A DNA stretch of 64,000 nt from Paraspadella gotoi (Eukaryota > Animalia > Chaetognatha), in NCBI GenBank assembly GCA_051294375.1, contig CM119271.1, forward strand, positions 2,370,677-2,434,676, written 5' to 3'. How positions within the stretch are numbered: position 1 is the first letter of the stretch; every line of letters begins with the position of its first letter. Below the pieces are notes generated by a model. That model made no database searches. It was given only the letters and a program-made list of their open reading frames with translations, and was not told the DNA's origin. Made by a program: the position numbers and the translations under genes. Below are positions 1 through 64,000 of the stretch, in pieces.

Positions 1-15
1 GAATGGATAATTTTT

Positions 16-167
16 TTTTCTTTACCAACTTTTGGCGAGGAATTTAAATCTGCCATCAAAATTAAGAAAAGCCCATTTTAAAATTTTACGATTTGATATC
101 TTATAAAAATGTTTTTCTTAATTTTGATGGCAGATTTAAATTCCTCGCCAAAAGTTGATAAAGAAAA
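16..167. repeat. Near-perfect inverted repeat (~55-bp arms, ~42-bp spacer), MITE-like
   Basis: 16-70 ttttctttaccaacttttggcgaggaatttaaatctgccatcaaaattaagaaaa pairs with 113-167 with one mismatch. No TSD recognised. Confidence 0.75.
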
Positions 168-704
168 TATAAGGATAGTACTTTATACGACAATATAACC
201 TACTACGGAAATTCAAAAAAATATAAAATTAATTTTTTTTATAAATTGATGCTTACTGGTGATACGTTGTTTAAAATTGACTTTTAAAATTTTCATACGT
301 AACTTTCACTACGCTCGATTGATCATATTGCTTCACCGTGACTCCATTTACTCCTTGTACTTTCTCACATAACCGAATAATTCATTCTCACTGACGCCCC
401 GAGTGAAACATGAAACTCTCCACCTTCCCATGGACCCGTCGACCCAGTGCCCTTTTGACCCAGGTCCCCTCCTCGATGCATATACATCGCGTATATTCTC
501 GGATCCGCGGGCGAAGAGCAGTTCATTCCCTTTTCACTTTTTCAAGTTCGCTCGTTCGCGCGGTCGCACGTTAGCACGTTCGCACGTTCGCACGTTCGAG
601 GGTAAGACCGGCACGTCCTACTTTCGCCTGGTTCTATCGCCCCTATAAATCGAGTAATTATAGCTTAATCAGATCAGAGGCTATATACGAAAGTATTTAC
701 TGAC

Positions 705-765
<61 letters not shown>

Positions 766-769
766 GAGT

Positions 770-805
<36 letters not shown>

Positions 806-820
806 GAGAGAGAAGAGACT

Positions 821-864
<44 letters not shown>

Positions 865-1641
865 GATAACCGATTGAGTTATGAATGACTGTAAACGAAA
901 CCCGAAATCAGATATCTCATTCAGTGATGGGCTGATGGCGTCGTCGTCGTCATTCTCGTCGTCGTCGAGAAATCGGCGACCGGAGAAAACTGATGTCGCT
1001 TCGCATTAACTCGTCGCCATGGAGACGAAAGGCAAAACGTGAAGAGTGAGGAAAGGAAAGATGGCCGGCGGGAGGAAAGGGCTGAGGGAGAGAATGGTAG
1101 AAGTTGAAGTGGTTACAGGGAGTGGGGAAAGGGAGCGGAAGTCGGTGGAGCTGGAAAGAGTCGGGATGGTCGGGGGGAAGAGGGAAAAGGAGCGAGAGTC
1201 GAAGGGCGGAAAGGCCAGAGGAAAATTGGTGAGAGTGATATAAGGGGTAAAAGGAGCAGAGATCGTTGGAGCTGAAAGGAGCCCGGGGGGAGCGGGATCG
1301 CGGGCAGCGGTGGGTTAAAGGAGTAGGAGTCGAAGGCGGAAATGCCTGAGGAAAGATGGTAGGTGGAGTGATCGAAAGCAATAAAGTCGTTGGAGCTAGA
1401 AGAAGCCGAGAGGGGAAGGAAGCAAGAAGGCCGGGTGAGAGGAGCAGGTCAAGCTGTAAGAAGGAGAGCGGTAGAAATCTAGGTCAAAGTTTTGAAGTTT
1501 GAAGAGTCAATTTGCGGAGAAAGTCGCTGAGGGGAAAGAGTGGAGGTTTATTGAGGCAAAGGGAGGAGGAAGAGGAAGAGGATTTTGGAAAGTATCTTTT
1601 AAAGAAGGGTGAAATAACATACACGATGTGCTGAATTAGAC

Positions 1642-1690
<49 letters not shown>

Positions 1691-3099
1691 ATTTCCCTTT
1701 CAGTAGCGAGCCAATGACCCATCATTCTCTCGACCTTCTTCGGTGCCCAATTTATTTGCAAAGCTTGCCAGAAAGGGCGCTGCTTCTAACCTGTCGAAAT
1801 ATTGGCAAAGGTCCCTTGTTCAATGGTGCTTAACTAAAGTCTACATGTAGACATATAAATATCCGATGATATTTGGTCGTTTTTTTCCGCGGTCGTTGAA
1901 CAACTTGATGGTTTTCTTATTGAGGAAAGCGAAGCCAAATAAAGAATCCCATCCCATCCCATAAACGCTTTGACCATTTAGTTTGACTTCCCGACTTCGA
2001 CTCTTCTTTCTGCACGGAAACTTCTCTTCGCACATGCAATTCTTCTCTAATCACCAACTGTGAAAATATATTTTGCCTTGCCTCTCTTTTTCTCTCGGTC
2101 AAATAAAATGACTGGTCATTTTTTAGTGACTGAAGCAATGTGAAAAATATTAAAATAATAATTACCCAAAAACTACATTTTCTAGACACCTCTAAGTCCT
2201 CTATTCTTTAATTCTCTGATTCTCTAATTCTTTACTCGTGCAACACTTTTCTTTGTACAAAAACTTCTCTTTCCTCGAGTCTACTCAGTTCTCACCTCTC
2301 AGTAAAACACTTTTCTTTTCACGTGCCAATCTAACCCAACCTCAAACATTTCTCTTTTCGCGTGCAACTCTTCTTTTTTTCGCTCACCCTTTGCTTTTAG
2401 GTCGCACACTTCCTCTCTCCGGTGATTCCGAACGGCCAGACTATTTTTTCACTTCGCCGATTTAAAAAAGAAAAGAAAAAAAAGAAAGAGTTTCGAAAAG
2501 ACAGTTGCAGAGGAAAGCAAGGAACGGTAATTTGCAAGTGTTGCGCAGCAAGAACTCGAGTTGAAGTATGAAGTGAAAGTTGTCGTTGAATTAAAAAGAA
2601 TATTCCTAATATTACTAATATCTTTCACTGATAATATTATTAGCACTATTATTAGCAGTGAAAGATACAGATGTAGATAAAGATATAGCTATGAGAAAAA
2701 AGTCCGCGTCAGTATGAATACTGACGCAGACTTTGTACGCGCGTCGAAATTTCATCAGTTACACAATCCACTATGTATATTGCACATTTATTACACATGT
2801 AATGTAGTAAATTTCTTTTCATTGCTATGTGTTTTGCTGCAAATTTTCTTTATTGAAACTTTGAAACTTTGTAACTCACTCGTCCGTCAGACGTGGATCG
2901 TAAAGTTTCGTTTTAATCCAACTGAGTTTCGCTTCTATTCACTGAAAAAAAAAAGAGGACGCTTTTGGGAAAATAAAATTTTAAGGCGGGAAGGAATAAA
3001 TGTGAACAAAAAAAAACGTTTAGGGAAATAAATTGAAGGCAGCCGAAGATAGTAAGTACTAAATAAGCCACCCCTTAATCTTTTTTTTTCTGTCAGTGT

Positions 3100-3610
3100 C
3101 AACACGACGTCGACAATAATGATTGATCGATGAAATGGGTTTCTTGTTACTTTCCCTTAAGTATTTATTAAGGCCGTCAAAAGTGAAGAATCCCTTATGG
3201 GTTTATTTTTCCCTCATTCGCTCTGGATAATTATGGTTGATACGTGATCTTCCATCCCTCCTCCATTTTTATATCCAATTTCCTCTATTTTTTATTCTAA
3301 TGCGATTCAATAAAAAAAAATGAAGAAAAAAATTCAAACAAAGATTTTAATTTCTAAGAAATTTGATCGTTTTCCAAATCGTTAAATCGCAAAAATATTT
3401 TTTTTAAATCTGAGAAAGCTCCTACTTCGATGGGACCGTTGACGCTGCTGGCGTCGTGGCGCCGGGAATTCTGGGAGCGCCGGTGACGACCGTGACGCCT
3501 TGAGGAGATGGATTTCATTGAGCGAAAAAATTCGAGATGGAAAATTGGAAATCTCAGCGGAGAGTGGAAGGGGGGCGGGGGGTGTGGGGAGGTTGACCGA
3601 GGGGATTGAT
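3100..3610. repeat. Dispersed repeat segments
   Basis: 3100-3285 matches 6723-6902 (acacgacgtcg.caataatgattga...ccaatttcctct). 3290-3610 matches 34552-34892 and its duplicates. Confidence 0.7.
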
Positions 3611-4160
3611 TGATTGATTGATTTTGCTCCTTCTTTCTTTTCTTTAGAAAAGTAATTTAAGTTTGGTATAAACTTTATAACTCAGGCTCAGGTATCCCGG
3701 ACGCAGCTGCCCCGCGGTCTTTTTTATCTTTCATTTTTTGGGGGTAATTCTGTTGTAACGTACTATTTCAGTCTCTCTCTTTACAGGGAGGTCTCGCTCT
3801 TTTGGGACTAAATTAAAGAATAGTAAAAGAATAATGGCATAAAAATTGGTACCCATATTAAAAATAGTCATGAAAACAGAATTTATTTAAAAAAATTCGT
3901 CTTCGGGAAACAAGACTTTCTTCAATTGTCAATTGTCAATTGTCGCATTTGGGAATGCTGCCATTCCTACTACTGTTTCCCCTGTCAGAAAGTTGACAGT
4001 TCCGGACGGGATGCGTGGGACTTTCTGCTTCTCTATCCGACATTTGTATTAATCAGGGGGTTTGCAGTCAGAAAATCTGCGCGGTCAAAAGTCGGGAGTC
4101 TTTATGCTTCATCTTGATTTTCGCCAAAATTTGCAAAATTTTCTAAAAAGGAACGGCGCC

Positions 4161-4400
4161 TAAAAATAGGACATGTTGTGCAAAGAGCATCAAATTTACA
4201 AGAGTTTCTGTTTAATTTTTTAGACGTTTTTGATATCGATCGAAAGAAAAATTAGCCTCGTTTTCAAATATAATCTCGATTTTCTTCTATCATGAACTGT
4301 TTTTATGCTGTAGACACTCAAAGTTAGTTCCATTAGAGCTGGACCTCCCTGTATTTCTTTATTATTTCCTTGGCTCTCTCTAATTTTCAATTTCTCACTT
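4161..4400. repeat. ~230-bp direct repeat, second copy at 7885-8108
   Basis: aaaaataggacatgttgtgcaaa...ctctctctaatttt.aatttctcactt is nearly identical in both copies. Also 1876-1958 matches 8279-8358. Confidence 0.8.
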
Positions 4401-4781
4401 TCACTCTCTCCTTTTTATCAAAACTCCATCAGGAGATGAAAACAATTTGTAAACAAAGTCGTTCGGATTATTGCTACTTTGTATGTAGTATGTACCTTCT
4501 TCTGGTTTTTTTTTCTGCTCGATTTCCTTTTGTTTTCCTCAGTTTTTCACAGTTCGCAATCGTTCAGACAGATGTCGTCGCCGAGAATGAGAAATTACGA
4601 AAAGAAAAAAACAAAAGAAAAACGGGGACTGAGAAGAAGGTAAAGGAGGGAAAGTGTAGGTGTGATGGAAATGATAAAAAGAAAAGAATAAAAAAAAAAG
4701 ATGAGGTAAGAAAAATTAGAATGAGCTGGGAACGAGTCGACGAGCGAAAAAAGAAAATTCAAAAAAAGGATGTTACTTGTT

Positions 4782-4825
<44 letters not shown>

Positions 4826-5559
4826 CCATTCCCATCTCTATCTCTTCTGTTAGGAAGCCGCTATAGAAAAAGAAGCCAGTGACTTTTTTCTTATATTTTT
4901 ATATCGATAGATGTGGAATGACGGGAATATTGTAAATCTCAAGTTTCGCTTTAATCGGACCTCACATTGTGGAGAAATCTTAGGAAACCCATCAAAATTC
5001 CACCCCTTTTTTTCAACATTCTCGCCTTTTAAGATTTTCGCCGATTCTGACTTCCTCTTACAAACTTATAATTCCGCTAGTTAATTTTTTTTTCTTTTTT
5101 TCTATTTTATGATTTCTGGGTAAAAAATAGAATAAATTACATTAACATTGGGATATTATGAAAGTGTAATGTTTTGTGAAGCCTGTGAGAGTTAAATAAT
5201 TTAAAAAATCGCCTATTTTACTATTGAAAAATGATAGTAAAATGAAGAAGTTGAATGTCTTCCGGCCTATTTCAGTAAACATCCCTGTTCTCTAGCATAA
5301 AATAATGTTTACTTTTTGCTGGTGGAAAAGAAAGATAAATACTTAGGCTGTGATGGGGTGAATAATATTTTGTTGAATTTTGTAAGCATGCTTGTAAAAT
5401 CAGACAAGCAAATATTTAAGTGATAAAAAATTCAAATTTTTTTTATCCAAAAAACTTTAAAGTTTTACAAGAGTACAATTTTAGCCTTTTTTCTTTCAGA
5501 ATCATTAAAAAGAATTAAATTTTCATTATTTCTTATGGGGTGTCATTAGTTTTAAAATT

Positions 5560-5595
5560 AATTATAATTTTGACTTAGTTGACACTCACCCTGTA
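5560..5595. mobile_element. Possible Tc1/mariner-type terminal inverted repeat (single end)
   Basis: Ends ...gttgacactcaccctgTA, the reverse complement of the TA-CAGGGTG start common in mariner-family elements. No partner end found. Confidence 0.35.
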
Positions 5596-5805
5596 AGGAG
5601 GTTTCGCATAAGTAATTCTCAAATTGTATCTTGTATGTGCCCTATGATTATGGCTTCATTTTGGTACTATTACCATCCCTTTATCTTTATTCCTTCAAAA
5701 GATATTAGGAAAAATCAGTTTTTTTCTCAACCTTCCTTTTAATTTCTTTTTAAATAAAAATTTCGCGATTCAAACCGGACTATTTCATTTAAACCTGATC
5801 ATTTT

Positions 5806-5971
5806 ATATCAAAATCATTGAAAAATGAAGACAAAGTCTTGTTACAGCAACGATATTATATTTATATTTATTTTGTACAATAAAATAAATCTTTGCTGTA
5901 ACAAGACTTTGTCTTCATTTTCAATTACCTAAAACAAACGAAGAAAGTTTAATCACAATATCAAAATCATT
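5806..5971 (+). mobile_element. Miniature PLE-like insertion (short inverted arms, tail, 14-bp TSD)
   Basis: Direct repeat atatcaaaatcatt at 5806-5819 and 5958-5971. Inverted arms at 5817-5850 and 5893-5925. A ~32-nt one-sided tail (...acaaacgaagaaagtttaatcacaat) resembles the 60.9 kb tail (...acaacgaaaagaaaggattataccacaat). No hammerhead core is retained. Confidence 0.65.
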
Positions 5972-7039
5972 ATAAAATGAAAAAAAGAAAAAGGAACAAG
6001 CTCTTTAAGCACAAAGCTATCAGAATCGCGAAATTCGAAGTCGCTCATGTTACAGGAACATAGAGCAATCCCGTTTGCAATTTTAAGTTTGTAAACTTTC
6101 CCTTTCATTTCTATAGTAAAAATGAGGTTTGAAAATTCTCCGGGATGAGTAGTGCATTTCCCCTGGCTTGTTTGATTATTAAATCCTTTATCAAATGCCA
6201 TAAAACGAATAGGACAAGCTTTTCAGATGTAACGCTCTCGGAATCGTGCGTTTTTACAAGTGTTTTTTAACCGAATTTCTGGCAAACGCGTTTGCAATTT
6301 GGGTAGTCAGATTTGAACGGAATTCTCTATTAGAAAAATGTTGAATTTTTTTTAAGCGAGATTCTCGTCTACTTCTGTGATGTTATCTTACAATACCAAA
6401 CAGATCAAATATATTAATGTTATGACAGAAAAAAGCCAAACATCAACGATCGAAAAATAAAAATTAAACAAAACCTCAATCTCGCTCCCGTTCTCTGACG
6501 GTGACCACTGACTACTGACCACTGACCACTGACCACTGACTGAGTCGACACTCTCTGCAATTCCTGTTGTGAACTTAAGTCGTTCAAAGCAGAAGAAGAA
6601 ATCGAGAAAATCTTTTTATTTATTTTTTTTTAATCTTATTCTTTTTTATTTGATTCCAGACGGTGGGTCAGTCTGTAATTTTCTGAGTATTAATAAAAGT
6701 AAGCTAAATATACCAAATCTGTTACACGACGTCGCCAATAATGATTGAAAAAGGTTTCTTGTTAGTTTCCCTTAAGTATTTATTTCGGACATCAAAAGTG
6801 ACGAATTCCTTATGGGTTTTTTTACCCTCATTCGCTCTGGATAATTATTAAGTTGATACGTAATCTTCCATCCCTCCTTTATTTTTATATCCAATTTCCT
6901 CTCACCTTTTTTTTATCATTTTAACTAACGCTAATTTTGTCTTGTAGGTTGGTTTATTGTATTTTTGTTACTGATTTTGATTTTTATTGCTTTGGGCGTT
7001 TTTTAAATATTTTTTATTTACAAAAAAAAAATAATGTTT

Positions 7040-7552
7040 TATGAAATTGGTACAACCAATATAAAAATATATCCATTCTCATTTAATAAATAAGCTATCT
7101 TGCCCCTGACTTTGGACAGGCTTTGGTGGTTTAAGGCCTCCATCACTCTTACAAGATAATGACATAGCAGGTCCCTGCAAGCTTTCAATCAAGACTTTCT
7201 CACAGTCTCGTTTTCACTCCCAGAGTACCTGGCTTCCATATCAATGAAGTGATATATTTCAAAGAATGTTTCAATTGTATGAAAAGACCATTTACCCTAG
7301 TATTAGATCGGGGAATACTTATTGTACTCCGCACTAGCATCAAATACAAGGAGCTGAATTTTATGAAATTGGTACAACCAATATAAAAATTATCCATTCA
7401 TTTAATAAATAAGCTATCTTGCCCCTGACTTTGGACAGGCTTTGGGTGGTTTAAGGCCTCCATCACTCTTACAAGATAATGACATAGCAGGTCCCTGCAG
7501 CTTTCAATCAAGACCTTATCTCACCAGCTTCTCGTTTATTCACTCCCAGAGT
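7040..7552 (-). mobile_element. Unclassified interspersed repeat, family B, partial tandem dimer (~322-bp unit plus ~190 bp)
   Basis: Unit starts tatgaaattggtacaaccaatataaaaattatccattc. Near-identical copies at 13810-13948 (opposite), 28394-28588 (opposite) and 53222-53526. A short end fragment is at 7862-7890 and probably at 1-12. All copies share one end and are variably truncated at the other. Confidence 0.75.
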
Positions 7553-9719
7553 CATAACGACTCATAACCGTCATATTCACTTTTAAACTGCTAACTATCT
7601 GTTTGTTGGTCGGTCGGTCACCGATGATCCAATCCCTTCTTATTTCCGACCATCTCGTTGGCCCCTCTGGCTTTCTTCATGATTTATGACTTTTTGGACA
7701 CGTTTTCGGTTATTCATGCAGGTGGCAACAATTTGATAAAGGCGTTTGGCAAATTACTTATAACCAGGAAGCGCTCAAAAAAAAATTGTTATAACTAATA
7801 TATTGTACCAAATTCATATAATGATATATACTATACTGTATAGTATATACTAATATATACTTATGAAATTGGTACAACCAATATAAAAATAGGACATGTT
7901 GTGCAAAAAGAATCAATTACAAGAGTTTCTGTTTAATTTTTTAGACGTTTTTGATATCGATCGAAAGAAAAATTAGCCTGTTTTCAAATATAATCTCGCT
8001 TTTCTTCTATCATGAACTGTTTTTATGCTGTAGACACTCAAAGTTAGTTCCATTCCCTGCATTTCTTTATTATTTCCTTTGCTCTCTCTAATTTTTAATT
8101 TCTCACTTCAATTTCAATAACTGATAATATGGGTCGACTGCAAAGAGACGTTTTCAAACCCTAAAAAAATTCGTCGCAACGGATTCTCAAGGAGTTACGT
8201 ATGTTTTGTGTTCATTTGTTCTTGAGCTAAAGTCAAACATAGAGGTCACCACCAAGGGTCGTCACCCCAGATTACAGTTCGTCTTTTTTTCCTCGATCGT
8301 TGAACAACTTGATGGTTTTCTTATTGAGGAAATCGAAGCCAAATAAAGAATCCCATCCACCACTTGCTGCTGGCGATTGCTTTCCGTGTATTTTTTTCCC
8401 TTTTTTTTCCTTTTCATTCTTTCATACTTGTGCAGTCACGTGACCACATAGAAATACGGTCACGTGATTAAAAAGTCTATACGTCTGAGTTCGGGCAATA
8501 GACGGATATTTTAGTTAATACCCCACAAATGCTTGTTGTACAACATGTGTTTCATAATTGTGTTTGTGGAGACATGTAATCATCTAGAATTATTTTAATT
8601 CCTTCCTTTTCTAACTGAGTTTTGCTTTTTCTCTAATTTCTCGCTTCCTTTGTCATGGAGGATTTTCTCAGTTTACCGGTTTAAGGCCAGGGATCACTCA
8701 ATCTAAAATTATAGAAATTTCTTAATTTACTATATCTTAATCATTTTCTCATATCTTGTAAGAGGTTTTCTATTGAAAATAATCGAAAACTTTTAAAAAT
8801 CTAAATAAAATGTTCATAAAAATTTAAACATTAATTTTTCTTCGGTAAAACTAGATTTTCAAGAGAAAAATAATTTTTTATATGTAAGCTAAATTTTTAC
8901 AACTAAATTTTTAACTCAAACCTGATTCTTTACAGTAAGCTCAATTTCTACTTCTTATATTTAATTCCTCCTTTGGTAAAAGTACATACTTGGAGTTGTA
9001 TCACTAATAAGTCTAAAATAAACTACTACACATTTTCCAGACGGGTTTTTATACTTTTATGAGTTTAGGAGTTAAAAAACTTATCGAATTTATTTCATTT
9101 GACTTTTTACTTTATGTAAATGTTTAATGAGTTTAATGAGTACAGAATTTGACTTTCTTGACAAAAGTGAAGTTAAAAACGAAGAGTTGCAGCTCAAACC
9201 GTTGGACTCTTCTTGAAGAAAAAAAATATTTGGGCAAAGAAAAGAAAGGTGGGGGAGATTCTATGAGCGCGTTTTTGAAAAAATGTTTTTTGTTTCAAAG
9301 ATATCAAGGAAATTAATCCCAAAAATTGTTTAAAATAATCAAATTTTATATGAAGGAAGGCAAATTTTGAAAGTATCTTTTCATAGAATTGGAGTTCGTG
9401 ACTTAAAGGTAATTCATGCCAAATTTAATGAGAAACCGCTTTACTGTTTGGGCTGCAACTCTTCAAATAGGTTTCTTTTATTTTTATATAGTACAAAAAA
9501 AATCGAAAAAACGATGACGCCTTTGAAAAAATGGTAAAGTGAATACATTTTCGGAATCGTCAGGAGCTCTCCTTTCGAAATCCGAGCTCAGTTTTAGCCT
9601 AATTATAATTTGAATTGAGTGATCCCGGACCTTAAAAAAAAAAAAGATAAAAAATTTCCTTTCTATTTTTTTTTCAGCATTGAGAGTTTTTTTTATTTAT
9701 TTTTCCTGTTTTTTTCAAC

Positions 9720-10078
9720 CCTTCTTTTTTTTCCTTCTCTATCTTTTTTTTCCTTCTCTATCTTTCTTTTTATTCTCTATCTTATCCTTTCCTTCTCTAT
9801 CTTTCTTTTCCTTCTCTATCTTTCTTTTTCTTCTCTATCTTATCTTTTCCCTCTTTATCTTTCTTTTTCTTCTCTATCTTTCTTTTCCATCTCTATCTTT
9901 CTTTTCCTTTTCTATCTTTCTTTTCCTTCTCTATCTTTCTTTATCTTCTCTGTTTTTCTTTTCCTTTTCTATCTTTCTTTTCCTTCTCTATCTTTCTTTA
10001 TCTTCTCTGTTTTTCTTTTCCTTTTCTATCTTTCTTTTCCTTCTCTATCTTTCTTTTCCTTCTCTAGCTTTCTTTTCT
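9720..10078. repeat. Pyrimidine minisatellite, ~19-20-bp unit ttttccttctctatctttc
   Basis: Direct inspection. It explains the F/L/S-rich ORFs at 9619 and 9680. Confidence 0.85.
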
Positions 10079-10391
10079 GCGTGACTTATAAACTTCACTG
10101 TTTCTGCCATCTCTAGTTTAACCTCACTTCCTATTCCTTTTCTAAACATTCTTAGTCGCATTACATATATCATATTCACTTACGCCCAATAGTTCGTTTA
10201 GAATTTCCCTTTTCTACCTTTCTATCAGTTTCTCCCCTCCCCCTCTCTATTTCCTCCTTCCCTTCTTTCCTCCCCTCCCCTCTCTATTTTCTCTCTTTCC
10301 TTCCTCCCTCCCCTCCCTCCTCCCCCCTTCATACGCCTAACCCCGACTCAAGACTCACGGTGATAAGTCGGTCGCTATTGTCTTCTCTTCC

Positions 10392-10447
<56 letters not shown>

Positions 10448-10573
10448 CTCTCTCCCATTCCTTCCCTCTCCTCTTCTCTAATCTTCTTCTCTATCTTTCC
10501 TTTTGTCTCTCCGTCTTTTTTGGCTTCCGATTTCTTTGTTTCGTCTTTCGGATCCTCACCCTCTAACCTTACC

Positions 10574-10620
<47 letters not shown>

Positions 10621-10628
10621 CTCTCTCA

Positions 10629-10665
<37 letters not shown>

Positions 10666-10845
10666 CCCCTTCATTCCCTTTGCTTCCGTTATTCGTTCTC
10701 TACACCCTTTCCGGCCTTTTCCTATTGCCCAGTTCTCGACACAGACGAACTGGAGGCTCCGCAATCATTTTTCCATCTGGATATCACGGTGACATTTGTT
10801 CCTGTCCTCCTCTCCTCTCTCTCTCTCTCTCTCTCTCCTCTTCCT

Positions 10846-10929
<84 letters not shown>

Positions 10930-11098
10930 TCTCTCTCTCTCTCCTGATTGATGAATCAGAACCAGTCCGAGTTCCAAGACAAAGACATAATCTCGGACTC
11001 TTTCCGAACACACCGGTTCCAATCAACCTTATTTTTTCGTCGAGAGAGAGAGAGAGAGAAGAGAGAAGACGAAGAGAACGAGAGACGAGAAGAAAAGA

Positions 11099-11136
<38 letters not shown>

Positions 11137-12486
11137 AACAAGCTTGGCAATCAACGAAGCTTCTTCTATTGCTTTTGCTTTCCTCGTTAAAGGTAAACGG
11201 TTCGGAAAATATCCGTAAAAAAAAGATAAAAAACCGAAATAAAAAAGATCATGCGAAGAAAACAATGGCGTGGAGACTAGGGTGGAGTGATGAAAAGATT
11301 AAGCGAGTTGACAATATTTTTTTGCTGCCTCCGTATATGTAATTAAAAAAAACCATATCTTTAAAAAATTTTTTTTAGCATAACAGTAGAGCAAATTGAA
11401 TTTTCGTTATAGTAATATCCTTATAAACATACATAGTGGGGAAAGATCTATAAAGGTGCCCCTATTAGGGGCACCTTTATGTCATGAACCTAATTTTAAC
11501 CTTCTTGAAAGAAAATTATATTATTTCTTCCTAGAAGAAATAACAAAATTTGTTAGAAACAACGATATTTGTTTTTATTTGGGACTTGTTTCGACTTTTT
11601 TACAATTGCAAGTCTTTATCAGCGCTTAAATACAGATCTGTCCGTACTTAATAATAAAATCGTTGTAAAAAGAAATAAAACTCTTCTACTTTATAAAAAT
11701 AATACTGTAAATATATTATATTTTGCTTTTCTGTTCCCGAAACAATATTAACGAAATACTTTTTGTATTCAGTAATCATACCATTTCGCAAAAAAATATT
11801 ATTGTGAATTGACTCAAATCAATTTTTTTTTCTCAAGTGCTCCACTCTAGTGGAGAGCGTTAAACAAATTAGAAAAAACTATCGAGTTATGTAGATCTTA
11901 CTTATCCATAAATGAAACTTTCCGACTTTATTAGTTTAATCAAATTAATTTTTCTTTTAACTTCGTTTGGAAAAGCTTTATCTCAGTCCCTGAAATCGAA
12001 TTTTCATTACTAACGAGGTGGTAATACGTATAGTATAGTATAATTTAAAGTCCCGTTCGCGTGCGTCATTTTAGAAATAGTAAGCGATTTTGAATTTACT
12101 CTCAAAAGTTGAATGTATTTCAAGATGTTGAATTTACTTTCAAAGGTTCTTTTGTCATCTTTTGATAAACTAAAACAACGACAAATAACCAAAATAGGTT
12201 GTACCGATTCCCTAAAATTGTAGGCTTTGGTAAATGACTTGGCAGGAATTTAAAGAAGAAAATAAGAAGACGTTTCACGAATTTATTTACAACATGTAAT
12301 GATCAGAATCATTTTCCGAGAGAAAAACGACAATAACGAAAAGAGAAAAGACAATACTAAAAATAACAATAAGAGTCGAAACGAATCTAGGGATCAGTTA
12401 ACTATTTGACCTTAAGTCGTAGGTCACGATTTAGGTAAGTTTAAGAGTCGTTAAGGTTGTTGTTGTCGTTGTTGTTCTCACCAAAA

Positions 12487-12711
12487 GGCCATATTTTCTA
12501 GCGTAACTTCACTAGTATTTGAGTTTATATATTAAGTAAAGGGTCAAGTTTAGGGACTTGGGTTAGGGATTAGGGTTAGTGATTAGGGTTAGGGATTGGG
12601 ATTAGGGATTAGGGTTAGGGATTAGGATTAGGGATTAGGATCGGATATTAGGGTTAAAAATAAATTTAAGGATTGAGAAACAGAAATGGGGCGCTTTAAA
12701 AAAACAGTGCC
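12487..12711. mobile_element. MITE with GGC...GCC termini and internal degenerate (TTAGGG)n
   Basis: Left end ggccatattttc, right end gaaacagaaatggggcgctttaaaaaaacagtgcc. ttaggg/attagg array at 12560-12655. aaaa on both flanks. Confidence 0.6.
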
Positions 12712-13149
12712 AAAATTTGAATACGATTGCTCTCGTCAAAACTGTTCTTTTGTTTCGGAAATTAGAAAAACGGAAGAAAAAAAATTCTAGGAATAAATTT
12801 TTGGCGTCGAAAAGTTTAAATTTAAATTTCCGGTCGACGAACTCGAGCAGAGTTCAACAACAACATCAACAAAGACGACAACGACGACGACAAGAAAGGC
12901 GATTGAGAGGAAAAAGAAAGAATTGAAAGAAAAAAAAAGATGTCAATTTTGAGATAAGAGTGGGAGTCGTAAACAAATCCAGGCGGAAAATATAAATAAA
13001 ATAATTATAAAATATATTACATAATAATAAAAAAAAAACAAAGAAAGTTTAAGAAAAGAGAAAAAGATTTATTGCTTTGATTTATGATTATACATACTGG
13101 CAAGTGCGAATTTTGCTGGCAGGTGCGAAAAATCTAAGTTGAAGCGGGA

Positions 13150-13421
13150 AAAAGAAAAACGAGAACGGTAATTCCAATGTGTTCCGCCGCAGTGACTGTA
13201 TTTCCCTTTGATCACATGATATGACATGACATGACATGACATTACATTTTAGTCTTAACAAATGAGCAACCAACTATAGCTATAGTATAGTATAGTCCTA
13301 TAGAATAAGCAAATCATATGCATTTTTAACGTAAGTGGGACAGACTGTCGGACAGACATACCGATGGACCGACTGACCAACCGACAGACCGACCGAAAAG
13401 TGACTTATAAAGTGACTAAAA
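13150..13421. mobile_element. Family A copy
   Basis: Shares cttaacaaatgagcaac, acgtaagtgggacagac...ccgaccgaaaagtgacttataaagt and ccgcagtgact with the 15.3 kb and 18.5 kb copies. Confidence 0.65.
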
Positions 13422-13809
13422 AGAGGCCTGTGATCGGAGAGTCGGGGAGACTTGTGGGGGCGTGGGCGTAGCATCGTGGGAGCGGGGTTCGAAAAAAGGT
13501 TTGATATGAAAAAATGATCACAGACGACCGGAGGAGAAGGAAACGAGGAAAAGAACGAGACTGTTTTATCTATCTTTTCCGAGAATGCCACATTTCTATT
13601 CCTATATCTCTAGACTTGATTTTAAGCCTGATTTTTAACCCTAATCTATTACCAAACTATTAACCCAATGTCAAACCCTTATCCCTAAACTTAACCTAAT
13701 CCCAAACCCTAATCTTTAACCTTATCTTTATCCCTAACCCTAATCCAACTTTAATCCTTAATCCTTAACCAAGTTCCTAACCTAATCTCTAACAATAACA
13801 TATGAGTTA

Positions 13810-13948
13810 TGGAGGCCTTAAACCACCAAAGCCTGTCCAAAGTCAGGGGCAAGATTTTTTTTTTTCTGAAATAAAAAAGACAATTTGACAAGATAGCTTA
13901 TTTATTAAATGAATGGATAATTTTTGTATTGGTTGTACCAATTTCATA
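13810..13948 (+). mobile_element. Family B truncated copy
   Basis: tggaggccttaaaccaccaaagcctgtccaaagtcaggggcaag...ggataatttttgtattggttgtaccaatttcata, with a short internal insertion. Confidence 0.7.
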
Positions 13949-15310
13949 TATGCCTAAAATGTATTTAATTCCAAATTTAAGATGAAATAGGGCGTTCTGG
14001 GAATATAGTAAGGCCGGTTTTTATTTTGCCTAAAGGTTTGGCGGTTTTTCTTTTCGTTTTGTTTTTATTAGTGTTGCAGACAGTTGGTTGTCAGAAGCAA
14101 ACGCGTGAATAATCAATGGAATAAGTGAATATTCTTTTTCCTTTTTTTTCGCCTTTGAACGAGGCTTGCGTTGCCCCAGGTGTTTATTTTTTTTTTTTTA
14201 GCAAAACAAGAACTAATTCGGTTTCCGATCGTGGTTCCCTTCTTGGAGTATTGAAGGTGCTCCGGAAAAAAACAAAACAATAATTTTATGAGGGCAAGAT
14301 GAACCGGAGAAAATGCTTAATAGGGACACATTTCTTCTGATAACAGCGTCTTTTATCCGTTGAAACACTGTAACAATCTCCGAGCTTACCTTCGAAATAT
14401 TTACGTCATCATCATTTGTATCGATGTTTGGCTCTCGTTCTTGAAATTATTTTGAGGGTAAGTAAAACCCATTAATAAGTAGACCGAGATAAGCGAAGAG
14501 CGTTGACCACGAACAAACTGTTTTCTAATTAGAATTCTACGTCAGAATAGAATGGACCTGGCAATGTAAGGACATGAATAATTGGGCAACGAGCAGGGCA
14601 AAGCGTGGATAGGAAAGGAAAGGCAAAGTGAGGCAAAGCGAGGCAAGATAAGGTCATAAAAAGCAAAGCAATGTAGCGATTCAGGCATCGGAGCGAACGA
14701 AGCATCGGACAAAAGAACAGCAGCAATTCGACCGCGCGAAGGATGCGACTTTCGCCGGGATGAAAAAAGGGTTCACCGCCGCTTTCACTGTGAAAAGAAA
14801 AGGGCGATTTTCGTCGTCTCGATCGCATTAGCTCTTATCTTATCTCGCGAAATTTAAGAGAAGGTCACGCCCGCTGCGAGTTGACGCCATCAACATCTTT
14901 GTCGCTTCGGTCGTCGTCGTCGTCGACATTGTTCAGCTTGTCATCAACTCTTCGGACGTGTTGAAGTGACCGAGAGGAAAGAGAGAGGGAGTCACCATGC
15001 GACTCTGTCCCCCAATTTGTCTGGGAATTTTTTTTTCTTCTGTTGTCTTGCTTTTCGAATCCGGCGGTAGGCTTACTACCAGTGGTTTAACCGGCCCGTC
15101 CTCCTTTGCAAGGACCGTTCCGACCAGGGCTAAAACCCGGGACCATTGGGTTGGAAGAAGAAGCGTTAGCCCGATGCGCTCTTGAGGGGATGATGAACGG
15201 AACCGCCTTATCTCATAGTCGTCGTCGTCATCCTTCTTGTTGTCCCTGTATTTCTTTAGAGAAAAAAATAAGGAACGGTTATTCCAAGGGTGTTTCTTTA
15301 AAAAACAAAA

Positions 15311-15507
15311 GGCGGCGCCAGTAGTCGCTTAGATTTGATTCTTAACAAATGAGCAACAAACTATAGGCAAGTTATAAGAATAAATACAATACAATACAAT
15401 ACAATATAAGCGTTTTTAATGTAAGTGGGACAGACCGACGGACAGACATACCGACGGACAGACATACCGACGGACCGACCGAAGAGTGACTCGCGGCGCA
15501 ACTAAAA
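15311..15507. mobile_element. Family A copy
   Basis: ggcggcgccagtagtcgctta...cttaacaaatgagcaac...gtaagtgggacagaccgacggacagacatacc...ctcgcggcgcaactaaaa. Confidence 0.65.
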
Positions 15508-15694
15508 AGAACCAGAAGTTAAACTGTTTTTTTTTAAATTTTGGTTACACATTGACGACGCGTACATATGCACGCACGAATAACACGAACATGCGCGAGA
15601 AAAATCGCAAGACAAATTCAGTAATTCATTCGCTTGAAGACAGTCACAGTGAGTCACACCTTTTAAATGACGAGAAATTTAGTGAAGGGGAGAA

Positions 15695-15751
<57 letters not shown>

Positions 15752-15908
15752 GACAGAGAGACAGCAAGAAGAGATCCCTAATGGATGAAGGAAGATTCAT
15801 GAATGCTGACAGGGGAAGATTGAAACATCGTTCCTTCAGTTGCAAACGAGACAAAAAAAAATCTCATGAAGAAAAAAGAAGAGAGAATGAAAAAACTGAA
15901 AGAAAGAA

Positions 15909-15943
<35 letters not shown>

Positions 15944-16480
15944 GAAACTTTTTCCCAATTCCGTTTTGAGACTCTAAAGTCTTGCTATATTCTACTGCCT
16001 GAACCTATTCAAATTTTTCTTGTACCAATCAATAGCTCTTTAAAAAAGTTTTAATTTTTATGCATATTTTCTTAAAATTAAAAAAGAAATAATGGTGTAT
16101 TTAAAGCTAACTAGTGGATCCTTTTTTTTTGCGCCGCAATGTAAAATAAATTCATGATTCTTATGTAAGTGTCTTTAAGTGATTGTGTCATTCAAGCCAT
16201 TGCAACGACGATGACAACAAAGGGCAGCAACGAAGGAGTCAATGACGACTCCTTCAGAGACGTGTGAGCGAATAAAGCCTTTCACGGACTCTTGGGTAAA
16301 AGAATTATTACTCTTTATTGTTCTCCGAACAGCGACAACCGATTCCCCCAGTGGGTTGACCTGGGTGGTGGTTCCAGTTGGCTTTCTCCTTCTTTGATAC
16401 TGTCTGATTAACAAGTGATCAATCGCAGATCATCTAGTTACTATACTTCTCACCTAACTTTAAGTCGAAATCCCATTAAT

Positions 16481-16527
<47 letters not shown>

Positions 16528-17669
16528 CCCGTTTCAGGTCAACGTCTCTCACTCCTTAAGGGAAGAGAATGAACGTCAGCGCCAACATAACAGGCGAGTT
16601 CCTATTGTTGTTATTGTTATTGTTTTTCTTAGACTGTGAAACTGTTAGTTAATTAGTTAACCGACTTTATGACATTTATGCATTTATGTCATATCGACTC
16701 GATTAAATCGGTTAAAATATTATGAACAACATGTAAAATATATATTTCCATTAAAACAGAGGACACAAAACGTACGAGAAATGAAAGGAGAAACGATGAT
16801 CACAATTGAAACAAAAAATTGAGGATCTGATAGACGAGAATGAAATTCTTAATTTTTGAAGGCTTTCTTTTCGAAAAGCGCCCCATTTCGGTTCCTTAAT
16901 CCCTAAACTTAATCTTAACACTAATATTTAACCTTAATCTGTCACAAAACTTATAATCTTAATCCAAAATCCAATCACTAACCTTATCCTTAACCTTAAT
17001 TTGTAAACTAATTCATACCATATTCCCAAACCTTTATTTGATTTTTAATATAAGACATTCAAAGTCGAAACGGAAATGTTAAAAATTATTTCAGTTTCAT
17101 GTAGAACAAGCAACAATTGTAAAAAAATGTAAAAAAAAAATCTATTTCGAATTTCTCGTAAAAAAAACATACTGAGTGACCCTCTTGAGAATCGATTCAA
17201 CCTTCGAGAAAGAAAAATATCCGTATTTTCTCGTTTGGCAAAGACCGACACAACAACAACGACAACAACGACAACAAGTCGGGAAAAAGGTAAGGGAAAG
17301 GATGGAATGACGGAAGGGACAACAGGAATTTTAATGACTGAGTCTTTTCATTGACAGAGAAGACAAAATAATATATAAATTACTTCCTATAAAGAATGAT
17401 ATATAATATCTACTAATTAGAAAACTTGGGTAGGAAATACTTTTTAACCGTATGTTGTGGAGTTGCTCCCATTGCTCCCTCTATTTCCAAAAGATAACAT
17501 TAACATCCGTTTCCCAATTATATTTTTAAATATGAAATAAATCTGATAATAGTTAAATTAAATACTTATATAAATAAATATGCTAAACTTTTTATATTAA
17601 ATAGTCTTATCTAGTTTAATATAGTAAAACAAGTAATTTAAAATTGTTTTCATAAATAGTATAAAATAA

Positions 17670-18267
17670 ACCAGAATGGCCCATTTTATCTTAAAATTAG
17701 GAATTAGTTTAATTTTTTTAATAAAAGATAAAATTAGAGGTTAGGGTCTCGGATTAGGTTTTATCATAGGTTAGAAATTGAGGTTAGGGATTTAGTTTGT
17801 AATTAGGATTAGGGATTTGAGTTAAGGACTACCATTTATGGTTAAAGGTTAGGGTTAAAAATAAGGCTAAGGGTTCTGAGTTAGGGTTTAAGATTAGATT
17901 AAGGATAATGGTTAAGGATAGGTTTATAAGTTTAACAATATATTTAAATTAAATATTAAATTTAAAATTGTAGTCGGGCATTGCCTAGGTTCACCCCGCC
18001 TATAAGCATGATACCTTCATTCGTGACCTGGTGGCTCATTGAGTAAAGCCACTAGGTAACGGGTTCAATCCCAACCCGGTACCTACCCTGCGGGAAGCGT
18101 GAGGATGGCGCGGAAAACCCTCAAGCCTGGTTCCAAGCCCGGGACCCGTTCCATGGCTGCTAGAGGGGGTTAAAGAAGTTGCGGACAGCCCCACTTAGCT
18201 CCTTATCTACAAAATTAAATTCTGGGATAAAGGAACATAAATTGAGAACTATCGGAAAAGAGAGCCC
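17670..18267. mobile_element. MITE with TTAGGG-like interior, interrupted by the 243-bp element
   Basis: Degenerate ggttag/ggatta hexamers at 17735-17925. The right TIR aggaacataaattgagaactatcggaaaagagagcc resumes after the insertion. The left boundary is approximate. Confidence 0.55.
17969..18211 (+). mobile_element. 243-bp TGTAG...CTACA element with an internal tRNA-derived Pol III module (solo-LTR-like or atypical SINE)
   Basis: Flanked by aaat/aaat (17965-17968, 18212-18215). A-box-like tggctcattgag (18032-18043) and B-box gggttcaatccc (18061-18072) begin ~55 nt inside the element. Related copies at ~18805-18940 (+), ~24190-24390 (+) and ~57500-57710 (-). Confidence 0.7.
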
Positions 18268-18469
18268 TCTAATGCCAGAGAAAATAACAACAACAATAAC
18301 AACGAAAACAACAAAACAACGACAACCCTCTTCATCCTCTTTCTCTCGACGAGGTCGACCGTGGTTTTCCATTTCCCGCGATCCTTGAACTTCCACGTCG
18401 AGTCCGCCAATATTTTAGCGACAGGAAAGACACTCGAGCCCGAACTTGTCGATGTCATTGTTGTTTTTA

Positions 18470-18790
18470 TTTTAAGTTGCGCCGCGAGTACTCGCGGAGC
18501 AACTTTATAAGTCACTTTTCGCTCGGTCTGTCCGACGATCGGTCGGTCGGTCGGTATGTCAGTCCGTCGGTCTGTCCAACTTACGTGAAAGAGGCTCATT
18601 ACTCGCCTATAGTCGGTAGCTCATTTGTTAAGACAGGAAAAAATCTTCAATGTAAGTGACTGCTAGCGCCGCCTTTGGGAAATCCTAAACTTCAAAGAAT
18701 TAAAGACAAGATTCCGATGCAGTACGTGTCTAACATAAACAGGCTAAGAAAGTCACTGCGGCGCAACACAGATTTGAATTTCCGTTCTTG
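18470..18790. mobile_element. Helentron/DINE-1-like non-autonomous element, family A
   Basis: T-run, then subterminal hairpin agttgc-gccgcgagt/actcgcgg-a-gcaact, tataagtcactttt and a (GTCG/GTCY)n microsatellite. Homologous copies in the opposite orientation at 13150-13421 and 15311-15507, and a fragment at ~21045-21130. Confidence 0.65.
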
Positions 18791-18804
18791 TTTCAAAACT
18801 TTTA

Positions 18805-18940
18805 TGTAGCGGGCATCGCCCATTGCCCTGGTTGGCCGAGAAGTTCGTCGGCCTTTACATCAGTCGTTACCCGGTGGCTCAATGTGTAAGCTTTCAGCTA
18901 GTGACTAATTGGTTTTTGAGTTCAATCCCAATCAGGTACA
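18805..18940 (+). mobile_element. Diverged 5' part of the tRNA-module element
   Basis: Starts tgtagcgggcat. Contains acccggtggctcaatgtgtaagc...gagttcaatcccaatcaggtac and a possible anticodon arm tcag-ct-agt-ga-ctaa. Confidence 0.55.
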
Positions 18941-19791
18941 TATTTTAAAATTAGCGACACCCGTTAACCACCCTAGTCATGACAGAGAGGAATAAGTTTA
19001 TTGGCCGGATAAACCTGCGCAGTTGGCGTAGCCTCCTAACAGCATTGCATTTTGTAAATGATTAAAGCGGTCGGTCTAGACGTAAATTCAGATTGTCCTC
19101 AGTGAAACACTCACGAATCACGCTCCTCCCTTTTGATAAAAAAAGGTCATCGTGATCCGATTGAGGGATCGATTCGTAATCGCGTTAGAATAAACGACCA
19201 TCGGCTTTGAACCGTGACATCAATTTTTTTGTTTCCGGAATTTCCGTCAAACAAATCCCGATTGTAAATCCCCGACAAAGATCTGGCTGCCTTCTCTTTG
19301 TATATAAGAATGTATTCTTTTTCTATATGTGTTCCTTTGAGGCTTTGTCTCTGTTTTTGTAACCGGAAATTCAGTGGCTCCACTTTTAAACGATTTTCTC
19401 ACATTTTGACCCAAAGCTTTTTTTTTTTTAATCATTTTTTGACATGACCTTCATTCATGACCCTCGTTTATATGGAATAGGCGATTAGTAAGTGAATCTC
19501 TAGTGCTTGGTGTGATGAGATGTGATGTGACTGATAGTGATAAGCAGATAAGAAGTGAGTTAATATCGTGAGGAGTCTGCGGAAAGTCACGTGAGTGCTC
19601 CTGGGGGGGGGGAGTCTCGGAGTGAGTTAATGAGTAGCGAGCCTCTTGATCGAGTCGAGTGGAATTAATTTCAGAGAAGACAGAACGCGGAATGGGTGGA
19701 GATTACCTGAAGAGATCACGGGAGATCGAGGTCTTGAAATCACTTGGGACTTTTGAGGTTTACGAAAAAAAATAATTAGATTCACGGAAAT

Positions 19792-19849
<58 letters not shown>

Positions 19850-21773
19850 GGGAAGAAAAAGAGTATGAGGGTGGTTGTGAAAGAAACAAGGAAAAAAAGG
19901 AAAAGAGAAAATGAGAAGAAAAAAAGGAAAAAAAAAGAAAATAGAATAAAATGGTTCTCCGATGATTTCTCTCCATTTCTCTCAATTTGCCGAAAAGGTG
20001 GTCGCCTCTTCGGCCGCCCACTTCAGCGCCACCTTTCAACACCGTGGCTGCCGCTGCCGCGGCCGCTACCGCTACCGCCGCTGTCGTCGTCGCCTTCTTC
20101 CAACTCGCCCATCGCCCCCTACGCCACGCCATATAATCATAATCAATTAATTAATCACGTCGTTCTTAAACTTACCAGGTCAGGTGATAACGTTTTAGAT
20201 ATTCACCCTCTCACTCGATGCTTTCTCATTTCTCGTCAACTCCGTCATGTCATGTGATTCGCGGCTCCAGTCCTCGACGATGCCGACTCTTTTTACCCCA
20301 AATCTTCAGCTCCAGGTTTCGCCTCAGTGATTTTCTCTACGTCTCTTCAACCTACTCAAATTTTGTCTCCTACGCCTGGGCGACATGCGTCTACAGGCGG
20401 CGACATGAGGCGACCGGCGAAACGCTGCCGAGAGACGAATCCAATGACTCTGTCTGTGATACGATTTCAAACAGAAATCCCTGCGCCGATTGCTGGCCTC
20501 TGGAAATGATAACTAGTGACTAGTGACTAGTGACTAGTGACGCCTACTACATAAAAAGAAAATCACTGTTGCCTCAGTGAGGCCCGATCTCCTTCATTCC
20601 CCCTCTCGTCATCCTCCTCCTCCCAGGTAAAGCTAAGCGGGAATTCATAAAGAGGAGGAGGAGGAGAAAGATGCCTCCAAAATTAGAGTAGTGTATTTAA
20701 TAGCAAATCAGGAAGGTGAATTCATCAGACATGATATCATCGACCTATTGGAGGTAGTCGAATCACACTCTCAAACAGGGTTTAGCTCTATATGCCTCCT
20801 CCTCCTCCTCCTTCTCTCTCTTATGCATCAATACCGATTAAAGATGCCGACGACGCTAATTTCTGAGAAAAGGGAAAAGAAGGCGGAACCAGACGCGACC
20901 GTGGAAGGACCGCCAGGTTGGTCCCGATAGGGAGGTGATGTCTCGCGGGGATTTAAACCTCTCGACTCCACACTGAAGCCACCGATAACTATTATCTGTT
21001 GCCAGACATCAGAAAAACGTAATATTTCTTTATACTCTCATTTTCATATACGCCGCGAGTGATCGCGAGGTAAATTCTATATGTCACTTTTTGGTCGTTC
21101 GGTCGGTCAGTCGTGATACGTCATTTTTGGTCAATTACTAACCGTAACACCATTACTCACAGCCCGATCAGAAGTTCGGGACCTTGTATGCAACGGACGG
21201 TGAACTGCTCGCGGCATCGTCTTCTACAGGTGGTTAATTTAGTTTTAATTTCTGACCTCCTGCTTTTGACATTTTTTTTGTTACTTACATTATTATCAGT
21301 TTTTCAATATCGCGAAAAAATTAACGATTAAGAATAGAGCCGGCAAAAAAAATATATCGGTTTCTCACGATTGATCAATAATTATCAATAATCAATATTC
21401 TGATAACGACGATCGTTATGTTTCGTAGATATTATTGTTTAAAGTTTTATAATAAATCAATAACTATATAAAAACTACTGATGTTAGAAATTCTAAAAGC
21501 AATCTCAGCGCGCATCTGTGCCTGGACTCTTATCAAGAAAACCAATCAAGTAAACGAAAAAATAACCAAAAAAAAAGAAAGAAGTATTTTTAGTTTAGCA
21601 GAAAACGAAAAAAATGCTAAGTACTTTTTAAGTTAAGAGTCGAGTCCTTTTTTGTAAGGCTACATTTTGTAATTTTTAAATCTAGGTACAACTTCAAAGA
21701 GACGTTATGATTTCCGTTTTACAGTTAAAAATGTTTAAGTCTAACAAGGAAAAAAAGACAGAATACGAATGAT

Positions 21774-21881
<108 letters not shown>

Positions 21882-22886
21882 CCAAGATCTTCTATATCTG
21901 GCTACGAGATCAGGTCCCACCCGGAAAGCCATCATCAATCTGCGTTTTGTACAATTTCCCCGCAAAAATATTTCTTGCTCACGATCAATTATTCTTGAAA
22001 GAATGGCTAACAACGACAACAACGACAACAACGACAACAAAAACTTAAAAGTGCCCTCACGTTTTCTTTCATTTTTTCCCCTCTTTTTCCAATTTCCATC
22101 TTTTTTTTTTTCCTCCGAGGACGTGGCTAATTTGCTGACCCTCGATACACGACGGAGATTGGCAGCGACCGAACGAACATGATTGGTCAAAAAAGCGCGT
22201 CGTTTATTGGCGGAAATAGAGCCACGGCGATGGGAGGAGACTGAGTATAAAGTTGATGTGAAAAAATTCATTGTGCGTTATGTTTCCCACAATGAATTTT
22301 TAATCAACTTTCAAGAGTGCATTAGATGTTCTTAAAGCAATTACTGAAAGTTTAAAGAAGTTTAAACTTGAAAACTTGAAAAAACTTTAAATTTAAGGCA
22401 AAGAATCTATTTGGTAAAGTCGAAGAGAAAGAATCACGTCTGAATCTAGAATTTGCGAATCAATTAGGTATGCACATAATTGCTCGAAATTTTCGTCGGG
22501 AACTTCGAGGAAAGAAGGAAAGAATAATGTTTAGAAAAAAAGAAAGCTTGACTGACAATACTTATTAGGTATGCTCAAGACTAATTAAGTATACTACTAC
22601 TTTTAGAGTGGCGCGCTCAAGAGCAAAAATTTTATTTGAGCGCGTTAACAATAATAATGATTAATGAAGCCGCCGTTTTTCCCAGTTTATAATGTATATA
22701 TATGAGTATATATATTGTATATATATGAGTAGATTTTTTCTCCGTCGGATCCTTTATCATCGCCCTTCGTCGCTATCACACCGAGTTTCTGTTTCTAGCT
22801 TTCCTATCGCGACGCGAGGTGTCCTTATTCGCAGATATTGCGTCAGCCCATTGTCGGTTTCGGTCAAAGCATGACTCTCCCTCTAT

Positions 22887-22976
22887 TTTTGGTATGTTCT
22901 GGGGCTTGTTTCCAGCTCGGGCATGCCCTTTTTTTGGTATGTTCTGGGGCTTGTTTCCTGCTCGGGCATGCCCTTT
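22887..22976. repeat. Tandem duplication of a ~45-bp unit
   Basis: ttttggtatgttctggggcttgtttcc(a/t)gctcgggcatgccctt occurs twice. Confidence 0.85.
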
Positions 22977-23299
22977 TCACGCTATAAAAAAACGTTTTTC
23001 GCGACATTACACATTCCAGTTTGGAAAAGATTCTCACCGTTTTTTTCTCTCGGACAAAATATACTGAGTCGCCGCAAACGCCTTCTTCAAAAATATAAAT
23101 ATATAAATAAAGTTCATAAAGTATTTAGTTTTTATGAAGTCGAGAGGGAAGGGAAAAACATTTGACAAGGCAAAAAGCGCCGGTGATGCAGAGCGTCGGG
23201 TACAACGCCGGCGTCACGCGGCGCCGTAAGAAACGCGCCATATTTGTGGTTTTTTCTAACTCGAAAAAATTAGATTCAAGTAAATGTGACTTTTTTTTT

Positions 23300-23790
23300 A
23301 CATTTAAACTCATTTCCACTCGCACGATTCTAACCAAACTTTATATCCAGCTTCGTCAAACACTTTCCTACCCACACACAAAATTTTATTTAAATTTGTC
23401 CATCCAATTATAATAAATTATAGTAATTATGGGCTAAAACTAGTAAAAAGATTTTAATAAATATGACTTATGTTTTTACCATTTAAACTCATTTTCACTT
23501 GCACGATTCCATCGAAATTTTATATCCAGCTAAATCACACACTTTGCTACCGTCACTAAAAATTTCATTCCAATCCATCCATTCAATCACGAGTAATTGG
23601 AGTTTAATGCTAACGGGGACGGACGGACGGACAGACAGACAGATAGACGGATGGACGGACGGACGGACGGATATCGTTTTTATTTTGCTTAATTTATCAT
23701 AATTTGATGTTCGGAGAAGATTTCAGTGATTTAGCGACAAGCTTTTGGGGTGAGACCGACGGACTGACTAAGTGAGCGTTGTGTGAAAAA
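23300..23790. mobile_element. Family C copy
   Basis: Two subrepeats starting tttaaactcattt, then ccaatccatccattcaatcacgagtaattg, a GACG/GACA microsatellite and taatttgatgttc, as at 31.0-31.4 kb. Confidence 0.55.
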
Positions 23791-24103
23791 GAGAGATAAA
23801 AAGGGTAGGGAGAGAGAGATAAAGACAGAAAAAGAAAGAGAGAAAAAAAAGTTATTTCATTTTTTCCAATGTATATGCTTAAATTGGGAGAGAAAATAAT
23901 AACTATAAACATCTGAGTATAAAAGCATAAAAATCTCATTGCGATTCATGTTACTTATATATATATATATATATTTCTATCTCCCCGAGTCGAATAGAAT
24001 ATAATCTCAATTTTGAAACTCCCTTCGTTTTTCTTCTCTATTTATTTATTGTTACCAATTTACCTCGAATTTTATTTATCTAAACTTTCACTTTTATTTG
24101 CAG

Positions 24104-24161
24104 ATTTCTCGGAACAAAATTTCGCACAATTCCTGAACGAACACTACGGAAAATGTCACGG
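24104..24161 (+). CDS. GPCR (myosuppressin receptor/dmsr-like) coding exon A, N-terminal extracellular region; an upstream start exon was not identified
   Basis: Acceptor ttttatttgcag|, donor |gtaagt. Translates x-FSEQNFAQFLNEHYGKCH-G and joins exon B in phase 2 to give HGYISL, the pre-TM1 signature of dmsr/MsR-type receptors. Confidence 0.85.
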
Positions 24162-24189
24162 GTAAGTCGTTGCGGCTCGCTTTTCCAAA

Positions 24190-24391
24190 TGTAGGGGGTT
24201 GCCCTTTAGTCGGGCATTGCACAATGCTCATTGTGCACAAGTTCGATCCCCAATGGACCCTACCCTGCGTGAAGGACGGCCTTTCACTGCCTTGGGGCCG
24301 AGGTAAAAACCCTCAGGCCTGGTTTAAGCCCATGAATCCTTTCCGTGGATGCAAGAGGGCTGACGGACGTTGCGGAGAGCACACTTATTCA
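24190..24391 (+). mobile_element. Diverged copy of the tRNA-module element in GPCR intron A-B
   Basis: Starts tgtag. Shares tagtcgggcattgc, gttcgatccc, ctaccctgcg, aaaaccctca.gcctggtt..agccc and gttgcgga.agc.cactta with 17969-18211. Confidence 0.6.
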
Positions 24392-24795
24392 AGGCCGTTG
24401 TTTTCTTAGTATTTCAAAAAATTTGTTAAATTAAAAAAGTGAGAAATTAGGACTCATTTAAATTGAATGTTTTGTAATGAAAAATTTCTAGAAATTTAAT
24501 TCGAAATATAGTATAACAAATGGTAAGAACTTATCTTTGACATTATTATCTCAGAAATAAAATTTAACAACATAGTTCCGCACGATAAGTAAAAGTTAAC
24601 AGACAGTACCATTGAGACCCACTCTATTGTAACTAAGTCGATTTAAGAAAAAAAACATTTTTTTTTAATTCTCTTTTATTGAACACGTTATGTACTTTTT
24701 CGCGAGTAAAGAAAATTCTCTTGACGATTCGATTTGTTTTATTTCGAGACGACATTTTATTAGTTTGATAATAATATTTTTTTATTCATTTCCAG

Positions 24796-24864
24796 ATACA
24801 TTTCCCTTTTGTTTTGCACGTTCGGAATTCTCAACAACATCCTCAATATCATTATATTAACGAG
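24796..24864 (+). CDS. GPCR exon B, TM1
   Basis: Acceptor catttccag|, donor |gtaggc. Translates (G)YISLLFCTFGILNNILNIIILT(R), matching the dmsr/MsR TM1 pattern Y.SL.vC.fG...N.lNiivLTR. Confidence 0.93.
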
Positions 24865-25578
24865 GTAGGCATTATTTTTAGAAACTATCGAAAACAAAAT
24901 AGAATGTTCGCAATTTTTGTAAAGCGCCATCTGAACAAATGGAAAACGAAAAAAAGTTCAAAGCAGAATTTATTTGAAAGAATCATGAAATATAAGAAGT
25001 AAAAAAAATAAACATAGATGTAACTAAATATAGTTCAGTCAAGAAAAATCCCACTGGGATGGAACGAGTGAGCGACGAATTTTTCTTCTTCCTCCAGTGG
25101 TGATAAAAAAAAAGAGAATAAACACCAAATGAAAAACAAACTGCCTCCCTTCTCTGGGCAAAAAAAGTGTGTTTCTCTCCATTAAAATAAATAATTAACT
25201 GACTTGTACAAACAAGAGTTTTTGTCGTGGTCTCCGTTTTTGTTATCGTCTTTTTAATCAACGTCATCGCCACTCTTAAACGCCACGCGTCACAAAAAAT
25301 GGCGTCGATCAGTCGCTTTGGTTCGAAGTCAAAATAACTTATTAAAAAAACTAACGTCATGTGGACAAAAAACACAAAAAGTCAAACTCACTAATGCCTG
25401 GCATCAGAATCACTTTCCTCTTTTTCATCCTCCTCCTCTTCCTCCTCCTCCTCCTCGTCCTCCAGTGTTGGTTTCAGTTCCACCAATAAAAGGCTATTTA
25501 TGTTTTCCTTTATGCGTTTTTTGCCCTCCCATTATCGAATATGTACATAGTTACATAGACTAGTTATAGTTCCCTTGG

Positions 25579-25657
<79 letters not shown>

Positions 25658-25969
25658 ACAAAGAAAAAGGGCTCAGAATCAGATTGCGACGGCTTCAAAT
25701 GAAAGTCGTTCACAGATGACAATTGCGTTTCAAAATTAAAAGCGCCGCGAATCACAGACAAAGAGGACAATGATGAGGGGGACATTGCGGAGACGGCGCG
25801 AAACCCAAATTTCGTTCCTTTGTGAAATATTTTGTGAATATTTCACGAATTTACGACGCAAAGAATCTTTATATTCAGCCATAAAAGTTCTTTAAAAGAA
25901 CATTTTTGAAATTTATGAGTGATGTGAGTTTTCAGAAGTTTATGGCGGACTGCTCAAGGACGTTTCCTT

Positions 25970-26076
<107 letters not shown>

Positions 26077-26239
26077 AACCGTTCCTTAATCTTTTCTGAA
26101 TTTTCTCGTCATTCTTCTTATATTTTTCCACCACCCGCTAACCCACCTAATCCTAATCCTCTATCCAATCCCCTACCCAACGCCCTCTATCAAAATCCCC
26201 TATCCAACGCCCTCTATCCAACCCCTATCATCTCCGAAG

Positions 26240-26406
26240 ACGAAAGATGGTTTCGCCGACGAACGCGCTCCTAACGGCGATCGCCGTGGCCGATATGGCA
26301 ACGATGGCGGCTTACATCCCTTTCATCTCCCGGTTCTACATCGTTTCCCGTATGAAACCGACGCCGGATCACGGCTGGGGCTGGATCACCTACATGATCT
26401 TTCAAG
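26240..26406 (+). CDS. GPCR exon C, ICL1-TM2-ECL1
   Basis: Acceptor ctccgaag|, donor |gtgagg. Translates (R)[55 protein letters not shown]. The M.SPTN.lLt.lAvAD...m..YIP motif is typical of myosuppressin/sex-peptide-type receptors. Phase fits exons B and D. Confidence 0.95.
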
Positions 26407-26829
26407 GTGAGGGTTTTTTTTTCATTTTTTTGTGGGTCGTTTTAGTGGGACGGAGGGAAGGAAGTTCTGTGTGACCTTTTTGGGCTACCGATCGAGTATT
26501 GACGAGGTTGGCACGAGAACAGGCTTCGTTTTTGTTGGAGAGAGCTCTCTCTCTCTCTCTCAGCGTTCCCATAATTCTTCATTCGCGGTTTTTAGTTCGC
26601 GTATAAATTATAAAATAGAAACAGAAAATTGAAAAGATTCTTTTTTTTTCTCTCTTCATTAAAGGAGTGAGAAAAAAGAAAGGTAGATGATTAAAAAAAA
26701 AAAATCAAACGCGAAAATTTAAAGAGAAGAAAAAAATTAGCAAAGGAACTAAAAATAGAGAATAAGAGAAAAAAGAGCAGGAAGGAAAAGTTAAAAATAG
26801 AGGAAAGAAAAAGGGGAAAATCTTGAAAG

Positions 26830-27560
26830 AAACGACGACGATAACGACGACGACGGTGACGACGAAGACGAAGACGATTGCTAAGACGATGACAAAGATG
26901 ATGAAGGCTGCAATGAATGAGAGTCATTGACTATAAAAAGGATGACAATGATCATGACGATAGCGAAAACATAAATGACAATGATGACGAAGAGGAAGAC
27001 AACAAAACGACAACGATATTGGCGAACACGAATGAAAAGATCTTGACTACGAAGACGCTGACAACGATGACGAGGGATGTGATGACAAAGACAAAAAAAT
27101 AACGACACCAACGAGGACAACGACAACGACGACAGAAACGGAGACAAAGATACCAACAGTGAGAACGACGATGACGAATATCAACGAATAAGAACTGCAA
27201 CGATGACAGGGACAACAAAGATATCAGCAATTTAATGGCAATGACTACAATAAGGACAACGATGATGAAGACAAAGATATCAATGTTAAGAACGATGATG
27301 ATGACTATGACTACACCAGGGACAACGGCGACAAAGACAAAGATATCAGCGGTGAAAACAATGATGACTGCAACGACGACGACAGCGACAAAATAGATAA
27401 TTAGATAATTAGACATCTATTAGATATCATCAATGACAACGGCGACGACTGCAATGAGAACGACAATGACAAAGATATCAACAACGACAACGACAACGGC
27501 GACGACTGCAACAAGGACGACGGAGACAAAGATATCAACGACGACAACAACGACTCCTTC
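26830..27560. repeat. Degenerate (GAC/AAC/GAT) trinucleotide tract with recurring gacaaagatatca
   Basis: Direct inspection. Intronic, with in-frame stops. Confidence 0.7.
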
Positions 27561-27865
27561 GACGTCATCGTAAGTGGATGCGCTTGAATGTCTTGAAGAA
27601 GCCGTGCTTCACGAAAGAGGGGGGGCGCGCTTGGCGAAAAGGGCCGATAAAAAGAGAGGCTGAATGAGGAAGAGCGGTGGCGGACGGAGGAATGGAGGGG
27701 TGGAGAGGGGGTGAGGGGATCGACTAAGAGAAAGCGCGAGAAAGCGAGCTCTCTATTCTCGTTTGTCGGATTTCGTGGAGAAAGGGAGAGGGAGAGAGTG
27801 AGAGAGAGAGAGGGAGAGAGAGAGGGAGAGAGAGAGAGAAGAAAGAGAAAGATAGAGAGAGAGAC

Positions 27866-27942
<77 letters not shown>

Positions 27943-28080
27943 TATATATATATATATAATAATCAAACTCTCGATTCGACGCATTTTGACGCATTCTCTT
28001 TTTTGCGCAGAGAAATGAGTCGCGATTGGAAAATCCGTGAAGGGTCTAATGAATTGAGGCAAGGACATTGAGTGAGAGAG

Positions 28081-28158
<78 letters not shown>

Positions 28159-28393
28159 CAAGAGAGAGGAAGGACGATCGGTCATAGAGACATACATCTT
28201 TGATTTGTAATAAATAGATTTCGTCTCTAGTTGATGACAATCCGCGCGCACTGTGCCGAACACTGTGCCGCACACTGTGCCGCACTGCGCCGCACAGTTT
28301 AATAGAGTACGACTTGCAAAAGATGAAAGCTTTTGAAACCGAGAATCGGGGAAAAAAAAACTTTAGAGAAATATAAAAATAAAGATAAATATA

Positions 28394-28588
28394 AGCCAGG
28401 TACTCTGGGAGTGAATAAACGAGACTGTGAGAGAGTCTTGATTGAAAGCTTGCAGGGACCTGCTATGTCATTATCTTGTAAGAGTGATGGAGGCCTTAAA
28501 CCACCAAAGCCTGTCCAAAGTCAGGGGCAAGATAGCTTATTTATTAAATGAATGGATAATTTTTATATTGGTTGTACCAATTTCATAA
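28394..28588 (+). mobile_element. Family B truncated copy
   Basis: Reverse complement of ~7040-7235. Confidence 0.75.
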
Positions 28589-31029
28589 AGTCATTAAGAC
28601 TCAGAACTGGAAAATTTAAACAGTTGTTATTTTATATCTCTTGTATACCAATTCAAAATCATTTTCTAATCTCAAACGAAACGAAAGAAAGAAAACAATA
28701 TTTATATTTCAAAAGTTCAGTAACGACATTATTACAGATGAAAAAAAAGGTGTGACAACAGCATTTAATCTTTTAATTTCACTCCCAGTTGAAATACGTG
28801 TAGCTTATTCCTTGTGCTCTAATTAGTTTCTTTCATATCTTATCTCTTCATTCCCCACGCCAAAGCTCCACCCCTCCCCTCTCGCCAAACCTCGCTCCAA
28901 GTTTCTCTCGTTAAAGCGAAACAAAAAACCGCGAGGGCAACTTAATCTTTTTTTAAGGTTTTTCTTTGTTTAAGGTTTGTTTTTTTAATTCTTAAATTCT
29001 TCTCTCAGTTCTCTGCTTTCCTTGGCAAATTAAAATGGGTTTGATTTTAATTTACAGCCTAAACTACCGGCAAATAATTTCGCACAATTAATTTGTGGAA
29101 TGGGCATCAAACTAATTAAGTAAAACTAATTAAACTAATTAAACTAATTAGGTAATTGAAAACGATAACGGAGTGACTTTTTTCGCCCGTCTTTTATAAA
29201 TTAATTTTAAGTACTTACTTCAATGCAAGTGAGATATTGTATTAAATTTGTTTGGTAAGAGGTTCCCCGCAATTTTTTATCTCTCTCTCTCTCTCTCTCT
29301 CTTTCTCTTCTCTCCACGCTGACGTAATAATCTTAAGAGGTCGTTCTTGCAGAAAATAAAGAGAGAGAGAAAAGAAAAAGAAAAGAAAAAGAAAAGATTT
29401 AAAAGCGAAATAAAGAAACGAAAAGATAAAAAGTCGACGCAAAATCGATTGCGGAGCCGAAATTTAGGGAAGGAGAAAAGAAAAGAAAAGTGAAAAAAAA
29501 GTGAAAAAATATAAAAAAGAAAGAAAAAAGAAAAAAGGAAAGAAAGAAAAGGTAAAAAGGAATACAAAATATTATATTTATGCGAAGCTAAAGCAAATAA
29601 AAGAATCCAGTGGAAAGTCATACAAACGATCTTAGTTTTTTTCAGAATGAGGAAATCGGTTTAGCGCCTTATCATGACCGAAAAAGGTAGAACATTTTGA
29701 AGTTGAGTTCCTGGTTATTAAAAAGCATTAAAAAATATTCTTCAATAGAATTCTTAAAAAAATTCTACAAGTCCATGATCGCCAAAAGATTACTAGGGTC
29801 CCAAAACGTAGATCGCAGAACTTTACGGTTTACCCTATTTGGAATTATTTTTAGAATTTTCTTTGTTTTATACTATTTCTCACTCTATATCTCTATATAG
29901 TAGAATATTAACAAAATTCAGAAAGGAAGTATGCATGTTGGGGTACATGACGTACCAACTAAATATTAAATTTTTCTAGTTATCAACTTTTTGAGATATA
30001 GACAAACATAAATTTCTGAAACCAATAAAGATAGCCTCGGGAATTCATTCGCCATTTTTATCTCGACTTTGAGAGATGACAATAAACATGAAAATACCAA
30101 GATGTGGTGAGTGCCAGATAGAAAAAGGAATTTTAATTTTCGATTTTCACTTTTATTTCGCAAATCCTCGTTAAAGTTGTTTGGAACATCCAAATTCTAG
30201 AAACAACGAGGGGAAAAATAAAACACTGCAATATGCAAATTATTTTAATGTTCGTAGCAACCTGTCAGTTTCGCTTCCACCCCGCACGATTTATTTACTC
30301 TCTTTTCTTTATTGTTTTCTTTTACTGTTACTTCCTCTCTTGTTATTTTAAAATGAATAAAATAAAATAAAAATCAAATAGAGAGTGAGACGTCAAAAAC
30401 ACGTCTTCGAAGGTGTGAGAAAGTTGGAATAGAGGAAAAAGAGGGGCGGGGCAGAGAGAGTGCGAGAGGAAGAAAGAAAGATGTATATATATACATATAA
30501 CCCAGAGACAAAGAGAGTCTTTTTCTAAATCGACGGCAGCAATTATCCTTAAAAGTCATTAAATCGTCTTCATCCTTACTTCACCATTATCTCCCGTCGC
30601 CTCAGTTTAAAAAACGACGATTAAAACAGCAATAACATAAAACAAGTTTGAGCAAACCATGCCGGATCTGCCCACGATCATTAGCGGTAATTAATTAATT
30701 AATTGATTAACTTGATCCGAAATGTTTGTTTTTTTATGTCTTTTCGTCACTAACCACGACAAAAGCAATGACGACGACGATGGCGATGAAGACAATAATG
30801 CCGATAACGATAGACTTGATTGATTGATTGATTGAATAATTAATTAATAGATAAATAAATTGATTGATTGAGTAATTAATTAATAGATAAATAAATAGAT
30901 TGATTGAATACTTAATTGATTGATTAATAACTGATTAATTATTTGATTAATTAATACATCTTGCATTTATATTTTACATAAAAAGAAAAAAAAGCATAAT
31001 CAATTAGTGAAAGGGTTTTTTTGTTTTTT

Positions 31030-31410
31030 CTATTTAAACTCATTTTCACTCGGATGATTCCATCGAAACTTGATTTCCAGCTGAACCACATACTTTCCTA
31101 GCCACACACAAAATTTTATTCCAATCCATCCATCCATCCAATCACGAGTAATTGTTATTTTTTGCTAAGGTGGGATGGACGGACAGACAGACAGGCAGTC
31201 AGACAGACGGACAGATAGACAGACAGACAAAGAGACAGACAGACAGACGGACGGATGGACGGACATCATTTTTTTTTGCATAATGTATCCTAATTCGATG
31301 TTCTGACATGATATAAGTGAATTCCCGACAAGATTGGGGGGGGCGGACCGACGAACCGACAAAGTGAATTATAGAGCCGCAATTTGCTGTAAGCAGATCC
31401 GGCTAAAAAA
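31030..31410. mobile_element. Helentron/DINE-1-like element, family C
   Basis: (GACA/GACG)n tract at 31175-31265 and terminal hairpin agccg...cggct followed by an A-run. Homologous to 23300-23790 (with internal tandem subrepeat tttaaactcatttt.cact) and to 57750-58440 (opposite orientation). Confidence 0.6.
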
Positions 31411-32766
31411 AAAAATAAAACAAACAAAAAACTACTGCTATTGAGAGTAAGACAATACGATGAGGCGAGCCGCTCGGGCATTTAAATTAATACATATATG
31501 ACATATATATTTAAAACGAGTTTTTAAAGGTTAAACCGATTTCTGCGCCATCGAGCGGAAGCGTAAACGACGAAGATTAACGACGACGGAGATGAGGACG
31601 ACAACAACGACAACGACTAAAACAAGAACAACTTTCGAAGACGTAGAATTTAATCTAAGGCGAAAACGACGTTAATGAGCGGAAGGACGACGACGACGAG
31701 GACGACGACGACGCTAACGACCGCTAGCAGTACGTCTCTACCTCCACGCGGTGCTAGCGGGAACATCCTTTCGGATGGCAAAAGAGACGGGAGGCTCAAG
31801 CGATCAAGGAGAAGGAAAAGCCGAAAGGCGGAATCCCGATCTGTTTTCTTGAGTAACGGAGTGGGTCAGGCCCAGCCGACCTGGTCACCTCCCCCCTCTT
31901 CCTCACCTTCCCAATCCCCTCCCTCCCTCCTCCTCTCTCCCTCTCTTCCTCTATCTTTCCCCACCCTAATTAAACAACATTCTGGCTGCAGCCTCTCAAG
32001 GCAAGTCTCAAGTCTACCATCTTAGACAGCTTTGAGAGTGAGGTAGTCCCTCGTTGGACGAATGCCTTTCAAGTCAAGTCAAGACGCTAACGACCGTATC
32101 CATGACAACTATGACCCAGGCAAAGACGATGAGTGGGCGTGACCGATTGACGACTCTCACCTGAACGACGCAAACCGCGCGCGGGAAACGCAAGTCGAGC
32201 GTAAGATGTACGCGTAATGGACTTACGGCGCTGACGACGACGACGACGACGACGACGACAAAGATGACGCCTTCTACGCCAAATCGGCGGAACGTTTATT
32301 TGCGTCCAGGCGTCCGAGTGACCTCGTTCGTAATTACGGTTAAAGAGTTTGGCAAGCATTCGCCGCAATTGACCAGGTTTCCAACCCAGCGATCAATTCC
32401 GTTCGCTTCAGCTGTGACTTTGTGATTTTAAGTTAAACTCATCGGCTTAAGACCTCGAGGTTCGCCTTACCTCCAAACTCCTTCGGCCAATCGCTCGATG
32501 GTCAGTATGCAAAGTAAAAAGAATGGGTTAGTAATCTCTTTACTCTCTGATCTCTCCCCATTTTCTTCGTCTTTTTTCTCGCCAGCCTTTAACTTACCCT
32601 CTCCCTGATAACCTTACTCTATATTACTCCTTTCCCGACCGCCGCACCCTGATCTTCTGTCAGAAACTGTATCAATCTCTCGACAATGCGAAGCCGAAAC
32701 TTTTCCCCAAGAAGGTCGCGTCAGGGGGCAAAGAGGGTTTTTCGGAAAGTGAGAGTGATATTAAAA

Positions 32767-32877
<111 letters not shown>

Positions 32878-33351
32878 TCCCGCAGTGAGAAAATCGACTT
32901 CATTTATTTTTCCTTATAAGTTATAACCATAATTTTTTTGTTCTCTTTTTTTAAAAACTATTTCTCGTCTCAAAAGAAATTCTCACAAAAATTTATAGTA
33001 ATTGATTGAGTAAAGAATGGCGCTAATCGCCAGGCGCCACTCGATAACGCGACCGTCTAAGCCAAGCTATGAGTTCTCAAATGTTTAACCTCCTCGGAAG
33101 CTCGCCAGGAAGTAACGCTGGTCTTAGGTGTGGCTTGCCATCCCACGAGCCACGCGGCGCCCTGCAATCGGCACTGCAACTCCATTGAACACGACATTCC
33201 CCTGCCCTTACAGTATAATTCTGCAAACCCCCGCAGGTGCCATCGCCACGCCCTATGAGCGCCCCCGTGTTCTGCCAATCCTAGACTCGATGGTTTGGAA
33301 AAAGCTCGGACTCGGCGACCAGAGGAGGGCGAGGCTTAATTATGCGGAAGC

Positions 33352-33461
<110 letters not shown>

Positions 33462-34326
33462 GCCACTCGGCAATCTCTAAAAACTCTCGCAAACACCGGA
33501 GCGCCGAGGCGGTTCATGCGATGTCATCGCCACTCATGCGACAAAAGCGCCGATTTAATTTATGCCATCGCATCGTCGCTTCTGTGAAAACGCGGCTTCG
33601 GCTTTGGTCATTTACTACACTATGTCACTATGGTGTAAGTACTTCTTGTCTTTAGAGCAACCTGGCTATGACTCGGAAGTTGGCAAGCATACAAGCAAGA
33701 TTTGACGTCAAAGCTGATATCCGGTGATCCAATCACTTTTCAGTCAGTCAGACAGTCACACTCCTACAGTCGCAATCACTGATACAATTTTAGCCTCACT
33801 TGCTCACACGCTTCAACTCACAATCGCACCGACGGTCACACTCACAGACTTATTCTCAGTCACACTTTGTCGTACTATCATTCACAGTTAAAGGTCACTC
33901 ACTCTATCGGACTCGTTCAAAACTTTCAGACACATTGCTACTCACTCAGTACTCAGTACTCAGTACTCAGTACTCAGTACTCAGTACTCAGTCGCCATCA
34001 CAGTCAGAGTCTCTCTATCAGTCTCACTCGCCCTCATAGTAACATTCTCTCTGTCACAGTCTATCTCACAGTCACTCTCACACTCAACCACGGCGAAGCC
34101 TCCGTTGCCTTCCGACTCGCAGGCCACCCTGCGCTTTGGTAAATTCGATTCGAAATTGAAAAACTGTCGAGAAAATGTAAAGAGCAGATCCTGCGAAAAT
34201 ATGAAATTTTTTTTTTTCTTTTCCGGTGAAATATTGTAAAAATGACTAAAACATCGACTTTGCACCGAGAAGGTTTAATTTTTTTTTCAGTTTGGGTCGT
34301 TGTTGTTGATGTTGTTGTTGTTGTTG

Positions 34327-34936
34327 AGGTTATTGGTTTTCTGAAGAAAGAACAAATGAGTAATCAAGTAATGAGAAAACATTAAAGCAGTAATTGAAAA
34401 AAAAAACGATAAAACTTTTTTTTTTTTATATCGTCAAAAATTTAATCTTGTCATCTTCGCGAATGGATAGAAAATAAATCATTGATAAGTACTTTTAAAG
34501 AGATCGAAATATTTTCTGCCTAAATCCTCGTGTCTGTCTCATCGGTGAATTTCTATTCTAATGCGATTCAAGAAGAAGAAAAGAAGAAAAAAATTTCAAA
34601 CAAAGATTTTAATTTTCGGAGAAATTTGATCGTTTTCAAAATCGTTGAATCGCAAAAAAAAAAAAAAAAAAAAATCTGAAAGAGCTCCTACTTCGATGAC
34701 GCCGTTGACGCCGCCGGCCTCGGCTGAGTTAGCGGCGTCGTGACGCCGGGGATTTAGGTAGCGCCGGTGACGCCCGTGACGCCGTGAAGAGATCGATTTC
34801 ATTGAGCGAAAAAATTCGAGATGGAAAATTGGAAATCTCAGCGGAGAGTGGAAGGGGGGCGGGGGACGTGGGGAGGTTGACCGAGGGGATTGTATGAAAG
34901 GTGTTGATTTATTTATTTATTTACTTATTTACTTGT

Positions 34937-35011
<75 letters not shown>

Positions 35012-35422
35012 TTTGTTTATTTGTTTATTAATTTACTTATTTATTTATTTATTTATTTATTTTTTTATTTATTTATTTCTGTATTTATTTAATTCTTTAT
35101 TTATTTATTTGTCAAGAGTGCGAAGAGATAAGGAATTGGGATGAACGGTTATTTCGTAAAAAGAGAAATTGTACGAGGAAGTGAGATGGCGGGTATAATA
35201 TGGAGATCGGCCTGGGTGTTCTTGACATTTTATGAACATTACTTTTTTTAATATTGGAGTCATTTTGGATCAATGCCAGAGATTGAGAGGGAGAGAGGGG
35301 GAGAGAGAGAGAGGGAGGGAGAAAGAGAAGAGAGAGAGAGGGAGAGAGAGAGAACGGAAAAAAAATAGAAATTTTTTTTTCAAAATATTAAATAAGAGAG
35401 AGAGAGAGGGGGGAGAGGGATA

Positions 35423-35475
<53 letters not shown>

Positions 35476-35712
35476 AGGAGAGAGGAGGAGAAGAGAGAGA
35501 GAGAGAGAGAAAGAGTGAGAGAGAGCAAAAGAGAGAGAGAGAGGAAGAGAGGGGGGGAGAAAGAGACAAAGGAAAATTTTAAAAAATTGTCTCAAAACAT
35601 TGAATAAGAGAGAGATAGATAGATAGAGAGAGAGGGAGAAAGAGAAAGAAATTGGAAAAATAATAAAAAAATGAATCAAAACATTTATTAAGAGAGAGAG
35701 AGAGAAAGAGAA

Positions 35713-35750
<38 letters not shown>

Positions 35751-36196
35751 TGATTGAGAGTGAGAAAGAGAAACAAAACATTGTTTCAGAAACTCGTTCT
35801 GGTATTTGACATCATAATTGGAATATTGGTATTTTCAGAAGAATCGTTTCCTCTTGGTACAAATAAGTTTCTGTCACAATTTTCCGAAAGAGCCACATTT
35901 CTGTTCCTAGTCCAAATTTTAACCAAAGTATTAAACCCTAATCTCGTACTTAAGCCTAAACCTAACAGCTAACCTAAAACTAATTCATAATCATGAAAAG
36001 GGGATTTCATTTCAAAACGATAATAAACCAACTTACAACTTACAATATCCATGTATAACAGTTTCTAACAAACTTTGTTCAAAAGGTAACCAACGATATC
36101 CGACGACAGAAATTAAGGAAAAGGCAAAACATAAAAGGAATGGCTAAGGAAATGACTAAAGGAATTACAAAAGGAATGACCCATATAAAGAGAGAA

Positions 36197-36285
<89 letters not shown>

Positions 36286-36870
36286 ATTTAAACTCGTCCT
36301 CGTTACGATTCTCACTTTTGAATTCCGCGAAAAATTTCATCTCGTCAAAGTTTAAATGGTTTTTTTTCCTGGGGGGGCGGGTGAGATGAAAATAAAAAGT
36401 ATAGAAGAGATGAATAAAGGGGAAAAAAATAAAGATGAAGAATGAGAAAAAATAATAAAAAAAATAAAAAGTTAATAAAAAAAGAAACGAGAAAAAAATG
36501 CGAAGATATTTATAAATCAGAAGAAATAAAAAAGTGTCATTAAAACTAAAAGGAGAGACGGCACCTGGGGCTCGCCTTTTTTCTTTTTCTTAAAAGTGAA
36601 TTTACTTTTTTATTCTCGTTCATCTTCTTCCTACAAGTTCACCAATGGAGAACTTTTTTTATTAATGGAATATTTCCTTTCTCCTCAGGCGTGACAATAG
36701 TAAATAGACTTTTTCTGTTACGAGTAGGATTTCTTTGCACATTGTACTGAACAAAGTCAGTCAGTGCAAAGTCACTCGACCAAGTTCGGTTCCAAGAAGC
36801 GTCGTTCACCTACATTTTATCTTTTTTTCTTTCCATTTTCAATTTCTCCCTCTCTTGAGTTTTTGATTAA

Positions 36871-36903
<33 letters not shown>

Positions 36904-37558
36904 NNNNNNNNNNNNNNNNNNNNNNNNNTGCAGGTTATTGGTTTTCTGAAGAAAGAACAAATGAGTAATCAAGTAATGAGAAAACATTAAAGCAGTAATT
37001 GAAAAAAAACGATAAAACTTTTTTTTTTTATATCGTCAAAAATTTAATCTTGTTCATCTTCGCGAATGGATAGAAAATAAATCATTGATAAAGTACTTTT
37101 AAAAGAGATCGAAATATTTTCTGCCTAAAATCCTTCGTGTCTGTCTCATCGGTGAATTTCTATTCTAATGCGATTCAAGGAAGAAGAAAAGAAGAAAAAA
37201 ATTTCAAACAAAGATTTTAATTTTCGGAGAAATTTGAATCGTTTTCAAAATCGTTGAATCGCAAAAAAAAAAAAAAAAAAAAAAAAATCTGAAAGAGCTC
37301 CTACTTCGATGACGCCGTTGACGCCGCCGGCCTCGGCTGAGTTAGCGGCGTCGTGACGCGCGGGATTTAGGTAGCGCCGGTGACGCCCGTGACGCCGTGA
37401 AGAGATCGATTTCATTGAGCGAAAAAATTCGAGATGGAAAATTGGAAAATCTCAGCGGAGAGTGGAAGGGGGGCGGGGGACGTGGGGAGGTTGACCGAGG
37501 GGATTGTATGAAAGGTGTTGATTTATTTATTTATTTACTTATTTACTTGTTTTTATAT

Positions 37559-37615
<57 letters not shown>

Positions 37616-38038
37616 TTTTATTTATTTGTTTATTATTTTACTTTATTTATTTATTTATTTATTTATTTTTTTATTTATTTATTTCTGTATTTATTTAATT
37701 CTTTATTTATTTATTTAGTCAAGAGTGCGAAGAGAATAAGGAATTGGGATGAACGGTTATTTCGTAAAAAGAGAAATTGTACGAGGAAGTGAATGGCGGG
37801 TATAATATGGAGATCGGCCTGGGTGTTCTTTGACTTTTATGAACATACTTTTTTTAATATTGGAGTCAATTTTGGATCAATGCCAGAGATTGAGAGGGAG
37901 AGAGGGGGAGAGAGAGAGAAGGGAAGGGGAGAAGAGGAGAGGAGAGGAAGAGAAGGGAGAGAGAGAGAACGGAAAAAAAATAGAAATTTTTTTTTCAAAA
38001 TATTAAAATAAGAGAGAGAGAGAGGGGGGAGAGGGATA

Positions 38039-38093
<55 letters not shown>

Positions 38094-38315
38094 AAGAGAG
38101 AGAGAGAGAGAGAAAGAGGAGAGAGAGCAAAAGAAGAGAGAGAGGAAGAGAGGGGGGGAGAAAGAGACAAAGGAAAATTTTAAAAAATTGTCTCAAACAT
38201 TGAATAAGAAGAGATAGAAGATAGAGAGAGAGGGAGAAAGAGAAAGAAATTGGAAAAATAATAAAAAAAATGAATCAAAAACATTTATTAAGAGAAGAGA
38301 TGAGAAGAAAAAAAG

Positions 38316-38351
<36 letters not shown>

Positions 38352-38815
38352 TGATTGAGAGTGAGAAAGAGAAACAAAACATTGTTCAGAAACTCGTTCT
38401 TGGTATTTGACATCATAATTGGAATATTGGTATTTTCGAGAAATCGTTTCCCTTGGTACAATAAGTTTCTGTCACAATTTTCCGAAAGAAGCCACATTTC
38501 TGTTCCTAGTCAAATTTTAAACCAAAGTATTAAACCCTAATCTCGTACTTAAGCCTAAACCTAACAGCTAACCTAAACTAATTCATAATCATGAAAAGGG
38601 GATTTCATTCAAAACGATAATAAACCAACTTACAACTTACAATATCCATGTATAACAGTTTCTAACAAAACTTTGTTCAAAAGGTAAACCAACGATATCC
38701 GACGACAGAAATTAAGGAAAAGCAAAACATAAAAGGAATGGCAAGGAAATGACTAAAAAAAATTACAAAAGGAATGACCCATATAAAGAGAAAAAGAGAG
38801 AGAGAGAGAGAGAGA

Positions 38816-38858
<43 letters not shown>

Positions 38859-39479
38859 AGAGAGAGAGAGAGAGAGAGAATTTAATCCTCGTTCGTTACG
38901 ATTCTCACTTTTGAATCCGCGAAAAATTTCATCTCGTCAAAGTTTAAATGGTTTTTTTTTCCTGGGGGGGCGGGTGAGATGAAATAAAAAAGTATAGAAG
39001 AGATGAAATAAAGGGGAAAAAAATAAAGATGAAGAATGAGAAAAAATAATAAAAAAAATAAAAAGTTAATAAAAAAGAAAACGAGAAAAAAATGCGAAGA
39101 TATTTATAAATCAAGAAGAATAAAAAAGTGTCATTAAAACTAAAAGGAGAGACGGCACCTGGGGCTCGCCTTTTTTCTTTTTCTTAAAAGTGAATTTACT
39201 TTTTTATTCTCGTTCATCTTCTTCCTACAAGTTCACCAATGGAGAACTTTTTTTATTAATGGAATATTTCCTTTCTCCTCAGGCGTGACAATAGTAAAAT
39301 AGACTTTTTCTGTTACGAGTAGGATTTCTTTGCACATTGTACTGAACAAAGTCAGTCAGTGCAAAGTCACTCGACCAAGTTCGGTTCCAAGAAGCGTCGT
39401 TCACACTACATTTTTCTTTTTTTCTTTCCATTTTCAATTTTCTCCCTCTCTTGAGTTTTTGATTAATCTTTCTCTCTCT

Positions 39480-39560
<81 letters not shown>
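34327..39560 (+). repeat. ~2.6-kb direct duplication (34327-36903 and 36932-~39560) separated by a 25-N gap
   Basis: The copies are colinear and differ mostly by homopolymer and microsatellite indels. Probably an overlapping-contig artefact. Confidence 0.9.
34908..35110. repeat. (TTTA)n microsatellite. Other simple repeats: (TTTC)n 50850-50975, (ACTCAGT)n 33944-33991, (ACTAGTG)n 20512-20540, (CTAAGGT)n 63792-63857, and many (AG)n/(CT)n tracts
   Basis: Direct inspection. Confidence 0.9.
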
Positions 39561-39565
<5 letters not shown>

Positions 39566-40180
39566 GAGTTAAATTGTTTAATACATAAGTGAATATCCCG
39601 CGTTTAACCATTAACGCTGTCACCATCTAAGAGATGCCATTTTTTCAAGAGAAACCATTTTAAAAGAGACACCATTTAAAAATAGGGGCCGTTACGAAAC
39701 GATTTAAAAATAAGCGTAATTAAAGAAAGATTTAACAAATTTGAGCGATACGCTATTTACTGTAGCGAGAGACTCCAGTTTGAAGGCGCCGCCATCTTGA
39801 AGGCGACGCCATCTTGAAGGCGACGCCATTTTAAAAGAGGCTTTCGTTTAAATCCCTCTATCAAGCGCCAGGTTCTCTTTCTCATCATCTCTCTTCGCAA
39901 TTGACGTTGCGAACCTCCGCCGCTGTTTTGCCCACTCAGCAGCCTCTGTTTTCCCCGCCGTTTCTACCCTCGCGATCTTCATTTTGCCATGTACGCCATC
40001 CCTACCGTCACCGCAACGGCCGCCGCCACAGCCGCCACCTCCCCATCCCCACTTCTACCGGAAACGCCATTTTTCTGTCATCAGCTCAACATGCGTTTCG
40101 AATCCGCATTTCGAGCCAGATTTAAATTTTTTTTTTCTGCCGAGGGTTGTTTGTGAAAAAAAAAAACGATTTGCGTATTC

Positions 40181-40217
<37 letters not shown>

Positions 40218-42428
40218 GTTTCAATCTTTTCTGTCCAACACATCTCATATTCTTCGACACACCCTATCAATATTTTTTTATCGGTTGTACATTAATTTTT
40301 TTTTTTAAAGAGACAATTTTTCCTCCCTTCATTTTTTAAAATTACATTTGATTTAATTACGTCGAATGTCGCCGGTTCTGCGCTGATCGTCGTCGTCGTT
40401 GTAGTTGTTGTTGTTGTCGTTGTAATGGTCGTAGTTGTCGTTGTCGTAGTTGTCGGCTTCGTCTCCATTGACGTCATTTCCGACTTTCAATTTCTATTCA
40501 AGTTATGTTCGTTTCTCTCCTCCTCCTCCTCCTCCTCCTCCTCCTTCTTCTTCTCCATTTCTCAATCCTTTCAATCTCGACGTCATTCTAAGAAAATTGC
40601 CAACGAAGAGTTGAGATGGAAACATCCATCGAGGTCGTATTGGTGCCATCGACAAAGTCGATGCGATCGGTGCGCATCAGCGTCGCAGGCGTCGGCGGAA
40701 CCATCAGCGACGGCGAAGCAAATCCTCGCTATCAGTTACCGCGGCGTCATTGGGCGTCCCAGTCACCAATGGCACCATTGTCTTAATTGGGGGTTCTCGC
40801 CTGAGCGACAGCCATTTCGCCCTTATTTTCCCCCAAACGCCCCATTTTATTTATTTATTTTTTTTTTTGAAGAATTCGAAATTAAGTTAATTGTTAAGTT
40901 TAAAAAGATTCGGTTAAAGATCGAGGTTGGTGATTAGGTTTAAGTTAATGATTATAGTTAAGAGTAATGCTAAATATTAAAATCATACTGATTAAGTTCA
41001 TTGATTACGAAACAGAAATGAGGCGCCTTTGGAAAAGAGAGCCTTTGATTTCTCGATTGCCATCGGCGCCAAATCGACTTTATTGGCATCTTCGGCGCCA
41101 CACGAGAGACCCAAAAGCGCCCCGTTCTCATTTGGCGCCGGTTCGATGGCATCGACGCCGCCTCAATTTTCTAGGATCTTGTTAACGACATTTTTTATTT
41201 TCAGACGAGATATTTCCCGCCTTCCAAGTCTGAGTGTGATTTATTAAAGTTCACCGACATCGATGTCCCGGAATTTTGACCTATTCAAAGCCCAGGCCTC
41301 CGGTCCTCCGGTCCTCCGGTTCTCATTCCAGTTTCTTCACAAGAGTCAATGAAATTCCGTTCCTTGCTTCGTCTGCTCCCTTCACAACTTACGCTTCTCC
41401 CCTCTCTACTTTCACTTTTCATCTTCTACCCTTCCTTCTTCCGCTTCTTCTTCTCCCCTTTCCACTTCCCATTCCTTCTTCCGCTTCTCCCCTTTCCACT
41501 TCCACTTTTCATCTTCCACCCTTCCCTTCTTCCGCTCCGCTCCTCCGCTTTCCATTTCCACTTTTCATCTCCCGTCTTCCGCTTTGCCGTCTCCTCTTCC
41601 CTTACGCTTTACCCTTCATCCGCCTCTCTCCCCTCTCCTACTTTCACTTTTTCATCCCCCAACCCTTCCTTCTTCAACTTCCGCTTCTCCCCTTCACACT
41701 TCCACTTTTCATCTTCCACCCATCCTTCTTCCTCTTCCCCTTTCCACTTCCGCTTCTTGCCTTCTTCCTTTCCACTTTCCAACTTTTCATCTTCCACCCT
41801 CCTTCTTCCGCTCTTCTTTCCTTTCTCCCTTCCACTTTTTCATCTTTCTCTCCCTTTCTTTTCCGCTCCCCCTTTCTACTTCCGCTTCTCCCCTTCCCAC
41901 TTCCACTTTTCATCTTCCGTTCTCCCCTTTCCACTTCCCCATAATCTCTTCTATTTCCTCTTTCCCCTTTCCACACCCACCTTCCTCCTTTCTTCTTCCT
42001 TTCTCATTTCTATTTCCACTTCCTCCTCCCACTTCCTCCTTCTACTTCCCCCTTCCCCCTTTCCCATCAATCAACTTCCCCTTATCCCCCTTACCCCTTT
42101 CCCGGACCACTCCTCCCCCACCCCCCCTCGCCTTCGAAGTCCTGAACTTAAAACTCGGATCAGTAGATTTACTGACATGAATTTCGCCTGTCACTTTAGG
42201 ACCTTTTTTTTTTCTCCCCGGAATTATAAATCATGGGGAAAGTTAATTTTGAAAAGATACATACATAAAGTGCAAAGATTATATTTATTATTATGTTTAC
42301 ATATGCATTTAGAGGCTGCGTTTGACTTTTATGTGTTCGTCTTTCTCAAACACATTTTTTTCCATTTCACATTTCCATGAATTTTCGCTCTTGAATTTAT
42401 TTATTTTAGCTCTTTGACGCTCTCGCTC

Positions 42429-42459
<31 letters not shown>

Positions 42460-43005
42460 NNNNNNNNNNNNNNNNNNNNNNNNNNNNNNNNNNNNNNNNN
42501 NNNNNNNNNNNNNNNNNNNNNNNNNNNNNNNNNNNNNNNNNNNNNNNNNNNNNNNNNNNNNNNNNNNNNNNNNNNNNNNNNNNNNNNNNNNNNNNNNNNN
42601 NNNNNCACGAGAAATATCTTGATTCCACTTCGGACTCAATCTTTCTTTCCTCCTTCTTTACCAGTACAACTAGTCCTCTTGTGATTTTCAGTCTTTCTAT
42701 CCATCTTTCTATATTTTATATCTTTCTATCTATTCAAGCCATATTTTTTTGTGAAGCTTGAATTTTTTTGCTCCTTTGTCACGAGAATTAAGAATTCCAG
42801 TCGGTTCAATGACTAATAACAAATGATAGGAAAAACCAGACGTGAGTTATGGCGCTGAAAATAATATCATCAGCATTGTTCCCTTTCCAGTTTGATTACT
42901 ACTTCCCTTTGTTTACTAAATGTTTATTCGACGTTTTTGAAAGGATGTTAGAATATTTAAGGCCCTTATTATTTAGTACCATCCGCCATATTTATCTTTG
43001 AAGTC

Positions 43006-43039
<34 letters not shown>

Positions 43040-43605
43040 NNNNNNNNNNNNNNNNNNNNNNNNNAGAGAGAGAGAAGAGAAAGAGAGAGAGAGAGAGAGA
43101 GGAGAGAAGAGAGAGAGAGAAGGACGGACTCAAAGATAAATATGGCGGATGGGTTAACTTAAATAACATAAGGGCCTTAATATTCCTAAACATCCTTTAA
43201 AAAGCTCGCAATAAAACATTTAAGTATACAAAGGAGTAGTAATCAAAACTGGAAAGGCGAGACAATGCTGATGATATTATTTTCAGGCGCCAAACTTTCA
43301 CGTCTGTTTTTCCTATCATGTTATTAGTCAATTGAACGACTGGAATTCTTAATTCTCGTGACAAAGGAGCAAAAATTCAAGCTTCACAAAAAAAATGGCT
43401 TGATAATAGAATAGAAGATATAAAATATAGAAAGATGGATAGAAAGACTGAAAATCACAAGAGGACTAGTTGCTACGGTAAAGAAGGAGGAAAGAAAGAT
43501 CGAGTCCGAAGTGGATCAAGATATTTTCTCGTGGGTTGAAAAAAAAAAACAAAGAGAGCAGAGATGAGAGAGAGAGAGAGAGGACGAGAGAGGAGAGAGA
43601 GGAGA

Positions 43606-43639
<34 letters not shown>

Positions 43640-46600
43640 GATAGAGAAGCGCGAGAGCGTCAAAGACCTAAAAATAATATAATTCAGAGCGAAAATCATG
43701 GAAATGTGAAATGGAGAAAAATGTGTTGAGAAGAATCGAACACATAAAAGTCAAACGCAGCCTCTAACATTGCATATTGTAAACATAAATAATAAATATA
43801 ATCTTTGCACTTTATGTATGTAATTCTTTTCAAAATAAAAACTTTCCCCATGATTTAATAATTCCGGGGGAGAAAAAAAAAGGTCCACAAGTGGACAGGC
43901 GAAAATTCATGTCAGTTAAATTCTACTGATCCGAGTTTTTAAGTTCGGACATTCGGCAGGAAGGCGGAGGGGGGGGGTGGTGGGGAAGGACGATGGGTAG
44001 CTCTGATGTCCGGGGAAAAAGGGGGCGTTAAGGGAGATAAGAGGGAAGTTGATTGATGGGGAAAGGGAACAGGGGGAAGGTAGAAGGAGAGGAAGTGGAG
44101 GAGGAAGTTGGAAATAGAAATGAGAAAGGAAGAAGAAAGGAGGAATGGTGGGATGGAAAGGGGAAAGAGGAGAATAGAAGAGATTATGGGGAAGTCCGCG
44201 AAAGGGGAGAACGGAAAGATGAAAAGTGGGAAGGAGGGGACTGGAGAAAAGGGACGAGAAAAAGCGGAAAGAGGAAAGAGGGAAGTACGAAAGGAAGAAA
44301 GGTCCGGAAGAAAAGTAGGGTAGGAAGAGACAAGAGGAAGTGGGGAAGATGGAATTGGAAAGTGGGAAAGGGGAGAAGCGGAAGTGGAAAGGGGAGCGGA
44401 AAAAGAAGGATGTGGGTGGCAAGATGAAAGTGGAAGTGTGAAGGGGAGAAGCGGATAGTTGAAGAAGGAAGGGTTGTGGGGATGAAAACAGTGAAAGTAG
44501 GAGAGGGCGGAAGAGAGAGCGGATGGAATGGGAGAAGGTAAGGGCAAGAGAGAGACGGCAAGCGGAAGAAGGGAGATTGAAAAGGTGGAAATGGAAAAGC
44601 GGAGGAGCGGAAGCGGAAGAGGGAAGGGTGGGAAGATGAAAAGTGGAAGTGGAAAAGGGAGAAGCGGAAGAAGGAAATGGGAAGTGGAAAGGGAGAAGAA
44701 GAAGCGGAAGAAGGAAGGGTTAGAAGATGCAAAAGGTGAAATGTAGAGAGGGGAGAAGCGTAAGTTTCCTGTAAGGGAGCAGACGAAGCAAGGGAACGGA
44801 ATTTCATTGACATTTGTGAAGAAACTGGGAATGAGAACGCGGAGGGACCGGGAGACACCAGGAGGCCTGGGCTTTGAATAAGGTCAAAAATTCCGGGACA
44901 TCGATGCTCGCGTGAAACTTTAATAAATCACACTCAGACTTGGAAGGTTCGGGGAAATATCTCGTCTGAAAATAAAAAAATGTCCGTTAAAAGAATCCTA
45001 GAAAATTGAGGCGTGCGTCGATGCCATCGAACCGGCGCCAAAATGAGAACGGGGCGCTTTTGGGTCTCCTCGTGTGGCGCCGAAGAATGCCAATAAAGTC
45101 GATTTGGCGCCGATGGCATCGAGAAATGCAAAAGGCTCTCTTTTCCCAAAAGGCGCCTCATTTCTTGTTTCGTATATCAATGAACTTAATCAGTATGGAT
45201 TTAATTATTTAGCATTACTCTTTAACTATAATCATTAACGTTTAAACCTAATCACCAACCTCGCATCTTTAAACGAATCTTTTTAAACTTAACAATTAAC
45301 TTAATTTCGAATTTCTTTCAAAAAAAAAAATAAATAAAATAAAATGGGGCGTTGGGGGAAAATAAGGGCGAATGGGCTTGTCGCTCAGGCGAGAACCCCA
45401 ATTAAGACAATGCGGCATGTGGTGACTGGGACGCCCAATGACGGGCCGCGGTAAACTGATAGCGAGGATTTGCTTCGCCGTCGCTGATGCGTTCCGCCGA
45501 CGCTGCGACGCTGGATGCGCACCGATCGCATGACTTTTCGATGGCACTCAATACACCTCGATGGCATGTTTCCACTCTCAACTCTCGTTGGCAATTTTCT
45601 TAGAATGACGTCAGTATGAAAGGATTTGAGAAATGGAGAAGAAAAGGAAGGAAGGAGTGAGGAGGAGGAGGAGAGAAACGAACATAACTTGAATAGAAAT
45701 TGAAAAGTCGGAACATGACCAATTGGAGACGAAAGCCGACAACTACGACAACGACAAACTACGACCATTACAACGACACACAACCAACAACTACAACGAC
45801 GGACGACGATCAGCGCAGAAACCAGGCGACATTTCGACGTAATTAAATCAAATGTAATTTAAAAAATGAAGGGAGGAAAAATTGTCTCTTTAAAAAAAAA
45901 AAATTAATGTTACAACCGAATAAAAAAATATTGCATAGGGTGTGTCGAAGAATATGAGATTGGTTGGACAGAAAAGAATTGAAACATCGACGACGACGAA
46001 CGCACGACGGACGGACGAGAGAATACGCAATCCTTTTTTTTTTTCAGCAAACAACCCTCGGCAGAAAAAAAAAATATTTAAAATCTGGCTCGAAATGGGA
46101 TTCGACAACGCATGTTGAGCTTGAATGACAGAAAAAGGCGTTTCCGGTAGAAGTGGGGATGGGGAAGTGGCGGCTGTGGCGCGGCCGTTGCTGGTGACGG
46201 TAGGATGGCGTACATGGCAAAAATGAAGATCGCGAGGGCTTAGAAACGGCGGGGAAAACAGAGGCTGCTTGAGTGGGCAAAACAGCGGCGGAGGTTCGCA
46301 ACTGTCAAATGCGAATGAGAGATGATTGAGAAAGAGAAACCTGGCGCTTGATAGAGGGATTAAACAAAGCCCTCTATTTTAAAATATGGCTTCGCTTCAA
46401 GATGGCTGCTCGTCTCTTAAGATAGGCGGCGCCTTCAAAACTGGAGTCTCTCGCTACAGTTAAATAGCTGTATCGCTTCAAATTTGTTAAATCTTCTTTT
46501 AATAAACGCTTATTTTTAAATCGTTCGTAACGGCCCCTATTTTTTAAATTGGTGCTCTCTTTTAAAATTGGTTTCTCTTGAAAAAAATGGCATCTCTTAG

Positions 46601-46691
46601 ATGGTCAGCGTTTAATGGCTTAAAACGCGGGGGGATATTCACTTATGTATTAAACAAATTTAACTCGTTGAGAGATGCAGAGAGAGACGTC

Positions 46692-46740
<49 letters not shown>

Positions 46741-49406
46741 GAGAGAGAGAGAGCGGAGAGATGAGAGAAGATTTAATAAAAACTCAAGAGACGGGAGAAA
46801 AATTCTGAAAAATGGAAAGAAAAAAAGATAAAATGTAGGTGAAACGACGCTTCTTGGAACCGAACTTGGTTCGAAGTTGACTTTGCAACTGACTGACTTT
46901 GTTCAGTACAATGTGCAAAGAAATCCTACTTCGTAACAGAAAAAAGTCTATTTTACTATTGTCAGTAGAGCACTGCAGGAGAAAGGAATATTCCATTAAT
47001 AAAAAAAAGTTCTCCATTGGTGAACTTGTAGCGAAGAGATGAACAGAATAAAAAATAAATTCACTTTTAAGAAAAAGAAAAGAGCGAGCCCCAGCGTGCC
47101 GTCTCTCCTTTTAGTTTTAATGACATTTTTATTCTTCTGATTTATAAATATTTCGCATTTTTTTCTCGTTTTCTTTTTTATTAACTTTTTATTTTTTTTT
47201 ATTATTTTTTCTCATTCTTTCATTCTTTATTTTTTCCCCTTTATTTCATCTCTTCTATACTTTTTTATTTTATCTCACCCGCCCCCCAGGGAAAAAAAAC
47301 CATTTAAACTTTGACGCAGATGAAATATTTTTCGCGGATTTTCAAAAGTGAGAAATCGTCGAACGAGGATTAAATTCTCTCTCTTCTCTCTGCTTCGTCT
47401 CTTCTCTCTCTCGTCTCTTCTCTCTCTCTTCTCTCTCTTCTCTTCTCTCTCTCTTCTCTCTCTCTATTTCTCTTTATATGGGCTCATTCCTTTTGTGAGA
47501 TTATGTTTTTAGTCATTTCCTTAGCCTTCCTTTTATGTTTTGCCTTTCCTTAATTTCTGTCGTCGGATATCGTTGGTTTACTTTTGAACAAAGTTTTGTT
47601 TAGAAAACTGTTATACATGGGATATTGTAAGTTGTAAGTTTGGTTATTATCGTTTTGAATGAAATCCCCTTTTCATGATTATGAATTAGTTTAGGTTAGC
47701 TGTTAGGTTTTAGGCTTAAGTACGAGATTAGGGGGGTATTTATAATAACTTTCTTTGGTTAAAATGGTGACATAGGAACAGAAATGTGGCCTCTTTCGAA
47801 AATTGTGACGAGAAACTTATGTTACCAAGGGAAACGTATTCTGAAAAATACCAAATTCCATTTATGATGGCTCAAATACCAAGACGAGTTCTGAACAATG
47901 TTTTTGTTTCTCTTTCTCCACTCTCATCACTTCTCTACTCTCTCTCTTCCTCTCTTTTCTCTCTCACGTTTTCTTTTTCTCTTTTCTCTTAATAAATGTT
48001 TTTGATTCATTTTTTATTATTTTTTTCCATTTCTTTCTCTTCTTCCCTCTCTCTCTATCTTCTTCTGTCTTCTTATTCAATGTTATTGAGACCAGATTTT
48101 TTAAATTTTCCTTTAGTCTCTTTCTCACCCGCCCTCTCTTCCTCTCTTCTTCTCTTTGCTCTCTCTCCAATCTATTCTCTCTCTCTCTCTCTCTTTCTCC
48201 TCTCTCTCTCCTCTCTCTCTCTCTCTCTCCTCTCTCTCTTCTTCTCCTCTCTTATCCCTCTCCCCTCACCTCTCTCTCATCTCTTATTTAATATTTGAAT
48301 AAAAAAATTTCTTATTTTTTTCCGTTTCTGCATCTCTCTCGCCTTCTCTACTTATCCCTCTCCCTCTCCTCTTCCGCCCGTGTCCTCTCTTCCCCCGCTC
48401 TCTCCCTCTCTAATCTCTGGCATTGATTCCAAATGACTCCATATAAAAAAAGTATGCTTATAAAATGTCAAAGAACACCCATGGCCGATCTCCATATTAT
48501 ACCCGCCATCTCACTTCTGTACAATTTCTCTCTTTTACGAAATAACCGTCATCCCATATTCTTTATGCTCTTTCGCACTTTTGACTTGACAAAAATAAAT
48601 AAAGGAATTAAAATAAATACAGAAATAAATAAATAAAAAAATAAATAAAGAAATAAATAAATAAAGTAAATATAATAAACAAATAAACAAATAAAAATAA
48701 ATAAACTAAAAATAAATAAATAAATAAATAAACTAAATAAATAAATAAATAAATAATAAAACAAGAAATAAGTAAATAAATAAATAAATCAACACCTTTC
48801 ATACAATCCCCTCGCTCAAACCTCCCCACGTCCCCGCCCCCTTCTCCACTCTCCGCTGAGAATTTATCCAATTTTCCATCTCGAATTTTTTCGCTCAATG
48901 AAATCGATCTCTTCAACGGCGGTCACGGGCGGTCACGGCGCTACCTAAATCCCCGCGTCACGACGCCGCTAACTTCAGCCGAGGCCGGCCCGGCGTCAAC
49001 GGCGTTTTCATCGAAGTAGGAGCTCTTTTCAAGATTTTTTTTTTTTTTTTTGTTTTTTTTTGCGATTCAACATTTTGAAAACGATTCAAATTTCTCCGAA
49101 AATTAAAATCTTTGTTGAAATTTTTTTTCCTCTTCTTTTCTTTCTTCCTTGAATCCGCATTAGAATAGAAATTCAACCGATGGAGACAGACACGAAGGAT
49201 TTAAGGCAGAAAAATATTTCGATCTCTTTTAAAAGTACTTATCAATGATTTATTTTCCTCTCCATTCGCGAAGATGACAAAGCATTAAATTTTTGGCACG
49301 ATATAAGAAAAAAAAAAGTTTATCGTTTTTTTTCAATTTACGTCTTTAATGTTTTCCTCATTACTTGATTACTCATTTGTTCTTTCTTCAGAAAACCAAT
49401 AACCTG

Positions 49407-49408
<2 letters not shown>
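36929..49408. repeat. ~6.2-kb-arm palindrome centred on the N gap at 43040-43064
   Basis: 43065-49408 is an indel-rich reverse complement of 36929-43039, for example tgcaggttattgg at 36929 versus ccaataacctgca at 49408. Confidence 0.9.
41380..42135. repeat. Polypyrimidine minisatellite (cttccgcttctcccctttccacttccacttttcatc-like units)
   Basis: Recurrent ccacttccacttttcatcttcc. It explains the long low-complexity ORFs at 41276-42380 and 43916-44858. Confidence 0.8.
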
Positions 49409-49443
<35 letters not shown>

Positions 49444-49818
49444 GTTTTCGACTTATGTCCAAAATACTATGATTTATTACTTCTAATTCAAACATTGAGT
49501 CGACCAACCGAATAAGGTAATCGCCTTAACATCCAGACTTTGAAACCGTCAATGAAATGCATTCGTAAGCCTTTGGCACATAAATTCCATCTTTCTGCAT
49601 TTTAAATTTAAAACCGATGCTATTTGAAATAATAATAAAAAATTCTTTTTCGTGTGGAGAAGAAAAAGGCCGAGAGATAAAACGCCTCATATGTTTTTGG
49701 TTTTTGGTTTTTTTTCAAGTCATTTTTATTTAGCTTTTTTCGTGAAAGATTTTTTTTTCAGTCTCTGTTTTCTGCCAACACGAATTTTCCACGCAAAAGA
49801 ACAAAGAGATTTCATTTC

Positions 49819-49956
49819 GGCCCTATTTTCCCTGAACTCCCAATTTCATTAGCATTAGGTTATAAGTTTGAGCATACATAGACGGTTAAATATTAAGGTT
49901 AAATTTAAATTCAGGGAATAAGGAACAGAAACGGGGAGTTCTCGGAAAAGAGAGCC
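49819..49956. mobile_element. Complete short MITE of the same family
   Basis: Left TIR ggccctattttccctgaactcccaatttc versus the reverse complement of the right TIR, ggctctcttttccgagaactccccgtttc. Confidence 0.7.
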
Positions 49957-50613
49957 GTTGGCTCAATTTTTGCTCTTTTATCCTTTTTCATTTTCTCGCT
50001 TTCTCTTTCTGATCGTCTTGTCTTTTCTCTTTTGTTCTTTCCTATCGGATTTTTTAACTTCTACTGTGAATACTTTTTTTATGTGTCTTTTTCTTTTTTT
50101 ATTTTATTTAATCTATATTCTTTAAATATATATGTATTGCTTTTTTAAAAATTATTTACTTATCATTATATCTAATAACTCATTTTGGGAAGGGGAAGTC
50201 AGTGTTATCTTCTGGAAATAGAGGGAGCATCTATACAACATAAGGTTAGATTACAATCTGTCCTAGTTTTCTAATAGATGTTTTCATGTTACCTTATTTT
50301 AATTATTATATCGATAATAATGATTACAATCCGGTACATACACCCAGCATAACTCAAATAGATGATTTTCGGTCTATGTCTCTGTCCATCTGTTTATGCA
50401 TAACATTACTAACCAAAATTGTTCAAAGTCAGAAGCTCGAATAATAAGAAATTAAAAAAACTTCCGATTTTACAAAATAAATCAACAATAAAAAAAAATA
50501 AAGAGAGAGAGAGAGAAAACCGTTCCCAAATGAAAATAGGAAAGCCTTTTTGTTTTGATGTTTTCAATCTATTTACGCATAGTTTTATCGCGTGACTTTT
50601 TGTTTATCAACAG

Positions 50614-50696
50614 GGGGATTCACCGTGACGGTTCACTCCATCTCCGCTTGGCTCACGGTCGCTCTCACCGCCTTTCGACACGTCATCATTTTACAG
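50614..50696 (+). CDS. GPCR exon D, TM3 (ends at a GC donor)
   Basis: Acceptor tttatcaacag|. Translates (G)GFTVTVHSISAWLTVALTAFRHVIILQ, compared with the family pattern H.iSiWLTv.LA.wRY. Ends CAG|gcaaaa in phase 0, matching the phase-0 start of exon E. Confidence 0.9.
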
Positions 50697-50850
50697 GCAA
50701 AACTTTTCTTTTCGCCTTCAATGTTTTTCCTTTTACTTGTTTTATTGATTTTCCTTCTTTTTTTTTAGCTTAATTTAAATTTATCTGTTTTCATTATTTT
50801 TTTTATCTCTTCGTTGCTTTCTTTCTTTATTTGTTTTGCTGTTGTTTGTT

Positions 50851-50898
<48 letters not shown>

Positions 50899-50902
50899 TT
50901 TT

Positions 50903-50973
<71 letters not shown>

Positions 50974-51284
50974 CTTTTTCTATCCCTTTTTACTATTTGT
51001 TCGTTTCTTTCTTTCATTTCACGCTTTTATTCACCCTTTGTCATTCTCAGCAACAAACAGAATTAGACGCTATTTTGTTTTGAACTTTGATCTTTTGGCT
51101 CGGGATCAATTTCCTTCTTTTTGCTTTTTCTAATTTTGACTCCCCCCCCCCTCTTCTTCTTTTCATTTAATTTTCACATATACTTTTCACTTTTTAAACT
51201 CACAAGTCTCCCAACTTCACAACACAAACTACCACGCCCTCTTCTAATGGTCCCAATCACCAACCTCAACCCTCGATCCTCTCT

Positions 51285-51472
51285 GTCGATATTTTCCAAA
51301 AGCACCCCATTTCGGCTTCAATTTCAAATCAAATTTATTTTTTTACGTTAAAAGATTCGCCCAGGGTTTTCGATTTAGTTAGGGTTAGGGGATTTTATCA
51401 GGGTTAAGGGTTAAAATTTAAGTTCAGATACATCGAGGAAACAGAAACCGAGCGCTTTTGGAAAATAGTGCC
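51285..51472. mobile_element. Complete MITE of the same family in the GC-AG intron
   Basis: TIRs gtcgatattttccaaaagcaccccatttcgg and gaaacagaaaccgagcgcttttggaaaatagtgcc, with internal ttagggttagggg. Partial copies at ~13570-13795, ~16860-17030, ~35878-35985 and ~40790-41044. Confidence 0.7.
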
Positions 51473-51592
51473 CTGCCCAATCTCTCTCAGATCAACCCCT
51501 GCCTTTTTTTTTTAATCCGTCCTTAACCTCAACCCTCAACCATTCTACCCTCAACTATCCTACCCTCAACTATCCTACCCTCAACCAACCAG

Positions 51593-51722
51593 TCGACAAA
51601 GGCGGGCTACAAGATCGGGACCATGGTGAACGCCGCTCGAGCGATCGTCGTCGTCGTCGTTCTCACAGTCGTCGCCAACGTACCCAACTACCTCGCCTTC
51701 TATCCCCAGTTTTACGCGAATG
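51593..51722 (+). CDS. GPCR exon E, ICL2-TM4
   Basis: Acceptor caaccaaccag|, donor |gtaagg. Translates STKAGYKIGTMVNAARAIVVVVVLTVVANVPNYLAFYPQFYAN, a hydrophobic helix ending in the N.P.Y motif. Confidence 0.9.
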
Positions 51723-52219
51723 GTAAGGTCGAAAAGAGGGCGGGGCCTTGAGGGCGGGGCCGTGGGGGCGGGGCCGTGGGGGCGGCAGTGTGGGGGTTTG
51801 AAAGTAAGGAAAGGTGACATTGGGAGGAGAGGGAGGGGCCGAAGAATGGGAAGGTAAGTCAGGGAGTTTGGAAAGGGTAAGTTAAGTGACGGAAAGATGA
51901 GGAGAATGATATGTAGGCAAGGAAAGAGCAGAGTGATAGGTAGGTAGGGAGTTGGCGTAAAAGGTAAGTAGATGGGAAGGTAAGGGAGTGAGTTTTAAAA
52001 GGTAAGTTAAGTGATGATAAGGAGAGGAGAGTGATGGGAAAGTTAGACGACTACAAGAAGGTGAGGGGATGGTGTGAGAATGAAAGAAGAAAGAAGTTCA
52101 TTGGCGGAAAGAAGCGTGATTGCGGAGGAGAGGGAGGAGGAGGAGGTTTAGGAAGGACTTGGCAACACTCGTGACGAGGGTGGGGAGATAAAGAGAAGGA
52201 TTGGGTCAAAGAAGGAAAC

Positions 52220-52286
<67 letters not shown>

Positions 52287-52879
52287 GAAGAGAGAAAAGA
52301 TGAGAGAAAGCGAACAGAAATCAAGGAGGAGAAATGAACAATGGAAAAGAAAGAAAAGAATATAGATAAAGAAAAAGGAGAGAGAGAGAGAGAGAGAGTA
52401 GCAGAGAGTAGGAGAGAGAGAGAGAGAGAGAGGAGAGAAGAGAGAGAGAGCAGAGACAGAGAGACAGAGACAGAGACAGAGTCAGAGACAGAGAGAGAGA
52501 GAAAACCAGAGAAAGAAGGAGAGAGACACTCTAAATCGTGGTTTTTTTTTCGTAACAAAACAAACATAAATTAACAACCGACTCAATTCTGTCGAGGCCG
52601 AAGGGTGTCACGTGATAAAAAAAATTTCTAGAATCGGCGAAATCTGCCGGAATCCAGCCGGAATCCGGCCGAAACTCATCGGGAATCCGACGTATATAAA
52701 CGAGGAAACCATTCGACCGAAAATTCAAAACGATGATTGAAAAAAATCTCTGTCCTTTTAATCTCGAAACCAGAATTGTTGCCTTTTGTTAGATTTTTTT
52801 TCCTTCTGTTTTTTTTTATTGTTGTTGTTTTCTTCCGTAAAAAACAATTTTCGTCTTTCGTTTCCTTTTTTGGTTTCAG

Positions 52880-52939
52880 ATTCGAACGAGGAGGTTGAAA
52901 ACATCTCGCAAAACAACGAGTCTTCCATCTCTCTCTCGG
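52880..52939 (+). CDS. GPCR exon F, ECL2 (symmetric 60-nt exon, phase 1/1)
   Basis: Acceptor tttttggtttcag|, donor |gtaaat. Translates (D)SNEEVENISQNNESSISLS with N-glycosylation sequons NIS and NES, plus NDS across the upstream junction. No homology motif, so support is splice signals, phase and composition. Confidence 0.7.
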
Positions 52940-53221
52940 GTAAATAAAAAAAACCAAAAAAAAAAAACCATATACATAACCAAACATAAAACTGAACAAA
53001 AACATAAACAAAATTTTTGTGATAATTTTTTTATTGATTGTACCAATCTCATATAAACAATAGACTAAATGTTTGAGTTTTTTGATTCAGATGAATTTTG
53101 ACGAGAAAATTATTTTTTCAAACGTGTCTAATTTTTCTCACTTTGTCTCTAATAATATTTTAACTGTGTAATCTTTATATACATATTATATTATTACATA
53201 TTATATACATATTATTACTCA

Positions 53222-53526
53222 TATGAAATTGGTACAACCAATATAAAAATTATCCATTCATTTAATAAATAGGCTTTCTTGCCCCTGACTTTGGACAGGC
53301 TTTGGTGGTTTAAGGCCTCCATCACTCTTACAAGATAATGACATAGCAGGTCCCTGCAAGCTTACAATCAAGATTCTCTCACAGTCTCGTTTATTCACTC
53401 CTAGAGTACCTGGATTCCCTATCAATGAAGTGGTATAATGTTTCAAAGAATGTTTCAATTGTATGAAAAGACCACTCCCTTAAGTATTAGATCGGAGAAT
53501 ACTATATTGTACTCCGCACTAGCATC
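53222..53526 (-). mobile_element. Family B copy
   Basis: Colinear with 7040-7342 with scattered substitutions. Confidence 0.75.
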
Positions 53527-53853
53527 ATTATAATATAATATAATACCATTAAATATGTTTTCATGCCCCTGACTTTTATACATACATTAACATCTCTTTC
53601 TCTTTCTTTCTATCTCGCTCTCTCTCTCGTTCCTTCCTTCTCTCTCTCTCTCTCTCTCTCTCNNNNNNNNNNNNNNNNNNNNNNNNNNNNNNNNNNNNNN
53701 NNNNNNNNNNNNNNNNNNNNNNNNNNNNNNNNNNNNNNNNNNNNNNNNNNNNNNNNNNNNNNNNNNNNNNNNNNNNNNNNNNNNNNNNNNNNNNNNNNNN
53801 NNNNNNNNNNNNNNNNNNNNNNNNNNCTCTCTCTCTCTCTCTCTCTCTCTCAG

Positions 53854-53996
53854 CCATTTCCGGTTATTGGTGGGTGGCGCAGTCGGATGTCTTCCCCCAG
53901 AGCGTCTACTTCTGGATCCAAGCCGTTCTTTTCAAAATTCTTCCCTGCATTCTCTCTGTCTCTCTCAGCGCTTTGCTGCTGCACCAAATGCACAAG
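53854..53996 (+). CDS. GPCR exon G, ECL2-TM5
   Basis: Acceptor (ct)n-cag|, donor |gtgatt. Translates (A)ISGYWWVAQSDVFPQSVYFWIQAVLFKILPCILSVSLSALLLHQMHK. FW...vlfK.lPC is the dmsr/SPR TM5 signature. Confidence 0.95.
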
Positions 53997-54000
53997 GTGA

Positions 54001-54036
<36 letters not shown>

Positions 54037-55302
54037 NNNNNNNNNNNNNNNNNNNNNNNNNNNNNNNNNNNNNNNNNNNNNNNNNNNNNNNNNNNNNNNN
54101 NNNNNNNNNNNNNNNNNNNNNNNNNNNNNNNNNNNNNNNNNNNNNNNNNNNNNNNNNNNNNNNNNNNNNNNNNNNNNNNNNNNNNNNNNNNNNNNNNNNN
54201 NNNNNNNNNNNNNNNNNNNNNNNNNNNNNNNNNNNNNNNNNNNCTCTCTCTCTCTCTCTTTTTCCCCTCTCTTCTCTTTTAAACCAAACTCTCTTCCCCT
54301 CTTTTCTCTCCGAGTCATTTATTCTCTTTTCATAACTTCATAAATTATGGAACAAATTTTTTTTTTTGATTAAAAACCTGTCTTTAAAAAATATAAACAA
54401 AAAAAAAACAAAAAAACTTGGTGTTATGAGATCCATAATTATTTTAATATCAGAGTCAGACATCCAATAAAAATGGAGACGGGACGCGACAAGTCTAAAT
54501 TCAAAACTATTAGAACTCCAACCATGCGAAAACAAAATAAAAAACAAATTAAAAAGCGAAAAAAAAAAAAAAAAAAANNNNNNNNNNNNNNNNNNNNNNN
54601 NNNNNNNNNNNNNNNNNNNNNNNNNNNNNNNNNAAAAAAAAAAAAAAAAAAAGCAAAAACCAATTAGAAGCTAAAATAAACAGCGACAGCGACCATTCGC
54701 TAAAAACGCTTTGCATCAACGAGGGACCTAAAAAAAATCCTTTTCCATTCACTTCTCCCTTCCACCAAAATGACAACGGCCGAAAAAAAAAATGGCGCAA
54801 AAAAAAATTCAAAATGGCGGCCGTCTTATTCAAAATGGGCGCCGCCTTTGACTCGCTTGGGTGACGCGCCAACGAGACGAAAGGTTTTATTGAGGGAAAA
54901 GCGACGGAAATCGAGATGGCGTGGATCGAGTCGCGTTAAAAGACAACCAAGTATTACGCTAATCAGAAAGCCTCCGTTATAACCAAGTATTACGCCGTAT
55001 TTAATGACTCTGAACCATTCACAACCATTTTGTTACTACTAAGTATTAAGCCATTCATAACGCCTCCGTTACAACAAAGTATTACGCCATTCAGAAAGCT
55101 TCTGTTACATTGGACTGTATGGAACTTCCACAGCTCCTTGAAACAATTTACTAAAACTGCATATGTCGCAATGCAGGATAAAAGCTAAAAGGGAGTTTCA
55201 GCCTACTTTTGCATCAATTTATTGATCTCAGAAACAACTCCTTTACCCAATATTATCAATTGTGCAGCCATTTGGTATTCAGAAGGTTCAGTTACAATGT
55301 GA

Positions 55303-56091
55303 NNNNNNNNNNNNNNNNNNNNNNNNNNNNNNNNNNNNNNNNNNNNNNNNNNNNNNNNNNNNNNNNNNNNNNNNNNNNNNNNNNNNNNNNNNNNNNNNNN
55401 NNNNNNNNNNNNNNNNNNNNNNNNNNNNNNNNNNNNNNNNNNNNNNNNNNNNNNNNNNNNNNNNNNNNNNNNNNNNNNNNNNNNNNNNNNNNNNNNNNNN
55501 NNNNNNNNNNNNNNNNNNNNNNNNNNNNNNNNNNNNNNNNNNNNNNNNNNNNNNNNNNNNNNNNNNNNNNNNNNNNNNNNNNNNNNNNNNNNNNNNNNNN
55601 NNNNNNNNNNNNNNNNNNNNNNNNNNNNNNNNNNNNNNNNNNNNNNNNNNNNNNNNNNNNNNNNNNNNNNNNNNNNNNNNNNNNNNNNNNNNNNNNNNNN
55701 NNNNNNNNNNNNNNNNNNNNNNNNNNNNNNNNNNNNNNNNNNNNNNNNNNNNNNNNNNNNNNNNNNNNNNNNNNNNNNNNNNNNNNNNNNNNNNNNNNNN
55801 NNNNNNNNNNNNNNNNNNNNNNNNNNNNNNNNNNNNNNNNNNNNNNNNNNNNNNNNNNNNNNNNNNNNNNNNNNNNNNNNNNNNNNNNNNNNNNNNNNNN
55901 NNNNNNNNNNNNNNNNNNNNNNNNNNNNNNNNNNNNNNNNNNNNNNNNNNNNNNNNNNNNNNNNNNNNNNNNNNNNNNNNNNNNNNNNNNNNNNNNNNNN
56001 NNNNNNNNNNNNNNNNNNNNNNNNNNNNNNNNNNNNNNNNNNNNNNNNNNNNNNNNNNNNNNNNNNNNNNNNNNNNNNNNNNNNNNNNNNN
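55303..56091. other. Assembly gap (largest of several: 36904-36928, 42460-42605, 43040-43064, 53663-53826, 54037-54243, 54577-54633, 56381-56405)
   Basis: N runs. Confidence 1.
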
Positions 56092-57499
56092 TTGGGCCAA
56101 ATCTGATGTTTTTCATTTTTTTAAATTTTCACTTTTTATGCAAAAATATTATTATCATGATCATTGGTCAAATCAATTTTTTAAATCTTTTTCTTATACA
56201 AGACTGACTTTCTTTAACTGATGTCTTTCCATTAAACAAGTTGTCGGATCTGCCTACGATAATTAAGTGGTAATAAGCTAACTTGGTCAACTTGCAAAAT
56301 TTTATCAACTTGCATTATTTGGTCAACTTGCAAAATTTTATCAACTGACATAATTTGTTCAACTGACATAATTTGGTCAANNNNNNNNNNNNNNNNNNNN
56401 NNNNNTCCAGCCGAGAGCGAAAAAAAATATTATTGATGTCTCAGCCAGTCTGAATATTTTTGTTAGTATGCCCGACGAGTCTTTACAGAAGTTATTCCTA
56501 AAAATCTATGCAAAAAATTGTTACAGGTATCGAGATACAGTAAAATACAGTGAATAATTTAAAAATATCCATTACCCATAATGTATTATATAAACTAAAC
56601 CTTTGGCCATTGCGTAAAAAGTCAATTCGATCCAAATTTTTGTAAGTTGTCTGAATTTCTGGCTGGGATTGCTGTTTCCACATCTGATACTTTTTTCATT
56701 TTGCCGAAAGTTCTTTTTTCAAATTCTTTTTTTTTTGTAAAAGAAAAAAATTTTCTTCCTTAAATAAACCTTTTGAATCAATAATATGTATCCACCTATA
56801 GTTATAAGCGTTTTAAACCTGAAAGGAAAAATTAAATATTATGTATAATTTTTTTAAAAGATTATTTTCTTTTTTTTTATTTTACTAGCAATAATGCAAA
56901 TAAGATTATTGCATTTTAAGCTTTTTATAACGGAGTATTTTGAAAATTTTTTTAAAATAGGAAAATTCTAAACGGCCAAAAGAATCTTTTAAAATAACAA
57001 AAATAAAATAATATTGAATAACTTTTAGGTAACAAATAGGATGAAATTTTTAATACTTATGAAATAAGAAAAACAATACATTCGATGCTGAATGGTATCC
57101 CGATGCAAATCCACAATCCATCAAAGTTAATTTAATTAAGTAAAGCTTAAAGAAATAAAGGAAAAACAAGAAGAAAAGACTCAAAGGTCACACATTTTGG
57201 AATGTCACTGTGTAAGGTTGAAATTAATTAGAAGAGAAAGGAGAGAGAGAAAGAGATTAAATGATAGAAAGAATCTTTTGGCAGAAATACAAGTATGAAC
57301 AGAAATTAAAATCTAATAAAAAAAGATTGAAATCAAAGCCAAAGAATGAATAGTCTCATAATACCCAAACAGGAAAATCCTGTACTAATTAAGAGCTTTC
57401 AAATAACCAATCAAATCAATCGATCAATTAAAATTAATCAATATCTCTCTCTCTCTTTCTCTCTCTCTTTTTGTTTGTGTCTTTTATTATCTCCTCTCT

Positions 57500-57710
57500 T
57501 CCCTTAAAGGGTTTGAGGGTTTGCTCATCGGCCCCCAAGGCGGCTTACGACGGTCCATCATGCTTCCCGGCAAGGATAAGGTACCGGGTGGGATTGAACC
57601 CGTACCTAAGTGTCATTGAGCTGATGGGCTTTTACTCAATGAGCCCAACCGGTCACAACTGAAAGTGTCATGATCTAGGCGGGGTGAACCTATGGCAAAT
57701 GCCCGACATA
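57500..57710 (-). mobile_element. Copy of the tRNA-module element (minus strand)
   Basis: Reverse complement reads gtcgggcatttgccataggttcaccccgcct...gctcattgagtaaaagcc...gggttcaatcccacccggtacct...aaaccctcaa. Confidence 0.7.
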
Positions 57711-57749
57711 TACACATTTATAATGGTTTTTCATACTTATTAACAATTT

Positions 57750-58440
57750 ATTAAGTCGGATGCTGATTTTCAAGCAGATTCCGAACCTAATAATTCACGT
57801 TTGTGCGGTCCGCCCCCTCCAATATTGTTGGAACACTCACTTATATCATGTCAAGAACAATCGAATTATGAATAAATTATGTAAAAAAAAAAACGATGTC
57901 GTCCGTCCGTCGTGTACCGTCCCGCCTATAGCAAAAAAAAACACCAATTACTCGGATGATTGGATGGATGGGATTGGTAATGAAATTTTTGTGTGTGGGT
58001 AGGAAACCTGTGTGATTGAGAATGGATATGAAAGTTGTGGAATCTTCTGCGAAGTGGAAATTGGTTTAAATGGAAAAAACAAAAAAAAATCTTAATTTCA
58101 CTTATTTGAACCGCCAATTGCTCATTATGAGTGGATAGGGCAATTGACTTGAAATTTTTGTATGATGGTAGGAAAGTGTGTGGATTTTGAGTTGGATATT
58201 AAGCGTTCGATGGAATCATCGAGTTGGAATGAAGTTATAAATGGAAAAAATCAAAAAGTCATATTACTTGAAGTATTTTTACTTAATTACTGCATAATTA
58301 TATGTTTATTAAAAAAATGGATAGATATAATTGAGAATGGAATTTTGTGTGTGAGTAGGAAAATAGTATGGTTGATTAAAATGCGGATTATAAAATTTTG
58401 ATGGAATTCGTTAGTGATTTGAAAAGAGTTTCAAATTAGA
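57750..58440. mobile_element. Family C copy, opposite orientation, with internal subrepeats
   Basis: ttaagtcggatgctg...ggtccgccccc...gatgtcgtccgtccgtc...caattactcg.atgattggatggatgg and three subrepeats containing gtaggaaa. Confidence 0.55.
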
Positions 58441-60595
58441 AACCAAAAAGACATCATTTATTTGAATTTTTAAAGATTTCTCATCTCTCTATCTCACTCT
58501 GAATTGGATTGATTGATATGATTGATCAAATTATAGTCAGTTGACACAAATTAATGTCAGTTTGAACAAAATTATTCAGTTGATAAAATTTTGCAAGTTG
58601 CACCAATAATGCAAGTTGATAAAAAATTTTGCAAGTTGACCAAGTTAGCTTAATTACCACTTAATTAATCGTAGGCAGATCCGAACAATGTTTAATGGAA
58701 AGACATCAGTTTAAGAGAAAGTCAGTCCTTGTATAAAGAAAAAGATTTAAAAAATTGATTTGACCACAATGATCATGATAATAATATTTTGCATAAAAAG
58801 TGAAAATTTAAAAAAATGAAAAACATCAATTTGGGGGGGGGGGACCCAAAAATAATTAATCTTCCAATCTGATGTTTATTTTAGAATACAAAATGTTTGC
58901 TCGTTTTCTTTAATTCTTAATTATAACAAAAAATTCTGCTTTTTTTTCAACTAAAAAATTCAATTATTTACATAAATAAAAATGCACATGTCTTCAAAAG
59001 TTGTACGATATTTTTGTTCCAAATAATCATGGATATCATAAAATATATGATTTATGGCTACTACCCTCAAATCCATGGGTCTTCTTGAAGAAAAAAGACA
59101 TCAAGAGCAAAAAAGTCAGGCCTATATATGAAAAATGTAAAAAAAAATTGATTTGACCCAGGCTCATTCAATATTATGTTATTTTGCATAAAAAATAAAA
59201 TATCAAAAATAAAAAACATCAGATTTTTGCGCAAATTGAATTACCTCCAAATCTGATGTTTTTAGAAAGTGCAAAATGTTACGCGTTTTCTTTAATTAAT
59301 ACATTATGAACGCAAAAAATAAATATTTTCGAAAACTGAAAATTCAATTTTATTAAAGAAAACAATGTCCTATATCAAAGTTGTGGCATATTTTTATCAA
59401 ATTTATCATGAAAGATCACAACAACATAGGTTTACCGGTACTACCCTCATTTTTGTTTTTTTCTATAACAAAGACATCAGTGCAAAAAAGTAAAATATTT
59501 AATAAAAAGTAGAAACCTGTTTGTCAGTCGCCAAAATTTCTGATATATTAATATGATTCATGAACAAGCCCTGATTCCAAAACTGTGCGCAAAAATTATG
59601 TAGAGTAAGGGGCTTGGTCTGCCTCTAAACAGAATATGTTTTAAAAATGCGTTTTTTAAACACATTTTTGTGACACAGTACCATAATTTCGCAAAAACAT
59701 ACAGTAAAAAAATTTTGTCAAACAACAACTTTTTTCATATTTTTTCTATTTGTCAAACGTTGGAACGTTGTTAATCTTCTCACAGGGTAAATACGGTCCT
59801 TCAACATTGTTTAACTGAACCTTCTGACTACCAATGGCTGCAAATTGAAATCATATTGGGTAAAAGGAGTTGTTTCTGAGATCAATAAATTGATGCAAAA
59901 GTAGGCTGAACTCCCTTTTAGCTTTTTATGCCTGCATTGCGACAATGCAGTTTTAGTAAATGTTTCAAAGAGGCTGTGGAGAATTCATACAGTCCAATTG
60001 TAAACAGAAGCTTTCTGAAGGCGATAAATTTTGTTGTAACGGAGGCGGTTAATGAATGGCTTAATACTTAGTAGTAAACAAATGGTTATGTGAATGGTTT
60101 CAAGAGTCATTAAAACGGCGTAATACTTGGTTAACGGAGGCTTTCTGGATTAGCGTAATACTTGGTATTCTTTAACGCGACTCGATCCACGCCAGGAACT
60201 CTCTTTCAGCTTTTAGCTTGCATTGCGTCATATTTTCTATTTGCTATAGTTAATGGGGGAATCCCCAACTCGATTTAATCATAGAGATCACTGATTGAAG
60301 CCCCATTCTGACTTTCTGCTCCATTCTCCCCGCGTAATATCAAGATGAGATGACCCGAGATTAGATATCAATTATCAAATAAAACGATCGACTCGGAGAT
60401 AATAAGTGTCTTTTTATAAATAATACATATTTTTAAAAAAACTTTTAAAATTTGATTTGTTCAATTAAGTTTTTATTTCAAAAACGTAAAATACATATAA
60501 CTACGCGACTGTGAGGGAAGTTTTTTTTCTTTAAAGCAATTCAAGAAAAGTTTGAAATGAATTTTCAACAACGATTTTATTTTTAATAAAAAAAA

Positions 60596-60637
60596 AACGG
60601 ACATGTTTCGGCTTAACTACAAGCCTTCATCAGCATT
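60596..60637 (-). ncRNA. Second copy of the minimal hammerhead ribozyme, in the inverted arm
   Basis: aacggacatgtttcggcttaactacaagccttcatcagcatt is the exact reverse complement of 60790-60831. Confidence 0.85.
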
Positions 60638-60789
60638 AAAAAAGTTAGTGAATTTGAAACAAATTATGTGCATAAAGAAAGAGTGAGAGAGAGAGAGAGA
60701 GAGAGAGGGCAAAGTTTCCAACACAGAGTCTCTCTCTCTCTCACTCTTTCTTTATGCACATAATTTGTTTCAAATTCACTAACTTTTTT

Positions 60790-60831
60790 AATGCTGATGA
60801 AGGCTTGTAGTTAAGCCGAAACATGTCCGTT
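60790..60831 (+). ncRNA. Minimal type I hammerhead ribozyme (PLE-type), sense to the GPCR pre-mRNA
   Basis: aatg-CTGATGA-a-ggctt(gtagtt)aagcc-GAAAC-at-GTC-cgtt. Both conserved core boxes are present. Stem II is 5-6 bp, stem I is AAUG/CGUU, and the stem III region is the palindrome ACATGT. Predicted cleavage is after C60827. Confidence 0.85.
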
Positions 60832-61335
60832 TTTTTTTTTATTAAAAATAAAATCGTTGTTGAAAATTCATTTCAAACTTTTCTAATAATTATTACACAA
60901 CGAAAAGAAAGGATTATACCACAATAGCAATTCAAGATAAAATGTGTTTCCCCGTCGGTGAATGTTGACGGAAGATTAATGAAAAAGGTGATCGTTTGCT
61001 CAGTTCAGGTTTTGTCGATCCGTGACGGAAATTCTGATTCATTACAGAATCACGCGATTGTTGCGTCACGAAAGCGTTAAAATTGCGTCTCGCCAGCGTC
61101 GCGTAAACCTCTCACGTTAGAAGCGAATCGACGTTCGCATTTGTATTTGCGTTTAGAGCATCAACGGTCGAGGCTGCAGAATAAAAAAATCCAAAGAAAC
61201 TGAATGAGAATCGATTTGCGAAACCAGAAGAGAAGAAGAAGAAGAATTGAGAATTTTTCTGGATTTCGTCAGGGAATGGTTTATGGATATTGGTAGAAAG
61301 GCAGGTGCGATGGTGCGTGGTTGAAAAGGAAAAGG

Positions 61336-61370
<35 letters not shown>

Positions 61371-62497
61371 ATAGAAGAAAGAAAGAAAGAAAGAAAGAAA
61401 AATAAAAAAAAAAGTAACAGTGTGGAGAAGTAAAGGATAAGGTTTGTCAAAATTGTAACACGATGGGCAGGGCAAAAAATAAAAGGTTGGCACGGAATCG
61501 CCATCATAATTGGTCAAACACCACTTACGTCTACCATTGCCTAAAGACATTTTAGCACACCGTTCACATCATAAGTCAATGTGTCTAAAGTATGAGATTA
61601 ATTTTAGTTGAGGTAATCTGCCTTATTAAAAATTCAAGTCTCTACTATATTCTTGGGCGAACTCCCCACAAACACATCCACAACCTGCTGGAGAATGTAC
61701 AAGCCACTGCATCGATGGCATTATCTTTGGAGTTGTGGAGGTAATCGAAAAATTTCCCCCCAAAATTTAGTAAGGACTAAGGAAAGAAAGGGAAGGTCGA
61801 TGACCGGAAGAATATAGATGAGAAAGAATCTAGGGATAAACTTGGACATGGGTTGATGGAGAGAAGGAGAAAGCTTCAAAGTTAGGAGAGAAGAGAAAGA
61901 GTTTGAGTGAAAGAAGAAGAAAAAAGAAAAAGACGGAGAAAAGATAGAGAGAGAAAAAAAAAACGAATAAAAAACTTTTGCCAAAAATGGAGAAAAGAAA
62001 AAGGGTAAGAAACGGATAAAGTATTGAAAAGGGATTAAGGGAGAAAAGAAACGGTTTTAAAAAAAAAAGTATTAATGACTTTCGCTCCAATAAATCAACG
62101 GAAAGAAGTATAAAAAAAAAAAAGAAAGAAAAAAGAAAGAAAAATGAAGAGAGGGTTACTAAGAAACTTTCGGGTCGTCAAACCCGAAATTCTGCGCAAA
62201 GTCGCTGTTAATCCGCTGTGATTTTTCACACATATGACATGTCATGGCCACGCCCATCGTAAAGACGACGACGACGACGATGACGACGACGATGATGACG
62301 ACGTCAAAGAACTGACCTTTTGCTCTCAAACGAAGAAGAGCGTGGATTTGAAGTGTCTCTAAAAGTAATTCAAATAAATGTAGTTTATTTTTTTAAAGTC
62401 GTATATAAGTTCTGAAAATATAAAATATTCGAATGTGATACAAAGCGCATATTTTAAAATTCAAAATCGATTGTTTTTATTTTTTGTCACTCTCTCA

Positions 62498-62528
<31 letters not shown>

Positions 62529-62587
62529 ACTTCTCTCTCCTCTCACTCACTCTCTCTCTTCTCTCTCTCCTCTCTCTCTCCTCTCAC

Positions 62588-62618
<31 letters not shown>

Positions 62619-62754
62619 TCTCTCTTCACTCTCTCTCTCTCTCTCTCACTCTCTCTCTCTTCTCTCTCTCTCTCTCTCTCACTCTCTCTCTCTCTCTCTC
62701 TCTCTCACCTCCTTCCCTCACTCTTCTGCTCACCTTCTCCCCTCTCTTCTCCTA

Positions 62755-62792
<38 letters not shown>

Positions 62793-62957
62793 GTCTAATT
62801 GGCCTCTCCGCGGTGAATACCTCATTCTATATTCCGGTAGTAAAGATTTCGCCGATGAAATGTTTTGAGCTTTCTCTGTCTCTCTCTACCTCTCTGTCTC
62901 TCTCTATCTTTATGACGCTTTCTAAACTTCTCAGTCCCTTTTTTTCCTTTTCGTCTT

Positions 62958-63021
<64 letters not shown>

Positions 63022-63057
63022 CTCTCCGTCTCTTTTACCTCTCTCTCTCTCTCTCTC

Positions 63058-63134
<77 letters not shown>

Positions 63135-63182
63135 CGTACTCCACCTCCGCCAACCTCTATTTCTTCCCCCCCCCTCAACCAG

Positions 63183-63315
63183 GTCCACCAACGCCATCTC
63201 CCGGCTCCGCGCGGCGTGTCCAGCGGCAGCGGCGGCAGCAGCGAAGGTCACAACCGGACGACGACGATGCTGGTCACGATCGCCGTCCTCTTCGTCTCCT
63301 GCGAACTTCCTTCAG
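63183..63315 (+). CDS. GPCR exon H, ICL3-TM6; TM7 exon(s) probably beyond the window
   Basis: Acceptor cccctcaaccag|. Translates VHQRHLPAPRGVSSGSGGSSEGHNRTTTMLVTIAVLFVSCELPS(G), matching RTT.ML..i..lF...ElP.G. The donor |gtctct is weak, and read-through stops 9 codons later, so the 3' boundary is less certain. Confidence 0.9.
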
Positions 63316-64000
63316 GTCTCTGCGGGGGCTGCTGTTTGCTGTAGCGCATCCGCCACTGACGCTGCTGTTGAAGAGACGCTGTTTGCCGCAGCTGGAATAA
63401 TGTCTCGCAAAATTTATTTATTATTTATAGTTAATAAAAGATACGTATAAGAAATTCAAGGCTGCCTTCAGTGACGAGGTGTGAATGGAATCCGATAAGG
63501 GTGTTTGGTGAAATGGTCTCCTTTTTGGATGGGGTCATCCGCAGCCCGGATTCGATGGCCATGGATGTTTGGAACCTAACGTCCGTTTAACAGTTCTTGA
63601 AAAAGTTTGGACTCGAGTCGATTTCGATGTTTTGACGATTATGACGTCGATTTAGCGAAGCGTTAGGACTTTGGCGCTAAAATTGAGGGACGTGGGATCT
63701 TAAACGAACTTTAAACGAGGACGACGACGACGACGACATCGAAAACAACTGTAACAGATCTTTAAACGTCATCATAGGCGCAGGGAGTATAACTAAGGTC
63801 TAACTAAGGTCTAAGGTCTAAGGTCTAAGGTCTAAGGTCTAAGGTCTAACTAAGGTCGGGTAAGTCTGACTGAAATCTAGGTAAGTAAAGACGGGGGGAA
63901 ATGGTGGGAAAGGAAAATATATTGTAAGCGGCTAAATCGGCGGTAAAAAAATGGTAACAGAGACTGAACGGGAGAGGGACGGTGAGAGAGAAAGAGAGGA

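Follow-up and report, generated by a model that had tools for sequence, protein, structure and literature searches.

What kind of mobile element is the 243-bp insertion that interrupts a dispersed repeat at 17969-18211 of the window, i.e. the whole 64-kb stretch of Paraspadella gotoi DNA analysed here? The first-pass annotation had proposed a solo LTR of a Pol III-driven miniature LTR retrotransposon, possibly of an undescribed family, rather than an ordinary SINE. The reading we favor, with a probability of roughly 60%, is a solo LTR, now decayed, left by a small non-coding retrotransposon of the Helenus/TRIMp3 type, the intact LTR of which is predicted to be self-cutting. A solo LTR fits best because the element has a sharp 5′ end without a drop of depth there, a 4-bp target-site duplication (TSD), TG...CA termini and tRNA-type boxes, and carries no tail. 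The tRNA-bearing TRIM part is of a kind already known; the unusual feature is a twister ribozyme motif in the 3′ half, which the annotation had overlooked together with the element's status as a deletion derivative.

Ends, promoter segment and copies of the insertion

The 243-bp insertion starts with TGTAG, ends with CTACA and has AAAT on either side; its parts, and the host repeat around it, are as follows.

17660..18275, + strand: dispersed host repeat broken by the element (approximate limits, class uncertain)
17965..17968, + strand: left TSD, 4 bp, AAAT; empty-site fit best at 4 bp
17969..18211, + strand: LTR-like unit TG...CA, 243 bp, probably a solo LTR, derived by deletion from a high-copy unit of roughly 285 bp
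18025..18082, + strand: tRNA-like segment, its start placed from the A-box position; ~13 nt of the anticodon arm gone
18032..18043, + strand: A box, matching TRGCY and reading TGA in place of YGG
18062..18072, + strand: B box, fitting GGTTCRANNCC
18212..18215, + strand: right TSD, 4 bp, AAAT; empty-site fit best at 4 bp

Because identical 4-mers arise by chance in these flanks (two local flank 4-mers are identical with p ~0.01-0.03), an empty-site test was run, in which 0-8 bases were taken off the right flank and both flanks were fitted without gaps to four paralogues of the host repeat, all within the 64-kb window. The fit peaked at four bases in every paralogue (43, 38, 38 and 40 of 60), the optimum being unique in three and tied with three bases in the fourth, and so upheld the annotated AAAT duplication. 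The host was confirmed as a dispersed repeat, while its assignment to a MITE was not: the focal host repeat 17660-18275 showed no terminal inverted repeats, and in an inverted-repeat test two of the four hosts beat 99% of shuffles, one of which looks terminal.

The tRNA-like part begins ~56 nt inside the element, agreeing with the A and B boxes annotated ~55 nt from the 5′ end, and both the box signatures of Helenus, TRGCY at 18032 and GGTTC at 18062, and its TG...CA LTR termini are present. As annotated, a scan of the element's sequence found no poly(A) or simple-repeat tail, the longest T run being 2; the layout of a tRNA-derived SINE, namely a tRNA head at the 5′ end plus an A-rich or simple-repeat tail, is thus not that of the element. 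The anticodon varies, being AGT in the copy at 18805, CAT in the majority of the sequencing runs and deleted in the focal copy; the AGT anticodon pointed out near 18900 is present but not conserved, and ARAGORN returned no tRNA genes in the 64-kb window.

Three diverged copies, two of them starting with TGTAG, had been reported from the window and are real by alignment, with scores of 101 (18805), 137 (24190) and 171 (57710) versus null maxima of 86, 83 and 92, respectively.

18805..18945, + strand: diverged relative starting with TGTAG; AGT loop in the tRNA-like segment, 3′ end unclear
24190..24390, + strand: decayed copy starting with TGTAG; tRNA part and twister P3/P4 both degenerate
57510..57712, - strand: 3′-truncated copy, longer tRNA-like segment, UAA, P2, T2 and P3 kept, P4 missing

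The family was viewed through contigs of four public sequencing runs (X1, X3, X5 and X9, the last presumed to be RNA as a guess) aligned to the element. Summed contig depth over the element reached 0.4-1.2 million in X1 versus ~100 for locus-unique contigs, and this depth, which is not a copy number, suggests a family of thousands of copies. At the 5′ edge the depth jumped from 8,674 to 576,296 in X1 (~66-fold), and similarly in X3, X5 and X9; near the 5′ end it was similar to that of the interior, and the runs showed no gradient of truncation, so that the family is unlike the 5′-truncated elements made by TPRT. Among the best-supported rows listed, loose ends before 17969 occurred on 124, 97 and 71 contigs (X1, X3 and X5) with an agreement of 0.40-0.42, and therefore one fixed start is joined to many different flanks. 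The junctions of this very locus were also recovered, the 3′ one in X1, X3 and X5 and the 5′ one in X5. Variable 5′ truncation and a LINE-like tail, named in the annotation as signs against an LTR, were seen neither in the runs nor in the sequence, respectively. Its proposal that ends and TSD length should be constant in the family was borne out for the 5′ end in the runs, whereas none of the three other, decayed window copies pairs TG...CA with a matching flank of 4-6 bp, which leaves the solo LTR as the best fit, still unproven. An LTR-internal-LTR unit was not found within the 64-kb window, and no PBS was observed.

Most copies are longer at three points, by ~13 nt in the anticodon arm, by ~19 nt behind position 18109 and by 9-10 nt behind 18185-18189. 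By this comparison the focal element, short by ~13, 19 and 9-10 nt, is a deletion derivative, and the family unit would measure ~285 bp. With its ~13 additional nucleotides, the majority form has an A-B spacing of ~43-44 versus 30 in the focal copy, a spacing that is tRNA-like as judged from the sequence. The majority 3′ end in the runs reads ...TATCCAC versus ...TATCTAC in the focal copy; therefore the perfect 5-bp TGTAG/CTACA inverted ends, real in the focal copy, are not the family norm. The family terminus is probably CA, with loose ends spanning 30 letters and six of the 16 listed pieces reaching at least 18207. A second read alignment, directed at the 3′ terminus, yielded no joints among the rows listed, and a 12-nt motif of the majority 3′ end had no window match at ≤2 mismatches. 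A G6 tract lies directly before one 5′ start, at one joint seen in X1 and X3 (two of the four runs, among the joints listed), and gives a weak, single-locus hint of a PPT. Internal deletions across the ribozyme region were frequent among the joints listed.

A pattern scan of metagenomes gave 24 loci, which were rejected as chance T-arm matches since none aligned beyond 45 nt and 14 carried tRNA genes; the element pattern had no match in viral and prokaryote collections.

The twister motif in the 3′ half

In the available part of the published domain table, type-P5 twisters run in the order UAA, 4-nt P2, GC, P3, P4 and L4 (Liu 2021 Table 1, PMC8501958). The corresponding parts of the focal copy are listed below.

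18097..18105, + strand: P2 3′ strand and L1 strand; GA + GGA, where GGA pairs with UCC of L4 as T1
18106..18117, + strand: deletion site, roughly 19 nt; loose ends of the runs at 18107-18112 in 4/4 runs
18118..18143, + strand: P3 3′ strand, P4 stem and L4 loop; GUUCCAAGCC; Rfam RF02684
18159..18167, + strand: competing helix segment, complementary to 18118-18125 in the predicted fold of the focal copy

Both P4 with the L4 loop GUNNNAAGC at 18127-18142 and the T1 pseudoknot with GA-NNN at 18101-18105 are present. A descriptor combining P4/L4 with GA-T1, composed after sight of the sequences, occurred once in the window and in 4 of 20,000 dinucleotide shuffles. In an Rfam search of 281 nt, Twister-P5 (RF02684) ranked first of four matches (18098-18142, 14.3 bits, E 1.2, below the gathering score of 37.6), a score obtained on the focal, deleted copy, the intact family form being known as pieces and not as one scored sequence; hammerhead had no match in the same 281 nt. 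The twister of the focal copy surfaced in this search only: it was not among the 49 whole-window Rfam matches nor among the five chance-level ones in 16000-21000, which included no tRNA either, and the copies at 24190 and 57710 had no Rfam match.

The ~19-nt deletion removed the UAA cut site and T2 together with half of P1 and the 5′ strands of P2 and P3. The UAA cleavage loop and T2, absent in the focal copy, are kept in the loose ends of the runs and in the window copy at 57556-57512, which has lost the palindrome of P1 as well as P4. The majority order in the runs is GA-GGA, a 6-nt palindrome, UAA, 3 nt, GC, an 8-bp P3 and P4, and P4 of the majority pairs U-A where the focal copy has U.G (18141 G>A). 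The family majority thus shares GA + T1, UAA, T2, P3, P4 and L4 in order with the type-P5 twister (RF02684; PMC8501958 and PMC5408937, in the parts available); the palindrome-UAA-3 nt-GC-P3 stretch pieced from the loose ends matches the order in the published domain table, where the L4 of Sma-1-119 is identical to that of the element (PMC8501958). It differs from this type in a P1 consisting of a 6-nt palindrome and a P2 5′ strand of 3 nt instead of the usual 4, and the focal copy in lacking UAA as well.

With UAA, T2 and half of P3 lost, the focal copy is predicted inactive; it is likely dead, self-cleavage being predicted lost together with the cut site. When this copy was folded without pseudoknots, the pairs of P4 and P5 reached probabilities of ≤0.03, because 18159-18167 pairs with the P3 strand; folding of the whole element gave z = -0.56. 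Two other assignments were rejected: a type-P1 twister via GAGGG at 18163, in which P2 and T2 cannot be placed, and a loose GA-GGA pattern, which was uninformative.

A second repeat of the window, family B, lies at 7037-7342 (-), 7359-7552 (-), 13801-13948 (+), 28393-28589 (+) and 53222-53527 (-). It is young, with 92-97% identity among the long copies and a tandem pair, and has a fixed 3′ end, variable 5′ ends and no A/B boxes, a layout that we take to be reminiscent of Penelope-type terminal repeats. An intact-looking type-P5 twister sits ~70 nt before the 3′ end in four of the five copies, scoring 25.1-25.8 bits with Twister-P5 (best E 0.0011; Rfam gathering score of 37.6 not reached), and the family B descriptor, likewise written with the sequences in view, matched four times in the window versus none in 30 shuffled windows. 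Family B has no significant similarity to the element (alignment score 80, null maximum 86), and its twister shares the odd layout of a 6-nt palindromic P1 and a 3-nt P2 strand. Its letters are compensatory in T1 (UGG/CCA versus GGA/UCC in the element) and T2 (AC/GU versus GC/GC), and its palindrome is AGGCCU versus CGGCCG. Such recurrence of the same oddities with compensatory letters, as read from the sequences, counts for selection on the motif.

The motif may nonetheless be crippled, in view of its 3-nt P2 5′ strand and a P1 unable to form a hairpin. In folding, both palindromes gave 6-bp self-duplexes (-10.7 kcal/mol for CGGCCG and -9.1 kcal/mol for AGGCCU) and no hairpin. According to the abstract of a review, a twister without P1 retains activity.

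Relation to known elements and competing explanations

tRNA-bearing TRIMs are a named class, Helenus/TRIMp3 (Kojima 2024, PMC10886601, available in part), whose animal members have 4-bp TSDs and whose table, in the part available, does not include Chaetognatha. The suggestion of an undescribed family stands in part: six motif probes from the element had no LTR match in the accessible supplement of PMC10886601, one chance match falling in an internal region, while the tRNA-bearing class is already named. The element is like Helenus in being a TG...CA unit within the LTR size range (≤323 bp) with A/B boxes and a 4-bp TSD, in a class where solo LTRs are common (PMC10886601), and on these box and terminus features its membership is probable rather than proven. 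It is unlike Helenus in the ~130 nt that follow the tRNA part and hold the twister motif, and in lacking a T run; the available text of PMC10886601 contains no mention of a ribozyme. By eye, however, the LTRs of Helenus-2_SyJa and Helenus-2_SyUm (cynipid wasps) share the layout of TG, tRNA-like part, ribozyme core and CA, with a motif that, also by eye, is a hammerhead (CUGAUGA...GAAA core, complementary loops) and not a twister, and that is unannotated in the available parts of the same paper.

Plant LTR retrozymes resemble the element in being non-coding LTR elements with an LTR ribozyme, a 4-bp TSD, solo LTRs and a likely Gypsy helper (PMC4918200), and differ in having a hammerhead, residing in plants and having no tRNA-derived promoter in the text available (PMC4918200; PMC7761336, PMC5680766; each available in part). 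Metazoan retrozymes are described in the accessible review text (PMC7761336/PMC5680766) as being without LTRs, PBS and PPT. As LTR retrozymes have a hammerhead in each LTR and the motif here is of the twister type, the element may be retrozyme-like in the model below and yet fall outside the retrozyme definition. Published retroelement twisters, in the sources at hand, sit in non-LTR RTE/Perere-3 elements, whereas that of the element is in an LTR-like unit. In the literature searched, with Repbase, Dfam and subscription journals outside it, there was no twister in an LTR or TRIM and no palindromic dimeric twister; the available text of a study of chaetognath mobile elements (PMC2997562) contains neither 'tRNA' nor 'ribozyme'.

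For the favored Helenus/TRIMp3-type reading, we infer a two-LTR parent, Pol III read-through, double cleavage, circularisation and a Gypsy-type helper. In such a parent, transcription by Pol III would begin at the 5′ LTR's tRNA-like boxes and, because the LTR has no T run, would read on past it. The twister in each LTR would then cut at U^A and yield a unit-length RNA with one LTR's worth of sequence, which by analogy with plant retrozymes could be circularised and then tRNA-primed at a PBS. A Gypsy-type helper would copy and integrate the product, leaving TG...CA ends and 4-bp TSDs. Since P1 is only a 6-nt palindrome, we propose that cleavage would likely take place in a dimer, held together by pairing between the P1 palindromes of the two ribozymes on a transcript.

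A wider claim can be put forward tentatively, at somewhat less than even odds: that the family represents an animal LTR retrozyme lineage with a tRNA-type Pol III promoter and a palindromic-P1 twister that cuts only in pairs, so that two LTRs license release of the unit circle and solo LTRs stay quiet, and that a non-LTR-like repeat of this genome has this twister variant too.

The element could instead be the solo LTR of an ordinary Helenus-type TRIM that carries the twister as a functionless, captured relic and replicates through a linear, terminally redundant RNA made by Pol III (or Pol II); we regard this as unlikely though worth serious weight. All the LTR evidence agrees with such a relic, as do the non-canonical P1 and P2, the competing helix in the fold, the sub-threshold Rfam scores and the frequent deletions of the ribozyme region among the joints listed. 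Against a relic stand the same non-canonical layout with compensatory T1, T2 and P1 in the unrelated family B, and the lack of a T-run terminator in the LTR, where many published Helenus LTRs (by eye, in the sequences available) have one right after the B box.

That the element is SINE-like, with a tRNA promoter and a ribozyme, mobilised by non-LTR machinery and showing TG...CA and AAAT by chance, is improbable. A Pol III promoter plus a self-cleaving ribozyme is known from SINE-like repeats such as schistosome Sm-alpha, and twisters from RTE/Perere-3 elements (both from partly available sources); moreover, the TSD is seen in one copy only, in AT-rich DNA. The schistosome repeats do resemble the element in that a Pol III promoter precedes a self-cleaving ribozyme yielding unit RNA, and differ in being tandem, non-LTR and of the hammerhead type, with TG...CA ends and a 4-bp TSD not described in the accessible part of the report (PMC6765202). 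What speaks against a SINE-like origin is the 5′ end fixed ~56 nt upstream of the tRNA part without truncation gradient or tail, the empty-site fit at exactly 4 bp, and the opposite pattern, variable 5′ and fixed 3′ ends, of family B in the same window.

4-bp TSDs and TG...CA ends fit Gypsy integrase in general. An autonomous or large Gypsy-type element as the parent of the solo LTR would agree with that, no internal region having been seen, and a non-autonomous DNA transposon whose short ends are TG/CA is conceivable, but we hold both to be very improbable, given that Pol III promoters suit long coding RNAs poorly (as argued in the available part of PMC10886601) and that the inverted ends are ≤5 bp and imperfect in most copies.

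Should the Helenus/TRIMp3-type reading with a self-cutting LTR be true, an animal LTR with a tRNA-type promoter and a twister would link LTR retrozymes and Helenus TRIMs, explain how a TRIM transcribed by Pol III obtains defined RNA ends although it has no terminator, and extend the role of the twister beyond RTE elements; a twister that works only with a partner, joined to it by a palindromic P1, would be new among natural forms. The focal copy is decayed, and its value is that of a marker of the family.

Other features of the window

A degenerate unit at ~15000-15240 (-) shows a B-box-like and then a twister-like remnant; it had no Rfam match and no significant similarity to the element. An HDV-like ribozyme match (RF00094) lies at 31720-31791 (+) in a single copy, with 37.4 bits, a gathering score of 50 and E 0.089, and is overlapped by two related families. 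A very high-copy repeat at 18470-18620 (+), whose start is fixed at 18470 and which holds a palindrome as well as a GTCY-type microsatellite, has relatives at 13242-13413 and 15329-15491; we presume it to resemble Helentron-associated (HINE/DINE-1-like) elements.

Larger duplications involve 34327-39501 and 43616-49408, one direct (2.6 kb, 95%) and one inverted (5.9 kb, 88%), the inverted 5.9-kb copy of which may be lower-quality sequence or an assembly artefact. Exons at 26238-26405, ~51600-51740 and ~63183-63314 read as one GPCR on the + strand with introns >10 kb, and a search for the GPCR exon ahead of the element had no success. For the exon at 26238-26405 there are 106 relatives, the best 55% identical, and all five of the top relatives tested are Srw-type GPCRs, which marks the DNA as animal without pointing to a phylum; we assume the receptor to be myosuppressin-receptor-like.
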